A DNA stretch of 64,000 nt, from assembly GCA_963718615.1 (NCBI GenBank), contig OY970368.1, positions 1,792,001 to 1,856,000 on the forward strand. The letters run 5' to 3'. Both the position numbers and the translations under genes were made by a program. The stretch comes from an uncultured cyanobacterium. Lineage in GTDB: Bacteria; Cyanobacteriota; Cyanobacteriia; PCC-9006; JAAUQQ01. The notes under the pieces are model-generated. The model had not been told where the DNA came from. It worked only from the letters and a program-made list of their open reading frames with translations, and made no database searches. This document shows positions 1 to 64,000 of this stretch, in pieces (position 1 is the first letter of the stretch; each line of letters starts with the position of its first letter).

Positions 1-128
1 CGCTCGGTTGTGTGCCAAGCAATCGCGAACAGCATTCTATGGCTGTCCGTTATGAAGGCATCGCGAGTCTTTCTAAAAGTTTCTTTGTCGAATGGGGTTG
101 CTTGCCCAAATCTATTTTGCTTAGCCAC
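1..128 (-). CDS. Tyrosine recombinase/integrase, N-terminal part (runs off left edge; absent from ORF track)
   Basis: Manual translation from GTG at 128 gives MAKQNRFGQATPFDKETFRKTRDAFITDSHRMLFAIAWHTTE(R), resembling the N-terminus of short cyanobacterial phage-integrase-family proteins (KxNRxGQA...RxLFxIxxxTxxR, first catalytic Arg). Confidence 0.7.
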   Translation of the reverse strand, partial: MAKQNRFGQATPFDKETFRKTRDAFITDSHRMLFAIAWHTTE

Positions 129-332
129 TACCTTTAACGTTCCGGTTTCATTTCCTGACAGCGTCTTTGCAGAACACAACCCTTTTTCTCTCGCTGCCAG
201 GATAGCCGAAAGCCTTATAAATTGGGCACTGTGGGATTACGTAAGCCGTTCTGCTTTTAGATAAAAGAGGGCAATTTGCAGCAGAGAAATTGATAGCTAC
301 GCTCGGTTTATTCGCATTCCGAGGAAGTACCC

Positions 333-635
333 ATGACGGCCATTGCAAAGCTAAACATCCCCGACGGCTGCAACAGCGTCGAAAAAATCGCCGCTTGGGC
401 GATCCTGACCCTGGTACGGCACAACCCGACGATGCGCGTGCTTGAGATTGACGACGAGACCCCGGTTCGAGTGGTGAGTTCGTCAGTTCTGGAGGCCGCA
501 GGCGGGACTACTCGGCTGTTAGGCCGGGTGAGCCTGGAACTAAATGCAGGCTATGACATCAGCACCCTCCCGCTCTGGGAAGAGGTGAAAGACCTATCAA
601 ACACGACCCTTAACGCTGGATACTTCAAGCCCTAA
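333..635 (+). CDS. Small hypothetical protein, first gene of putative virion module (capsid candidate)
   Basis: 100 aa ORF with GAGG RBS; stop overlaps next start (TAATG). Confidence 0.6.
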   Translation: MTAIAKLNIPDGCNSVEKIAAWAILTLVRHNPTMRVLEIDDETPVRVVSSSVLEAAGGTTRLLGRVSLELNAGYDISTLPLWEEVKDLSNTTLNAGYFKP

Positions 636-3023
636 TGCCTATCCCCAATCCCGCCGGGGGACGGGGTTACACTCCCCCCTCCGCACCTCGCAGCACCCCC
701 AGCGGGTTTCCTTCCGGAGGCTCTAGCCCCGGCGGGGTTGGCGGCGGCAAGCCCTCCTGGACCCGCGACACCGGCAACTACAAGCGGACCCAGTCCGCAC
801 AGAACTACAAGCCGACAAGGGGGGCGAGTGGGGGGAGTAGCGCGGGGCAGATTCGCCGCGCGCCGATCCAATCGCGAGCGCCGGGAACTCAGGCGGCCAA
901 GCCGCCCGGCGGAACCTCTCCCGCTGCTCAGGCTAGGGGCGCTGCGGGCACCTCTCCCGCTGCCATGGCCAAGGGCGCGGGGGGAGCGGCTGCGCTTCCT
1001 GCTGTGGCGGGAGCGGCCAAAGCACCCAGCGCCTTAGGGGCTGCGGGGAGCCGCTTAGGCCCTGCGGGGATTGCTGCGGGTGTGGGATTGCTCGCAGGGG
1101 AGGGGTTGCGGCGTAGCTTGGTTGAGCAGGGTCGGGAGGGGTTTGCCTACCCGTCGAATACTGGCGCATTGTTGGCGAACCCGGCTCGGACCGCTGTTGA
1201 TGGGTTGAGGGGACTGGGGGAGAGCTATGGGGATTTGCTGAATGGAAAGGGGAGCGAGGCGATCGCCACCGGCACCCCACCCGGCTACACCGCGCCGGGA
1301 GCACCGCCATTTACCGGAGGGCAAAGCCCTGGAGTCACCTATCGGATTACGTTCCAGAATACCGGGCAGACGTCTGCGGGAGCGAGCACTAGCATTCAAA
1401 CCACGGCGAACGTACCGGGTCCTGTTTCGGGCCTATCCAAGAGAACCAACACCGATGGAAGTTGGGAGTACTGGCTAAAGTACGGCAGCAATCAAGAAAC
1501 AAGGGTTAGGACTTGGGCGAATTTTTTCGTTTCCGGTGTCACTACAATCGCCTCAATCGTCCGCTCAGACGGGGCACCCGACACAGGCGGCGACCCACTA
1601 GGTCCCCCCGAACCCATCGCCCCACCGGCCCCAGTGCGCCCACCCACTCGCCAACCCCGACGCCCACCCACCGAAGACCCAACCCAAGAATCCAACCCAA
1701 GATCCAACCCAAGCCCCACCCGCCACCGAACCACCGCGCCCCGTTGAGCCACGGCTACCCGGTGAACCCGCGCCCCCCTATCGCCCACCCGCGACCGAGC
1801 CACCGCCCACAGAACAGCCCCCCGCGACCGAGCCACCGCGCCCCGTGCTACCCGGCGATCCACTTGAGCTACCGCCTGGGACGGAGCGAGACCCAGAGCA
1901 GGACCCCAAAAACGACAAGCCGACACAGCCCAAGACCCCGCCAATCTTTCCGCCGGTTATTCGCCGCAATATCACGACGCGGAAGACCAACACCAACGGC
2001 GCGGGGCCTCCGACCGGCTCGCAAAATGCCCCACCGGCACCGCCACTGAAGGTGAACCAAACCTCGCCGCCAACGTGCCGAGGGTGCGGCGCTGTGACCA
2101 GCTCAAAGCTGGATCAGCTCGGAGCTGGGCAGGGGGTGATTATCAACAACATCGGAGCACCGACGGACATCAGTCCGTTAATCGCGCTCCACGGAATCAC
2201 TCACGCCACGCAGGCCACCATGCTCACTCGCCTAGGGGCACAGCTTCCCGGCGGGATTGGGGGAGTGCTTGGGTTACTGGATGAATTCTTGCGCAAGGCA
2301 TGGAAGGCAACGAGGCTCGATAAAGTACTCAACGCCTTAAACACCTTGTTGCTAGTTCATAACGCTGCACTCCTTAGCCGGTCGCTCTTTCAGACCTTTG
2401 GAGAAGTCGCGAGCCAAGCCTTAAACCTGTTTGGAATCAAGGATGAAGAGAACAACCCCATCGACATCAATGAAATCCTAGGGGGGCAAATCACCAACCT
2501 TGTTAAGGGCGTGCTAGGAGATGCCCTATATACCAACGTCACGACGACTTGGGCAAAGGGTAGCGCCATTCTCAGCAGCGCGAGCCAAATCGTCTGGACT
2601 ATCCGCAGCATCGGAGATTCAAGCCGTGAGATCGCCGAATGGACAGCGGAGAACACCGGCAAAATCGGCAACGCGCTCAAACAATGGCGTATTGTCGGCC
2701 CCAACGCCTACAAATGGATGCCTGAGCGGGTTTCCAGTCAGAACGCATGGCAACTAAAAGTACAGAGAGCTCGCGACCAGGTCGAGGCTCTGGAGGATGC
2801 AGCCAGTTCCCTCAGTTCTGTGCTGGGCGAGGCCCAATCGATCCAGGATGAGTTTAAAGAGTTGGATGACCAACAGAAGCGCTTTAAGGATGCCATGAAA
2901 GCCGCGACACCCAAGGATCGGGAGGATAACGACATCGTTAAACTGGCGGCGGCAGAGGCCAAGGACGCCAGCAAATCACCCGCACTAGACGCTTTCAGCC
3001 GTAAAAAGGGGGATGAGTTGTAA
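635..3023 (+). pseudogene. Large Gly/Ala/Pro-rich putative virion protein (~795 aa) split by a +1 frameshift at ~1689
   Basis: ORFs 635-1747 and 1845-3023 join if one A is removed from the middle copy of the GAYCCAACCCAA repeat (DPTQ x3); Pro-rich PATEPP linker; helical/coiled-coil C-terminus. Confidence 0.75.
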
Positions 3024-3376
3024 TGGCACTTCCTGATAATTTCAGCCCGGTTGAGCACTTCCAGGACTCAATCGGTCGAATCTACAACAAAGAGGTTAAA
3101 GACTGGTTCTCGGACCTTGACCCAGACGAGCTGGGCATCGACACCCCGCGCAGTTCACTAAGGACAGCGTGCTGGCATCAGGAGAACGATTCCGTCATGG
3201 TGACGGTCGGGCGAATGCTGCTGTTTGATATGGTGGTCGCCCGCAAGGTTCAGGGCAGCGGTAGCGACATCTATCAAGTGTCAAGACATTTGCCTGTCGC
3301 GACAATTAGAAGGCGGGGAGCCCACTGAATTGGCAAAAGGAAATGAGAAGCGGCAATCTCAGGTCAAGACGACAAT

Positions 3377-4291
3377 CTAAGATCGCTTCTGGTGTGTCGA
3401 TGTTTGGGAGTCAGATTCAGAGGATTTTGCCGGGAGTGCCTTCAAGTTCTCAGAGCGCTGGTGAGCGGAGCGTTTACGAAAACTGTCCGCCTTGATTTCG
3501 AGAATGACCGCATGGTGAATGAGGCGGTCAACGGCGGCGACGGTCATCATGGAATCACCAAAGATGGAGTTCCACTCACTGAACGGCTGATTGGCAGTGA
3601 CCATGATGCTTTTGCGCTCATAGCGATAGGCAATGAGTTCAAAGAGAACGGAGGTTTCTGCCTCGGATTTTTGGACATAGCCGAGGTCATCAATGATCAC
3701 GAGGTCAAAGCGGTCGAGCTTTTTCAGGGCAGGCTGAAGCTGGAGATGAAGCTTTTCTTTTTGGAGATACTGCACCAGGGTGGTGGCACAGAAGAATTTG
3801 ACGCGCTTGCCCGCTTCCAGGGCGGCACGAGCGATGCCAGCGGCCAGATGGGTTTTGCCGACCCCAGAAGGTCCGAAGAAGAGACAGTTTTGGGCGTCAT
3901 CAATCCACTGGGGTTCAGTGGCGAGTTTTTGAATCGGGAGAGGGTTAACCAGGGGCAGGTGTGTCCAATCGAAATTGGAAACCGTTTTGGCGTTGGGCAG
4001 TTGAGCTTCGGTGATGGCTCTTTGGAGGCGCAAAGCCTTGCGGCGGTCTGTTTCGAGTTGGCACAGGGCCAAGAGAAATTGCGCGTAGGACCAGGTCTCT
4101 CGCATGGCTTGCTGCTCCAAGGTCTCCCAGTGGTTGAGCATATGGGATAAGCGCAGGTGCTTGAGCTGAGCGCTGAGGCTTTGGTAAGGGCTCAGCTCCG
4201 GTTGAGACGAGCTCTGGTTCTGCATCTGGGATGACGCTGCTGTGGGTGAACAGAAGGGCATCGTAGTCGTTGAGGTCATGTTGTTGGACAT
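3377..4291 (-). CDS. istB: IS21 helper ATPase IstB (true start probably ~4225)
   Basis: Walker A GPSGVGKT, Walker B IIDDLGY, AAVDRLIHH motif. Confidence 0.93.
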   Translation of the reverse strand: MSNNMTSTTTMPFCSPTAASSQMQNQSSSQPELSPYQSLSAQLKHLRLSHMLNHWETLEQQAMRETWSYAQFLLALCQLETDRRKALRLQRAITEAQLPNAKTVSNFDWTHLPLVNPLPIQKLATEPQWIDDAQNCLFFGPSGVGKTHLAAGIARAALEAGKRVKFFCATTLVQYLQKEKLHLQLQPALKKLDRFDLVIIDDLGYVQKSEAETSVLFELIAYRYERKSIMVTANQPFSEWNSIFGDSMMTVAAVDRLIHHAVILEIKADSFRKRSAHQRSENLKALPAKSSESDSQTSTHQKRS

Positions 4292-5735
4292 TCACGGTGG
4301 GGAATTCGAGTTTGGTGAGCAACTGAAAATGGAGTCTGAGCCTTGAGAGGGTGAGGGTTTTGGCCTCAATCTCTGGGAAGAGGTAGTCAGCGACCGCCGC
4401 TTCCTTGTTTTGGGTCGCCGCAATATAGAGGGCTTCGACCATGAGCACGGCGGCAGAATCAAGCTCAAAGCCAGCCTGGAGCTGTTTCCAGAGTTGGTGA
4501 TAGCGCTCATTGGGCAGGAGGTCCTCTCGCCAGGTGCTGTGGAGGAAGGCCAAGGGCTTTTTGCGCAACCCTTCGATGACATGGTGATAGTCCACCGAGC
4601 GGGCGCGCCGCTTGTCCTTGTCAGTAGAACGAATCCGTTTCAACCTGAACACTTCATGGCCTTCGAGGTAGCCCATCAGGCGGTTGTGGTGCAGATGCAC
4701 TTCCAGGGACCGGCCAATTAAGCGAGACGGCACGCTGTAGAGCATGCAGCGGATATCAATCGTGCTGTTGCTGCTCACCTTAGCGGTGAGGAGTTCGTAG
4801 TCCGCAGCCCGGTATTTGGGCAACGCCTGGAGATGCGCTTTCTCATGCTCATACTTATCCTGATGCTGGGCATTGAGCTTGGCCACACAGTCATTGAGCA
4901 GGTCTTGATAGTCGCTGACGCTAGCGAAGTCGGTGCTGCCGCGCAGGTACATCGCTTGGACAATGCGGTTCTTCAGATGACCGTGGGGGCCTTCAATAGA
5001 ACCGTTCTCGTGGGCGATTCCCCGGTTGTTTCGCGTCGGTTGCAACCGATAGTGCTCACACAGGTCGTCATACAAGCGCGTCAGCGGTTTGGTCTTCTTC
5101 CCACCCAGATTTCGATAGGCCGCACTCAGGCTATCGGTGCGATGCTGCTTTGGAGCCCCGCCGCAGGCAAACAGGGCATTCTGCAATCCTTCGGATAGGG
5201 CGACAAAGCTTTCACCCCCCTCGATTAACTCCGCGTAGGACCAGCCGCTGTAGCCCAAGCGGTAGTGATAAATCAAGTGCTCATAGGGCTTTCCATTTAT
5301 CGTCACCACCGTCCCTTTGAGTTCGGTGAAGTCGGAAAATCCTTGCACCCCCGGCTCGTGACGCAGCTCAAACATCACCTCGGGAGCTGGACCATACAGT
5401 GCTTTCCAGGTTCTCACTCGCCGCTGAAGCGTCCTGAGCACTTGCGGATATTGACCCGGATATTTGTCCTGCAAATGCTCAAATAACGTCGTCGGTTTCA
5501 GTCTTGGCTCAGCTCGCAGCATCGCCTCTAGTTCGGCTTCCCAAAGACCGTTGAGTGGATCTGGCCGGGTCCGCACCCCGGTGCCCTCTCCACTCCCCTG
5601 CTGCCACTCGTTGGCATCCATTCGTTGCGCGGTTCGCACCGAAAATTCCGCCACCGCTGCCGCATCTTGCTGCGACAGGCCATGCTCCTTTGCATTCATG
5701 TACACTCGCTGTTGATACATTATTACTCTCGACAC
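3945..5735 (-). CDS. istA: IS21 transposase IstA
   Basis: rve-type DDE: HEPGVQGFSDFT, RTDSLSAA, ENGSIEGPHG; YSVPSRLIG. Confidence 0.92.
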   Translation of the reverse strand: MSRVIMYQQRVYMNAKEHGLSQQDAAAVAEFSVRTAQRMDANEWQQGSGEGTGVRTRPDPLNGLWEAELEAMLRAEPRLKPTTLFEHLQDKYPGQYPQVLRTLQRRVRTWKALYGPAPEVMFELRHEPGVQGFSDFTELKGTVVTINGKPYEHLIYHYRLGYSGWSYAELIEGGESFVALSEGLQNALFACGGAPKQHRTDSLSAAYRNLGGKKTKPLTRLYDDLCEHYRLQPTRNNRGIAHENGSIEGPHGHLKNRIVQAMYLRGSTDFASVSDYQDLLNDCVAKLNAQHQDKYEHEKAHLQALPKYRAADYELLTAKVSSNSTIDIRCMLYSVPSRLIGRSLEVHLHHNRLMGYLEGHEVFRLKRIRSTDKDKRRARSVDYHHVIEGLRKKPLAFLHSTWREDLLPNERYHQLWKQLQAGFELDSAAVLMVEALYIAATQNKEAAVADYLFPEIEAKTLTLSRLRLHFQLLTKLEFPTVNVQQHDLNDYDALLFTHSSVIPDAEPELVSTGAEPLPKPQRSAQAPALIPYAQPLGDLGAASHARDLVLRAISLGPVPTRNRPPQGFAPPKSHHRSSTAQRQNGFQFRLDTPAPG

Positions 5736-6586
5736 TCGTTAGAGTCCTTTCTTTCCAGGGGGACCCTATGAGTGTCTTTTTTTGTCGATCGCCACGCCAG
5801 TGAGCTGTCAAAGTCTCACGTCTGTCTCACGATCCAAGCCACGCTTTCGCGACAACTCCCGCCAGGAAATGTCGAGCAGCCGCCAATGCTATTGTCGTCT
5901 AACAGACATCGAAACCTCTCCCCCCTACCAGGTGAACCGACGGCATAAACCGCAGGTCACCCTGTTCTTCCTAGAAGATGCAGACCGGATTGAGCCCGGT
6001 TACCGTCAGGTTGAAGGGCGGATCAGCTTCCGCATCATGGACGAAACCGTGGAAACCATGACCCAAGCGAAAGCCACCCAGCTTGCCAACCGGGTGAAGA
6101 CCGCCATGGGGACCGGCGGCGGATTTGTCTGGAAGAAGGGCAAAGCCATGGCGACCTATGCCGACTGGGACAAGGGGTATCAACTCCAATTGTTCACCCC
6201 CAACAAGGTCGAGGCTAAGCGGCTGATTGAGCAGATTCTTGACATTCAGCAGCACACGCCGAACTGGAACTACCTCAATTACGAAGAAAACGACGACCCT
6301 AACGACGCTTACCCGACAATCCCGCCGACCCAAATCATCTTGGGCAAGTCGAGGCGGCTGGCGCGGCGACGGCCACGGGCTGACGTGAGGTTTCAGTATG
6401 CGGTTTTGACCCTCGCGGGTCTGCCGAATCCCATCGCTTTGTACGATCGCAGCGGGCGTTACCCTGACCCACTGGTCCTTTGAGTCGTTTGGATAATCTC
6501 GGAACGGTTTAACCCTTCCGAAAATCGAATATGCACTGATACGAGGCCAGAGTAGATGCAAAGTTTTTCGACGGATCTGAAGAATC

Positions 6587-7180
6587 ATGGCTAAACGCCG
6601 ACCTTACTCGCTAGTCCTGATTGGTGCTCGCAAAGAGTCCGCTCGGACCAAATATCTACAGTTTTTGGCTGGTGCAGCCGATCGCCCCAGCCGCATTGGC
6701 TCCCAAGGCGCTCGCCCGGAGCGCGTGAGCTTGGCCGTGCAACCTTTTGCCTTTTCGCTGCCTGAAAATATTCTTGCTCAAGGCTCCGCTCTTCTGCCTG
6801 CCGTTGTTTCCCTACAGGGGATCGCAGCAGTCAGCGAGCGCGTCAAATTGGGCGTCAAGACCGGCGCTCCGGCTACCTCAACCCCGACGGGTGTCAGCCT
6901 GACCCGGATTGCTGACACAGATGAGCTACTTGGCATCAAGAACTTCAGCCCAGCTCGCATCATTCGCCGGGTTTACCAAACCAAAACGGCAACTAAGAAA
7001 AACTCTGAAATCACTGGCCTTGCCTACGGCTACCGTAAGTCAACCTCGGTCTCTGTTCCTTTTGGGAAAAAGAACGCGACGGACACGATTACGGATGCCT
7101 TCAAGGCCGTCAGCGATGCGATCGAAGGTGCAGACGGAAACGGCCTAACTCAGGTCTTTCTGAAAGAAGAGGATGTCTAA
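6587..7180 (+). CDS. Basic hypothetical protein, paralog A
   Basis: K/R-rich 197 aa, colinear with next gene. Confidence 0.7.
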   Translation: MAKRRPYSLVLIGARKESARTKYLQFLAGAADRPSRIGSQGARPERVSLAVQPFAFSLPENILAQGSALLPAVVSLQGIAAVSERVKLGVKTGAPATSTPTGVSLTRIADTDELLGIKNFSPARIIRRVYQTKTATKKNSEITGLAYGYRKSTSVSVPFGKKNATDTITDAFKAVSDAIEGADGNGLTQVFLKEEDV

Positions 7181-7183
7181 GCT

Positions 7184-7765
7184 ATGGCTAAACGCAACCC
7201 TTACTCTCTGGTATTGATTGGGGCGCGGAAAGCTTCGGCTCGGACCAAGTACCTTGAGTTCCTGTCTGGCAGAGCCGACCGGCCTAGCCGGATTGGAACA
7301 AAGGGGCCTCGCTCACAAAGGTACCCGCTAGCTCTCCGCCCCTTTGCGGGAATTGTCCCAAATACTGTACTAGTGGCCACATCCGCATCGAAAGAGGCAG
7401 TTTTGGCCCTACAGGGATTCATTTCTATCCAAGGGCGAGTTGTTTATCGCTACTCTCCCTTGCCTGCGGAGATTCAGCTCACTTTCCCAGGCGCGGGACT
7501 AGACTTTTTAGAAATCAAGGGGTTTAGCCCAGCGCGGATCATTCGCAAGGTCTATCAAACTCGGACAGCTACGGTCAAAAAGTCGGAGACGACCGGCCTA
7601 ACCTATGGCTATAAAGCCTCGTCTACGCTTTCAATCCCAATCGGAAGAAAGAACGCGACTGATTCGCTCGTTGACGCCTTGAGCGCAGCGGGTGGAGCAA
7701 TTAGGGGGGCTGATGGTAGCGGGCTGACCAAAGTCTTCTTGAAAGAAGAGGAGATTCCCGCGTGA
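7184..7765 (+). CDS. Basic hypothetical protein, paralog B
   Basis: Shares MAKRxPYSLVLIGARK, FSPARIIRxVYQT, GxKNATD and GLTxVFLKEE with paralog A. Confidence 0.7.
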   Translation: MAKRNPYSLVLIGARKASARTKYLEFLSGRADRPSRIGTKGPRSQRYPLALRPFAGIVPNTVLVATSASKEAVLALQGFISIQGRVVYRYSPLPAEIQLTFPGAGLDFLEIKGFSPARIIRKVYQTRTATVKKSETTGLTYGYKASSTLSIPIGRKNATDSLVDALSAAGGAIRGADGSGLTKVFLKEEEIPA

Positions 7766-8058
7766 TTCATTGGATAGACCCCATTTTGCCCGAGGTTTTT
7801 CTAACCCCGGATCACAATCAGGCCGACACGGCCCAGGCGACCTTAGAAGCCCTTGAGCGGCAACGCATGGTTAAGGGCTTCTTCGAGGGGAGTATTGATG
7901 GGGACGTGGTTGATGATTGCCTCGCTGAACATGGGATTAATCCCCATGCTTTTTGGGTGCAGGCAGAAGAAAATATTGAGGAGTTCATTCTGATGGACCC
8001 TCAGGAAATTGAAGGTCTAGACCGGCTTTTGAGACATGGCCCTTACTTGGGATCCTGA
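7762..8058 (+). CDS. Acidic hypothetical protein
   Basis: GTGA-coupled ORF within operon. Confidence 0.6.
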   Translation: MIHWIDPILPEVFLTPDHNQADTAQATLEALERQRMVKGFFEGSIDGDVVDDCLAEHGINPHAFWVQAEENIEEFILMDPQEIEGLDRLLRHGPYLGS

Positions 8059-8518
8059 AAATAGTTCCAACTGGGAACTGACCTATTCGGATCAACGGTT
8101 TGAGGAGCAGAGGGAGGGATATCTCCCAAGGCGAAAGCGCATTCAGCCCTTCGTCATCCCAGTGCTTATCTCCTCACCGTTGATTGCGATTTGGACAGAC
8201 TCAGACGGTAAAAACGACACTTGGAACCTTGCGGGCTGGGTCCGGGGTGCCATTGCCGTACCCAGCTTAATCAATGACATCAAGCTGCTCAACGGCCCGA
8301 GTCAGGCGCTGCAATTGAGGGAGGCGACGCGGTTTGACTTTACGGCCAATCCGGCCAGTAGTTACCAACTGCGTATCTTCCCCCAAAGATACCTGCCAGA
8401 TCTCCGCATCAAGGTCTACGAATACCGTGGTCCTATCGGTGACAGCACCGAAGAATTGATCACAGTAACTAGAGTTGACCTTGCAAGAATCGAAACCAGA
8501 ATCAATGCCCTACTCTGA
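8036..8518 (+). CDS. Hypothetical protein, putative virion component
   Basis: Overlapping ORF in operon with beta-rich composition. Confidence 0.6.
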   Translation: MALTWDPENSSNWELTYSDQRFEEQREGYLPRRKRIQPFVIPVLISSPLIAIWTDSDGKNDTWNLAGWVRGAIAVPSLINDIKLLNGPSQALQLREATRFDFTANPASSYQLRIFPQRYLPDLRIKVYEYRGPIGDSTEELITVTRVDLARIETRINALL

Positions 8519-9716
8519 TGGCCTCACCCACGCTCGACGCGTTGATTTCAGCGCTCGGCTGTTCCCGGATACGACCAGCAAAACGCTGTATCGACCGGGC
8601 GATATTGACAATTTCTCCCTCCTGACTGGCTATCGCTACTCGGGCCAGGTGCTACAGCTTCAGATTTTTAGCAATCGCTTTTTGCGGCTGCGGTTTTGGA
8701 TTCAGACCACCTTAGGCGAGCGACTTTATTTCGGCCCAGAGCAGCCCGTAAATCGCGATCAGTTCCTGCTCAAGGAACACATCGCAGCGGGTCTATTCTT
8801 GGGCGGCGGGGCTTCGTTGGGGGTCGATATACCTGCGGGGCAAATCTTAGTTGAGGATCAAATCTCAATCCTGGGATTCGCTGAGGAGCGGGGTAACACT
8901 CGACCGCTTCGCACCGTTGAGGGCGGCATCGCCTGGGGGGATATTGGCGGAGACCTGGGAAACCAGGGGGACATCGCTGATGCGCTGACCGCTCAGGCGG
9001 AGAACTTCGCCAGCGAGCTGGCGGCGATCGACATCGCCCAAGAGGCCCAGGACAATCTGATTGCAGATCTACAGCAGGCCCAAACGACCCAAGAGACGCA
9101 ATTCTCTGGGGATATTGAGACGCTGCAAGGCGACGTGATCCAGCTTCAGACAAGTGTTGGGAACATCCAGAGTCAGCCGGGAGGAGTGAGCGAGTTTCAC
9201 TATTACGGGCCGACCTTGCCCAGCGCCCCCACCGAGGGAGAGACCTGGAGGGAAACGACGGAGGCGGGGCTGTGGGTTGGAGATTGGGAATGGGTTTCGA
9301 GTTTGTCCAAGTGGATTGACAGATACCCCGTCTACTCGGACATGGCACAAAACATATGGGCTGCATCCGGAATCGCCTCGCTCACCAATTACGCATGGCT
9401 TCGACCTTCTCCAAACGCAGCAGTCCGGGGGGTCTTTCAGTTCCTAAGCCCGGATGACTCAAACCGCTACCACGTCATCAATGTTCAATGGGCGAGGCTG
9501 ACGGGAGGAAGTAGCAGCTACGAAGGAAGCGCGGTAAACGTGAACACCAAAGACATAGCTAGGCCATTGGGAAGCAACGAGGCGGCGATTTATGAAACGG
9601 AATGGAGATCGCTTGCCTACCCATGGCATGTGAGGTTTCAGATCACTGGGGTTGGATCACCGCTGCCCGCTATCTACGGCAGACTCTTGGCTGAACAACG
9701 AAATATACGGGGGTAA
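8505..9716 (+). CDS. Putative spike/fibre (receptor-binding) protein
   Basis: N-terminal beta region, WGDIGGDLGNQGDI motif, heptad coiled coil, PSAPTEGETW motif typical of phage fibres, C-terminal head region. Confidence 0.6.
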   Translation: MPYSDGLTHARRVDFSARLFPDTTSKTLYRPGDIDNFSLLTGYRYSGQVLQLQIFSNRFLRLRFWIQTTLGERLYFGPEQPVNRDQFLLKEHIAAGLFLGGGASLGVDIPAGQILVEDQISILGFAEERGNTRPLRTVEGGIAWGDIGGDLGNQGDIADALTAQAENFASELAAIDIAQEAQDNLIADLQQAQTTQETQFSGDIETLQGDVIQLQTSVGNIQSQPGGVSEFHYYGPTLPSAPTEGETWRETTEAGLWVGDWEWVSSLSKWIDRYPVYSDMAQNIWAASGIASLTNYAWLRPSPNAAVRGVFQFLSPDDSNRYHVINVQWARLTGGSSSYEGSAVNVNTKDIARPLGSNEAAIYETEWRSLAYPWHVRFQITGVGSPLPAIYGRLLAEQRNIRG

Positions 9717-9988
9717 TGATGAACTATTTCCGATTGATGGGGCTGATTGCCCAGCTCGCACAGATTGCAGAATCGACCGGCGGCCAAGTGCCCAAGGGCG
9801 ATGCGGGGCTGTATTTCCTTTGCCGCGCCTTCTGCGAGCGGTTGGAGGAGCGCAACCCCGGCATTGCTGAGGCGGCGGGGTTTGATTATGAGGTGCTGAC
9901 CTATCGAAATTTGGTGCCGAGGCCCCCCGCGACCTTTGCCCAGGTTCCGACGGCGGGACTATTGCGGGAGGATGACCCATGGAGTTAG
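9716..9988 (+). CDS. Hypothetical protein
   Basis: Coupled ORF in operon. Confidence 0.55.
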   Translation: MMNYFRLMGLIAQLAQIAESTGGQVPKGDAGLYFLCRAFCERLEERNPGIAEAAGFDYEVLTYRNLVPRPPATFAQVPTAGLLREDDPWS

Positions 9989-10188
9989 CGATCGCCCTCG
10001 CGGGTTTCATGGCCACATCAGCAGCGACCATCCTCAAGATCAACAATCATCTGGATAAGCGCTTTGATTTCCTTGAGCGGCGCATGGAAATCTTGAGCAC
10101 TTCCGTCGAGGGCAATCAGCGGCTAGTGGATCATCGGCTTGAGGTGCTGGAAGACCAACGATTTACGGTAAACGGGAAAGGACGATGA
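9979..10188 (+). CDS. Holin-like/XhlA-like small membrane protein
   Basis: N-terminal hydrophobic helix plus coiled coil, ATGA-coupled to amidase. Confidence 0.5.
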   Translation: MELAIALAGFMATSAATILKINNHLDKRFDFLERRMEILSTSVEGNQRLVDHRLEVLEDQRFTVNGKGR

Positions 10189-10748
10189 GAACGGTAGTGA
10201 TTGACCCAGGACACGGCGGATTTGACCCTGGAGCCGTGGCCAATGGGTTGCTTGAAAAGGATGTAGCGCTAGACATTGCAAGGCGGGTGCAGCGGCTAAC
10301 GCAGCGGCGAAACCTAGACTGCATCTTGACCCGTGACAGTGACCCAGCGCCGGGAACCGAGTTAAGCCTGGAGCGGCGCTGCGAGATTTCCAACGCGGCG
10401 CGAGCGGATTGTTTCGTTAGCATCCACTGCAATGCGGCGTCGAATCCCAACGCCTATGGCAGTGAGACGTTTTTTTGCAGGGGTAGCTATGGCGGCGCGG
10501 CGCTGGCCCGGTCGATTCAGGGGCAGTTTAATCAAAAGGTGCGAGAAATCCCTGAGCGCCGGGTGAGTGGTGCGGGGTTCTATGTCCTGAAATACACCGA
10601 TGCCCCGGCGGCGCTGGTGGAATGTGGATTTTTAACCAACACCGACGACGCCACGCTGCTGAAGAAAGAGGCGGTGAGACAGGCGATCGCCCAGGGAATC
10701 TCTGATGGCATCTTGGAATGGTTAAACGCGGGGGAAGCGGCGGCATAA
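10185..10748 (+). CDS. N-acetylmuramoyl-L-alanine amidase (Amidase_3), putative endolysin
   Basis: IDPGHGG, LEKD, SIHCNA and LVECGFLTN motifs; no signal peptide. Confidence 0.92.
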   Translation: MRTVVIDPGHGGFDPGAVANGLLEKDVALDIARRVQRLTQRRNLDCILTRDSDPAPGTELSLERRCEISNAARADCFVSIHCNAASNPNAYGSETFFCRGSYGGAALARSIQGQFNQKVREIPERRVSGAGFYVLKYTDAPAALVECGFLTNTDDATLLKKEAVRQAIAQGISDGILEWLNAGEAAA

Positions 10749-10768
10749 CTTCACCCTAATTCACCCTG

Positions 10769-11182
10769 CTACAGCAGACTGAGCTGGGCTTCTTTGACCT
10801 TCCGAGTTTTCCACCCTCGGATCATCTTCAAAATTGAATCAGCACTCTGACCACGGGCGATCGCTTTCTCTACGGCGATCGCCCGTTGTTGTGCGATGGG
10901 GTTGCTCACATTGCCGCCGGGAATGTGGATGGAGTGGACAACCTTATGGCCAGCCCAGACCTGGTAACGGAAATACAGCACCCCATTGGTACCACCGGGG
11001 AGCTTGTGTAAGGCATGACCGACGCTGAGCGTAGGAGGCTCCGTAGAGCTAACGAACGACTCTCGATCGGTTTTGCGCCGCATAGGATGAGGGGTGATGC
11101 TTTGATCACCCTCGCCAGGTGCGGCGGCGCTAGAATTCGTTAGCAACGGTGGGACAGGGGTTTGGGGGTTTGGTGTGTTCAT
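10769..11182 (-). CDS. Hypothetical protein
   Basis: 137 aa ORF convergent with amidase; YFRY..HIPGGN segment. Confidence 0.6.
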   Translation of the reverse strand: MNTPNPQTPVPPLLTNSSAAAPGEGDQSITPHPMRRKTDRESFVSSTEPPTLSVGHALHKLPGGTNGVLYFRYQVWAGHKVVHSIHIPGGNVSNPIAQQRAIAVEKAIARGQSADSILKMIRGWKTRKVKEAQLSLL

Positions 11183-11289
11183 TTCACGATGTCCTGAGAA
11201 AGTGTTTAAGCGCTGTTTGATGGCTTAGCCCATTTCTACCGTTTAAATCGCTGAACTGCTTGCTGGGTGTGCGTTTCGCTACTTAAACG

Positions 11290-11676
11290 CTATTCGGCTT
11301 CAAGGGAACTGAGGAAATATTCATAGACGCCCTGACAGGAGCTGGGCTTGACTTCGAGGCTGTCCGCTGCCTCACTGAATGACCGCATCCAATCCAGGTA
11401 GTCAGCTTTCTGACCGGCCTGAGCGTCTTTTGTGGCCAGGTTGGCGGCCATGCTGTTAGCGACGGTTGGCGATTCGGTGCATTTGCTGGCGATCGCGTTG
11501 AACTGCTCGACATAGGGGGCGATCGCCTTGGGGTCCGCAGGGTCTTTGCCGTCACGCTTGGCCATGACTTGAGCGAATTCCTCTGACTTCATCTCTTGCA
11601 CCCTGGGACCAGGCGCAACCGGGGAATTGCAGGCGGTCAACAGCAGGGCGAGGGTAGCGACGGTAAGAATTTTCAT
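11290..11676 (-). CDS. Lipoprotein (possible superinfection exclusion)
   Basis: Signal peptide with lipobox LTAC. Confidence 0.65.
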   Translation of the reverse strand: MKILTVATLALLLTACNSPVAPGPRVQEMKSEEFAQVMAKRDGKDPADPKAIAPYVEQFNAIASKCTESPTVANSMAANLATKDAQAGQKADYLDWMRSFSEAADSLEVKPSSCQGVYEYFLSSLEAE

Positions 11677-11679
11677 GGG

Positions 11680-12588
11680 TTAGGCCAGTTGTTGTGCTTC
11701 CAGAATGCCCAGCTCTGGACCCGCGAGACCGTAGGGGATGCCGAGGCGATCGCATTCCTCCCGCACCTTGGCACGCTGCCCAGGGAATGCCCGCCACTTG
11801 GCTGCAAGGCGAGCGGCTTGAGCTTCAGCAGTGGGCGGCGCGGTGGGAACCGGCGGCGGCAGCTCTGGCCAGAGGGCACCCGCGAGAATGCGATCTGCCA
11901 CAGTGGGCGGGGCTTGCTGACTGGCTTGAAATTCTGCCCAGAGAGCGGGGCGCTGCTTGGCGATCCAAGATTCAGCAGCGGCGTGGGGGGACTGGGGAGG
12001 CTGAGGGAAGCGCCGCACCTTGGCCAGGACGAAATTAAAAAATTCGGGGTCAGCGGCGGCGGCGGAAAATTTGCCACCGGCAGTTTGAGCAGCCTTAGAC
12101 CGGGGTGTGTTTTGGGGAGCTGATACCGCAACCGGGGTACTGAAGCTTCTCCGGACTGGGTTCGGTTCCGGTTCGATCGCGTGCGCTTCTCTCTCTCTTT
12201 TTATTGTCTTAGAGTCTTTAAATTCTTTATTGTTTGAGGACTCTTCAAAGCCAGTGTTTAAGCGGGTTTCAGAGGTTGGATGTTCACCAGCGTGAACGTC
12301 TTGTTCACCAGCGTGAACGTCTTGTTCACCAGCGTGAACGTCTTGTTCACCAGCGTGAACGTCTTGTTCACCAGCGTGAACGAGCCAGCCCTTTGCATCC
12401 AGTGATTTTAGAGCGGCACTGATACCGCTTTTGGCCAATCCCGTTGCACGGGCGATCGCAGTCGGACCAGGGCGATCGCCACGGCAAAACGGGTCATGGG
12501 CTTTGAGGTAGAGATAGACAATGATCTCTACCTTGGAAAGCTCGGAAAGCTTGCAGACCGTGGATTCCGTGAGGCGATAGTGTTTCAC
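11680..12588 (-). CDS. Putative replication initiator (N-terminal winged HTH, internal iterons)
   Basis: IARATGLAKSGISAALKSLDAKGWL HTH followed by VHAGEQD repeats and a K/E-rich linker, the layout of lambda O-like initiators; GTGA-coupled start. Confidence 0.65.
   Translation of the reverse strand: MKHYRLTESTVCKLSELSKVEIIVYLYLKAHDPFCRGDRPGPTAIARATGLAKSGISAALKSLDAKGWLVHAGEQDVHAGEQDVHAGEQDVHAGEQDVHAGEHPTSETRLNTGFEESSNNKEFKDSKTIKREREAHAIEPEPNPVRRSFSTPVAVSAPQNTPRSKAAQTAGGKFSAAAADPEFFNFVLAKVRRFPQPPQSPHAAAESWIAKQRPALWAEFQASQQAPPTVADRILAGALWPELPPPVPTAPPTAEAQAARLAAKWRAFPGQRAKVREECDRLGIPYGLAGPELGILEAQQLA
12281..12382. repeat. 21-bp tandem repeat TGTTCACCAGCGTGAACGTCT (4 full copies + 18 bp), putative iterons/origin
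   Basis: Exact copies starting at 12281, 12302, 12323, 12344, 12365; each contains the inverted repeat GTTCAC-N4-GTGAAC; AT-rich tract adjacent at ~12190-12260. Confidence 0.85.
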
Positions 12589-12788
12589 TGTGGCGGTTCC
12601 TCCACTTGAAACCACCAGCCCTCACCATTGACACAACGAAGCCCCAACGCACCGCGCCGATTACCGCCCATGCGTTGCGCCGCCCAGGCGATGAGCATGA
12701 GCAGCTCGGTTTCGCTCAGGTAAAACACGGTCTCGGGACCGCTGACAAACTCTTTGATTTCCTTTCTCATGGGTGCTCCAAACGACAA
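12585..12788 (-). CDS. Small hypothetical protein
   Basis: Coupled to Rep gene; start uncertain. Confidence 0.4.
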   Translation of the reverse strand: MSFGAPMRKEIKEFVSGPETVFYLSETELLMLIAWAAQRMGGNRRGALGLRCVNGEGWWFQVEEPPQ

Positions 12789-12812
12789 AGCCGTAACCCC
12801 AATGGGTTACGG

Positions 12813-13025
12813 CTACTCTTCCTCTTCAGTTTCAACGCTTGCGACTTCAGCGGCTAGGGCTTCGAGTTGTTGGAGCTGGTGCTTTAACTCTTCCAGTGCA
12901 GCAGCGTGAGCGGCGATCGCCTGCTCTTCAGTTGCAATCAGATGGCGCGTTGATTCGATCTGACTGCAAAGAATTCCCCCAGCATTTTCCCCGCTGAGGG
13001 CATCAACACCGCATCCTCTTGAGCC
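12813..13025 (-). CDS. Small coiled-coil protein (start uncertain)
   Basis: GGILCSQIESTRHLI..LEELKHQLQQLEAL heptads; overlaps regulator gene. Confidence 0.45.
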   Translation of the reverse strand, partial: GSRGCGVDALSGENAGGILCSQIESTRHLIATEEQAIAAHAAALEELKHQLQQLEALAAEVASVETEEEE

Positions 13026-13186
13026 AAGGCCCTGAACCACTGAGTTCGGTTGCTGAATCCGTGAATCTTGGCCTTTTCCTGAAGCTTCTCCCACAAGCTC
13101 CTTTCTATCTGGACTGTCCCGTTTACCGTGTCTTCCCCGAGCACCTTGGGGCGACCGGGACCCCTCTTTTTCTCCGATTTGGACAT
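12938..13186 (-). CDS. Ribbon-helix-helix-like regulator with N-terminal GRPK motif (putative repressor)
   Basis: MSKSEKKRGPGRPKVLG..TVQIERSLWEKLQEKAKIHGFSNRTQWFRALA; GAGG upstream. Confidence 0.65.
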   Translation of the reverse strand: MSKSEKKRGPGRPKVLGEDTVNGTVQIERSLWEKLQEKAKIHGFSNRTQWFRALAQEDAVLMPSAGKMLGEFFAVRSNQRAI

Positions 13187-13213
13187 ATTTACTGGGCATT
13201 CACTACACCTCAT

Positions 13214-13292
13214 TTTTGCACGTGGATAAAAGGGGATTGACTTAAAGTTATCCCACGTGGATAATGCTGTCAAAGGTTTTCCACGTGCGAAA
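13214..13292. promoter_or_regulatory. Overlapping divergent sigma70 promoters with three CACGTG-centred operators
   Basis: + strand TTGACT(13237)-17 bp-GATAAT(13260); - strand TTGACA(13273)-17 bp-TAACTT(13250); CACGTG at 13219, 13254, 13282. Confidence 0.75.
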
Positions 13293-13394
13293 ACCAATAA
13301 AACCGAATACCGGGCACCCGCACGGCAGCGAGTACAACAACTTGCTGATGGGGTTGGACTCCCCAGGCCCTTCCCCCCCCTAAGGCCCCGCACC

Positions 13395-13461
13395 ATTGAC
13401 CGCCTGAATTCCCATCAGCCTCGGTGAAATTATTGACCGCCTGATGTCAGCCTCGGTGAAA
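13395..13461 (+). repeat. Two tandem copies of ATTGACCGCCTGA..TCAGCCTCGGTGAAA (hairpin-forming leader)
   Basis: Copies at 13395-13429 and 13432-13461. Confidence 0.75.
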
Positions 13462-13877
13462 GAGCGCGCGGGAGCTGCAAACCGAATCATTTCTAGTTTG
13501 GTGAGTGCTTGCTCACCGGGCACAGGATTGTTTTGTCTATGCACTTTGAAATCTGGAGAATGGGCGAAAACGCCTGTAACCTATACGGCGCAAGCCCTCA
13601 CAGCAGACTGCACAAGCTGTTAGATGCCGCCCCAACCGGGCGCTATCACATCAAACAAATACCACCGGCAAGGGATAGGGAGGACCGCGACCAGGGCAAC
13701 GCAAACCCCCGACGGACCGAAGCATCCTAGGATCTCCGTCAATCTGAACCAGCGGCGTGAACAACGCGCCGCGCCCTGCTCAAACTTGAGCCACGACCGC
13801 CACGATCACCAACAAAAAAGGGCCAGAAGGCCCAAAGTGTTGTCTACAAGCTGCTTGAAGCAATTACCAAAACCACT

Positions 13878-14357
13878 ATGACCCAAGAAACACCGGAAAC
13901 ACCGCGTAATTACGAGGAATTGACCCAGTTATGGGGCATTGACATCGAATCGCTCAAGAAAGCTCGCACCAAGGCCGAATTAGTCGAGGGCGTGCATTTC
14001 ATCCGCAAGCCTGAGGAGCAAGGGCGGCTCTATTTCACCTCCGAAGGCCAGGACGCGATGGCTAAAGCCCTTGGCATTGCGCCGATGGCGGAATGTTCGG
14101 ACCTTGGCTCCGAACATTTGGAGGGCGGCTCCGAACATTTGGACATTCCCGAGACCATGGGGGAAGCGATGGCGAGTCAGTTTGCCTATCCAGCGGCGAT
14201 CGCCTTCTTCCAGCACTTCCCCGCTGCGGTTGCTCGGGAGGTCCGACGCATGATCCAATCGCCCTCCGATGAAGAGAAACCCATTGTCTATGGGGCCATG
14301 CAGCTTGCTATGGGAGCGGCTACCGACCCAAAAGGCTACTTGGAGGGCAAATCATGA
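13878..14357 (+). CDS. Hypothetical protein, possible N-terminal HTH/excisionase-like domain
   Basis: LVEGVHFIRK..GRLYFTSEG segment; first large gene of rightward operon. Confidence 0.6.
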   Translation: MTQETPETPRNYEELTQLWGIDIESLKKARTKAELVEGVHFIRKPEEQGRLYFTSEGQDAMAKALGIAPMAECSDLGSEHLEGGSEHLDIPETMGEAMASQFAYPAAIAFFQHFPAAVAREVRRMIQSPSDEEKPIVYGAMQLAMGAATDPKGYLEGKS

Positions 14358-14698
14358 GGCATCCAGAGCTTGATGATACCGCTGTTCCCTCATGGGCATT
14401 TGGTCACCAGCAACCCTACATGGCCGTTGGACAGCCCTATGCCCCGGTCGCCCCTGTCTATCAGCAACCACCGAGCAAGGCCCCCGCCTCCGCTCCTAAT
14501 GGGGTTGGGTCGATTCTTTGCATGGCGCTGAGTGCGTTTGTCGCTGGGGCGGCGATCGCCTCAGTCTTTGCCTACCAGGCCCCAAGCGCTGTTAGTGCTC
14601 GGGAGCTGGAACAGCGCGCTGCCATGGAATCCCAGCGGGCCGCTCAGTACCAAGACCGTTTGCTTCAAGTTCGTAACGTTGCTTGTGAGACTTATTAG
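14354..14698 (+). CDS. Single-TM hypothetical protein
   Basis: Hydrophobic helix followed by coiled coil; ATGA coupling. Confidence 0.6.
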   Translation: MRHPELDDTAVPSWAFGHQQPYMAVGQPYAPVAPVYQQPPSKAPASAPNGVGSILCMALSAFVAGAAIASVFAYQAPSAVSARELEQRAAMESQRAAQYQDRLLQVRNVACETY

Positions 14699-14700
14699 CG

Positions 14701-15201
14701 ATGTCCATATTCAATAAACTGACCACCCTAGGCCGAGGGTCTAGCGCCAAGATTGGAGGCCATGCCCTCAGAGATTCTTCTGTGATGGCACCGACTACCC
14801 CAGGGGCAATCAATCCCATGAACCCCGGCGCAATGGCTCACGCTCGGTCTGTGCCCATCATTCGTCAGCCCCGCTACTTCAAGCCAGGGGAAGACCAGGC
14901 GCTTCAAGAATTCGCCTATGCCAAGCGCCAACAGCTTGCGGCATCACGGCGAGCCTATAAAGCCCTGGAGTCGGTGGAACACTCCGATGCTGAACTGACA
15001 GCAACCCATCGGCAATACGAGGCCACCGTTGCTGATGGGGAGCTTCATAAGAAAGCCGCTGATGTGAAGTACGCACGGCATCTTCACCACCAGCGCCCTC
15101 AATACGCCATGCTCAATCAGGCCGTGGCTACGGCACGGGTTGAGGCGGGCTCAACCATTGGGCGCTACATGGCCACCGTTCAGCAGCTAGCAGGAGCATA
15201 G
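14701..15201 (+). CDS. Helical hypothetical protein
   Basis: 166 aa ORF in operon. Confidence 0.6.
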   Translation: MSIFNKLTTLGRGSSAKIGGHALRDSSVMAPTTPGAINPMNPGAMAHARSVPIIRQPRYFKPGEDQALQEFAYAKRQQLAASRRAYKALESVEHSDAELTATHRQYEATVADGELHKKAADVKYARHLHHQRPQYAMLNQAVATARVEAGSTIGRYMATVQQLAGA

Positions 15202-15204
15202 ACC

Positions 15205-15480
15205 ATGAAGGCGATGCACCTGACGAGCTTGTTCTTGATGGCGTGCATCGCCTCTAGCGGGCTTGCTTGGTTGGCTGGAGTTGCGCCGCCGTTGGGGCGA
15301 ACTGTGGGTTTTCTGTATTCCCTCACGGCGATCGCCTGGGTCGCCTGTTGGGTCCTCGATGAGCCGATCCAGCGTTATTTGGCGGTCGATGAGATGACCT
15401 ACCAGGCGCTGCTGATTGGGTTTGCGATCGCTGTCCTGTTGGGAGGTCTAGCGCGGCTATGCCTGACATTGCTTGGATGA
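15205..15480 (+). CDS. Small multi-TM protein
   Basis: Three hydrophobic segments. Confidence 0.6.
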   Translation: MKAMHLTSLFLMACIASSGLAWLAGVAPPLGRTVGFLYSLTAIAWVACWVLDEPIQRYLAVDEMTYQALLIGFAIAVLLGGLARLCLTLLG

Positions 15481-15947
15481 AAACCAGTGCCTTTCTGGCT
15501 GCATCATCAGCCCTTTGGGTTGCATCGATGTCCCCAGCGGTACCGCTGCCCACTCAGGCGCTGTGCTTGGTTGGGGCGCTGGCTACCTGCGGGTTTGCCG
15601 TATCGGAATCCCGGCGCTCTATTCCTTCCGCCATTCAGCAGCGGGTGCGGGCTGGATTGGATATGCAGATGATGCAGCAGGAGATGGCGATCGCCGCCTC
15701 ATCCATGGAACAGGCCATCATGAGCCAGTACTTTCCCGGCATGGTGGAGCATCCACAAGCCGCGCGCGAGCAGCTTGAGCAGATGTACGCCGCGAGCCCT
15801 GAATGCAGCCCTGAGCTATACCGAGCGGTGAAGATGCTGGCCAACTCTGGCTACTCCCACGAGGGCATTGCACGGGAGATTTTAGGCGTTGAGGACGTTG
15901 CCAAGGTTGGACGAATTTTGAAGTTTGGAGAGGAGCAAGGATGGTAG
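15477..15947 (+). CDS. Two-TM protein with C-terminal HTH-like segment
   Basis: ATGA coupling; SGYSHEGIAREILG. Confidence 0.55.
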   Translation: MKTSAFLAASSALWVASMSPAVPLPTQALCLVGALATCGFAVSESRRSIPSAIQQRVRAGLDMQMMQQEMAIAASSMEQAIMSQYFPGMVEHPQAAREQLEQMYAASPECSPELYRAVKMLANSGYSHEGIAREILGVEDVAKVGRILKFGEEQGW

Positions 15948-16243
15948 ACCACGTAAGACTTTCAGAGACATCGCCCTTTTTTGAGGCGTTTGGCGGTTCG
16001 CTGCCAATTCGCTTCGGCGGCCCGGTTTATCAGGTCGATTTGGATCGCTGTACCGGCGTTCAGATTGAGGCGCTGGCTCGCATTGGCCAGCAACTGCTTG
16101 ATGAGGATGATGAGTTGCGGGATAAATCGGTCGCGGTCGTTGCCCAAAGCTTTTATACGGTCGGAGTGAATGTGAAAATGACCCACATCCACCCCGCTGT
16201 TAATCAGGCTTTCGCAGCCCTGGAGAATCATGATGCTTTCTGA
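15941..16243 (+). CDS. Hypothetical protein
   Basis: Overlapping ORF in operon. Confidence 0.55.
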   Translation: MVDHVRLSETSPFFEAFGGSLPIRFGGPVYQVDLDRCTGVQIEALARIGQQLLDEDDELRDKSVAVVAQSFYTVGVNVKMTHIHPAVNQAFAALENHDAF

Positions 16244-16568
16244 TGTTCGCTACGGTTCCCGGCTCAATGGCACCTATATCGAGGTGGGGGGCGATTTAGA
16301 GCCCGGTGATAGCGCGATGGATTGTCTTAATCAGCTTCAAGTTCTAGTCGAGCGGGAGCTACACCGCTATGCGCCGCGTGAGTTCTGCGAAATCAACCAT
16401 GTCGATCCAACCAAGACCGGCAGCTTAACCAACCGCATGAGCATCAAAATGCAGCGGGCGCGGCTTGAGGTCGATTGCCTTCATGGGCGTGAGCAGTTGA
16501 TTTCCGATCTGACGCTCATTTTGACCCGTGGCCATGAACTTTTGAAGCAGCTAAACAAAACCGCCTGA
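16230..16568 (+). CDS. Hypothetical protein
   Basis: Overlapping ORF, last gene before the non-coding region. Confidence 0.55.
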   Translation: MMLSDVRYGSRLNGTYIEVGGDLEPGDSAMDCLNQLQVLVERELHRYAPREFCEINHVDPTKTGSLTNRMSIKMQRARLEVDCLHGREQLISDLTLILTRGHELLKQLNKTA

Positions 16569-16856
16569 CGAGCGCCGCCGGACACGCGGCGCGAAACGGG
16601 GAACGCTTCCCCGTCGCGGATGGTGTCCAAAGCCGCCGCACGTATGAGAGAGGCTTATTGACTTACCGGCATCCTGGGTTAGGTGCATCTGCCAGACGAG
16701 GCTTGAGAGGATATCGGGCCTCTCTCTTGTAGCAGCATCTAATTAGGAAGCTTTTTAACATATCGGCAACCTCATGCGTCAAATCCCATGGCTTAAGGGG
16801 TATTTGGGCTCTTTTTTGGAGCCTTTAGAGGATATCGGTACGCAAAGGGGATCCAA
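16569..16856 (+). ncRNA. Candidate bridge RNA of the IS110-like recombinase
   Basis: ORF-free; stems 16580-85/16623-28, 16596-603/16607-14, 16646-54/16718-26, 16775-79/16840-44, 16806-11/16819-24; ATATCGG three times; loop segments match the junction at 18017-18032. Confidence 0.65.
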
Positions 16857-18020
16857 TTGAAGATTTTAGGGATTGATGTCTCTAGGGGAAGCATTACCGT
16901 ATGCCCCCTGGAGATTTTGCCGCGCGAATTTAAGCGCTATCGCGAGGGAATTGAGAAATTTACCCTCAGCGTCGAGGGTGTCGAGGGCTTGCTGGCCATG
17001 GGCGCGAGTGGCGCGATACTGGAGCCAACCGGTGGCCATTACTCGCGGCTATGGGCGCTTAAGCTGGAAGCGGCGGGCGTAGTGGTCCGATGGGTTGAGC
17101 ATGGGGCGATTGATGCCTACCGCAAATCTCACCGATGCCCGAATAAGTCAGACCTACATGACGCCGTAGCGCTTGCCTGCTATGGGCTGGAGAACTGGGA
17201 GAGGCTTGAGTATTTCATCAGACCTAGCGACCTGGTGCTGAAAGAACACTGCTTAGCGATTCAGCACCTTAATCGCTCGGTCAATGGCTCGGTCAATCGC
17301 CTTAAGCAGCAACTCAACCATGAGTGGCCAGAGGTTGCACGCTTTACCGCCGCGACCAAATGGGGCGAGGAACCGCCGCCGCTACTGAGATACATTGCAG
17401 GGGAAGAGACCCGATCCAAATGGGGCGATATTGCAGCAGACAGCATCGGGACCGGCATTGGGCGTTTTTCTCGGATGCTTGCCCAGCAAGTCTGTATGCA
17501 GCAACGGCACCGGGCAGAGATTGAGCGAGCGATTGAGCTTGAGATTGAGCGCGAAGACTTCAAACCCTACCGGCTCGCTATGGAGCGCTGCGGAATTACC
17601 GCCTATCGCTGCATGGCGGCGCTGATTGTGGCCCTCTACCCGTTTGAGCGCTTTCTGAAGGATGGCAGGATCATCTATGAGCGCATCGAAACCAAGACCG
17701 GTAAGCGGGCGCGGCGCAATCGTTCCCGCGCGGCGTTTAAGCTGGCTTGCGGATTGGGAATGATTTGGTATCAGAGCGGTGATAAGCAGGGGTTTAGACC
17801 CGGTGGATCATCTGAAGCCAGGAAAGCGCTGTATTTGTGGGCGCGTATGGCGATCGTGATTCGGGCGGGGCTTCAAACCCAAGAGACAAACCCGTTCATT
17901 CTGGAAATGCAGGACTACTATCGATCCAATACCGCACCGACAAAGCAGAAGATTCAAAGAACGGTGCGACGCGTGCTCGATAGGTTGTTTGTAGAATTGG
18001 TTCGGGAGTTTGAGCGTTAG
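16857..18020 (+). CDS. IS110-family DEDD recombinase (divergent cyanobacterial type)
   Basis: RuvC-like GIDVS, LEPTG and KSDLHDA (D-E-D-D); C-terminal YQSGD catalytic Ser and GSSEARKALY. Confidence 0.88.
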   Translation: MKILGIDVSRGSITVCPLEILPREFKRYREGIEKFTLSVEGVEGLLAMGASGAILEPTGGHYSRLWALKLEAAGVVVRWVEHGAIDAYRKSHRCPNKSDLHDAVALACYGLENWERLEYFIRPSDLVLKEHCLAIQHLNRSVNGSVNRLKQQLNHEWPEVARFTAATKWGEEPPPLLRYIAGEETRSKWGDIAADSIGTGIGRFSRMLAQQVCMQQRHRAEIERAIELEIEREDFKPYRLAMERCGITAYRCMAALIVALYPFERFLKDGRIIYERIETKTGKRARRNRSRAAFKLACGLGMIWYQSGDKQGFRPGGSSEARKALYLWARMAIVIRAGLQTQETNPFILEMQDYYRSNTAPTKQKIQRTVRRVLDRLFVELVREFER

Positions 18021-18032
18021 GGCGTATGTTAA
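18017..18032 (+). other. Predicted right attachment junction, core TAT at 18025-18027
   Basis: TTAGGGCGTAT matches 16793-16803 at 9/11; TATGTTAA is the exact reverse complement of 16755-16762. Confidence 0.6.
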
Positions 18033-18067
18033 TAAGTGCTGTTCATCCAGTCGGGATCACTTTGCGT

Positions 18068-19498
18068 ATGTCGCGATCGCCAGAGCCAGAGGATTTCTTC
18101 AGTGCTTTTGACCATGCCCTGGACAACGCCTTAGAAAATGCCTTAGACAATCCGTTTGAGACGGTCTTGAACGGAACCGAGGCGGCTTTGGAGGTGCGAT
18201 CGGACTATATTCAGGGCTTTTCCGGCAGGCGAATCAAGGCCGCGCTGGTGCTGCTGAGCGTTTGGCTGGTGGTGATTGGCCTCTACCTGGTGCCCTGGGG
18301 CAGTCGTCTGGTGGCGATTTTCCTGGGATTGCTCTGTATCCAGGCCCTGCGGCTGATCTCGGCGCGTCCGGCGGAGATCCCCGAACCCCTGGCGGGAGAT
18401 CCGGCAACTTGGCCGACAGTGGCCCTCTTGGCGGCGGCGAAGGACGAGGAAGGGGTCATTGAGCGCCTCGTCCATGACCTGTGTAATGTGGATTATCCGC
18501 GCGATCGCTACGAAGTCTGGATCATCGACGACAACAGCCAGGACCGCACGCCGGAAATTTTGCGGCGCTTACAACAGACCTACTCCCAACTGCGGGTGTT
18601 TCGGCGATCGCCCGATGCCACCGGGGGGAAATCCGGTGCGCTTAATCAGGTATTTTTGCGGACCCAGGCGGATTTCCTGGCCATTTTTGATGCCGATGCC
18701 CAGGTGCCTCCGGATTTATTGCGGCGATCGCTCCCCCGCTTCCAGAATCCCGAAGTAGGAGCGGTCCAGGTCCGCAAGATTATTGCCAACGCGACCCAAA
18801 ATTGGCTGACACGGGGTCAGAGCGTTGAGATGATGCTCGATGCCTATTTCCAACAGCAGCGGACGGCGATCGGCGGCATTGGCGAACTGCGAGGCAATGG
18901 TCAACTTTTGCGTCGTGCAGCCTTAGAACGCTGTGGTGGTTTTAACGAAGAAACCATTACCGACGACCTGGATTTAACCTTGCGGCTCAATCTTGATCAG
19001 TGGGATGTGGACTTTTTGCTTCATCCCGGTGTTCTCGAAGAAGGCGTCACCACGCCCCTTTCCCTGTGGCACCAGCGCAACCGCTGGGCGGAAGGCGGCT
19101 ATCAACGCTACCTTGACTACTGGCGACTGATTGCCGACAACCGCATGGGCACAAACCGCACCATCGACCTCCTGGGCTTTTTGATCATTCAATATCTTCT
19201 GCCCATGGCGATTCTGCCAGACCTGTTGATGGCGTTGCTTCAGCAACGGCTGCCGCTGCTGGCTCCCATGGGGATTTTGTCCATTGGCTTGCCGAGCCTC
19301 GCCCTCTGGACCGGCATCCGCCGCAGCTATTTTGCTGAGCATGGCCATTATCCTTCGGCGTTTAAGACCCTGGTTCAATCGGTTTGGGGAATGTTGTATA
19401 TGCTTCACTGGATGATTGTGATGACCGGTGTGACCGTGCGGATGTCCGTACGGGCAAAGCGCCTAAAATGGGTGAAAACGATTCACCATGGTGCCTAA
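18068..19498 (+). CDS. mgdA: Monoglucosyldiacylglycerol synthase (GT2)
   Basis: GT2 motifs DDNS, GGKSGALN, FDAD, TDDLDL, QRNRWAEGGYQRYLDY; C-terminal KWVKT. Confidence 0.85.
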   Translation: MSRSPEPEDFFSAFDHALDNALENALDNPFETVLNGTEAALEVRSDYIQGFSGRRIKAALVLLSVWLVVIGLYLVPWGSRLVAIFLGLLCIQALRLISARPAEIPEPLAGDPATWPTVALLAAAKDEEGVIERLVHDLCNVDYPRDRYEVWIIDDNSQDRTPEILRRLQQTYSQLRVFRRSPDATGGKSGALNQVFLRTQADFLAIFDADAQVPPDLLRRSLPRFQNPEVGAVQVRKIIANATQNWLTRGQSVEMMLDAYFQQQRTAIGGIGELRGNGQLLRRAALERCGGFNEETITDDLDLTLRLNLDQWDVDFLLHPGVLEEGVTTPLSLWHQRNRWAEGGYQRYLDYWRLIADNRMGTNRTIDLLGFLIIQYLLPMAILPDLLMALLQQRLPLLAPMGILSIGLPSLALWTGIRRSYFAEHGHYPSAFKTLVQSVWGMLYMLHWMIVMTGVTVRMSVRAKRLKWVKTIHHGA

Positions 19499-19948
19499 GT
19501 GACTAACCCGGACGACGATTTTGCCATGACCTTTGCGCCCCTCTCCTGGGCAGAGATCTATGAACGGGCTGACCATCCCGGCAATGGCGCGGTTGTGGTG
19601 ATGGGTGGGACGGTGCGGAATCAGACTGGGGGAAAGGCGGTGCGATCGCTCGAATATCAAGCCTACGAACCCATGGCATTGAATATTTTCCGGCAGATCG
19701 CCCAACAAATCCGCCAGCAGTGGCCCGACACCAACCGGGTCGTCATCCATCACCGAACGGGCCATTTAATCATTGGCGAAATCAGTGTGTTAGTTGCCGT
19801 GGGTTGCCCCCATCGGGGGGAGGCATTTGCGGCCTGTCAGTTTGCGATCGACACGCTAAAACACAACGCCCCTATCTGGAAAAAAGAGTATTGGGCCGAT
19901 GGCTCCAGTGAGTGGGTCAGTATTGCCGCCTGTGAATCCTGTGATTAG
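19499..19948 (+). CDS. moaE: Molybdopterin synthase catalytic subunit
   Basis: GTVRN, LEYQAYEPMA, HRTG, IDTLKHNAPIWKKE. Confidence 0.95.
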   Translation: MTNPDDDFAMTFAPLSWAEIYERADHPGNGAVVVMGGTVRNQTGGKAVRSLEYQAYEPMALNIFRQIAQQIRQQWPDTNRVVIHHRTGHLIIGEISVLVAVGCPHRGEAFAACQFAIDTLKHNAPIWKKEYWADGSSEWVSIAACESCD

Positions 19949-20126
19949 GCTTGGGGCTGGACGATAGTCTTGACGGGATGGAGATCTGCGATCGCTGCCA
20001 AAATGGCCAGTATCTTTTGAAAATTGAGCCATAGTTAAACCATTCAGCAGGTTCAGCCGCAACAGTCTGAGTCCATTTCAACTAGTCAACCTCAGCGGGT
20101 ACCGGTAAACGGGCAGTGCAGGCGCT

Positions 20127-20828
20127 ATGGCAGTAGACAATTGTATCGAGTTCTATCAAACCTTTCCTAAAGGGCTCAAGCAGATCGTCGGCAGCGAGGG
20201 CAACGATGTTTACTTCGGGCGATCAAGCTTCAACAACTACAACGGCGCTGGCGGTAATGACTATATTCTTACCGTCCAGGGTCGCAGCTTATTTTCGGGG
20301 GGAGACGGCAGCGACTATCTCGTTGGGGGACGCCTCAACGACTTGTTGTCCGGCGATGCAGGGGACGACTTTCTCTGGGGTGGTGGTGGTAACGATTGTT
20401 TGATTGGCGGCGCTGGCCACAACGTTCTCGTTGGCGGCGGTGGCAGCGATACGTTTGATGTCTTATCCTTCAAAAGTGCTGCTATTCCTGGCGTTTTTTA
20501 CATCATTGATCCGGGCGGTTCGATTGATGGAGTGTCCCGCGTTCGGGATTTTCAGTCCAGTGAAGATACGCTGCGCCTTGATCTGCAAGATTTTGGTTTT
20601 ATTGGCAAACTTTCATCCTTAGATATTGTCGCCAGCGATGGGGCTGCGGCAACCAGTGAAGAAGTTCTGGTTTATAACGAGACCAATGGTAAGTTATTCT
20701 TGAACCTCAACGGCAGTAGCCCAGGGTTTGAGGGGAGCGGTGGCTTGATTAATTACAAAGGGGGCCTTTTTGCCGTTTTATCAGACGCTCCTGAACTGAC
20801 CTTTGAGGATTTGATTGTCATTCAGTGA
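20127..20828 (+). CDS. RTX/haemolysin-type Ca-binding repeat protein
   Basis: Multiple GGxGxD nonapeptide repeats. Confidence 0.85.
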   Translation: MAVDNCIEFYQTFPKGLKQIVGSEGNDVYFGRSSFNNYNGAGGNDYILTVQGRSLFSGGDGSDYLVGGRLNDLLSGDAGDDFLWGGGGNDCLIGGAGHNVLVGGGGSDTFDVLSFKSAAIPGVFYIIDPGGSIDGVSRVRDFQSSEDTLRLDLQDFGFIGKLSSLDIVASDGAAATSEEVLVYNETNGKLFLNLNGSSPGFEGSGGLINYKGGLFAVLSDAPELTFEDLIVIQ

Positions 20829-21646
20829 GCTGCTCGCTGCGCTCAACCCCCGTGATCCAGTTTGCATTTATCCTCGTTGAGCCTGAAGAAGCAGGCAATA
20901 TCGGCGCTGCGGCCCGTGCCCTAAAAACCATGGGACATGGCGATTTGCGATTGGTTCGGCCCAAGGCTGATCCCCTCAGTGAGCGCGCCAGGGTTCTGGC
21001 CCATGGCTCCCAAGATCTCCTGGAAAGTGCTTCTGTTTACACCGATCTCAAGACCGCGCTCCAAGACATTGATCTGGCCTGCGCCACAACCGCCCGTCAT
21101 CGTCTTCAAAAACACCACTATCTTTCCGCACGGGAACTGCCCCTGCATCTCCAGGCCAAGGGTGAAGGCAGCCTCAAGCGCGTCGGTCTAGTCTTTGGTG
21201 GCGAACGCTCGGGGCTGAACCGTCGTGATTTGGCCCGCTGTGATTTGATTACAACCATTCCCCAAAGTTGCCTATACCCCTCGCTCAATCTGGCCCAAGC
21301 GGTCATGGTCTACAGCTTTATCCTTTCCGAAGGCCAAACCGCTATCCAAATTGAAGACCAGCGTCTGAATCGGGATCCGATGCCACCCCAGGAGTATGCC
21401 AGCCTCAAAGCCTCGACCCTGGGGCTAATGGCACGCATTGGCCTCTCCGATCGCGCCCAAACCTATGTCATGCAAGCCTTAGCCCGCCTAGGGCGAGAAG
21501 ATCTCTATTTGCTCCACAATATTCGTACCAGTCTCGATCGCACCCTCGATCGCCTAGAATCTCGTCTAGAAGCCAGAAACCGCCCAAACTCAGCCCAGGT
21601 CCTGTCTTCCCATAATCCCCATAATCCCAAGCGCCAGGATGACTGA
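20825..21646 (+). CDS. TrmJ/LasT-type SPOUT RNA methyltransferase
   Basis: GNIGAAARALKTMG, VFGGERSGL, SLNLAQAV. Confidence 0.9.
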   Translation: MSCSLRSTPVIQFAFILVEPEEAGNIGAAARALKTMGHGDLRLVRPKADPLSERARVLAHGSQDLLESASVYTDLKTALQDIDLACATTARHRLQKHHYLSARELPLHLQAKGEGSLKRVGLVFGGERSGLNRRDLARCDLITTIPQSCLYPSLNLAQAVMVYSFILSEGQTAIQIEDQRLNRDPMPPQEYASLKASTLGLMARIGLSDRAQTYVMQALARLGREDLYLLHNIRTSLDRTLDRLESRLEARNRPNSAQVLSSHNPHNPKRQDD

Positions 21647-22376
21647 AGATTTCTCCTCGCTCACGCTGACTCCCATCGCCCAGATTCGCTCCTGTTACCC
21701 TGAGCGCTTTGGCATTCCCAGGCAATCGGGCTTAGTCAATGCCGCAACCGCTGAAATTGTCTTTGGGGCAACCGAGGCCAACAAGCTTTCCCTACGGGGC
21801 ATTGAGCAGTTTTCCCATCTCTGGATTATTTTCTGGTTTCACCAAGGCTTTGAGCAATTTAAACCCTTGGTACAGCCGCCCCGGCTCGGCGGCAAGAAAA
21901 CTATGGGTGTCTATGCAACCCGCAGCCCTAACCGTCCTAATCCCATTGGTCTTAGTGCTGTGCGACTGGAGCAGGTCGAATACAAACCCAAGGAGATTTT
22001 GCTCCATATTCGCGGGGGCGATGTCCTAGACGGGACGCCGGTTTTGGATATTAAGCCCTATGTGCCCTATGCAGATGCCATTCCAACTGCGACTAGCGCT
22101 TGGGCTACGGCTGAAAGTCCTTTGCGGGTTCACTGGAGCGCAGAGGCGGCAGCCTATATGGAAGACCGTTGGGCGCAGGGTCAAATTGCCGCTCCGCAGG
22201 CTATCTGCGATTTAATTGAACAGACGATCGCCCAGGACCCTCGCCCCGCCCATGAACGGCGCAGGGACGGACAAGTTGATCAGGAATGGAATCTGCGAGT
22301 AGGGGGATTTGATGTGTTTTGGAAAGTAGAAGGCGGCGTTGCTTGGGTGACGCGATTGGTTCAGTTGAAGCCCTGA
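21639..22376 (+). CDS. tsaA: tRNA m6t6A37 methyltransferase TrmO
   Basis: GIPRQSGL, FSHLW, GVYATRSPNRPNPIGLS, DGTPVLDIKPY. Confidence 0.92.
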   Translation: MTEDFSSLTLTPIAQIRSCYPERFGIPRQSGLVNAATAEIVFGATEANKLSLRGIEQFSHLWIIFWFHQGFEQFKPLVQPPRLGGKKTMGVYATRSPNRPNPIGLSAVRLEQVEYKPKEILLHIRGGDVLDGTPVLDIKPYVPYADAIPTATSAWATAESPLRVHWSAEAAAYMEDRWAQGQIAAPQAICDLIEQTIAQDPRPAHERRRDGQVDQEWNLRVGGFDVFWKVEGGVAWVTRLVQLKP

Positions 22377-22447
22377 GCCAGGGCCGAGGCAAGACACCAG
22401 GGTCTTCGGGATGGGGTTGACTTTGGGGGCATTGGCGATCGCTGATA

Positions 22448-22546
22448 CGGTAGCCTGTTTCTAGGATTGTCTTCGACTGAGAAAGTTGGGCAAGGGCTAA
22501 AGCAAGACACCGGGTGTTTGGCGGGGTAAGTTCGACTGACTCGGGT
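22448..22546. repeat. Repeat B copy 1 (second copy 24007-24105; 14-bp partial copy 22386-22399)
   Basis: Colinear 99-bp segments sharing CCTGTTTCTAGGAT, GCAAGACACC and CTGACTCGGGT. Confidence 0.8.
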
Positions 22547-22552
22547 AATGAT

Positions 22553-22608
22553 GCCGCTGAGGGGCAGGAGTACGGGCATTTCGGCGGCGAGGGGGGCGAA
22601 GCTGAGGA
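22553..22608. repeat. Repeat A copy 1 (second copy 23210-23265)
   Basis: 56 bp with 3 mismatches between copies. Confidence 0.9.
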
Positions 22609-22640
22609 AAAAGCGAATGAGTAAGTTTTGTAAATAGACG

Positions 22641-22922
22641 CTAGCTGTCATAAGCACTGCCTCGGAAGTTGATGTTGTAAATCAGGATTTCGTTGGCTTC
22701 AGGCTTGATTTTGAAGATGATACGGATTTGTCCTGTCCGAATTCGAAAGTATCCTTTCCAATCGCCCTTGAGTTTTTTGAGGTCGAGTTCGTCGGCGGGT
22801 AAGGCTTTCTGCTCTTCGAGAGAGTTTTTCAGCAAAGCGATCTTTTCTCTGATGCGTTCTTGGCGATCGCCATCGAGCTTTTTGAGAAATTTGACAGCGG
22901 AGCGACTAAATTTGACTTGCAT
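22641..22922 (-). CDS. RelE/ParE-family toxin
   Basis: LKKLKGDWKGYFRIRTGQIRIIF..INFRGSAY. Confidence 0.9.
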   Translation of the reverse strand: MQVKFSRSAVKFLKKLDGDRQERIREKIALLKNSLEEQKALPADELDLKKLKGDWKGYFRIRTGQIRIIFKIKPEANEILIYNINFRGSAYDS

Positions 22923-23133
22923 TGGTCACCCAATCCGTCATGTCAACAAAGTCTTCTTCTGCGAGTTCTTCTGGTGAGGAACCAAGATTTTCCTCGATTT
23001 CGGTCTGTTCTTCAGTTTCAACGTAGGGGATGAGGACTTGGAACATGTTGAACCACTCTTCGCGCAAGACCTCGCGAACGCTCTCTTTGATTAGCGTTTT
23101 GAGCAGGTTGAGGTCTACGGTTTGGGCATCCAT
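22906..23133 (-). CDS. Acidic antitoxin
   Basis: Small acidic ORF overlapping the toxin start. Confidence 0.75.
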   Translation of the reverse strand: MDAQTVDLNLLKTLIKESVREVLREEWFNMFQVLIPYVETEEQTEIEENLGSSPEELAEEDFVDMTDWVTNASQI

Positions 23134-23275
23134 GGGCAGGCTGGGCAATTTCTACCAAGTCGTTACCTCCTAGGATAGTCCTTAAATAAGGAAGATGAGC
23201 AGCACGATGGCCGCTGAAGGGCAGTAGCACGGGCATTTCGGCGGCGAGGGGGGCGAAGCTGAGGATGAAGAATGT

Positions 23276-23710
23276 TCAGGACTCAAGTAGAAGGTTCTGA
23301 AAGGGATGGCGATTTTTCCAGCGATAGGTTCGGAAGTCTCGGCAATCCGTACTTAGAATACGCCCATGTCCGAGGAATTCAGCCAGAACCACGAGGGATG
23401 CATCAGCCAAGTCCATCGGTAGATCAGTGTATTGTTGCATGAGGGATAGGATGCGATCGCGATCGTCCTCGCGCACATCAAATACAGAGAATGCACCGTC
23501 TCTATAACTGCGGATAAAGCCGATTTCCGCCTGGATGCCTTGGCGTTTGAGCAACAAATGACAGGTTTCGGTCATCACTGGCCAGGTTGTAATTAATGGC
23601 TCGGTCAGCTTGCGCATCTGGTTCATCGCTTGTTCGTGGTGCTGATCGGTCCGGTTAGCCAGCGCGACCCAGAAACCAGTGTCTGCAATGATCAAACCTT
23701 GTGGCTCCAA
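23276..23710 (-). CDS. PIN-domain (VapC) toxin
   Basis: IADTGFW, TWPVMTE, MDLADASL, ILSTDCRDF. Confidence 0.9.
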   Translation of the reverse strand: MEPQGLIIADTGFWVALANRTDQHHEQAMNQMRKLTEPLITTWPVMTETCHLLLKRQGIQAEIGFIRSYRDGAFSVFDVREDDRDRILSLMQQYTDLPMDLADASLVVLAEFLGHGRILSTDCRDFRTYRWKNRHPFQNLLLES

Positions 23711-23994
23711 TCTAGCTTTTCTTTGTATTGAGTCGAGAGTTGGGGTTCATCTTGAAGGCTGCCGATAAAGCCGTTGTTTTGCAGGATAGCGAGGGCACCG
23801 GGGCCGATGGCGATCGCAGATCTTGAGAATTGGGCGATCGGAGTTTCACCGCTATTTATTTCTGCTTTCGTTGCTGCTGGGCCAGGGAGCTGTTGAAAGC
23901 GATCGTAGATGAATTCAACGAAGTCCAAAATGGTTTGAATCTGGGCTTCTGGCAGAAGTTGAATGATGCGGAATATCTTATCTTGAGCGTTCAT
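23692..23994 (-). CDS. DUF2281-like antitoxin
   Basis: IQLLPEAQIQTILDFVEFI; overlaps vapC start. Confidence 0.7.
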   Translation of the reverse strand: MNAQDKIFRIIQLLPEAQIQTILDFVEFIYDRFQQLPGPAATKAEINSGETPIAQFSRSAIAIGPGALAILQNNGFIGSLQDEPQLSTQYKEKLDWSHKV

Positions 23995-24151
23995 AGGTTG
24001 GTTCAGCGGTAACCTGTTTCTAGGATAATCCCCAAACGGGAGGGTTAGACAAGGACTGAGGCAAGACACCAAGTATTGGGTGGGGTGGATGCGGCTGACT
24101 CGGGTGAGGCAGAGACTAAAATGGGGTTACACGCGAGTGGAGCGAGGCGCT

Positions 24152-24418
24152 ATGGTTGCACAGGTCATGGTTCAGCCTTCGGGCTTTTTGGCGTCTGGGA
24201 TTCAGATGCATCAACTGGGTGATGTGTCTATTTTTCGGTTTACGGATGAGCTACAGGACCGCTTTGAAAATTTGATGGAGCGCTCTAAATCTCAGGCACT
24301 GACGGAGACTGAACAAGCTGAGTTGGACGGAATCGCAGATTTAGCTCGAATTTTCACATTTATTAATGCTCAACTAGCAGCGCAAGCAAAATGGTGTCTC
24401 GTTCAACAAGAAGCCTAG
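24152..24418 (+). CDS. Small hypothetical protein (usual partner of HNH nucleases)
   Basis: FRFTDELQDRFENL..LTETEQAELD. Confidence 0.65.
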   Translation: MVAQVMVQPSGFLASGIQMHQLGDVSIFRFTDELQDRFENLMERSKSQALTETEQAELDGIADLARIFTFINAQLAAQAKWCLVQQEA

Positions 24419-24450
24419 TGCGGCAGCGGGCGCAGTCACTGTATGAATGA
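24391..24450 (+). pseudogene. HNH endonuclease N-terminal remnant
   Basis: MVSRSTRSLVRQRAQSLYE* resembles the VRxRAxxxCEYC start of HNH proteins. Confidence 0.45.
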
Positions 24451-24562
24451 TGATTGCTCGGTGACTTTCTGGTTTATGAATCTATTTTATGAAGGAATTC
24501 CTGGATTGGGCAGGGTTGAGTGGGTTGAGATTGGGAAGTCCCGGTAGAATTGAGAACAATGT

Positions 24563-24647
24563 GTAGGTTGGGTAGAACGCAGTGAAACCCAACGAGCTTG
24601 GGCGTTTTGCTTGGGCCTGTTGGGTTTCGTGCCTCAATCCAATCTAC
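24563..24647. repeat. GTAG-type REP-like inverted repeat (related copy 50784-50850)
   Basis: GTAGGTTGGG..GAAACCCAAC..GTTGGGTTTC..CTAC. Confidence 0.7.
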
Positions 24648-24679
24648 GTGGCTAGCGATCGCAATCCCAACCAGAAAGA

Positions 24680-25636
24680 ATGCCAGAGACGACATCCGTG
24701 CAAAAAATTCTATTCTTGGCGGCGAACCCGAAGGGAACCTCCAAACTGCGACTGGATGAGGAGTTGCGAGATGTTGAAGAAGGATTGCGGCGAGGCACAA
24801 GGCGGGAGCAGTTTGTCCTAGAGCAGCGTTGGGCGGTGCGACCCAGGGATATTCGGCGGGCGTTGTTGGATGAGCAGCCGAATATTGTTCATTTTTCGGG
24901 GCATGGTGTTGGTTCGGGTAGCAGTGCTGTGGGTCGGGAGGGAACGCGGGAGATTGGTTTTGAGGAAGAGCTAAGTCGCGAAGGGCTGGTTTTTGAGAAC
25001 CAAGCGGGTGAGCCGGTTCTGGTCAGTGGTGAGTCTTTGGCGGGGTTGTTTGAGCTGTTTTCGGATCGGGTGAACTGTGTGGTGCTGAATGGCTGTTATT
25101 CGGAGGTGCAGGCCAAGGCCATTGCTCGGCATATTCCCTACGTGATCGGGATGAATCGGGCGATCGGCGATCGCGCAGCCATTGAGTTTGCGGTGGGCTT
25201 TTACGATGCGCTGGCAGCGGGGCGGAATATTGAGTTTGCGCATCGTTATGCTTGCTCTGCGATTCGGATGGAAGGAATTGAGGAGTATCTGACCCCTGTT
25301 TTAATCTCGGGGAGTGCTCCGTCGGTGGCGCAGCCTGAGGCCGATCCTGAATCATCTGAACCAGAGCCTCGGCGGCAGCGAGATTATTCGGATATCGAGT
25401 CCCCCTTTATTGGGGGTCCTCCGATCACGAATCCGCGTCAGTTTTTTGGGCGAGAGAAGGAGCTGCGGCGGTTGTTTGGGTTGATCAAGCGGTTGCCGTT
25501 GCAGAATGCGGCGATTATTGGGCCAAGGCGGGCGGGGAAGACGTCGTTGCTGTATTACTTGATGAAGATTTGCACGACGCCGGAGTCGGAGTTGAGGCCG
25601 GGGCAGAAGAATGATTGGTTACCGAATCCGGAGTAA
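24680..25636 (+). pseudogene. CHAT domain + STAND/AAA ATPase, truncated soon after Walker A
   Basis: VHFSGHG and VLNGC (CHAT); FFGREKE, GPRRAGKTS; stop before Walker B. Confidence 0.8.
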
Positions 25637-25756
25637 AACCGTTAGGTATGTGTGAATCTATTGAAGAGTATAACCATTGAAGTTGTACAGCTTTATTGAC
25701 AACAAGTAGACCCTATCAAGTAGACAGGATCTCCTTACTGTATAGATTTAGACCGA

Positions 25757-26092
25757 TTAGCTCCCACGCGATGCCTGGAGTCCAGCCAAAAGGATGTTTG
25801 CTAGTGGATGGTCTACTGCCTCTTCAAATGCTTGAATACCCATTGCTTGCATAGTAGCTTGAATCCTCTTAAGGAAATTAGGTGATTCGTTTAATTTTTG
25901 AGCGATCAGAGAAGACTGGTGGGTATCTCCAGTGTGTTTAGATGCAGAGATTTCAATCAAAAAAGATCGCACTTCGCCTACAACCTCTCTATAGCCTTCG
26001 CGACTGCGATCTTGGCAGATAAATTGATCACCATTATGGAGAGAACCATTAAAGTCTCTTCCGATATTGATTGAATTGCTTTGCACTTTCAA
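25757..26092 (-). CDS. Low-GC hypothetical protein with N-terminal Asn/Gly motif and helical C-terminal domain
   Basis: SINIGRDFNGSLHNGD; C-terminus (GIQAFEEAVDHPLANILLAG) resembles tails of cyanobacterial pentapeptide/conflict proteins. Confidence 0.6.
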   Translation of the reverse strand: MKVQSNSINIGRDFNGSLHNGDQFICQDRSREGYREVVGEVRSFLIEISASKHTGDTHQSSLIAQKLNESPNFLKRIQATMQAMGIQAFEEAVDHPLANILLAGLQASRGS

Positions 26093-26166
26093 ACATCCTG
26101 GTATAAAGTAACTTCAGATTCAAGCTTGTAATTAAATTCGGTGGTTAGCGCAAGTAAGCATTAATT

Positions 26167-26685
26167 TCAATTGAAGATCGCCACCTTTTTCTCACCATTA
26201 TGGAGATTTCCATTAAAGTCACCTGTCACATTAACTGACTTATTTGTCATATTAACCTCTACCCTTTGAGCATTTTCATCCATTAGCTTTTGGATCGCCT
26301 GAACAATATCAAAAAGAAAGGCCTTGTCCCGGCTTTCAAAGAAATCGCTGTGGCCAGAGTTGAAGTTAAGGATTAGTCCATATTTATTGTCTTGGCCATC
26401 ATAAATCAGTTTGAATAGAGCTGCGAGAACTATAAAAGTTAAACCAAACATTGATGCAGGATAGATGTTGGCAGTGGCTCCGACGAACAAGAGTAATGCT
26501 CCAACTATGCATAGGGATAATGCTACCTTAGCAAGAAGCTCATTGGGAGGAGTCTTTCCTACGGTTAAGCCTGTAAGGTTTTTTAGTTGATATATGGTGT
26601 TGTCAAATCTTACAGTTGCTTGTGTGAACTCTATTTGCGTAGCTGTTTGACTTGTCAGGTTGTTGGACTCTTTGATGCTATTCAT
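26167..26685 (-). CDS. DUF6232-like two-TM protein with C-terminal Asn/Gly motif
   Basis: VRFDNTIYQLKNLT, two TM helices, YGLILNFNSG; ends NVTGDFNGNLHNGE. Confidence 0.65.
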   Translation of the reverse strand: MNSIKESNNLTSQTATQIEFTQATVRFDNTIYQLKNLTGLTVGKTPPNELLAKVALSLCIVGALLLFVGATANIYPASMFGLTFIVLAALFKLIYDGQDNKYGLILNFNSGHSDFFESRDKAFLFDIVQAIQKLMDENAQRVEVNMTNKSVNVTGDFNGNLHNGEKKVAIFN

Positions 26686-26904
26686 TTTGCACTAAATAGA
26701 CTTGATTCTAGACCCTACTGTTGTATTCTTTTTGTATTCGTGGAGCATGAGTGTTTATGTGTAAAAATATTTTCTTGAAAAGCCTAAAGTAGAATTTTAG
26801 CTCAGTTCAAGAGCTGCATTTGCTGGATAAATCGAAATTTATTTGATGTATGTATGAGTCAGTGAAAATACATGAATACAATGTGCTGATCGTCTGGACT
26901 TCAC

Positions 26905-27530
26905 CGTCATCTGGCAGCCACACCCTCCAAGAATTCCAACGCTGGGCCAGCTACCTAATCAACGCCCAAACCATCAAAATCAGCTACCTCACCGAACCCG
27001 AAACCCGCAAACTAATCGAAAACCCCATCCCCGACTTCGCCCTCCGCTACGACCCCGACGCCAGCGATCGCGCCCTCGCCCTCACACGCGGCCACCCCGC
27101 CCTCACCCAGCTCCTCTGTAGCGAAATCGTCAATCTCAAAAACGAACAAGACCCCAGCAACCGCCGCCAAGCCCGCCTCGCCGACGTCAACGCCGCCATC
27201 CCCGAAGCCCTCCAAAGCGGCAGCATGTTCTTCGCCGACCTCGAACAAAACCAAATCACCGCCAACAACACCGTCCCCGGCGGCAGCACCATCCTGCGCC
27301 ACCTCGCCGCCCAAGGCGAATCCATCCCCAGCCCCGACGGCACCACCCCACCCGCCAGCCTCAGCCACACCGCCCTCGCCCAATACTTCCAGCAAACCCA
27401 TCCCGACGCAGATTTTGAAACAGCCTTGGAATTGCTGCTTCGCCGCGAAGTCATCGAAACCGTCGAATCAACCGACGAACCCCACTACAAATTTCAAGTC
27501 GAACTCATCCGCCAATGGTTTCTGCGCTAG
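26905..27530 (+). pseudogene. C-terminal fragment of an AAA/STAND ATPase (winged helix)
   Basis: GSHTLQEFQRWASYLIN, LTRGHPALTQLLC, YKFQVELIRQW; sharp GC shift at ~26900. Confidence 0.7.
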
Positions 27531-27663
27531 CCCAAGACCCTGCACAACTTGGGTCCAAAATTCAACAGAATTTCTTATAGCTTTTACTTATAAGTTTGAT
27601 AAAAATAACTTTTGAGTCGTTGGATAATAGCATTGTTCACCTCGCAGATAGGGATTTGTACTT

Positions 27664-28281
27664 ATGCTAAAAGCCTCAGACATCATGACCCAGGATGTGG
27701 TGACGATCAAAGGCTTCGCCACCGTCGCCGATGCCGTCAAACTCATGAAAGACAAGGGCTTGCGCGCCCTGATCGTCGAAAAACGCATCGCCGATGACGC
27801 CTACGCCATGGTCACCGAGACCGATATCGTCTACAAAGTGGCTGCCTTTGGCTTGGATCCCAAGGAAGTCCGCATTTACGAAATCATGACCAAGCCCTGC
27901 ATCACCGTGCCCCCCGATCTAGGCGTTGAATACGTCGCACGGCTGTTTGCCAACACCAAAATTCGTCGGGCTCCTGTGGTAGGCGACCAGGGGTTGCTGG
28001 GCATTATCTCCATCAGCGATATTTTGCACAAAAGCGACTTTGTGGAAAAGCCCAAAGCTGTGGTTTATGAAAACCGGATTCAGGAGGCGATCGCCAACGC
28101 CCGCGAAATCTGCGCCGCCCAAGGCGCAACCTCTGCCGACTGCGCCGCCGCCTGGGATATCGTCGAAGAACTCCAAGCCTCCGCAGCCCACCAGCGCCAA
28201 ATTAAAATTGAGAAATCCGCCTACGAAACCTACTGCGAAGACAATCCCGATGCCCGTGCAGCGCGGGATTATGAATGTTAA
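27664..28281 (+). CDS. CBS-CP12 protein
   Basis: Two CBS domains plus CP12 motifs CAAAWDIVEELQ and YCEDNPDA. Confidence 0.92.
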   Translation: MLKASDIMTQDVVTIKGFATVADAVKLMKDKGLRALIVEKRIADDAYAMVTETDIVYKVAAFGLDPKEVRIYEIMTKPCITVPPDLGVEYVARLFANTKIRRAPVVGDQGLLGIISISDILHKSDFVEKPKAVVYENRIQEAIANAREICAAQGATSADCAAAWDIVEELQASAAHQRQIKIEKSAYETYCEDNPDARAARDYEC

Positions 28282-28360
28282 AGCGTATCTATCACTAAGG
28301 TGTACGCTGACTCAGTCGAGAGCTGAAGGTATTTGAGGGTACAGCTATGGGGGTACAGCC

Positions 28361-28933
28361 ATGACGATCGCAACACCCAAACCCATCCCACTTGCAGCGT
28401 TTTTGCAGCTCGATTACATCAACGAATCGCCAGCTTGGGAATATATCAATGGGGAGGTTATCCAGAAAACCATGGGTGGTGTCAAACACAATACAGTGCA
28501 GAAACGCTTGGTCGGGGTTATTGATGGGGCCAGTCTTGATCTGGCCGAGCCCTACGAAGCCTTTCCAGAGTTACGCTGCACCCCCAACGCCCGCTCCGTC
28601 GTACCTGACATTGTTGTGATTCGACGCCACCAAATTCCCCTGGATGAAACTGGAGAACTGAGTGGCCAAGGCATTGATTTTGCACCAGATTGGGTCATTG
28701 AAGTGCTGTCTCCGGGGCAAAATCAAACCAAAGTAACCGACAACATTTTGTACTGCATTCGCCATGGCAGCCAGTTGGGCTGGTTGATTGATCCCATTGC
28801 CAGGGCAGTTTTGGTCTACCAACCCGATCGCCTACCTGAGGTTTTGAGAGAAGACGCCCTGTTACCTGTACTGGACGGACTCACCCTCCAATTGACCGCA
28901 GAACAAGTTTTCCAGTGGTTAAGACCCAACTAA
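28361..28933 (+). CDS. Uma2-family endonuclease
   Basis: EYINGEVIQK, VPDI, PDWVIEVLSP, GWLIDP. Confidence 0.92.
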   Translation: MTIATPKPIPLAAFLQLDYINESPAWEYINGEVIQKTMGGVKHNTVQKRLVGVIDGASLDLAEPYEAFPELRCTPNARSVVPDIVVIRRHQIPLDETGELSGQGIDFAPDWVIEVLSPGQNQTKVTDNILYCIRHGSQLGWLIDPIARAVLVYQPDRLPEVLREDALLPVLDGLTLQLTAEQVFQWLRPN

Positions 28934-28999
28934 GACCCAGCTAAAACCCAATTCCATCCAGTCCTGCAACTTAATCCATCCCCTTGAGCTCCCATCCCC

Positions 29000-29809
29000 T
29001 CAAGCCCCCATCCCCGAATACTGCCGCAGCCCCTTGCGCCATAGCCAGCGGTTCAGCCCCGCAAAGAACACACACCAGCCCAGCATCACCGCAAAGCCGC
29101 GCAGAATCGCTGTCTCTAGATCGAGCAAGATCGCAGCCGGGAAATAAACCAGATAGGGAAATGGCGTCCAGAGGGCAATTTGGGCCACCAGGGGAGGAAA
29201 GATATTGAGCGGAGCAACCATGCCCGATAGAAACAGATAGAACAGGTACCAAAACTGCTCGATCGCCGTTGCCCGCTCAATCCAAAAGGCTGCCATGGCA
29301 AAGGTATATTGCACCAAAAAGCGTAGGGTAAACGCCAGCAGCAGCGACAGCACAAACAGCACCATTCGCCATCCCTGGGGCACCCACATCGCCTCGGGGT
29401 AGAGTAGCCCAAACAAAATCACGAGTCCGACAATAAAGGGCAACCGGGCAAACCGCTCGGCTAAGTGACTCAAATAGTGATGCCACCCCGGATCCAGCGG
29501 CTGCAAGAGCCGTAGCGAAAGCGTTCCCTCTACAACTTCTTTCTCAAATTCCCAGATCACCCAAATCACCGTAAACTGGCGAGCGATAAACACCACCAGA
29601 AAATAGCGGGCAAACTCAAGGGGGCTGAGGGAAAACTGACCGCTTTGGGCAGCACTGGTCCAAACCCCCAACAAAATTAGCGGTAGCGAACCCGAGAGCA
29701 TCCAGAGCAGCAGCTCGGCGCGGTATTCCACCATGTAGGCGTAGTAGACAGAGAGGAGCGATCGCCCAATGCGCCACCCGTGCTGAATTTTTTGTTGCAT
29801 CACCATCAC
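29000..29809 (-). CDS. ABC-2 type permease
   Basis: Six TM helices, coupled to ABC ATPase. Confidence 0.88.
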   Translation of the reverse strand: MMVMQQKIQHGWRIGRSLLSVYYAYMVEYRAELLLWMLSGSLPLILLGVWTSAAQSGQFSLSPLEFARYFLVVFIARQFTVIWVIWEFEKEVVEGTLSLRLLQPLDPGWHHYLSHLAERFARLPFIVGLVILFGLLYPEAMWVPQGWRMVLFVLSLLLAFTLRFLVQYTFAMAAFWIERATAIEQFWYLFYLFLSGMVAPLNIFPPLVAQIALWTPFPYLVYFPAAILLDLETAILRGFAVMLGWCVFFAGLNRWLWRKGLRQYSGMGA

Positions 29810-30786
29810 ACTGTCCCCTGGGTAAACACCTGGCCAATCACCTCTTCAATGGGCGGATCCGTCACGCTCAAATCCACCACATCGAGCTCCGCTAAAACCT
29901 GAGACACCACCCGCGTGAGTTGATCCCTGGCCACCAGCAACCGCACCGATTGCCCTTCAACACTCTCCACCTGGCCATAGCGCGCCAAATCGGCAGCGGG
30001 ATAAGCACGCCCCAAATCCAACTGCACCGCACGGCAGGGGGCAAACCGCTCTAGCAACCCTTCCAGACTGCCATCGTAGATCAGTTGACCCTGATGAATC
30101 AGCAACACCCGCTCACACAGTGCCGTGATATCGGCCATATAGTGAGATGTCAGCAAAATCGTCGCCTGGTAGCGTTCGTTATAATCCCGCAGGAAGTCCC
30201 GCACCGCCGCCTGAGCGTTCACATCCAGTCCCAGGGTTGGCTCATCCAAAAACAGCACCGTGGGATGGTGCAACAACGCCGCCAACAGCTCTGCTTTCAT
30301 CCGTTCCCCGAGGGAAAGCTTGCGCACGGGCTGCTGGAGTTTGGCCTGGAGGGACAGCATTTCCGCCAGATCATGGATCCGCTGTTGGGCTACGACATCG
30401 CTCAAGCCATAGACCGCTGCATTGATCTTGAGCGAATCCAACGTCGGCAAATCCCAGATGAGCTGTTGTTTTTGCCCCATGACCAGACTAATTTTCTGCA
30501 AGAATGGCGTCTCACGGCGAAACGGCACCCGCCCCGCCACCCGCACCTCTCCCTCCGAAGGATGAATTAACCCCGTCAACATTTTGAGCGTTGTCGTTTT
30601 ACCCGCTCCATTGGGACCGAGGAAACCCACGACTTCTCCTGGCTCAATGTCAAACGACACCCCCCGCACCGCTTCTACGTATTTGTATTGACGTTGCAAG
30701 AAATGCTTGATAGTGCCTTTAAAACCGGGATCTTTGAAGGCTACGGGATAAACCTTCGTGAGGTTATGAACCTGAATAATCGGCAT
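29806..30786 (-). CDS. ABC transporter ATP-binding protein
   Basis: GPNGAGKT, LSLGE, LFLDEPT. Confidence 0.95.
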   Translation of the reverse strand: MPIIQVHNLTKVYPVAFKDPGFKGTIKHFLQRQYKYVEAVRGVSFDIEPGEVVGFLGPNGAGKTTTLKMLTGLIHPSEGEVRVAGRVPFRRETPFLQKISLVMGQKQQLIWDLPTLDSLKINAAVYGLSDVVAQQRIHDLAEMLSLQAKLQQPVRKLSLGERMKAELLAALLHHPTVLFLDEPTLGLDVNAQAAVRDFLRDYNERYQATILLTSHYMADITALCERVLLIHQGQLIYDGSLEGLLERFAPCRAVQLDLGRAYPAADLARYGQVESVEGQSVRLLVARDQLTRVVSQVLAELDVVDLSVTDPPIEEVIGQVFTQGTV

Positions 30787-31265
30787 AGGGTAGCAACACC
30801 ATGGGTCTAGGACAGGGCATCAAGGAGGCTGGACTCCAACCCTTCCCCTACTCTGCCACAAATACTCTGCTAGACAAGTCTCCGTAATTCCTCGCCCCTT
30901 TAACAAGCCCATAGGGGTAGGTTTCGGCTCAGGCTCCCATTCACCTCGGACAAATCGCGCAAGTTTTGAAGCATTATGGGTCTGAATGTTAGGAAATTGG
31001 CGCAGTAAAAGTCACTTGAATCTCAAAATCTTTTAGGGTTTTTAAGGATATAAAACTGACATAATTGATAGCTACTATTCCGGACTATATGCTTTTTATC
31101 AGAAAGAACTTTATAGTAGAGTGATAACAGAGATTGCTCAGGTAAGCGCCTATTTTGCAATTGCAATCTTAAGGTCAATACCTATCGAATATTTGAGTCT
31201 AAAGCATCTAGCCTCTCCCCACCTGATTCAGACTAGATTTTCGATCGAAGCGGCATTCTTGAACT

Positions 31266-32084
31266 ATGGATTTTTCACAAAAGTCTCATGCGGACCAACT
31301 TCTCCGGCGGGGCCTTAGTCAATACAAACATCGCAATTATTCAGAAGCCTTAGGGTTTTACCAAGAAGCTCTGACCCTCTACGAATCGCTCCAAGATGAT
31401 CGCGGTCAGGCCGATGTGACCTTGGAATTGGGAACGGTGTATGCTCAACTCAAATACTATGCACCAGCGTTTGAACTGTTGCAGCGATCGCTCAAGCTCT
31501 ATCAAGCCCTCAACTGTCGCCAAGGCTGTGGCAATGCCCTTCTCTACATCGGCAATGCCTACCTAGACATGAGTCAATGTAAAAAGGCGATCGTGGCCTA
31601 TCAAGATGCGTTTCAGCATTATCAAGCGGTGGGTTGCATTACGGGAGAAGCCCAGGTTTTGAATCGACTGGGAATTGTGTATCGCAACATGGAACAGCCC
31701 GAAAAGGCGATCGCCGTCACCCAGCAAGCCCTCGAAATTCATCGCCAATCGGGGGATTCTCGACAAATGGCCAGCGCTTTAGTTTGTCTCGGCAATATTT
31801 ATTTAGCGACGGATCGCGAACACAAGGCAATTGAAATGTTTGAACAGGCCCGAGAATTGTATCGAACGGTGAGCGATCGCCACTCCGAAGCCCTATCCCT
31901 CTTCAATCTCGGCTTGGCCCATGGCCGCTTATCGCAATTTGAAGCGGCCCAAAAGTGGTTTCAATCTACGATTCGATTGGCCCAAACCATTGGTGCTATC
32001 CCGCTCAAAAACCAAGCACAGCAAAGTCTACAGCTTTTACAGGAGGCCATGGCGCAAAACCCGATAGTGGAAAGCGCAGCCTAG
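31266..32084 (+). CDS. TPR protein
   Basis: Tandem TPR-like helical repeats. Confidence 0.88.
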   Translation: MDFSQKSHADQLLRRGLSQYKHRNYSEALGFYQEALTLYESLQDDRGQADVTLELGTVYAQLKYYAPAFELLQRSLKLYQALNCRQGCGNALLYIGNAYLDMSQCKKAIVAYQDAFQHYQAVGCITGEAQVLNRLGIVYRNMEQPEKAIAVTQQALEIHRQSGDSRQMASALVCLGNIYLATDREHKAIEMFEQARELYRTVSDRHSEALSLFNLGLAHGRLSQFEAAQKWFQSTIRLAQTIGAIPLKNQAQQSLQLLQEAMAQNPIVESAA

Positions 32085-32178
32085 AAATTCTGCCCTGGGA
32101 GGGAGTTTTGACCCTTACCGAAATGCAAATCTCAAACTCTGCGACAATGGCTTCATTGCGCTTTGGTCAAGTCTCCCC

Positions 32179-32889
32179 ATGGTTCCGCTCAAGGATGATA
32201 ACCCCATTCGGATTACGCCCTACGTCACTTACGGGTTAATTGCGGTCAATATTTTAGTCTTTTTGCAAGAGGCAATGTTGGGGGGTCCTCAGCTTGATCG
32301 TTTTTTTCACCAGTGGGCGTTGGTCCCCCTTGAGCTGACCCAAAGCTTTGCCGTCGGGCCTTCCCGCTTCAGCTTCAACGAATGGCAAACCCTGATTTCG
32401 TCTCAGTTTCTCCACGGGGGCTTTTTGCACTTGGGGGGCAATATGCTCTACCTCTGGATCTTTGGCAACAACCTAGAGGAGCAAATGGGACGGCTGCGGT
32501 TTTTGCTGTTTTATCTGCTCTGTGGGGTTTTGGCGGCGTTGGCGCAGTGGTTCTTTGGACCGGATTCAACGGTGCCATCCCTGGGGGCGAGTGGGGCGAT
32601 CGCCGGAGTCATGGGGGCCTATATTTTCCGCTATCCCACGATTAAGATTTTGACGTTAGTGCCCCTGGGGATCTTTTTCTTTACGGCGCGGATTCCGGCG
32701 ATCGTCTATCTAGGCATTTGGTTTGTGCAGCAGGCCCTCTACGGTCTTGCCAGTTTGCAAGTGCCCACCAATATCGGCATGGAAAGCGGTGGCATTGCCT
32801 ATTGGGCTCATGCGGGCGGGTTTGTGTTTGGCGCAGTCCTGGGGCCACTCTTTGGTTTGTTTGACAAGCGTCGAGACGAATGGTCCTAA
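32179..32889 (+). CDS. Rhomboid intramembrane serine protease
   Basis: HLGGNM, GASGA, AHAGG. Confidence 0.93.
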   Translation: MVPLKDDNPIRITPYVTYGLIAVNILVFLQEAMLGGPQLDRFFHQWALVPLELTQSFAVGPSRFSFNEWQTLISSQFLHGGFLHLGGNMLYLWIFGNNLEEQMGRLRFLLFYLLCGVLAALAQWFFGPDSTVPSLGASGAIAGVMGAYIFRYPTIKILTLVPLGIFFFTARIPAIVYLGIWFVQQALYGLASLQVPTNIGMESGGIAYWAHAGGFVFGAVLGPLFGLFDKRRDEWS

Positions 32890-32905
32890 ACGGCAGCGTG
32901 ACGGC

Positions 32906-33991
32906 ATGACAGACGGCATGACAGACAGCAAACCCAGCGCCCAAGCCGTTCAAGACCGGGAACACGAGCCTTGGCTGGCGGTCAATCTGTCCAAACTGTT
33001 ACCCGGCCTGGGGCAAATCTATAACGGTCGCTGGCGACGGGGGCTGGTTTTGATCGCCCTCACCGTGGGGCTGGCACTGCTTTCGGTGTTTTGGCTCATC
33101 AGCCCCCTGCCACGGGGTTTGGTTTACAGCCTAGGCAGTTTTGGGCTGCTCCTGCTTTTGAGCCTCTGGAATGCGGTGGATGCCTATCGCCTGACGCCCG
33201 ATCGCTATCCCGGCAAAGATCCCTGGCTGGCGGTCTTTTTGACGACCTTGGTGGTGGGATTAGGACAACTCTATGTCCGCAAATTTTGGCTGGGTGCCCT
33301 CTTGTTGGGGGTGGCGATCGCCAGTTTTGCGTTGCCGCTGCTGCGGCTGCTCCTGTGGCTGCTGGTGCCCCTCGCCGCCTGGCTGGCCTACCGCGCAACG
33401 CCGACCCACCGACCCTTTCCCAAAACCGGCAAAGCCGCTGGACTCGTAGTCCTCGTCACGTTGATTTTGCCCCTGGGGTTGTCCCTACCTGCGGCCTGGG
33501 CCTTGCGCCATGGGGTCATGGAGGCCCGTTCCATTGCCTCGGCCTCGATGCAGCCGACGCTCCAGGTCGGGGATCGCTTGGTCGTCAATAAGCTGGTTTA
33601 TCGCTGGCGATCGCCCCAGCGAGGTGACATTGTCCTCTTCGACGCACCACCGGTTTTGCAACAGTCCCGAATTGAGGGGACACTGATTGGGCGAGTGATT
33701 GGATTACCGGGCGATCGCCTAGAAGTCAAGCCAGGAAAGGTTTTGCTCAATGGCCAGCCCCTCGCAGAGGCCTATATTCTCGAACCCCCGGACTATGCCT
33801 GGGGACCCGAAACCGTGCCTCCGAATAGCTATGCGGTCTTGGGCGATAACCGCAACAATGCCTACGACAGCCACTACTGGGGATTTGTGTCGCGATCGCT
33901 GATTCGAGGCCAAGCCACCCAGCGCTTTTGGCCCCTGAGCCGGTGGGGATTGCTGGCGGTCGAGGCCCCCAGGGCCAGTGGCCAGCGGTGA
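32906..33991 (+). CDS. Signal peptidase I with extended N-terminal TM region
   Basis: SMQPTL, RGDIV, GDNRNNAYDSHYWG; the usual IKR catalytic Lys position reads IGR. Confidence 0.8.
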   Translation: MTDGMTDSKPSAQAVQDREHEPWLAVNLSKLLPGLGQIYNGRWRRGLVLIALTVGLALLSVFWLISPLPRGLVYSLGSFGLLLLLSLWNAVDAYRLTPDRYPGKDPWLAVFLTTLVVGLGQLYVRKFWLGALLLGVAIASFALPLLRLLLWLLVPLAAWLAYRATPTHRPFPKTGKAAGLVVLVTLILPLGLSLPAAWALRHGVMEARSIASASMQPTLQVGDRLVVNKLVYRWRSPQRGDIVLFDAPPVLQQSRIEGTLIGRVIGLPGDRLEVKPGKVLLNGQPLAEAYILEPPDYAWGPETVPPNSYAVLGDNRNNAYDSHYWGFVSRSLIRGQATQRFWPLSRWGLLAVEAPRASGQR

Positions 33992-34003
33992 ACCTCCAGC
34001 GCT

Positions 34004-34966
34004 TCAGGCCCCCGTCAGCAACTCTCCCAGCTCAACCCGTAGGCCATTGACGAAATCCCAGCCGGACATGTCTTTCTTACCCGCCGGTTTCACCCGTTTG
34101 AGCAACAGCGGCCCATCGCCGGTTTGGACCACAGGCCCTTGGCCCTTGAGCAAGGCAATCACCTGACCGGGGTGGCTTTCCGAGGTTTGAAGCGGTTCCT
34201 CCGTTGCGCCTAGGGGGCTTGTTGCCAAAATCTTGAGGGCTTCGCCGCGAAACTGCGTGCTGCTGTTGGGATAGAAGCCCCGGACCTGATTGTGGAGGGC
34301 GATCGCCCCCTTCGACCAATCCAGCTCATAATCCTCTTTTTGAATCAACGGCGCATAGGTCGCCAAGGCATGGTCCTGGGGAATCGCCGTCACCGTTCCC
34401 GCCTCCAACTGCACTAGCGTCTCAACCAGGGTTTGCGCCCCCAACGCCGCCATCCGCTCCGCCACAGCCCAGGCGGTTTCCTCCGGACCAATGGGCATTT
34501 TCGACACCAGAAGCATATCGCCCGTATCCATGCCTTCATCCATTTTCATCGTCGTCACGCCGGTTTCGGTCTTACCCTGGACAATGCTCCACTGGATCGG
34601 AGCCGCACCTCGATAGTCCGGCAGCAGCGAACCATGGACATTGACGCAGCCCAACCGGGGCATATCCAAGATTTGCTTCGAGAGAATTTGGCCGTAGGCG
34701 ACGACGACAAAGACATCGGCCTGCAAGGCTTCTAGGGCAGCCAGGGTTTCTGGATCTTTTTTGATCCGAGCCGGTTGCCAAACTGGGAGATTGTGGGCAA
34801 TGGCCACCGCTTTGACCGGCGAGGGCGTGGTTTGGTTGCCCCGACCCCGACGCTTATCCGGCTGGGTCACGCAGCCGATCACCTCAAAGCGATCGTCCTG
34901 GAGCAGCGCCTCCAAGCAAGGCACTGCGAATTGCGGGGTTCCAAAGAAGACGACAGAAAGCGCCAT
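34004..34966 (-). CDS. fmt: Methionyl-tRNA formyltransferase
   Basis: [35 protein letters not shown]. Confidence 0.96.
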
Positions 34967-35053
34967 AGACCGAATTTACGAGCGTTACGAACGATTCACG
35001 AACTGTTTTAGTGTCTCAGTTTTAGCGTCTGATTGGGTGTTTGGCTGGGTCTC

Positions 35054-36031
35054 TTACTTCGGCGTCACTCGAATCTCTAGCCGACGATTGCGCTGGCGGT
35101 TTTCGTTGCCGTCATTGGGCACCAGGGGGTCCGCATCGCCGTAGCCGACGGGATTCCAAATCAGGCGATCGCTCCCCCCCTGCAATTTCAAATAATCCAC
35201 AATGATCTGAGCCCGTCGCAACGACAGCTCCCGTCGCGTGGCCGCAGGTCCCACATCGTCCGTATGCACTCCCACGGTAACGATCGCCGCCGGATAGGAT
35301 CGCAGATTGCTCAGCAGTGCCCCCAACAAGGCCGTGGAGCCAGGTTTGAGTAGACTTTGGTTATCTTCAAACAGCGGGTCCAGCGGCAGCGTCACGGTCA
35401 GGGGGCGAGGATTGGGCTCAGGTTGTCCCGAGGCTTTCGGTCCTATTCCCGGATTGGCAAGGGTTTGGGCCAAGGTTGTCAACCGTTGATTGGGTTCTGC
35501 GCCTGCATACTGATAGCCCAACTGTTGCTCCAGCGCCGCTGTTCGCAGCGTCACCTGGGTCAGCTCCGTTTGCAGCGCTGCCACCTCGCCTGCCATCTGC
35601 TCGCGCCGCAGATCGCTGAGAAGTGGGGCCGCTGGGGCTAGCTGGGGTTGGGGTGGGGGCTCCAGCCCATTGAGCAAAGCCCGTGCTCCTTGGATCGGCA
35701 GTCGCCGCAGGGTGCGTAGGCCACCGGCCCCGGTTTCCAGGGCTGTTTCCAGCAGCGGCGAGGCGTTGGAACGAGGAGCGGGGAAAAATTCGGCTAGGAC
35801 GATTCCCGCTGCGGTGGCGACAGTCCCCGCTAAAACCAGGGCAAATCCAGAGGCCAAGCCTTTGAGCAACGCACCCAGCCCTAAGCGCCGTCCAACGTGT
35901 CGCTGTCGAACCTGAGATTCTGGGGAATCTGGGGCCATCGTGGCTTCGGGAGATTCCGCCAAAATTGCGGTCGTCGATTGCTCAGTCGTCGAGCGGGGGG
36001 CTTCTGGATTGGGGGGAGCAGACTCTTCCAT
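35054..36031 (-). CDS. OmpA/MotB-domain protein
   Basis: HTDD, LSLRRA, GYG, NRRLEI. Confidence 0.88.
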   Translation of the reverse strand: MEESAPPNPEAPRSTTEQSTTAILAESPEATMAPDSPESQVRQRHVGRRLGLGALLKGLASGFALVLAGTVATAAGIVLAEFFPAPRSNASPLLETALETGAGGLRTLRRLPIQGARALLNGLEPPPQPQLAPAAPLLSDLRREQMAGEVAALQTELTQVTLRTAALEQQLGYQYAGAEPNQRLTTLAQTLANPGIGPKASGQPEPNPRPLTVTLPLDPLFEDNQSLLKPGSTALLGALLSNLRSYPAAIVTVGVHTDDVGPAATRRELSLRRAQIIVDYLKLQGGSDRLIWNPVGYGDADPLVPNDGNENRQRNRRLEIRVTPK

Positions 36032-36115
36032 CAGTCAAGGCCTCGTGGGCGTCCTACGAAAATCCTTTAGAATAGGGCATGATTGTCCATCAGTCTGCCT
36101 ATCCTGACATGAACC

Positions 36116-36511
36116 ATGAGTGACAAGCAAAGTTCTAAGCTGACCCCGTCCGTTCTGCAATGGGGTCTAGGCGTTGCAATTGCGACCGTAGCCCTGATCC
36201 CTGGAGCCGCGATCGCCCAAACCGCAACCCCTGAAGAAACGGTCTGGGGCAAAGAAACCGTAGATCCGTTTTCCCCCAACAACGGGGCTTCTAGTTTGCT
36301 GGACTTGATGCAGCAGATCAATCGCGGCCCCAGCCAAAGCTGGTCAGATTTTCGCGCCAATCAGCAAGAGAATCTCGATAGTGCAGCGGCGGCCTTTCGC
36401 GATCGCCAGCGTCTCCTCCTCCAGCCTAATGCCAGCTCGATCGGCCCCAGCGCCAATATCGAAGCCATCGAACTCCAACCGGCAGATCCCCAACCGGATA
36501 GCATGGAATAA
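36116..36511 (+). CDS. Secreted hypothetical protein
   Basis: Signal peptide ending AIA-Q. Confidence 0.7.
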   Translation: MSDKQSSKLTPSVLQWGLGVAIATVALIPGAAIAQTATPEETVWGKETVDPFSPNNGASSLLDLMQQINRGPSQSWSDFRANQQENLDSAAAAFRDRQRLLLQPNASSIGPSANIEAIELQPADPQPDSME

Positions 36512-36626
36512 GACCTGCAATCAGAATGGATTGACCCTTCCTAAACCGTGAGAGACTAAAAGCAATCAACGTTTGCTCATGTTTAGCCTAAGGGGTAGCC
36601 CAAGGGGAAGAGGGGGAAAAGAGGTC

Positions 36627-38138
36627 ATGGTAGCGGCTGGCCCAGATCAGGCTCAAGACTATTCCAATTCGCAACCGCCGCTGGACTGGGCGGCGATCGC
36701 CCAGTCCTTTGAAAGGGCCTTGGGGGGCGATCGCGTCGTGCGTCGTCGTGAAGAGCTCCTGGTCTACGAGTGCGATGGCCTAACAAGCTACCGTCAGCAG
36801 CCCAAACTTGCCATCCTGCCCCGCACCACAGAGGAAGTGGCCAAGGCCGTCCAGCTTTGCAACCATTGGAATCTGCCCTTCGTGGCGAGAGGCTCCGGGA
36901 CTGGGCTTTCGGGAGGGGCACTGCCCGTAGAAAATTCGGTCTTGATCGTCACGGCTCGGATGCGGCAGATCTTAGACATTGATCTCGACAATCAGCGGGT
37001 GGTGGTTCAACCCGGTGTGATTAATAGTTGGGTGACCCAGGCCGTCAGCGGCGCTGGGTTTTATTATTCGCCGGATCCCTCCAGCCAAATTGTTTGCTCG
37101 GTAGGGGGCAATGTGGCGGAGAACTCCGGCGGGGTTCACTGCATGAAGTATGGCGTGACGACCAACCATGTCCTGGGGCTGAAATTGGTGTTGCCCGATG
37201 GGGCGATCGTCGATGTGGGGGGCCGGGTGCCGGAAATGCCAGGGTATGATCTCACTGGCATTTTTGTGGGATCCGAAGGGACCCTGGGCATTGCAACGGA
37301 AATTGCGTTGCGGATTCTCAAATCTGCCGACAGCATTCGCGTTCTGCTGGCGGATTTTACCAGTGTTGAAGCGGCGGGCGCAGCGGTGACCGGGATTGTT
37401 GGGGCGGGGGTCATTCCGGCGGCGATGGAAATGATGGACAACCTCAGTATTAATGCCGTTGAGGATGTGGCTAAAACCAATTGTTATCCTCGGGATGCGG
37501 CAGCGATTTTGTTGGTGGAGCTGGATGGTCGTGAGCTTGAGGTGGAGGCTAATAGCGATCGCGTCACCGAAATCTGCCGTGCCCACGGTGCTCGCAATAT
37601 CACCAGCGCCACCGATGAGCAGGAGCGTCTCACGCTCTGGAAAGGCCGCAAGGCTGCCTTCGCCGCCATGGGTCAGCTCAGCCCGGATTACTACGTCCAA
37701 GATGGGGTAATTCCCCGCACCCAACTGCCCTGGGTTTTGCAGGAAATCGCGGATTTGGGCAAACAGCATGGCTACTATGTGGCGAATGTCTTTCACGCAG
37801 GGGATGGTAATTTGCATCCGCTGATTTTGTACGACAACGCTGTTCCCGGCGCGCTCCAGCAGGTGGAAGCCTTGGGCGGCGATATTCTCAAGCTTTGCGT
37901 CAAGGCAGGGGGCAGTATTTCCGGGGAGCATGGCATCGGCGCGGACAAGCGCTGCTATATGCCCCAAATGTTTTCGGAAACGGATTTGGAAACGATGCAG
38001 TTTGTCCGGCAGGCCTTTAATCCCAAGGGATTGGCGAATCCCACCAAGATTTTCCCAACCCCCAAAACCTGCGGCGAAGCGGCCAACGCGGCCAAGAGAG
38101 CCAACCTTAAGCCGATCGACGGGATTGAGCGATTCTAG
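36627..38138 (+). CDS. glcD: Glycolate dehydrogenase FAD subunit
   Basis: RGSGTGLSGG, PDPSSQ, KYGVT, HAGDGNLHP, GEHGIG. Confidence 0.93.
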   Translation: MVAAGPDQAQDYSNSQPPLDWAAIAQSFERALGGDRVVRRREELLVYECDGLTSYRQQPKLAILPRTTEEVAKAVQLCNHWNLPFVARGSGTGLSGGALPVENSVLIVTARMRQILDIDLDNQRVVVQPGVINSWVTQAVSGAGFYYSPDPSSQIVCSVGGNVAENSGGVHCMKYGVTTNHVLGLKLVLPDGAIVDVGGRVPEMPGYDLTGIFVGSEGTLGIATEIALRILKSADSIRVLLADFTSVEAAGAAVTGIVGAGVIPAAMEMMDNLSINAVEDVAKTNCYPRDAAAILLVELDGRELEVEANSDRVTEICRAHGARNITSATDEQERLTLWKGRKAAFAAMGQLSPDYYVQDGVIPRTQLPWVLQEIADLGKQHGYYVANVFHAGDGNLHPLILYDNAVPGALQQVEALGGDILKLCVKAGGSISGEHGIGADKRCYMPQMFSETDLETMQFVRQAFNPKGLANPTKIFPTPKTCGEAANAAKRANLKPIDGIERF

Positions 38139-38359
38139 TGACTATCCCTCTGGGAAGAGGGACTGTGGAGTATTGGGTGGTGAATGTGGCGGAGGGTGAG
38201 GTGTTTGCCTTTGGGATGCGGGATGGTGGCAGTGCGAGAATTGAGGTTTCGCAGGTGCTGCCGGGGCTGGCGATGGCGACGGTGGAGGAGGCGCTGAAGC
38301 GGGGCAAGACGGAGGAGGATGGGGCGATTAATCGGTGGTTGATTGAGCAGTTTAGTTAG
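38138..38359 (+). pseudogene. Uma2 C-terminal fragment
   Basis: EYWVVNV..SQVLPGL without the N-terminal half. Confidence 0.65.
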
Positions 38360-38499
38360 CGAAATGGCTCAAGGAAAAAACCTTGGCCTTGAGATTGACT
38401 CATTTGCCGAGTAATTTTACATGGCGCTGCTGGGATGGACGACTATCATGTTCGGTATTGCAGCGAAGCCTTTCAGGCTTAATGTCAGAATGTGATTAA

Positions 38500-39470
38500 T
38501 AGACCTCTTGCACGAATAGCCGGAGAGAGGGGGCTTGGGATTGAAGAGCAAGAAAGTGACTTTGCGATCGCCATGCGCTACCTCCAACTCAAACTCCTTA
38601 AAGCTGCCGATTTTCGTCGCTACAGCGGTTTGAAGCCAGAGACGTTTGAGCGTCTTGCCAATGACTTACGCCCGCACCTGCCGAAAGTCGGTCAGCGGGG
38701 TGGGCAACCGGGCTTTACCGTAGAAGACCAGTTGCTCATCACCCTGGAGTACTGGCGAGAGTACCGCACCCAGTTCCACATCGGCGTCGCCTGGGGAACC
38801 TCAGAGGCAACGGTCTGCCGGACCATCAAACGAGTCGAGGACCAACTCGCCGCCTTGGGCTATGGGAGCTTTGCCCGGAAAACAAGCCCTTAAGCCAGGA
38901 GAGGACCTAGAAGGACGGATAGTGGCCATCGATGTGAGTGAGTCGCCAATTGAGCGGCCTTAAAAAAACAACGAGATTACTACAGCGGCAAGAAAAGTAA
39001 GCATACACTGAGCGTGCAGGTGATCATCGACTTGATAACCCTTAAGATTCTGTGCACGGTGTATGGCAAAGGAAAGCAGCAGGACTTTGGGTTGTTCAAA
39101 GACTCAGGAGTAGAGTTCGCTGAAGAAATAGACGTCATTGGGGATAAGGGCTATCAGGGCCTTCTGATTTTCTGGGACGGGGCGAGCTATCACAAATCGA
39201 AGCAGCTACGAGCCTATCTGAGTGAGGTTAATCAAGGATTGGAGCCCGAGGACTGGAAGATTCACTGTGTTCTGTTTGCGCCCAACGACCCCACTCAGAA
39301 TCCGGTTGAGGATGTCTTGCTTCAGGCGAAAACTTGGCTGAGGCGCATGTCCGGAGTCCGTCCCTGCTTCAAGGCACTCAAGGCTCTGTTTGAGCAGTTC
39401 TTCACCCTGGATACTTTTGACTTCCCCAAACTGTATATGTACGGGAAATTATCAGCCCTCTTGCATAGAT
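38500..39470 (+). mobile_element. Degenerate IS5-family (IS702-like) element fused to an IS630 fragment
   Basis: AGACCTCTTGCA end; EDQLLITLEYWREYRT and YSGKK..H in broken frames; DKGYQG followed by FWDGASYH..NPVE. Confidence 0.75.
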
Positions 39471-39587
39471 TTTTGAAGACCGAAACCCTATGGAATCTGT
39501 TGATTTCCATGACTTATGGGGGTCTTGCACGCTTTTGGTAATCTAAGGGAGATTTGTCTTCCAGTCAGTCCCTAACTCTAGAAACTC

Positions 39588-39824
39588 TTATGTATCAGAG
39601 TTAAGAATCTGCTGGAGACGTTCCCATTCATCCGTAGAGAGGTTTTCTAATCCCGAAGGACTCTTCCTCAAGAAATTCTTGATTATACCAAGATATCTAT
39701 CGTTGCCATTTCCTTCTAAAAGATCTCTGGCCCAATCAACGACCATCTTATCTAACCTTTCGCGCCGTTGAGTAAATGACTCTTCGGTCTGGGGTAAGCG
39801 CATGTCAGACATCATGCCCACCAA
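39588..39824 (-). CDS. Hypothetical protein or fragment
   Basis: Short low-GC ORF. Confidence 0.4.
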   Translation of the reverse strand: MVGMMSDMRLPQTEESFTQRRERLDKMVVDWARDLLEGNGNDRYLGIIKNFLRKSPSGLENLSTDEWERLQQILNSDT

Positions 39825-39916
39825 TTTATAGTACTTTTGTTCTTTAAGGTATTATATAGCTTTAGTCAAGTGCTTTCTGATAGGTTAAGACAACTAATTG
39901 TTGAGGTGAGATAATT

Positions 39917-40645
39917 GTGTCGCAAAACTTACCAGCTTGGTTAACAGTTGTTAGTCCTATAGTAGGGGCTGTTGGCGTCGCATTTACTTATGAGCGTTGG
40001 ATTATAGATCAACGTATGCAGCAGAAGACAGATATTATCGATGACTTAACAAGGCGTATAGCACGTCAAGAAGCGCATCATGCGAAGGAAAGAGATGCAC
40101 TCTTAGAGAAAGCGGAGAAGGCCTTTGATGCCTTGCGAGAGACCTTAAAAAGCATAAATTCGGAAGAAGTTGGTGCTGCCGATATTGTGCGTATAAAACG
40201 GGTACTATCCAACTGCGAGCGTTGGGAAAATCAGCGTGAAGCAATAGAGAACTGTAGAGTTGCTGCAAAAGAATTAGAAACCCATTACTCTAGATTTTTA
40301 ACCAAGGCTTGCGCAAATGCACTCAAGGTTTATGCAAATAGTTCAGCTGAGTTTTCAAAGCTGCGCTCATCGGCTAAGTCGAAGAAAAGTAAGAAGTTTA
40401 GGCATGATCTTGTAAATTACATTGGTTGGATATACGATTGCTTGTACATAGGGCATCCTAACAATAATCCGTTAAGTAATTATGTTAAACAGCCGACCTT
40501 TACATCGACACTTCCCTACTTAATAGCAATAGAAGAAATAAAACAAGCAGCTCAATGGAAAACGCTATCTGTTGAGCAACTTTCATACCTGAATGACATG
40601 TTTGATGAGCTAATCTCCCGAATTAATGAAGAATTTCAAGCTTGA
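39917..40645 (+). CDS. Low-GC orphan with N-terminal TM and coiled coil
   Basis: 242 aa ORF with GAGGTG RBS. Confidence 0.7.
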   Translation: MSQNLPAWLTVVSPIVGAVGVAFTYERWIIDQRMQQKTDIIDDLTRRIARQEAHHAKERDALLEKAEKAFDALRETLKSINSEEVGAADIVRIKRVLSNCERWENQREAIENCRVAAKELETHYSRFLTKACANALKVYANSSAEFSKLRSSAKSKKSKKFRHDLVNYIGWIYDCLYIGHPNNNPLSNYVKQPTFTSTLPYLIAIEEIKQAAQWKTLSVEQLSYLNDMFDELISRINEEFQA

Positions 40646-41189
40646 GTTTTATTGAGCTGATCGAGGCACTTTACAACGATAAATGTGAATAAATCGATTG
40701 AGAGACCAAAGGAGCATATCTTTCTCCTTTTGCTCTAGGCTTCCTAGTTCTCTTATATCTTTTTCCATCTCTAGCAGAATTTCGCATCGAACGTTACCAG
40801 GCCAAGTATTCCTTGCCATTTGTCAACTCGTTTGTGAATTGTCTAGAAAGACTTTCTAGACAAAAAACGGGGATCAGGAAAAAAACAAAATCATCACTAA
40901 ATATTAACCAGTAGGTAACTCTCTACATCTGTCATAAGAATGGTGGGGAATCCATATCCTTATTGATACTTCCGTCGCAAAGGGTTACAGCGGAAACACT
41001 GGGCAGTGTTTCCGCTCTGTAGAAGACACGACGGATAGCTCCAAAAGAATGAGACATAGAACATCCTATAACTATGGAATCATTGTCTTAGCCGATTCTG
41101 CCGCTGCTTCTGAGGCTTTTATACATTCATTACTGCGCCGCTCTGTTCTTCCACCGAAAATTACTCTCTTTTGTATATAGTCTAACTCA

Positions 41190-42323
41190 GTACAGGACAA
41201 AAAGCTTGAAAAATAGATGAGGGTGGGGTTTCATCAGAATTACCACAGTTCCAAGAAAACCCATGTCAAACTATAGCGAATTGAGAAAAAGTCTCCAAGC
41301 CCATCTGCCGTGGCACAAAGCGAGACTGTCATTCCTGGCATTGTTCCTGCTAGCTCTTATCAAAGTCAAAACGGTCAAGCTGAGTGAACTGGCTCTAGGG
41401 TTCGGGGGATTTGCCTTGAGTGAGTCCAACTACAAACGACTGCAAAGATTCTTTCGAGGGTTTGACATCGACTATCACGAGATTGCGCAAGTGGTGGTGA
41501 ATTGGATGCAAATCCCTCAGCCGTGGGTGTTGAGCGTAGATCGAACGACCTGGGAATTTGGTAGCCACTGCTACAACATCTTGACGGTGGGGATTGTGCA
41601 TGAGGGAGTCGCTTTTCCCGTGCTGTGGTGGATGCTCAAGAAGAAGGGGAATTCCAATAGCGATGAGCGCATGCGGCTGATAGAGGAACTGTGCCAACTC
41701 TTCCCCGATGCCAAGATTCGCTGTTTGTGTGGCGATCGTGAGTTTATTGGCCAAGGCTGGGTGCGCTATCTGCTCTTGGAGCCTGCCATGCCCTTCCGAT
41801 TGAGGATTCGTGCTTCAGATAAGATTGAACGTAATGGGGTCTCCCTTTCAGCCAAAGTCGTCTTTGCCCACTTGCAACCGGGGGAACGCCAACGCTTGCA
41901 GGGGGCTTCTCGGGTGTGGGGATTGACCGTTGCAGTGGAAGCGCTGCGCTTTGATGATGGCAAGCTTTTAGTCGTCATTGCCCCTCCCCAGGATGAGAAC
42001 CTGATTGCCGACTACGCTTTGAGGTGGGGCATTGAAACCCTCTTTGGCATTTTCAAAACTCGGGGCTTTTGCCTAGAGTCCACTCACTTCACCGAAGCAG
42101 AGCGCTTGCGGAAGCTCTTTGCCCTTCTGACCTTAGCTCTATGCTGGTCGATGAAAACCGGATTGTTTCTACATCAGATTCAACCCATTTCCATCAAAAA
42201 TCATGGTCGCAAAGCCAAGAGCATTTTTCGCTTGGGCTTTGACCATCTTCGCCGCATCCTTCTCAATCCTTCTCCCCTCTATGAAGATGACTTCCGTCAA
42301 GCACTACAACTTTTGTCCTGTAC
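41190..42323 (+). mobile_element. IS4-family insertion sequence
   Basis: Perfect 13-bp terminal inverted repeats GTACAGGACAAAA (41190-41202 / 42311-42323). Confidence 0.88.
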
Positions 42324-42327
42324 TTAG
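41263..42327 (+). CDS. IS4-family DDE transposase
   Basis: VDRTTW, GDREF, YALRWGIETLF. Confidence 0.92.
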   Translation: MSNYSELRKSLQAHLPWHKARLSFLALFLLALIKVKTVKLSELALGFGGFALSESNYKRLQRFFRGFDIDYHEIAQVVVNWMQIPQPWVLSVDRTTWEFGSHCYNILTVGIVHEGVAFPVLWWMLKKKGNSNSDERMRLIEELCQLFPDAKIRCLCGDREFIGQGWVRYLLLEPAMPFRLRIRASDKIERNGVSLSAKVVFAHLQPGERQRLQGASRVWGLTVAVEALRFDDGKLLVVIAPPQDENLIADYALRWGIETLFGIFKTRGFCLESTHFTEAERLRKLFALLTLALCWSMKTGLFLHQIQPISIKNHGRKAKSIFRLGFDHLRRILLNPSPLYEDDFRQALQLLSCT

Positions 42328-42405
42328 GTGTCCAGCAAGTATTTTGTCCTTAAACCTGCAATACCGTTTCCTTAGGGTCTCCACTCATCGATTTTAGTTT
42401 TGGAC

Positions 42406-44424
42406 TCAACTCAATGAGGCCGAGTGCGCAACGGCACTGTGACTGATCGCACTGGTACTGGAGGAGGCAGCGAGACCGGGAATCTGAAGTCCGGGTAGGG
42501 TATTCAAAGCTTCATTGCTCAGGGGGGTACCGCCATATTTGCTATACATGCGGGCCAAGGCCCCCGTAAAGGCAGCGTTGTAGTCGATCGCCGTTTCATT
42601 CCCCCGATAATCCAGCCGACTATCCTGATAGGCCCCATCCTGGGGAGCCGTGGGTCCACCCACCAAGGCCCCATACAAAATCTGTGTATTCGCCGCTGGA
42701 TGGTCTAAATCCTCAATCCGCGTCAGCCCCGAGGCCCCACGATGGTGAATCCGTTCGGGAAAAACCTCGCCAAATCCGACCATATAGCTGATGCCCTGGG
42801 GATTGTCACCCAGAATGTAATCGATTTGGCTTTCGGCAAATTGACTGTAGGCCCCGTTGGGGGTGTCCCAGCGATCGCCATAAATCCCCGCCAAAAACGC
42901 CGTATTCGCACTGTACCGCAACGAGCCCCAGCCATTGAGCCAAGCCAATCCGCCCGGCGTGTACGCCACCGCACTTCCCGGTAACCAGCCATCGAGCCAA
43001 CCTTCCACCTCTTCTCGATAAACCGTCGATTGGGTTTCCTCCGCGAGTAAAATCGCTGCCGCCTGGGATTTGTCGCCCCAGGACAAGGTCCAACCTTGGT
43101 TAATGCCGGGGTAATAATCCACGGCCTTTTGCAGATAGATCTGATCGCTAACCCCCTGGGTATCCAAAGCCCGGTGAATCCAGGCCGCTCCCCAAGCTAA
43201 TTCATCGGCATAGCCATCCCGTGAGCGGTAATAGGTATTAATTTCGGCGATGCCTTCGGATTCGCCATAGCGACCGGGATAGGTTTCGGCAAAGGCATAG
43301 AGTTGCATCGCATGGGTCAGCAGTTTGTCGGCATAGGCCGGATCCGTAGGCCGAAACACCAGCGAAGCGGCAGCCAGCGCCGCCGCTGTTTCCCCTGCAA
43401 TTTCTGATCCCGGATGTTCCGCGTCAATCCGGTAGGCCGGTCGCACCATCGTTAGGGTTTCCGCCGCGTTCCAAACGTTGTGGTCCAGCTCAACGTCGCC
43501 CACTTGCACCCAAAGCGCCTGGGTTTTTCCGTTCTCCACAACATGGGTCTTGAGCAACCAGTCCGTTCCCCAGCGGATGGCGGCGAGGGCTTCGTCCAGT
43601 TGACCCGATTGTTGATAACCGTCGTGATATTCCAAGACGCCCCAGCTAAGCAACGTCATCGCTGCTGCCGTCGGGAAGGTGAATTTGAGATGGTCTCCGG
43701 CGTCGTAGTAGCCACCGCTGAGATCGAGCCCCACGCTGGCACCATCGGCTAGGGCAGAGTCCCCGCGCCAAGCAATGCGGTTGTCGTCAGGTAGGGCACC
43801 GGAGCGCTGAGCTTCGTAGAAGAGGAAGGATTTTTGCAGGGCTTCACCGTAGTTGAGAGGGGGAGATGGGGTGGGGGGAATCGGGGGTGAGGGGGATGGG
43901 GTGGGGGGTGATGGGGTGGGATTAGGTAAGAAGGCGGGTGGGGTGGGAGGGATTGGGGAAATTTCGGGCGAAGTCGTCTCCATTTCGGGGGGAAATTGTT
44001 CAGGCGGGGCGGGCGGGGCGATCGCAACCCCAGGACTAACCCCAGAACGACTGGTTGGCTGAACAACCGATGGACCGATTACGGAACGGCTTAAAGTCTC
44101 AGTGCGGAGGGATGGGAAAGAAGCTGGATGCCCTATTGGATTTCCTAGGTTTGGCGTTGTGCCAGGGGCAGAGCCGTTCGGCGGCACTTGGTCTTCGTTC
44201 GATCGCGCCTGGGTCGGATAGTTCAATGGGTTAGCAGGAGCTGGGGACAGGGCGTTGGCTTCGGCGGTTTCTCCAGACAATTTCCCAGACAATTCCCAGG
44301 TAAAATTTAGCGTGGTGGGCGTAACCAAACTATCAGGCGTGATCGGGTCGGTTTTTTGCACATAGGGCGCTGAAAACCCGTCGTTTTTATAGAGATCGGT
44401 CGTGCTCTGAATGGACTGTCCCAC
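42406..44424 (-). CDS. GH9 endoglucanase with Pro-rich N-terminal extension
   Basis: GGYYDAGDHLKF, HHR, GALVGGP, NETAIDYNA. Confidence 0.92.
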   Translation of the reverse strand: MGQSIQSTTDLYKNDGFSAPYVQKTDPITPDSLVTPTTLNFTWELSGKLSGETAEANALSPAPANPLNYPTQARSNEDQVPPNGSAPGTTPNLGNPIGHPASFPSLRTETLSRSVIGPSVVQPTSRSGVSPGVAIAPPAPPEQFPPEMETTSPEISPIPPTPPAFLPNPTPSPPTPSPSPPIPPTPSPPLNYGEALQKSFLFYEAQRSGALPDDNRIAWRGDSALADGASVGLDLSGGYYDAGDHLKFTFPTAAAMTLLSWGVLEYHDGYQQSGQLDEALAAIRWGTDWLLKTHVVENGKTQALWVQVGDVELDHNVWNAAETLTMVRPAYRIDAEHPGSEIAGETAAALAAASLVFRPTDPAYADKLLTHAMQLYAFAETYPGRYGESEGIAEINTYYRSRDGYADELAWGAAWIHRALDTQGVSDQIYLQKAVDYYPGINQGWTLSWGDKSQAAAILLAEETQSTVYREEVEGWLDGWLPGSAVAYTPGGLAWLNGWGSLRYSANTAFLAGIYGDRWDTPNGAYSQFAESQIDYILGDNPQGISYMVGFGEVFPERIHHRGASGLTRIEDLDHPAANTQILYGALVGGPTAPQDGAYQDSRLDYRGNETAIDYNAAFTGALARMYSKYGGTPLSNEALNTLPGLQIPGLAASSSTSAISHSAVAHSASLS

Positions 44425-45041
44425 GGTATTTTTCGCTTGTCAGGGGCTGCGATCGCGCCCTGCAACCCTGACTCATCAGGAATCGCGATCGCCAAAATCG
44501 ACAAGAGAAGCTGGGCTGGAAAATAGACTTTGCCAACCAACAAAGGATTAAGAACTGAATTTTCTGGAGTTTCTCTGGAGTTTTTCTGGAAGAGAGAAGA
44601 GGGAGGATGGCTGCGATCGCATCCTCCCCTAGCCATGAGAAGCGGCTGTGAAAACAACAGAAAAGCTGCGCGTCCTCTAGACTTTCATGATGATTTAATT
44701 TATAGCAACTTGTTCCTCTACTGTCACTTGATAATCCTACGGAACTTAAAAGCTCATTTTGTGAATTTTGAGAACTTCAGGGTTTATCCGTGTTACACAA
44801 ATCACCAGATAAAATAGATTTTTGTTTTTTCGATAGCTTGTTTTTAGGAAGAAAAAGCTTCTACTTAAAAGGAAATAAAGCCTTTCATTGGTAATTCTAT
44901 AAAAAATATTCTAACTTTAAAAACGGTACGCTTTTGATCTGCTAGGACCTATTTTGGCAATCGCTTATTTTTTTAGCACTGTGTAAACTTATGCCAATTT
45001 TTCCTATAAAAAAGGGGAGGTCTCATGGCCTCCCCATAGGA

Positions 45042-47939
45042 CTAAATTCCCAAAAGATCAACTCCCACCAGGGCGTCGAGTTGGCGATCGCTCAACGGAT
45101 TTCCCCCAAACTGTTCATACATACGGGCCAAGCTGCCAGTAAAGGCCGCGTTATAGTCTAGGGAAACTTCGTTGGTCACGTAGTTGCTGCGCAAGTCCTC
45201 GTAAGCATAGTCATTGGCAGCCTGGGGACCCCCCACCAGCGCCCCGTACAAAATATGGGCATTGGGCTGATTATTGCGATAGTTGTTGTAGCTCGTCAGC
45301 CCCGATGCGCCCCGGTGGTGGGGCTGAAGCGGAGAATTGTTGCCAAAGCCAACCATGTAGCTAGAATTGCGGGGATTGTCGCCCAAAATATAGTCAATTT
45401 GGTCCTCGGCAAAGTCCGTATAGCGTCCCTGGGGATCGGTAACCGTGTCACCATAAATTCCCGCCAAAAACGCCGTATTGGCGCTGTAGCGGAGCGAACC
45501 CCATTCACTGAGCCAAGCCAAACCTCCCGCCGTCCGCTGAATTTGGCCGCCCGGTTGCCAGTTGTTGAGCCAAGTTTCTACATCCGTGCGATAGCGATCG
45601 CGGTTGGTTTCCTGGGCTAGCAAGATTGCCGCGCCATAATTTTTATCACTCCAAGACTGCGTCCAGGCGGCGGACACGCCGGTATAGGAGGCTTCGGCTT
45701 TCGCTAGGTAATTTGTTTCTTGAATTCCTTTGGCTTCTAGAGCTTCGTGGAGCCAAACCGCGCCCCAGGTGAGCTCGTCTTCGTAGCCATTCCAGGAGCG
45801 GTAGAATAGATCGGCATCGGCGATCGCATCGGAATATTTCCCCCGATAGGTATCCGCAAAGTCATAGAGCTGAATGGCATGGGTCAGGAGCTTATCAGCA
45901 TAGGCAACATCCGTGGGTCGGAAAATAATCGAAGCCGAGGCCAACGCCGCTGCCGCTTCTGCTGCCATGTCTGAGCCGGGATTTTGGCGATCGATTTTGT
46001 AGGAAGGCCGCGCCATGGTCATGGTTTCCGGCGGTCCCCAAAGGGCGTGGTCGATTTCGCCGTTGCCCACCTGAGCCCAAAATTCCTTGGTTCCTTGGGC
46101 ATCGGTCACATGGGCTTTGAGCAACCAATCGGTCCCCCAGCGAATGGCGTCGAGTGCCTCGTCCAGCTGGCCCGAGCGGCTGTATCCGTCGCGATATTCT
46201 GCCACGCCCCAGCTCAGTAGGGTCATGGCGCTGGCCATGGGGAAGGCATATTTGACCAAATCCCCCGCATCGTAGTAGCCGCCGCTGAGATCACGCCCCA
46301 CATCGCGACCGTCATTCAGAGCCGAATCTCTCCGCCAGTCGATCCGGTTGGTGTTGGGCAAATCACCCGAGCGCTGGGCTTCGTAGAACAGGAAGGATTT
46401 TTGCAGGGCTTCGCCATAGTTGAATTTGGGGGCGGGCAAATTGACGCTGAACTGTCCCAGAGTCTTCGCCGCTGCAAAGTTGCCGTTGATGTCCTTGATC
46501 TGACTGGCTAGGAGTCCAATGGTGTAGGTACCATTGTCACTGCTTTCCCAGGCTCCCCCCGGTGCCGAACTGAGCTCATAGGTGACAGTACGAGGACTGC
46601 CGTTGCCAGAAGCATTAGTGCCGATAAATTTGGCCAGTTGGGAAAAGCCGTTCGGCCCCGTCACGCGGACATCCCCGGTCCCGAAGCTAGAGGCATCAAC
46701 CCCAGTACTGTCGCTGTAGGTGACCGTAAATTGATAGGGACTGGTAGGGGTAGTGGTGAGATTGGCTGCGGTCAGCGTAGAACTGGGTGGGGTTGTATCT
46801 ACGGGTGGGGGGACCGGAATATTGACGGTGAAACTCCCCAGCACTTTGCCAACGGCGGCATTGCCACTCTCGTCTTTGACTTGGTTGGAGACTAAGGCCA
46901 GGTTGTAGGTGCCATTATCCCCATGCTCCCAATTGCCACCGGGGGCTGCGAATTGATACGTCGCGGTGCGGGGGCTGCCGTTGCTGGAGCTATTGATGCT
47001 GACGAAGGTGGCCAGTTGGGAAAAGCCATTGGGACCCGTGACGCGGATGTCGTTGTTGTCGAGACTGGTGAGGGCGATCGCCTGATCGTCCCCATAGGTC
47101 ACCGTAAATTGATAGGGCTGACTGCCAGCGGCACTCAGATTGGCCACAGTCCCCAGGGTTGCAGTGGGGGGCGTCGTATCGGGTGGGGGCAGGGCGGGGA
47201 GATTGACGCTAAATTGGCCCAGGGTTTTTGCCGTGGCGGCATTCCCGCTCACATCCTTGACCTGATTCGCCAGCAGCGCAATGCTGTAAGTCCCATTGTC
47301 CGTGGAATCCCACCCACCACCGGGAGCGGAGCTTAGCTCATAGGTGGCCGTGCGCTTGCTACCATTACCAGCGGTATCGGTCCCTATAAACTTAGCCAGT
47401 TGGGAAAATCCGTTAGGCCCTGTTACTTGCACATCACCTGTTCCCAGGGTCGTCACATCCAGACTGTCGTTGTCGCTGTAGGTAACCGTAAAGCGATAGG
47501 GTGAGGTTGGAACCCCATTGAGATTGGCCGCCACTGCTAAACTGGCCGTGGGTCGCGTTGTATCCGGTGTGGGCAGTGGCCCTAGGGGTTCGCCATTGAG
47601 CACATAGCCATAGGGCTCGGCCCCCTGTTGTAGCGGAGAATAAACATTAAAATTAATCGCTCTCGATCCATTGGCGGGTACAGTGCGCGTCCACCAAACA
47701 TCCTTAATAACGTACTGATAGGCTGGCCCTGCGGGCGTGTTAATCGCAGTTTCCGAGACAACTTGTGCGCCCCAAAACAGCCCAATTTTGAAGGGGGAAA
47801 TAAATTCTAGTTCCCAGCCATTTAAGGGTTGAGGTTTTGCATTTTCAAAGGTAAGAACACCCGTAAAGGCCCAACCCCAGTTGTAGGCGATCGCAAAATC
47901 CACCAGAGGCGTCGATGCCGCAGTCGTAGTACTACTCAT
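45042..47939 (-). CDS. CBM2-like + three Ig-like repeats + GH9 endoglucanase
   Basis: Trp-rich N-domain; three DTT(R/P)P..FTVTY..VTGPNGFSQLA repeats; GGYYDAGD, NEVSLDYNA. Confidence 0.92.
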   Translation of the reverse strand: MSSTTTAASTPLVDFAIAYNWGWAFTGVLTFENAKPQPLNGWELEFISPFKIGLFWGAQVVSETAINTPAGPAYQYVIKDVWWTRTVPANGSRAINFNVYSPLQQGAEPYGYVLNGEPLGPLPTPDTTRPTASLAVAANLNGVPTSPYRFTVTYSDNDSLDVTTLGTGDVQVTGPNGFSQLAKFIGTDTAGNGSKRTATYELSSAPGGGWDSTDNGTYSIALLANQVKDVSGNAATAKTLGQFSVNLPALPPPDTTPPTATLGTVANLSAAGSQPYQFTVTYGDDQAIALTSLDNNDIRVTGPNGFSQLATFVSINSSSNGSPRTATYQFAAPGGNWEHGDNGTYNLALVSNQVKDESGNAAVGKVLGSFTVNIPVPPPVDTTPPSSTLTAANLTTTPTSPYQFTVTYSDSTGVDASSFGTGDVRVTGPNGFSQLAKFIGTNASGNGSPRTVTYELSSAPGGAWESSDNGTYTIGLLASQIKDINGNFAAAKTLGQFSVNLPAPKFNYGEALQKSFLFYEAQRSGDLPNTNRIDWRRDSALNDGRDVGRDLSGGYYDAGDLVKYAFPMASAMTLLSWGVAEYRDGYSRSGQLDEALDAIRWGTDWLLKAHVTDAQGTKEFWAQVGNGEIDHALWGPPETMTMARPSYKIDRQNPGSDMAAEAAAALASASIIFRPTDVAYADKLLTHAIQLYDFADTYRGKYSDAIADADLFYRSWNGYEDELTWGAVWLHEALEAKGIQETNYLAKAEASYTGVSAAWTQSWSDKNYGAAILLAQETNRDRYRTDVETWLNNWQPGGQIQRTAGGLAWLSEWGSLRYSANTAFLAGIYGDTVTDPQGRYTDFAEDQIDYILGDNPRNSSYMVGFGNNSPLQPHHRGASGLTSYNNYRNNQPNAHILYGALVGGPQAANDYAYEDLRSNYVTNEVSLDYNAAFTGSLARMYEQFGGNPLSDRQLDALVGVDLLGI

Positions 47940-48859
47940 TCAAGTTTTGTGTCAAGTCATAATGCCGACCCCAAGCCATCGAAGCAATTCCAGAGGAAAC
48001 TGACTTCGCAATGACCTGAGTCTCGACTGTCTATAAATAAAAGAAAGAAAATCCTGAGTGGCGGTTGACTTCAAAGAACTTTGAAGCAGGACAACTCAGT
48101 GCAAACCCAGAACTGGCAGAATGCACGAAATACAGGAATAGGAAGACGACACCTCGGCAGGGGGCAATCCAAAGCCATCAATGCGATGTCCTGACTCAGT
48201 CACCCGACTCTGATCGAACTTGCAAATATCAAACCTGCAAATAGAACTTGATGAAGCTGCTGCTAAAAATCACTGATGCGGCAATAATCAGTCTGAACTA
48301 TTGCTAACTCAGTAAATAGACTCAGGAGAAATGTAAAAAATTTCCTGACAGCTTCATCCTAGCGAAACCCTATGGGGGCCTGTCACTGGCATCAATACGG
48401 AAACAGCAGAGATTCTTTACTTACAAGATACACGGAGAGAACGATCTATACTTTACGCATTTTGGCTAAACTAACAGAGTTGCGTAAAAAGCGCAAAAAG
48501 TTGTTGGCTAGGAAGAGGGAATATACGGGTTTTTTTGATTGCTCTATAAAAACTGCTTCATCTTCAGTTAAAAATTTAGCCCCAAACCTCCGGGCTTGAG
48601 GGGAACCAAAACAATTCTCTCATAAGTAAAAAATCCTCAGTGAAAAAACTGATCTGTGGATTGATTTAGATGGGTTCCCTAAGGCCAACGGGAGCGTTAC
48701 AACGTGCTCTTGAGATGGGAATTGGGTAAATTGAGACTAGAGGAACCTTCGATTCCCTCTCCTGCTGCCTAGCGATATTCCCGAATCCTTGGGAGACCGA
48801 TAGAGCGGTGGGGACCTGTGCAAGGGTCTATTTATCGTGAATCTAGTTGGGTCAGCAAT

Positions 48860-50149
48860 ATGCCAGGTTCATCCCCTCCTCCCTCCAGCGCAAGTCCGTC
48901 AGTAGAAGGCAAACAGTTTCCCATTATTCAGACACTGTCAGAACAAATCCAGAAAGCAACCCAATCGCAGCTCTCCGGCAGTCTAAACTTTGACACGGTC
49001 CATGTGCCTCGAATGCACCTCTTTTTTGTGGTGGGCCGCCTGATCTGGGCTAGTGGGGGCTGCAATCGTTTTCGTCGCTGGCGACGGTTGCTCAATCAGT
49101 ATTGTCCCGAGGCGTTTTCTCTGATTCCGACCCTTTCCCTCAAAACCAACACCCCCTATTGGGAATATGAAATTCTGGGGCGATTGATGGAAGTGGGATG
49201 TCTCAGTCGGGAGGGGGCGCGATCGCTCATCCGCGACAACATCGTTGAAGTCCTCTTTGACATCGTTCAATCCTCCAAGCTGATTGAGCGATTTAGCCGC
49301 ACAGAAAGCAATTTCCTCAGTCCCCAAGACATCATCACGCTCATTCCTCTGGAAGAACTGTTTACTCCCCTCGAAACCCAATGGCAAGCCTGGTGCGATG
49401 CGCGGCTGGCCCAATATTCTCCTAACCTAGCTCCTGTACTGGAACAACCGCTCTTACTCAAGGCTCAAGTCTCAAAACCCACCTATGAGCGTCTCAGCCA
49501 ACTACTACAGGGACAATATTCGTTACGAGAGCTCGCGGCCCTCACCCAGCAAAATCTCGTGGTCCTGAGTAATAGCCTGATTGCCTACGAACAGCAGGGG
49601 TTGTTGCAGCTCCGAGTGATTGCGGATCTGGCGGGTCACAATCCTACAATGCAACGAGAAGCGACAACACCTGCTCCGGCAAAAGTCTCTACATCTCAGA
49701 TCCTACAGTCCAAAGCAAACCGCTCCCCATTAACCCGCTCAAAAGTAAGCGCCTCAAACACAAGTTCCTCTAAGCAGGTGCTGTGTGTGGATGACAGCTT
49801 GATGATTTGTGAGCAAATGGAGAAAATTATCAACGGCGCTGGATATCGCTACATTGGGATTCAGGACTCAGTACAGGCCCTGCAAGTCATTATTGAAGAA
49901 AAGCCAGATTTGGTTTTTGTGGATTTAATCATGCCGGTGATTGGGGGATACGAACTCTGCGGTCAGATTCGGCGCGTTTCTGATCTCAAGGATATTCCGC
50001 TGATTATTTTGACCAGCAGCGATACGATGCTGGACCGCGTGCGGGGCAAATTGGTTGGAGCCAATGGGTATCTGACCAAACCGGTTCCAGCAGAGGAGGT
50101 CCTGGCAACCCTGACGCGCTGGGTTCCCTTGGAGAAGGCTAGTCATTGA
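48860..50149 (+). CDS. PatA-family response regulator (DUF4388/PATAN + receiver)
   Basis: GRLIWASGG..RRWRR N-domain; CVDDS, VDLIMP, YLTKP. Confidence 0.9.
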   Translation: MPGSSPPPSSASPSVEGKQFPIIQTLSEQIQKATQSQLSGSLNFDTVHVPRMHLFFVVGRLIWASGGCNRFRRWRRLLNQYCPEAFSLIPTLSLKTNTPYWEYEILGRLMEVGCLSREGARSLIRDNIVEVLFDIVQSSKLIERFSRTESNFLSPQDIITLIPLEELFTPLETQWQAWCDARLAQYSPNLAPVLEQPLLLKAQVSKPTYERLSQLLQGQYSLRELAALTQQNLVVLSNSLIAYEQQGLLQLRVIADLAGHNPTMQREATTPAPAKVSTSQILQSKANRSPLTRSKVSASNTSSSKQVLCVDDSLMICEQMEKIINGAGYRYIGIQDSVQALQVIIEEKPDLVFVDLIMPVIGGYELCGQIRRVSDLKDIPLIILTSSDTMLDRVRGKLVGANGYLTKPVPAEEVLATLTRWVPLEKASH

Positions 50150-50297
50150 TTTGCCAGGGGTTGGCTCTTGATTTTTCATTGAAAAGTCTAGCTACCGAGA
50201 GAATTATCTTGAACTCGGCTCTATGAAGCTTTACTCTGGGAGCTAGAAATCCTATCCCCCCTTGGGGGATTCTTTAAGGAATAATTAAGCGAACGTC

Positions 50298-50771
50298 ATG
50301 CTGAAAACGATTGCAACGCTGATTCAGAATTTGTCTCCCGCTGAAGCGGTCCAGGCCCACTGCGATGGCCCCTGTGGTGTCTATGATCCCGCTTCTGCCC
50401 GGATCACAGCGGAGGCTGTTTTGTCGATGACGAAGAAGATCCTAGCGCTAGAAGCGCCTGCGGCAGGGGATGCGGCTGCGAAGGTTGCCTACGAAAACAC
50501 GTTGTCTCGCTATATTGCGATTAAAGAAGAGCAGGCTCAAAAGACCAAGGAAGATTTGCTGATCCTTTGGACGGACTACTTCAAACCGGTGCATCTGGAG
50601 AAGTACCCGGATCTGCATGATACGTTCTGGAAGGCTGCAAAGCTCTGCTCGGCTTGTAAGGTCGAAGTCAGTCAGCAGCATGCGGAGGAGCTGATGGCGG
50701 CTGTGGAGAACATCCACAAGATCTTCTGGGCCACCAAGGACCGCGATGTGGTTTTTGTGAAGGCAAGCTAA
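50298..50771 (+). CDS. sodN: Nickel superoxide dismutase
   Basis: Ni-hook HCDGPCGVYDP. Confidence 0.97.
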   Translation: MLKTIATLIQNLSPAEAVQAHCDGPCGVYDPASARITAEAVLSMTKKILALEAPAAGDAAAKVAYENTLSRYIAIKEEQAQKTKEDLLILWTDYFKPVHLEKYPDLHDTFWKAAKLCSACKVEVSQQHAEELMAAVENIHKIFWATKDRDVVFVKAS

Positions 50772-50897
50772 TCTAGCCGAGCCGTAGGTTGAGTATTGGA
50801 GTGAAGCGAAACCCAACAGCTTTGGCCTTAGGCCATGGTTTGTTGGGTTTTATGCTGCGGATCAAGGTGGGTCTGTTGGGTGATGAGGTGATGGAGT

Positions 50898-51245
50898 GTG
50901 ATGGGGTTGCCGGATTTGACGTTGCGAGAATTTGGGTGGTGGGTTTTGCGACGGCGATCGCGTTTCCGGGTCACGGGAAATTCTATGCTGCCCTTGTTAA
51001 AGGCGAATGATGAGGTCTTGATTGATCCCTGCGCCTATGGTGAGCGATCGCCGCAAGTGGGGGATCTGGTGGTGGCGATTCATCCCCGGCAGCCGGGGCT
51101 CAAGATCATCAAGCGGGTGGTGCAGGTGGAGGGCGATCGCTGTTTTCTCTTGGGTGAAAATCTTGCTGAAAGCACCGATAGTCGTAGTTTTGGCTGGATA
51201 AAACAAGATTTACTTCAGGGCAAGGTAGTCTGTCGGTTTGGTTAA
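50898..51245 (+). CDS. sodX: NiSOD maturation protease
   Basis: VTGNSMLP, IKRV, STDSRSFG; adjacent to sodN. Confidence 0.92.
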   Translation: MMGLPDLTLREFGWWVLRRRSRFRVTGNSMLPLLKANDEVLIDPCAYGERSPQVGDLVVAIHPRQPGLKIIKRVVQVEGDRCFLLGENLAESTDSRSFGWIKQDLLQGKVVCRFG

Positions 51246-51252
51246 GTCGTGG

Positions 51253-54200
51253 CTAAGTTTTGGCTAAACAGTTACCTGTGGGAATAGCAACGGGGCGATC
51301 GGCTGTCAGCATCACAATACCCTGGGCGTTTTTTTGCCAGCGGTTGGCTTCGAGGAGTAGAGAGACGGTGGGACGACTGGACTGTGAGACGGGCTGAGTC
51401 GGCTGTTGCGGGTGAGATAAGGAGGACTGCTCCGTGGGTAAGGGGATCCAGGTGGGTTGAAAGGGTTGAGCCAGAGCAGACCCTTCGCTCGGGCTGGCCG
51501 GGATGCCACTTCGGCCTGTGATAACAAAGCGATTCGTCGCCAGGGCCTCGGCGGAGCAACTGTGATCGAGTTGGTTGCTGGGATCGGTCGGGGTTGCAGG
51601 AAGCTGAACTGTGCCTTGGCTAGGGTCGGTGTTGAGGCCGCTGATGGTGAGGCTGCCGCTGGTACCGAGTTGGGAGCTGGCGCTGATGTCGTTGGTGCGG
51701 TTGGCGCGGAGTTGATTACTGCTTTGGCCGCTGGCGAGCTCGAAGTTAAGGATGGCGTCGGCGCTGATGCTGATGTTGCCGCCGCTGCCGCTAAAGGCGT
51801 TGGCGATGATGTCGCTATTGTTGTCAGGTAAACCGATGAGGATGGGAGTGGTGATGGCAATATTGCCGCCGTTGCCACCTGCCCCTGCCCGTCCCGCCGT
51901 GGTTTCCAGCAAGCTGCCATTGCGCAGCAACACCGTATCGGCCAGATTGAGCGTCAGGTTGCCGCCGTTGCCGCTGTCGCTGGCGGTAAAAATACTGCCT
52001 TGGTCGAGGATGAGGCGATCGCCCACAATCCTGACATCGCTAGCTGGTTGATTCGCTGAGGTTAAACTGGAAGCGCTAATCACGCCCTGATTGGTAATGG
52101 TGGTAGATTTGGCTTGAATTTCGATATCTCCGGCGCGGCCTTGGGCACCGCGCTGGGCGTTGCTGAACAAACCGCTGGGGCGACTTGATGAGCTAATGCC
52201 TTGAATCTCTAGGTTGTTAGTTTGAATTACAATTTTTCCGGCGTTACCTGAGCCTTCTGTAATGGTTACAAACTGCGCACCATATTGGAGAGAGAGGTGA
52301 TTATTAACCTGCACTCGAATATCCCCCGCATCCCCTGAGCTGAAGGTATTTGCAGCCAGTGCAGCATCCTTGGCCAAGGTCATGTTTGGCGTCTTGATTT
52401 CGATGTCACCTGCTCGGCCTGGACCATTGGTTGTTGTTAGGAATCGAGCTTCGGGAGCGAGGGAGATGCGATCGCGTGCCAGAACCCGAATATCCCCGCC
52501 CTTACCTCCGCGAGTGATAGTGCTAAAGAAAATACCCTCACCCACATCTAGCACACCCGTTTCAATCTCAATATCACCAGCTTTATAGTTTTCATCAAAG
52601 CTAAGCATCCCGGTTCCAACAAAAGAATTAGGACCATCAACTCGAATAAAATCCTGTGTTCTGATAACAATCGAACCTGCATCGCCCTGAGCCAAGCTCG
52701 AAGAATTTAAGGCACTATCTAACAGCGTTAGTGATCGAGCCTGAATTACAATATCTCCTGCTTTTCTAATGGCTTCTGAGCCTTTGAAAGAGTCTACAAA
52801 CGTAGCCAAATGGCTAGATTGAAGCTGCACTTCATCTCTGGCTAAAATTTCTATATTGCCTGCATTTCCTTTGCCACTGCTGAAACTAGAAATTTGCGAG
52901 CCATCTAGTAGCATCAGAGATCCTGTATTGATTTGAATATCTCCCCCATTGCCTTCTCCCAAAAAGTCTGACTCACGCGAAGCAAATACATCAGACCTGA
53001 TTGAGCTTCTTTTTTGGAGACGAATTTCTTTGGCATCAATGCGAATATTGCCTGCATCCCCCCGTCCATTTGTGCTGGTGCTAATCGAGGCTTGATCATT
53101 CAACGAAAGCTGAGAAGTACGGATTTCAATCGAGCCACTTCGCCCCTCTCCTCCACCCTGAAAACTAGAATCAATGAAACTGCTAAGGCTATCCAACTGG
53201 ATGAGATCTCGAATCTCAAGCTTGATTTTGCTCGCTTGTCCTATCCCCCCCACGAATGAATCGATCGAGCCACCATCGATAAGTCTTAAGGTATTTGCAG
53301 TAATGGTGATATCACCGATCGTCCTCTGACCCCCTGATAACACCGGACTAAAAATACCAGTATTGGTCGTGCATCTATCCCCACAACTCACGATCCCAGA
53401 GAAGAGAATATCATCTGCCTCAATGGTTAGCGCACCACTGTTACCTTGCCCATACACACCGGTTGAAATTTTTGAACCCGACAAAGCTTGGAACTGACCC
53501 GTTTGAATCTCGATATTGCCGCTATTTCCTGTAGCTTCAGTGTTGACATCGCTGGAAATAGAAGAAAGATCTGAAAGAGTAATCGAGTCTGTTAGTTTGA
53601 GGGTGGTGTTGCCCGAATTGCCCTGGGAAAATGTATCGCTGCGAAGGGTAGCGCCCTGAGTGAGTTGGAGGCGATCGCCCAGCACCACAATATCCCCCCC
53701 ATTCCCCGTCCCATCCAGCGCATTGTTGTAGAGGCTACTGTACTCATTGCCTCCAGCCGAACCACTCAACAAAACATCCTTCGCCCTCACCACAATATCG
53801 CCCGCATTCCCACTCCCCTCCGTCCCCGCATTCAGCCGCCCCCCCTCCGTCGCCCTAAACTGCTCGGCATAGACTGCAATATCCCCACCCCCATTCCCCC
53901 GCACATCCACCCGCGCATTATTCACCAACGACACATCTGCCAAACTGGCTTCTGCTGGGAATTCTGCCACAATCCCATTGCCCACAACCTCAAGTGCAAC
54001 CTCTCCAGCCTCCGCCAAACCACCCAGATCAATCCGTCCACCCGGCGCATTCAATCCACCCGCTAGGATTCGGTTTGGATCAGTATCGTTACCGCCATCG
54101 ATCGTCACATCCCCACCGAGCAAAGATAGCGATCGCCCCTCCGCCACCCGCAACCCAAACAACTCTCCCCGAAACGTATTCGTCCCCGCCGGAGCCACCG

Positions 54201-54726
54201 AGCCACTGACGATGCTTCCCTGTTGTGCAGAAAATCTTAATGCCGAAGGCGACACCGTGAGCAAATTAGCCGCCTCCGGCTGAACCGCGCTGAACTCGCC
54301 CTGATTGCCAAAGGCGATCGCCCCCGCCGTCGTCCCCAAAAACGAACCGCCAATCTCAAGCTGCGCATTCGGTCCAAATAAAATTCCTGCCGGATTGAGC
54401 AAAAACAGATTGGCATCCGACCCCGTCACCGAAATCAGCCCATCAATCTCCGACGCCACTCCTCCCGTAACCCGCGTAAAAATATTGCGAATCTCCGGTG
54501 CAGCCTGAAAATTAGCAGACTCTCCCCATCGCAACCCAAACTGACTAAAACTGTGAAATAAATTTTGCTCCGCCGTTGTCCCCAGCGCCTGAGGAATCTT
54601 ATACACCGGCCCTTGTAGTTCCGTCGCAGGCCCAACCGTGCCATCTAGAACCAGGCTCTGTGCCTGAGCAGAATTCCCTAAGCTGGCGATCGCCAGCATC
54701 AAACCGACCCCAAAAGCGCGATTCAT
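51253..54726 (-). CDS. Filamentous haemagglutinin-family exoprotein
   Basis: Signal peptide, NLFHSFSQF, NPAGILFG TPS domain, GxAGxI beta-helix repeats. Confidence 0.92.
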   Translation of the reverse strand: MNRAFGVGLMLAIASLGNSAQAQSLVLDGTVGPATELQGPVYKIPQALGTTAEQNLFHSFSQFGLRWGESANFQAAPEIRNIFTRVTGGVASEIDGLISVTGSDANLFLLNPAGILFGPNAQLEIGGSFLGTTAGAIAFGNQGEFSAVQPEAANLLTVSPSALRFSAQQGSIVSGSVAPAGTNTFRGELFGLRVAEGRSLSLLGGDVTIDGGNDTDPNRILAGGLNAPGGRIDLGGLAEAGEVALEVVGNGIVAEFPAEASLADVSLVNNARVDVRGNGGGDIAVYAEQFRATEGGRLNAGTEGSGNAGDIVVRAKDVLLSGSAGGNEYSSLYNNALDGTGNGGDIVVLGDRLQLTQGATLRSDTFSQGNSGNTTLKLTDSITLSDLSSISSDVNTEATGNSGNIEIQTGQFQALSGSKISTGVYGQGNSGALTIEADDILFSGIVSCGDRCTTNTGIFSPVLSGGQRTIGDITITANTLRLIDGGSIDSFVGGIGQASKIKLEIRDLIQLDSLSSFIDSSFQGGGEGRSGSIEIRTSQLSLNDQASISTSTNGRGDAGNIRIDAKEIRLQKRSSIRSDVFASRESDFLGEGNGGDIQINTGSLMLLDGSQISSFSSGKGNAGNIEILARDEVQLQSSHLATFVDSFKGSEAIRKAGDIVIQARSLTLLDSALNSSSLAQGDAGSIVIRTQDFIRVDGPNSFVGTGMLSFDENYKAGDIEIETGVLDVGEGIFFSTITRGGKGGDIRVLARDRISLAPEARFLTTTNGPGRAGDIEIKTPNMTLAKDAALAANTFSSGDAGDIRVQVNNHLSLQYGAQFVTITEGSGNAGKIVIQTNNLEIQGISSSSRPSGLFSNAQRGAQGRAGDIEIQAKSTTITNQGVISASSLTSANQPASDVRIVGDRLILDQGSIFTASDSGNGGNLTLNLADTVLLRNGSLLETTAGRAGAGGNGGNIAITTPILIGLPDNNSDIIANAFSGSGGNISISADAILNFELASGQSSNQLRANRTNDISASSQLGTSGSLTISGLNTDPSQGTVQLPATPTDPSNQLDHSCSAEALATNRFVITGRSGIPASPSEGSALAQPFQPTWIPLPTEQSSLSHPQQPTQPVSQSSRPTVSLLLEANRWQKNAQGIVMLTADRPVAIPTGNCLAKT

Positions 54727-54833
54727 TGAGACAGCCCCCTTACTCCCTTAATGATGTCAGTGCAGGACGATAATTTTATTCATCGAACGTGATTCAACAA
54801 AGGGCGTGGGGGAGTCGAGTCAGGGGGAGAGCG

Positions 54834-55796
54834 TCAAATCCAGCCAAAGCTATTGCCGATAAACCAGGCGTAGAGAATGAAAAAGAGCCACCCCTCCCAC
54901 ATAGTGAGCTTTTTATCCTGCGCGGCAAAAAACATTAAGACGGTCCCCGCAACCATAGTCGGAATGGCAGTGGTTAAAATATTGTCGGGAATTTCCAAGT
55001 TGCCAAACAACCCCGGAATCCCCATCACCATAAAAATATTGAATACATTGGAGCCCAGGACATTGCCCACCGCAATTTCGGCATTGCCCTTGCGCGTCGC
55101 ACTTACAGTCACCGCCATCTCCGGCAGCGAGGTCCCGAGGGCAACCACCGTCACGGCAATCACTTCTTTACCGATGTTGAGCAATTCGGAAATCTTTACG
55201 ACCGACTCGATCGTGTAGCGAGCCCCAATATAGAGAAAGACACAGCTCAGCGTGATGATCACTCCCTGACGAATCAACGCCCGCTTGCTCCGCTCCACCT
55301 GGACTGGGGGTTCCTCTTGGGGATTCACAGGTGCTTCACCACTGCCCTTGACCGTATAGAAGAGGTACATGATGTACCCCGCAATGTGCAGGAGCGCTTC
55401 ACCGAAGGAAAATTTTTGGTCCGCGACTTCTAGGGCCAACAAAAAGGCCGAGCCCACAAACAGCGGCAAATCGACGCTGACGAGATCGTAGGTAATGTAT
55501 AGACATTGGGAGCCGATCACCGAGGCAATCCCAATAATGAGAAAAATATTGGTAATGTTCGAGCCCACGACGTTGCTGACCACAATGCTCGATGAGCCTT
55601 CGGCAACCGCAACGAGGGAAGAGACGAGCTCCGGAATTGAGGTTCCGATCGCCACAATCGTGACGCCAATGATAAAAGAAGGTAAACCGAGTAAAAGCCC
55701 AATCTTTTCTGCTGCATCAGTAAAAAAATCAGAACTTTTGACCAGTACCGCTAAGCTGGCGGCAAAAACGAGAGCGTAAAACAGTAAATCAGGCAT
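54834..55796 (-). CDS. Ca2+/Na+ antiporter (CaCA, YrbG-like)
   Basis: GTSIPE / GTSLPE and GSN alpha repeats. Confidence 0.93.
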   Translation of the reverse strand: MPDLLFYALVFAASLAVLVKSSDFFTDAAEKIGLLLGLPSFIIGVTIVAIGTSIPELVSSLVAVAEGSSSIVVSNVVGSNITNIFLIIGIASVIGSQCLYITYDLVSVDLPLFVGSAFLLALEVADQKFSFGEALLHIAGYIMYLFYTVKGSGEAPVNPQEEPPVQVERSKRALIRQGVIITLSCVFLYIGARYTIESVVKISELLNIGKEVIAVTVVALGTSLPEMAVTVSATRKGNAEIAVGNVLGSNVFNIFMVMGIPGLFGNLEIPDNILTTAIPTMVAGTVLMFFAAQDKKLTMWEGWLFFILYAWFIGNSFGWI

Positions 55797-55887
55797 CAGC
55801 AGGAAGGGGGTACGGCGGGGGTGGTGCTCCTTTGGAGCTTGGCAAAGCCAATCGCCCTTGGAAGTTGCCCCCAGGGGCAAACCCGGT

Positions 55888-58368
55888 TCAGTCGCCCGTC
55901 ATCAGACAGACGTTCTTTGCATTATCTATTGATTCCGGATCCTTCTGGAGGAGAGAAGGGGTAGAGACCTCGGGGTCAATTTCCGCCTGGAACGGGAGCC
56001 AGACGCTAAACACGGTTTCTCCGGGAACACTGGTCACCGCAATTTGGCCTTGATGTTTCGCAACAATCCGTCGGACAATGTCGAGGCCGAGGCCTGTTCC
56101 TTCCCCTGGGCCTTTGGTGGTGAAAAAAGGTTCAAAAATCTGGTCTTGAATCTCGGGTGGAATACCAGGCCCGGAGTCGATTACCTGGACCAAAATTTGT
56201 TCACCGCTGTCTGAACAGACCTCCCGCACGGAGAGAGTGAGCTTGCCTTTGTTCTCCATGGCCTGGATGCTGTTGTGGATGAGGTTGGTCCAGACTTGGT
56301 TGAGCTCTTCGGGATAGCAGGCGATCGCCCGCACCGGCTCAAACGCTTTAATCACCTCAATGCCCTGTTTGAGCTGATGCTGATAGATGGTCAAAACCAC
56401 GTTGATTTCATCAGTAATTTGGGCCATAACCTTTTCCCCGGTTTGCTCACGGCGGCTGTAGCTCTTGAGGGCAAAGATAATTTTGGCGGCTCGGTCGATG
56501 GCCAACTCAATGTTGTGGGCGTTGGAGGTTTGGGCTGCGAGGGCATTGGCAACCTCCAAAATCTGCCGACTCTGTATCGACCGCAGCAGGGGCAAGAGTG
56601 GCGTAAGGTCCCCTTGAAACCCTAGACGAGCTAACCCTGTGGCTACGGATTCGGCTGGGTCGATGGCTGCGGCTTCGAGCTGTTGGCGGAGCGATCGCTT
56701 GAGCTGGCGTTCTTCTCGGAAGGACAATTCTATGCCCGCTTTGGACTGAGTGGCTAAAAGCTGAAGAAAGGCTTCTTGTTCAGGGGCGGAGAGCGATCGC
56801 ATCAACGCGGGCAGCGCACGGAGCGAGGACTCTAGGGCCAAGCTGATATTGCCGACGGAGGCTTTAATGGCCCCCAGAGGAGTATTAATTTCATGGGCAA
56901 TTCCAGCCACGAGCTGTCCTAAAACAGCCATTTTTTCGCTGCGAATCAGTTCTTCCTGAACGGCCTGCAATTCCGCCAGGGTCTGGGCCAACTCCTGGTT
57001 GCGATCCTGCAATTCGATGGTTCGCGCTTCGACCCGCTGTTCCAATAGGCTAAAGGATTCCTGCAGTTGAGCCGCCATGTGCCGAAAAGACTGGGTTAAG
57101 CCTGCCACTTCGGCGGTGCGCGTTTGGTCCAGGGCAATGGCTGAGCTGAGATCGTTGAGATCTGAGCCGAGCTCGCCTTGGGCTAGGGTTTGGGCGGCGG
57201 CATTGAGTTGTCGGATCGGATGGCTGACCCAACGGGCGGTCGCGAGTCCAGCGGCGATCGCCAATCCCAACGACCCCAAACAAAGCCAAACCGTGATCCG
57301 GGTATTGGCTTGAATTTGACCCATAAAGTCCGACTCAGGCATTGTTACCACAATCAACCAATCAAGACCGAAGGGATCTCGATAAGGCGTCACTTGCAGC
57401 AGCAATCGCTGGCCGTCCCGTTTAAAACTGAGCTGGGTCGGTTGATCGATCGCCCCTAGCCCTTTGAACTTGTAGTCCAAAAAGTCCGCTGTCTCACGGA
57501 TCAGCCCATTGTCGCTCCTGTCAGCCCGCAGGCGGGTTTGCTCACCGTTGGGCGCTGATCGAAAGGGCACTTCAGCGGTGGACGAAGAAATCAGCAGTCC
57601 ATTGCGCTCCATGATGAAGACTTCGCCGGTTTTACCAATTTTGAGCGAATCCAAAAAATCTCGAATCGACACCAGGGCCATATCCACTGCAAACACGGCC
57701 TGTAGCTGATTTTTGGTGTCGTAAATGGGATAGACCGCAGGTAGAGCCACCGTGGCATAGGGTGCAGCCCAGACATAGGGCTCTCCCCAAACGGGCCGAC
57801 CGGCTTTTTGAGCGGCTTGGTACCAAGGACGGGTTGTGAGCTGATAGTTTTCGACGACGGAATGGAGGGTTTCGCGATCGCCCTGAACATTGGTGGTGTA
57901 GGTCTCAAAGGCCCCCCGAGGAGACTGGCTCGACCAATAGGCCACATGGGGAAGGCCATCGGGCACCGGCTCTGCCCCGCTAAACTCTCCGGCTGCGGTT
58001 CCCACATAGATGTAACTGGCCTCGGGGAAAAGCTGCATTTGCTTCCAAAGGTGTTTTTCGAGGCTATCGATATCGCTCAAATCCAGCTCCCCCAGGACCA
58101 CATCGCTGGCATTAATCCGGTTGATCAACTGTGGTTTTTGGAGATATTCATTCAGATGCTGCTCTACCCGTGCCGTGGTTTCGTTCTGAAGTTGCGACAC
58201 CAAGTCTTGAACCGCCCGTTGCCCAGTGCGATAGGATAAATACCCCACTAATCCCACTGCCGCACAGAGTTGCACGACAAAGGGAACAACCAACACCGCT
58301 CGGAGCGAGGGTTTCCGTCTTGATAGTGGAGATTGCAAGAAAATCCCTGACCGTTGTTTCATGAGCAT
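55888..58368 (-). CDS. Cache-HAMP sensor histidine kinase
   Basis: RPWY Cache motif; AHEINTP, NSIQA, DSGPG, GTGLGL. Confidence 0.93.
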
Positions 58369-58442
58369 TTTGATAAGGCTTTTACCGCGCTAGCTTGCCC
58401 GTTGCTGCACCCGCTCTAAACGTTTAAAACTGTTCAACCGGA

Positions 58443-58832
58443 CTACCTTAGAACCATTTCTAGGGCTCCCATCAGGGTTTCCTTTTCCCAGGGTTTTGAG
58501 AGGGCACAATAGAGATCGGCTTCGGTTTTAGCGCGATCGATCGCCGCTTCATCGGCCTGTCCCGTGAGCATCACTTTGATCACCTTGGGAAATCGCTGGT
58601 GCAGCTCAATCAAAAACTCATCCCCCCGCACCCCCGGCATCAGCCAATCGGAGACAATCACCAATAATTCGACAGTATCTTCCGCCAGTTCTTCGATGAT
58701 TTCCCAGGCTTCTTCGGGACTTTCGGCAAACTCGTAGCGATAGCGATCGCCAAAATGCTCGCTCAACTGGTCCCGTAAACTAGTGAGAATGATCCGCTCA
58801 TCATCCACGCAGAGAATGGCCTGACTGCTCAT
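58443..58832 (-). CDS. Single-domain response regulator
   Basis: CVDDE, SDWLMP, LTG, KPW. Confidence 0.92.
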   Translation of the reverse strand: MSSQAILCVDDERIILTSLRDQLSEHFGDRYRYEFAESPEEAWEIIEELAEDTVELLVIVSDWLMPGVRGDEFLIELHQRFPKVIKVMLTGQADEAAIDRAKTEADLYCALSKPWEKETLMGALEMVLR

Positions 58833-58948
58833 GGGGTAAACGCGTCTAAGGCGCGACGGATTTTCCGTGACGGAGTTATTGTGCCCACAGATAGATGGGG
58901 GACAGCACAGACCCAATCAGAGACCTCATGACAGACTCAATTGTAGGT

Positions 58949-59932
58949 CTAGCCCCGCTCCTGGGCCGCAGCATACACGGCTTGAACGTTATACCAATTG
59001 AGAAATACACGGGCCACTTCCAGGGCCAACTGAGGTTTACCCTGGTCAATCAACCACTGCAACAGCGGAGCCAGCGTTCGCTCATTCAGCCGCCCTCCCA
59101 CCGACAACAATCCCCACAGCAGCCGATGTAGCCAAGTCATCTGGATCATCATTCTAACTTCCCAGGTGGGGTGTTTTTGATAAAACAAGACCCCCATGCG
59201 TCCCCGCTGAATTTCCTGGTCAATCAGTTTGGGGATTTGGTCGAGGCTAAAGGCCGGGTGCCAGTGGTAGCCCACAGCCTGGGGGCATTTGATTAGCTTC
59301 AGCCCCAGCTTTTTGAGCCGTACGCCGAGTTCGAGGTCCTCCCAGCCGTAGAGCTGGAATCCCGTGTCGAAGAGTCCCGCTTCCAGGAGCCAGTGACGGG
59401 CGATCGCCACATTTCCCGTGGCAAAGAACGCCGCTGAAAAATCGGTAATTTTGTAGGGTTCGGCGGTGGGGTTATCAAAATTGGCGGTGTTGATCACGGC
59501 TCCGTAGGTAAAGAGGCGATCGCTCCCCAGTTCCCCATAGCCCCGCACCAGCGCCTCCGCATGGCGCTGAAGAAAAACCGGCGTCACGACCAAATCGCTA
59601 TCAATAAAAATAATTGTGTCGCCCTTGGCCTCCCGCACGCCCAAATTTCTCGCCGCCGAAGGCCCCTGATGTTCTTGGGCAAACAGCCGCACATGGGGGA
59701 ACTCAGGATTATCCCGTAACCAATCGAGGGTGCCATCGCTGGAGCCATCATCGACGACAACAATTTCATACCCTTCAATTTCAGACTCTCCCACGGTACC
59801 TCCGACCCTGGAGCCTCTGGCAGTTAGGCCCGAGAAGGTTTGCTGCTCCATCGCCCGCAGGCATTTTTCCAGGATAGGTTTGCGATTATAGGTGGGGATA
59901 ACAATAGAAAAGAACACGGGGGAAAAAAACAC
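58949..59932 (-). CDS. Glycosyltransferase family 2
   Basis: IPTYNR, VDDGS, FIDSD, WEDLE. Confidence 0.92.
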   Translation of the reverse strand: MFFSPVFFSIVIPTYNRKPILEKCLRAMEQQTFSGLTARGSRVGGTVGESEIEGYEIVVVDDGSSDGTLDWLRDNPEFPHVRLFAQEHQGPSAARNLGVREAKGDTIIFIDSDLVVTPVFLQRHAEALVRGYGELGSDRLFTYGAVINTANFDNPTAEPYKITDFSAAFFATGNVAIARHWLLEAGLFDTGFQLYGWEDLELGVRLKKLGLKLIKCPQAVGYHWHPAFSLDQIPKLIDQEIQRGRMGVLFYQKHPTWEVRMMIQMTWLHRLLWGLLSVGGRLNERTLAPLLQWLIDQGKPQLALEVARVFLNWYNVQAVYAAAQERG

Positions 59933-60034
59933 GAAGGAATAGCGTCAGGCTAAATCGGATCGGAATTGAGATGGTACACTGCTGGCCAATTCGATTGAGT
60001 CCGCCAACCTGAGAAAGATCTCTAAGAACAATTG

Positions 60035-61358
60035 TTGACTACTCTCCCACCTGAAGGAGGGGGATTCTCCGGATCACTCAGGAGACTTTCTGCTTCATCG
60101 CACCTGCCCTCACAGACTTACTCTGTTCGGGTCTTACAGTCGCTCCACAGACTGACACCGCAAGTCCTGCGGCCAATACGTTCACAGCAGCATTGATATC
60201 CCGGTCGTGATGTTCACCACAGTTCGGACAATCCCAAGCACGAATATTCAACGGCAGTTTTTCGACGACATGCCCACAATGGGAGCATCGTTTAGAACTG
60301 GGGAACCAACGGTCAATCTTGACCAGTTCCCTGCCGTACCATTCGCACTTGTACTCAAGCTGCCTGACCAACTCTCCCCAACTCGCGTCACTAATCGACA
60401 ACGCCAGCTTGGGGTTTTTCACCATGTTCTTCACAGCCAAGTCTTCGATGGCGATCGTTTGGTTCTCGCGCACCAATCGCGTCGTCAGCTTGTGAAGGAA
60501 ATCCTTGCGGGCATTAGCAATCTCTTCATGGATTTGGGCAACTTTCAACCGCGCTTTGTAACGGTTGTTCGAGCCCTTCTCCTTTCGTGCCAACGCTTTC
60601 TGAGCCTTCTTCAGTCGTTTGTGCTTAGCTCTAAACGACTTGGGATTGTTCACCTTTTCACCCGTGCTCAGGGCTATCAGGCTGTTGATGCCCAAATCAA
60701 TCCCCACTTTCAGGAGACTAACCGGCCATGGCTCAATATCCACGTCCACCAACAGACTGACAAACCACTTCCCCGAGGGCGTCAACTTTACCGTGATGCT
60801 AGAGGGTTCAGCACCCTCTGGAAGCTGCCTGCTCCACCGAATCGGCAAGGGTTCAGAACATTTGGCCAGAAACACCTGACCCTCCTTGAACTTAAACGCC
60901 GACTTGGTAAACTCAGCACTGCCACCATTCCGCTTCTTTTTGAACTTTGGGTACTTTGCCCGACCCGCAAAGAAGTTGGTAAACGCTTTCTGGAGATGCC
61001 GCAGCCCTTGTTGCAGGGGCACACAACTGACCTCATTGAGAAAGGAGAGTTCCTCTTCTTTCTTCCACAGGGTCAACATGACAGAGGTTTCCGCATACCC
61101 CACCCGCGCCTGTCGTTCGTACCAAGCTTGAGTTCTTTCAGCCAAGGCGCGATTGTAGACCAGACGAGCGCAACCCATCGTCCGTCTGAGCAAATCTTCC
61201 TGCTCAGCGGTTGGATAAAAGCGGTATCGGAATGCCTTTTGTGTCATTCTCACATTATAGTACATTGACTGTGAGAGCCGCTAAATTATTGCTCCCTCAC
61301 GGTCGCGCTCCTATCCCTCCCCGGCCTGAAGGCGCGGGGTCTCTCGGAGGTTTCGATG
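60035..61358 (-). mobile_element. IS200/IS605-family non-autonomous element (tnpB only)
   Basis: Right-end hairpin ending TCAA at 60035; left-end hairpin CCCCGGCCTGAAGGCGCGGGG at ~61319-61339; no tnpA. Confidence 0.8.
60078..61247 (-). CDS. tnpB: RNA-guided endonuclease TnpB
   Basis: FRYRFYPT HTH; RuvC GIDLG, IEDL, DRDINAA; CxxC zinc finger. Confidence 0.95.
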   Translation of the reverse strand: MTQKAFRYRFYPTAEQEDLLRRTMGCARLVYNRALAERTQAWYERQARVGYAETSVMLTLWKKEEELSFLNEVSCVPLQQGLRHLQKAFTNFFAGRAKYPKFKKKRNGGSAEFTKSAFKFKEGQVFLAKCSEPLPIRWSRQLPEGAEPSSITVKLTPSGKWFVSLLVDVDIEPWPVSLLKVGIDLGINSLIALSTGEKVNNPKSFRAKHKRLKKAQKALARKEKGSNNRYKARLKVAQIHEEIANARKDFLHKLTTRLVRENQTIAIEDLAVKNMVKNPKLALSISDASWGELVRQLEYKCEWYGRELVKIDRWFPSSKRCSHCGHVVEKLPLNIRAWDCPNCGEHHDRDINAAVNVLAAGLAVSVCGATVRPEQSKSVRAGAMKQKVS

Positions 61359-62120
61359 ATGAGCTTTATCCCAGTCACCGCACTGCTGTTGAGTCCTGCG
61401 ATCGCGCTACCGTTGGCCAGTGGGGTTGTGCCGATTGTGCCGTTGGTTCCCCAGCCAGTTTTGACGGAGACCTCAAAGCGGGGGATTCCTGCGGATGCTC
61501 TTGTCGCGATCGCCATCACCGAGCAAGAACAGCTCCAAAGCGCCCTCTCCTTCGGCGAATGGGAAGAAGCCAATCGATTGACCAGTTCAATTTTACTCAA
61601 ATCCGTCAACCAGTACGGGCGCGGCTACTTAATTGCCAAGGACACGCGCCAAATCCCTTGCAAAACCCTAGAAAGTGTCGACCACCTCTGGACTAGCGCC
61701 AGCAGCGGTCATTTTGGCCTCAGTGTCCAGGCGCAGATCTGGCATGCCCTCAAGGGCAAATCCTTTGAAGACGTGACGAAATTCGAGGATCGGATTGGCT
61801 GGCTAGGACCCGTCGACTTTCTTTCAACGGTGACTGCGCCTAAAGGTCATCTGCCTCTCCGGCCCGTGAAGCCAGCGGGCATGGCCGATGCCTGGGGGGG
61901 CTGGTGGATTCAGGAAATGTCGAAGCGACTGGTGGCCTGCAAGCTCATCGAAGACCCCAATCCCCCTGCGCCCACACCGACGACTCCAGCGGCAAAACCG
62001 GGAACGACACCGGGAACGACGCCCAAACCGAAACCGGCCAGCACACCCGCCAACCCCCAACCCCAGCCGAAGCCTCCAGTCCGGTTGCGCGATATTTTGC
62101 CCCCGGTGGAATCACGTTAG
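61356..62120 (+). CDS. GUN4-domain protein with signal peptide and Pro-rich tail
   Basis: WEEANRLT, VDHLWTSASSGHFGLSVQ, GHLP. Confidence 0.88.
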   Translation: MMSFIPVTALLLSPAIALPLASGVVPIVPLVPQPVLTETSKRGIPADALVAIAITEQEQLQSALSFGEWEEANRLTSSILLKSVNQYGRGYLIAKDTRQIPCKTLESVDHLWTSASSGHFGLSVQAQIWHALKGKSFEDVTKFEDRIGWLGPVDFLSTVTAPKGHLPLRPVKPAGMADAWGGWWIQEMSKRLVACKLIEDPNPPAPTPTTPAAKPGTTPGTTPKPKPASTPANPQPQPKPPVRLRDILPPVESR

Positions 62121-62154
62121 TTTCCATGGAGAGCTTGCAACGCTAGGCCTGAAG

Positions 62155-62718
62155 CTAATCCTTTAACCAATCAAAGATTTCTCCCACCGTTAGCTGTACC
62201 GTCTGGGCAAACTCCGGTACCGGCAACACCGCATCTGTGGCATCAAAGATCTGCACCGAGTGGTCGGAACCATACACAAAAATGCAGGTCTCCGCTGGAT
62301 CCAGCAGCCAGCCCATCTCGGTGCCATGGGCAATGCAGTGGAGGATATTACGAATCACCTTGGTTTGGCTCTGTCTGGGCGACAGAATCTCTATGACCCA
62401 ATCTGGATGCAGCTCAAACGCATTCGCAATCTCCCCATTGGCATCCCGAGGAATTCGCTCCGTGCGAAAAACCGACACATCCGGCACAATTGAGCGTCCA
62501 CCAAACGTACAGCGTAGCTCAGGAAAGGCTTGCGCCGTCCGCTGGGGCCTAAAGGCTGTGGTTAGGACAAAACTCAACTCGCGCTGAAGCAGGCTGTGCT
62601 TTCCTTGGGGCATGGGTTTCTGGATAATTTCTCCATCGATGTATTCGCTGGCGGGCTTGGTTTCTGGCAATTTCAGAAATGCTTCTAGCGTTAACGGTTT
62701 GGGGGGCGCTTGAACCAT
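62155..62718 (-). CDS. Uma2-family endonuclease
   Basis: PETKPASEYIDG, PDWVIEILSP. Confidence 0.92.
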   Translation of the reverse strand: MVQAPPKPLTLEAFLKLPETKPASEYIDGEIIQKPMPQGKHSLLQRELSFVLTTAFRPQRTAQAFPELRCTFGGRSIVPDVSVFRTERIPRDANGEIANAFELHPDWVIEILSPRQSQTKVIRNILHCIAHGTEMGWLLDPAETCIFVYGSDHSVQIFDATDAVLPVPEFAQTVQLTVGEIFDWLKD

Positions 62719-62909
62719 GCTGGGAAAAGGGGTTGAGCCTGTACCGATACAATCTATGGTAACGCGATTGCTGAGTCACACCGCTACCCTCTGGCACAGG
62801 CGATAAACCCCGATGATGGACATCCGATGCCGAGAGACACCGTATAAAGAGAGAAATCCAGCCTGTTTGGGTACCTTGAGGGTGCATTTACCTTCATCTC
62901 CAGCCCACC

Positions 62910-64000
62910 ATGACCGATTTCGCTCTCGTTATCGCTGGAGCTGTTGCTGGCCTGTGGATTGGCGTCTTACCGGGCTATGCCTTTCCTGCTGAGCAAACGG
63001 CACATCCTTTGAGTCCAGAGGAGCCTAGCTTAGATAGTCTTGGCCAGATTACCGCTGTTGAACAGCTTCGGGATGTTCAACCCACAGATTGGGCCTATCA
63101 GGCGGCCAAACAGCTCGTCGAACGTCACAATTGTCTTGCTGGATATCCGGGGGGATTATGGCGGGGCGATCGCCCCCTCTCCCGTTACGAATTTGCCGCT
63201 GGTATCAACGCCTGCCTTGAACAGCTCACCTTAGCCGTAGACACTGCTGCCCTGTCTGGGGTTGAAAAAAACGATTTAGACATTTTGCAACGGCTAAACG
63301 AGCAGTTTGTGGCAGAATTGCGGGAGGTGCGATCGCATCTCCCTCCCCTCGAACAGCGAACTGAAACCCTAGCCACCCAAGAATTTTCGACCACGACAAA
63401 GCTCTTTGGCCAAGCTGTGATCGGTCTGCGCGGGTCCAACAACAACGGGGTCGATTTATTTCCCCAGGATGGCATCCCCGAACGCCGGGGCAGCGGCACG
63501 GTTACCCTGGGCGGTGAAGCAGAACTGACGCTGGCCACCTCGTTTACGGGCCAGGATTTGCTCCTAACCACACTTAAAACCGGCAACCTTAGCGCTTCCG
63601 CCCCAACCCAGTTCACCAACATGGGCCGCCTCGCCACTGAAACCGATCTAGACAACCGCTGGGTGTTGGGAGATCTGTCCTATCGCTTTGCCGCGACGCC
63701 GAACCTGGGCCTAATCGTCGGGCCTCTAGGGGTCAATCCGGTGAATACGTTTCGGGGGCTTAATCCCCTAGAAGACAGCGGCAACGGCGCGCTCTCGCTC
63801 CTCGCACAGCGCAATCCCGTGCTTTCCGTGGGAAATGGCACAGGTGGGATCGGCTTTGACTGGCAAATGACTTCGGCCCTGAGTCTACAAGGGATTTATA
63901 GCGCTGAGTTGCCCAGTCTCACCCGCACTCAGGCTGGCCGATCCGCTGGACTCATTGGGGGGCGATACGCGACGGGGTTGCAACTGGCAGCGGGGTTGGG
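62910..64000 (+). CDS. SLH-domain OprB-type (iron-uptake family) porin, runs off right edge
   Basis: Manual translation: QITAVEQLRDVQPTDWAYQA..LSRYEFAAG..FSTTTKL. Confidence 0.9.
   Translation, partial: MTDFALVIAGAVAGLWIGVLPGYAFPAEQTAHPLSPEEPSLDSLGQITAVEQLRDVQPTDWAYQAAKQLVERHNCLAGYPGGLWRGDRPLSRYEFAAGINACLEQLTLAVDTAALSGVEKNDLDILQRLNEQFVAELREVRSHLPPLEQRTETLATQEFSTTTKLFGQAVIGLRGSNNNGVDLFPQDGIPERRGSGTVTLGGEAELTLATSFTGQDLLLTTLKTGNLSASAPTQFTNMGRLATETDLDNRWVLGDLSYRFAATPNLGLIVGPLGVNPVNTFRGLNPLEDSGNGALSLLAQRNPVLSVGNGTGGIGFDWQMTSALSLQGIYSAELPSLTRTQAGRSAGLIGGRYATGLQLAAGL

Follow-up and report, generated by a model that had tools for sequence, protein, structure and literature searches.

An IS110-family recombinase gene lies at positions 16857-18020 (plus strand) of the window, the stretch of 64,000 nucleotides from an uncultured cyanobacterium that was analysed here, and it raises the question of what this enzyme mobilises, a small jumping gene or a much larger element. 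An earlier note, made from the sequence alone, had favoured the second, proposing that an intact DEDD-plus-Ser recombinase and its guide RNA act as the integrase of a provirus of more than 18 kb; all the strings that it described were found in the window at the positions given for them, and its description of the gene holds. The intact ORF encodes 387 aa from a TTG start and passes the cut-offs of Pfam DEDD_Tnp_IS110 (PF01548, 31.1 bits, cut-off 29) and Transposase_20 (PF02371, 22 bits, cut-off 21.3) and of the NCBIfam IS110 family transposase model NF051857 (319 bits, cut-off 180), the match to NF033542 ('RNA-guided transposase') being below cut-off (56.5 bits against 140). The catalytic residues D7, E56, D99, D102 and S307 are invariant in 18 homologs (those of IS621 are named in Hiraizumi et al. 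2024, PMC11208158). A PDB search with the single recombinase sequence gave no match; the family profile matched two transposase chains, ISCro4 (E = 6e-7) and IS621 (E = 8e-5), and in the ISCro4 alignment the GIDVS, LEPTG, KSDxxD and YQSG motifs line up. The gene is present as a single copy in the complete 6.1-Mb genome, rather than in the several copies of a compact insertion sequence (IS), and no stand-alone copies of the kind that the earlier note had set against its own proposal were found; it is also single-copy in the Egbenema and Phormidesmis genomes described below. In a metagenome scan, 18 of 595 stretches were confirmed, and relatives 55-63% identical, found as proteins, were absent among the matches listed.

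The extent of the mobilised unit was established by synteny. In a relative (G001), the glycosyltransferase gene directly adjoins the homologue of the gene at window -1621 to -605, indicating that about 18.5 kb is inserted in the present genome. The empty site in G001 reads TTGACT-TAT-GTTAAT (in longer form, GGCATTTGTTGACT-TAT-GTTAATAGG); here the left junction (attL), 498 nt upstream of the window start, reads TTGACT-TAT-CCTCTAAGG, and the right junction (attR) reads GGGCG-TAT-GTTAATAAG, in short form GGGCG-TAT-GTTAAT. Counting both copies of TAT, the element is 18,526 bp long; its body, the cargo, starts outside the window at -498 (genome position C1:1791502) and occupies positions 1-16559 within it. 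The core TAT, which occurs a single time in the empty site and here at both 18025-18027 and -498 to -496, is the sole sequence common to attL, attR and the empty site, with no longer duplication. At the right end the recombinase stop codon TAG (18018-18020) is followed by GGCG, by the core and by the right half of the chromosomal attachment site (18028-18039), which lies upstream of a glycosyltransferase gene assigned by Pfam to family 2 (GT2); the name mgdA, proposed earlier for this gene, found no backing, only GT2 family matches being seen. G001 has the empty site TTGACTTATGTTAATA unchanged, a second relative (G003) has it with two mismatches and genomes of genus g3 with three. The genome itself contains neither a circle junction nor a restored empty site, and contigs from three freshwater metagenome runs yielded no joints, circles or empty sites; no RNA run with the locus was listed. 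One metagenome run (X1) contains a fragmentary variant of the element, most contigs being 90-99% alike; the parts that it leaves uncovered, including the secondary IS described below, are uninformative.

The 288-nt leader of the recombinase gene has a fold more stable than those of its shuffles (z = -3.62, none of 100 equalling it), in agreement with the earlier description of about 290 nt of structured non-coding DNA, about 60 nt of which had escaped recognition as a hammerhead ribozyme. This putative type I hammerhead (16560-16621, plus strand), with predicted cleavage after GUC, between 16615 and 16616, abuts the 5' side of a bridge RNA (16616-16856, plus strand), whose 5' end is predicted from that cleavage and whose identification is based on its fold, a 7-sequence consensus and guide matches. 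Like type I hammerheads (RF00163), it has a CUGANGA, GAAA, GUC core and three stems, stems II and III being closed by loops and stem I open; unlike them, it is joined to a bridge RNA at the latter's 5' end, an arrangement that we did not find in print, and scores below the gathering threshold. RF00163 was the best and a full-length match in an Rfam scan of 121 nt, at 16.3 bits against a gathering score of 34 (E = 0.15), and the hammerhead was not reported in an E-value scan of 2.5 kb. Comparative data argue for the assignment: in 24 sequences the core columns (CUGANGA ... GAAA ... UH, window 16565-16615) are invariant or nearly so, and compensatory double changes occur in 9 of the 13 predicted pairs, the three stem I pairs never varying, while a matching motif is present in 66 of 75 homologous loci. 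Loop II (GACAC, 16581-85) is able to pair with GUGUC at 16623-27, and this pseudoknot is seen in 30 of the 42 unique instances (permuted mean 9.8, maximum 15). Bacterial hammerheads are known to have pseudoknots in which a loop pairs with the flank of stem I.

In the bridge RNA consensus the closing and distal stems of the target loop are recovered, with 10 of 21 pairs compensatory, and, the junctions being known from synteny, all four guides match them in canonical order. The left target guide AUUGACUUAC (16657-16666) matches the left flank TTGACTTA over 8 contiguous nt, TTGACTTA being identical to the left flank plus core both at attL here and at the G001 empty site; at its last core base the guide has C against the T of the target. 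The right target guide CUUUUUAACAUA (16751-16762) matches as reverse complement 11 of 12 positions of the right flank TATGTTAATAAG, 8 of them contiguous, and TTAACATA (16755-62) and the flank TATGTTAA (18025-32) are perfect reverse complements of each other. The left donor guide UUAAGGGGUAU (16793-16803), at which the earlier note had read TTAAGGGGTAT, agrees with the element right end TTAGGGCGTAT (18017-27) at 9 of 11 positions, and the hairpin GGGCTC-TTTTTT-GGAGCC comes after it. At 16822-16834 lies the right donor guide CCUUUAGAGGAUA, with AGAGGATA at 16827-34; as reverse complement it matches an unbroken 10 nt of TATCCTCTAA, the left end of the element (window -498 to -489). All four lie on the plus strand, and ATATCGG follows both right arms.

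The earlier note had expected the left junction to read AGCAG-(T/C)AT-CCTCT. The TAT-CCTCT part exists, 498 nt upstream of the window, and TATCCTCT, the exact prediction from the right donor guide, is found there next to a tyrosine recombinase gene. The AGCAG part was wrong, because the left target guide had been assigned to AGCAGCAU / AGCAGCAT, the latter at 16731-38, instead of AUUGACUUAC; the flank is TTGACT, at this junction and equally at the empty site, whose existence in related strains had been correctly foreseen. When the guides were scanned over 19.5 kb of upstream sequence, the true left junction was the top-scoring site. As a chance control, exact guide-match scores were summed at the synteny-fixed junctions and compared with those of 2000 dinucleotide shuffles of the RNA; the summed score was reached by 1 of 2000 shuffles and that of the left junction alone by none. 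Taken by itself, the right junction has an exact-match score no better than chance (reached by 322 of 2000 shuffles), owing to the two mismatches of the left donor guide.

A further segment, g2 (UUGAGAGGAUAUCGG, 16703-16717, plus strand), is a second copy of the right donor guide located in the apical hairpin of the target-binding loop, and it contains the third ATATCGG (16711-17). The two copies form a direct repeat of 12 nt, which 1 of 500 shuffles attained, and they change together in the relatives compared; we found no such extra copy in a target loop in print. Between the upstream operon and the recombinase ORF no promoter-like site was found on the plus strand, and the one terminator-like match in this gap (16698-16722) is the g2 hairpin itself.

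Guide-delimited elements were recognised in five other cyanobacteria, ranging from 7.8 to about 15-16 kb, and two were confirmed by empty sites. The Egbenema element (7.8 kb) has an empty site in the one relative examined, and the Phormidesmis element (13.8 kb) has the exact predicted one, CACGAAACCT-TAA-GATAATCC, in all five relatives examined, TAA being the core there and playing the same part as TAT here. In the three elements with empty sites, all four guides fit at both junctions. The left junctions in Egbenema, Phormidesmis and Nostocales were themselves placed by guide match, the independent evidence there consisting of the empty sites and the shared cargo. In three Nostocales genomes they lie 13.1-14.3 kb upstream of the ribozyme; they were located by a joint search with the left target guide and the donor guide, allowing 3-4 mismatches, with the control strand also matching at 4. 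The right donor guide inferred for this clade pairs imperfectly with the left end (the junction matches needed those 3-4 mismatches), and an exact search for its reverse complement in five genomes returned only the guides themselves. These three junctions were accepted because their left-end sequence is the same (GAATCCCCAG/C), their distances are similar and the cargo within is shared. In four loci (L038, L050, L067 and L043) a right end is joined directly to a left end, and in four others (L018, L019, L099 and L004) left or right junctions were not placed in the sequence examined. The recombinases are 42-49% identical among the three elements compared, whereas identity of this clade to the Nostocales homologs is only about 30%. 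The distance from bridge RNA to left end is 6-17 kb across the six elements.

Given that the guides match both ends of the 18.5-kb element, the IS110 recombinase looks like its integrase and not like a small jumping gene, and synteny and the empty site likewise bear out that the whole element, rather than a 1.4-kb IS, is the mobilised unit. We consider it highly probable that recombinase and bridge RNA form the integration/excision module at the right end of a plasmid-like integrative element.

The left end adjoins a gene for a small tyrosine recombinase (220 aa, minus strand, window -483 to 179, its N-terminal part at 1-179) with a Pfam Phage_integrase match (E = 2.5e-15) and weak Xer-like NCBIfam matches below cut-off; its position was counted against the integrase reading. 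One could accordingly picture a compact IS110 of about 1.47 kb, from ribozyme to right end, that landed by chance at the edge of an island integrated by the tyrosine recombinase, whose gene ends about 12 nt inside the left junction. Two further observations would fit such a picture: nucleotide similarity among the Nostocales copies is confined to the stretch from ribozyme to right end (about 1.65-1.75 kb), and AGCAG happens to lie at 16546-50, just 5' of the ribozyme. AGCAG as the left flank of a 1.47-kb IS is nevertheless ruled out by synteny and the empty site, which place the junction at window -498. The left target and right donor guides match that junction, 17 kb upstream of the module, and not the sequence next to the ribozyme, so that the ends do not closely flank recombinase and RNA as in a compact IS; nor did the 21 Nostocales loci examined show any convincing left-end sequence in the 2.7 kb or so that precede the ribozyme. 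As for the island, its ends share TAT alone, instead of att repeats that would fit only the tyrosine recombinase, and 3 nt is too short for the overlap region of a tyrosine recombinase. Homologs of the tyrosine recombinase gene are internal in four other elements (Phormidesmis and the three Nostocales) and were not found in Egbenema. A compact IS beside such an island is therefore, in our judgement, extremely improbable.

The cargo bears on what kind of element this integrase would serve. Three gene families (A-C) are common to all six elements, with 23-63% amino-acid identity among elements or to homologs on the plasmid pHT582-2. Family A (1845-3023, plus strand) has 392 aa here and 578-915 aa in the other elements; it has no Pfam or PHROG match, and AlphaFold2 with 6 sequences reached a mean pLDDT of 34.7. 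Family B is present in two halves (3023-3328 and 5782-6483), split by a secondary DDE (Mu-like) IS of about 2.6 kb (3272-5900, ends approximate, minus strand; PHROG 1157 transposase, E = 5e-64) that has 15 matches in the genome, 12 of them full length at 100% identity; since a conserved cargo gene is interrupted, the present copy may be decaying. Immediately upstream of the module, a packed operon of small ORFs (13624-16568, plus strand) has its last stop codon (16566-68) inside the CUGA box of the ribozyme, and homologs of three of its ORFs lie upstream of the IS110 homolog in another locus (L091).

The label of provirus given to the element was not borne out: scans of 27 element ORFs against Pfam and/or PHROGs turned up no capsid, portal, terminase, tail or Zot families, and a small circular cyanobacterial plasmid has the conserved cargo core in common with the elements. 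A provirus whose structural genes are too divergent to be recognised, with the IS110 module as its integrase, would account for the N-acetylmuramoyl-L-alanine amidase of endolysin type (10185-10748, plus strand; Pfam Amidase_3, E = 2.3e-50; PHROG 435 endolysin, E = 1.9e-47), for weak PHROG matches to replication initiators at 11680-12615 (E = 2e-4) and for the nearest Atlas clusters of family B, which are viral hypothetical proteins (scores 0.88-0.89, leads only). IS110-type transposases do occur in phages, as in the filamentous phage Af1 (PMC11209303). Nevertheless, family A matched none of 50,697 phage records and does match two plasmids, and families A and B lie side by side on pHT582-2 (CP019638.1), a circular plasmid of 15.6 kb from Nostocales cyanobacterium HT-58-2 with ParA/ParB, so that the cargo looks plasmid-like and a cryptic provirus seems unlikely. 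Like the six elements, pHT582-2 has homologs of family B (28-63% identity) and family A (29-58%) and a gene annotated 'integrase'; unlike them, it encodes ParA/ParB, lacks the IS110 module and is recorded as a free replicon. Judging by these homologies, the elements probably carry backbone genes of an integrative plasmid-like element.

The presence of families A and B on a plasmid without IS110 could, on the other hand, suggest an 'expanded' IS110 locus, of the kind described by Hu et al. (2026), in which a once-compact IS gained unrelated plasmid DNA by half-matched recombination, the cargo being incidental and not co-evolving. Much of the cargo, including the secondary IS, is indeed specific to the present copy, and the preprint describes sizes that grade continuously up to about 100 kb, the cargo being mostly plasmid-derived. 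However, all three cargo families are kept in six of six elements although the recombinases have diverged, which argues for a long-standing unit. The fit of all four guides, instead of half-matches, at both junctions of the three elements with empty sites, and the position of the bridge RNA far from the left end in every element, also speak against accretion, which we regard as very unlikely here.

For the integrative plasmid-like element that we favour, the arrangement suggests the following sequence of events. The module would be transcribed with the upstream plus-strand operon or by read-through from it, and the hammerhead would cut after the GUC at 16615, so that the freed RNA begins with the bridge RNA and runs on into the recombinase message. 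The donor-binding loop could then pair with the joined ends of the circular element (GGGCG-TAT-CCTCT) and the target-binding loop with the conserved site upstream of the glycosyltransferase gene, the DEDD/Ser recombinase presumably exchanging strands at the 3-nt core. It is tempting to go further and postulate a distinct class of RNA-guided integrative replicon, in which the hammerhead carves the bridge RNA out of an operon transcript, tying integration/excision to the expression of element genes, and in which the extra guide copy lets the target loop hold the left junction (left target flank plus element left end) in a bent insertion-substrate geometry, giving an efficient built-in excision that canonical IS621 lacks; this extension is possible, though we hold it rather doubtful.

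Bridge recombinases are under development as programmable DNA-writing tools, and the elements point to a natural role for them as integrases of replicon-like elements of 8-18 kb at unique chromosomal sites, with guides that can be read and checked against empty sites. A 5' hammerhead may represent a natural route to a bridge RNA from a long transcript, of relevance to polymerase II or operon expression, and a third guide-like segment in the target loop could bear on the bias of IS621 towards insertion over excision described in 2026. The analysis also explains a family of cyanobacterial mobile elements that recurs and had no name before, together with its attachment sites. Besides phage Af1, Neisseria Nf prophages carry IS110-type enzymes.

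Phage Af1 of Acinetobacter baumannii, in the passages considered, resembles the present element in having an IS110/DEDD enzyme on a 7-kb mobile replicon, presumably for its integration, and differs in its inovirus cargo (zot, coaA, coaB) and in that those passages contain no bridge RNA or ribozyme analysis (PMC11209303). Large cargo-bearing IS110 elements have already been described by Hu et al. (bioRxiv 10.64898/2026.08.14.744561); like the present ones, they far exceed 1.5 kb, carry plasmid-like cargo and have guides matching their flanks, whereas progressive accretion, half-matches and resistance cargo set them apart. In the elements analysed here a conserved gene core travels with the module in all six, and the four-guide fit holds in the three with empty sites. 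The main text of that preprint has no occurrence of cyanobacteria or ribozyme, its supplements might list such elements, and those of both Durrant et al. 2024 and Hu et al. 2026 may include members of the present clade. A further parallel is with the IS621/IS110 bridge systems of Durrant et al. 2024 (PMC11208160) and Hiraizumi et al. 2024 (PMC11208158). These combine a DEDD RuvC-like domain and a Tnp domain bearing a serine with a 5' non-coding bridge RNA in which two loops, for target and donor, each hold a top-strand left guide and a reverse-complement right guide on either side of a short core common to both. The present module shares the domains, the two-loop RNA, the guide polarity and a core at both junctions. 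It departs from IS621, as described there, in its core of 3 nt (TAT or TAA) instead of CT, in the preceding hammerhead, in the additional right donor guide within the target loop, and in belonging to a single-copy, site-specific element of 18.5 kb, in which 17 kb separates the bridge RNA from the left end, leaving it beyond the reach of any promoter formed anew at the joined ends.

In G001, the closest relative with the downstream glycosyltransferase gene, this gene adjoins the counterpart of the gene found here at -1621 to -605 (negative coordinates lie upstream of the window start), and the empty site reads GGCATTTGTTGACT-TAT-GTTAATAGG. The junctions that delimit the insertion here are GGCATTTGTTGACT-TAT-CCTCTAAGG on the left, at 498 nt before the window start, and TTAGGGCG-TAT-GTTAATAAG on the right, which makes it 18,526 bp long with both TAT copies included. 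Other relatives likewise retain the attachment site upstream of the glycosyltransferase gene (0 to 3 mismatches in 16). The insertion lies within the conserved upstream region of the glycosyltransferase gene, which contains a TTGACT box, and it may have displaced the promoter. In the stretch 18026-18075, the listed ATG of this gene (18026) overlaps the core TAT, relatives align only from residue 11-55, and GTATGTCGCGATCGCC at 18066 is conserved in G001; the true start is probably downstream of the listed ATG. Beyond this gene, 20127-20828 (+) encodes an RTX calcium-binding nonapeptide-repeat protein (HemolysinCabind, E = 2.3e-15).

The right edge of the insertion is 4 nt from the end of an ORF (16857-18020, 387 aa) that passed curated cut-offs as an IS110-family recombinase, with the DEDD residues and the serine invariant among 18 homologs. 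In a profile search its family profile matched the solved ISCro4 and IS621 transposases. The gene is present in one copy in the complete 6.1-Mb genome, and its homologs (59 proteins; 80 loci kept of 132 confirmed) are cyanobacterial.

Four guides follow one another in canonical order along the RNA encoded ahead of this gene. The left target guide (16657-66, AUUGACUUAC) contains TTGACTTA, the left flank plus core, and the right target guide (16751-62, CUUUUUAACAUA) is reverse-complementary to TATGTTAATAAG at 11 of 12 positions. The left donor guide (16793-803, UUAAGGGGUAU) agrees with the right end TTAGGGCGTAT at 9 of 11, and in the right donor guide (16822-34, CCUUUAGAGGAUA) 10 contiguous nucleotides are reverse-complementary to the left end TATCCTCTAA. 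The strings quoted in the earlier note were all found where it had placed them and, since the right donor guide pairs with the actual left end, its prediction of TAT-CCTCT was right; the left target arm that it proposed, AGCAGCAT, is not the guide, which lies at 16657-66 instead. In a blind scan of the 19.5 kb upstream, the true left junction came out as the top-scoring site. When the RNA was dinucleotide-shuffled 2000 times, the left-junction score was never reached, the right-junction score was reached 322 times and the summed score once.

The 288-nt leader folds more stably than its shuffles (z = -3.62), and the consensus of seven bridge RNAs consists of a 5' hairpin, a closing stem, an internal loop with both target guides and a distal stem, with compensatory changes in 10 of 21 pairs. 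A second copy of the right donor guide occupies the loop of the hairpin that tips the distal domain (16703-17); its length is 12 nt here and 14 nt in Phormidesmis, with 10-11 nt in two others, and by eye this copy varies in step with the right donor guide across the clade; bridge RNAs of the Nostocales clade have the four canonical guides only. We found no published description of such a hairpin copy.

Directly 5' of the bridge RNA, at 16560-16621, lies ACC-GC-CUGACGAG-[stem II]-CGAAAC-[stem III]-GUC-GCGG, for which the Rfam type I hammerhead was the best match, aligned over its full length with a score under the model threshold. MAFFT/RNAalifold analysis of 24 loci recovered the three-stem fold, 9 of whose 13 pairs show compensatory changes, and a relaxed hammerhead motif was detected in 66 of the 75 loci with enough upstream sequence, several of the remaining nine having mutated versions. 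In 30 of the 42 unique instances, loop II pairs with the 5 nt after stem I, using at least six different words (permuted mean 9.8, maximum 15). After the predicted cleavage the bridge RNA would start at 16616 with a 5'-OH. The upstream operon's final ORF terminates inside the CUGA box and no promoter-like site was found in a + strand scan from the operon to the recombinase ORF, which makes it plausible that the bridge RNA is co-transcribed with this operon; the sole terminator-like match in that stretch (16698-16722) is the guide-copy hairpin, which belongs to the bridge RNA itself. In the seven closest bridge RNAs (16616-16639 and homologs), GUCCAAA immediately 3' of the ribozyme does not vary; part of this region takes part in the ribozyme pseudoknot, and after cleavage the new 5' end could form a GCGG/CCGC hairpin. 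Two homologous loci have double hammerhead-like motifs, which may be tandem or nested modules: at L032:4230-4290 a second hammerhead-like motif starts about 15 nt past the recombinase stop codon, and at L028:1144-1379 two motifs are spaced 185 nt apart.

The same architecture was found in five other elements, whose left junctions were located by the guides themselves, with empty sites and shared cargo as the only independent support. According to its guides the Egbenema element is 7.8 kb, and its empty site is present in the one relative examined, apart from a TATA indel within a TA run. The Phormidesmis element is 13.8 kb by the same approach, and its predicted empty site CACGAAACCT-TAA-GATAATCC is exact in all five relatives examined; its right donor guide has an 11-nt match of which 3 nt belong to the target flank, as expected of a handshake guide. 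Evidence is weaker for the left junctions of the three complete Nostocales genomes, in which the left target guide and left end GAATCCCCAG/C would mark them 13.1-14.3 kb upstream of the ribozyme. All six elements have cargo families A, B and C in common.

A small tyrosine recombinase, present in five of the six, could be proposed as the integrase of these ends, but the two junctions have just 3 nt in common, four other elements have its homolog in an internal position and none was found in the Egbenema element, which argues against this role. Because of its weak Xer-like matches, our guess is that it might resolve multimers.

In four loci the right end is joined directly to a left end, suggesting tandem elements or else circular forms that were captured in the assemblies. 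Donor-type junctions (GAA-TCCCCAGAG...) occur at L038:4450, L050:2067, L067:4417 and in the flank of L043, whose 16.3-kb contig is about one element long. No circle of the present element was seen in its own genome or in contigs of three metagenome runs. A freshwater metagenome run (X1) contains fragmentary contigs of a close variant, most 90-99% alike to locus L129 (-799 to 18400). In Calothrix brevissima NIES-22 (L096:1243) the distance from a left-end sequence to the recombinase ORF downstream is only about 1.75 kb and a hammerhead motif was not found at the locus, which may be a shortened derivative.

Besides the tyrosine recombinase, the cargo includes an amidase, a protein weakly resembling replication initiators and many ORFs with no family assignment. 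The earlier note had regarded the element as a provirus with the IS110 module as its apparent integrase. No virion genes were found among the 27 element ORFs scanned (Pfam and/or PHROGs), and family A had no match among phage records and matches two Nostocales plasmids. On one of them, pHT582-2 (CP019638.1, 15.6 kb, circular), families A and B form an adjacent pair (2566-5525) next to ParA/ParB; the pair also neighbours a gene annotated as integrase, and no IS110 was found on this plasmid. The strain has a further plasmid, CP019637.1 (37 kb), with a family A match. Given that no virion genes were found and that the A-B pair lies on a free plasmid, the element is best read as a putative integrative, plasmid-like replicon, and a provirus with unrecognisable structural genes seems unlikely. 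Family B is split here by a 2.6-kb DDE IS (Mu-like, PHROG 1157; ~3272-5900, minus strand), of which the genome has 12 full-length copies at 100% identity, two partial pieces and a fragment.

We found no paper in which a hammerhead, or a natural ribozyme of any kind, is linked to IS110 or bridge RNAs; the single preprint containing all the terms deals with them as separate topics in the portion of its text consulted. Canonical bridge systems have been described (PMC11208160, PMC11208158, PMC13626964), an inovirus carrying an IS110 transposase is known (PMC11209303), and a report of August 2026 (bioRxiv 10.64898/2026.08.14.744561) described large cargo-bearing IS110 elements, so that large size by itself is not new.
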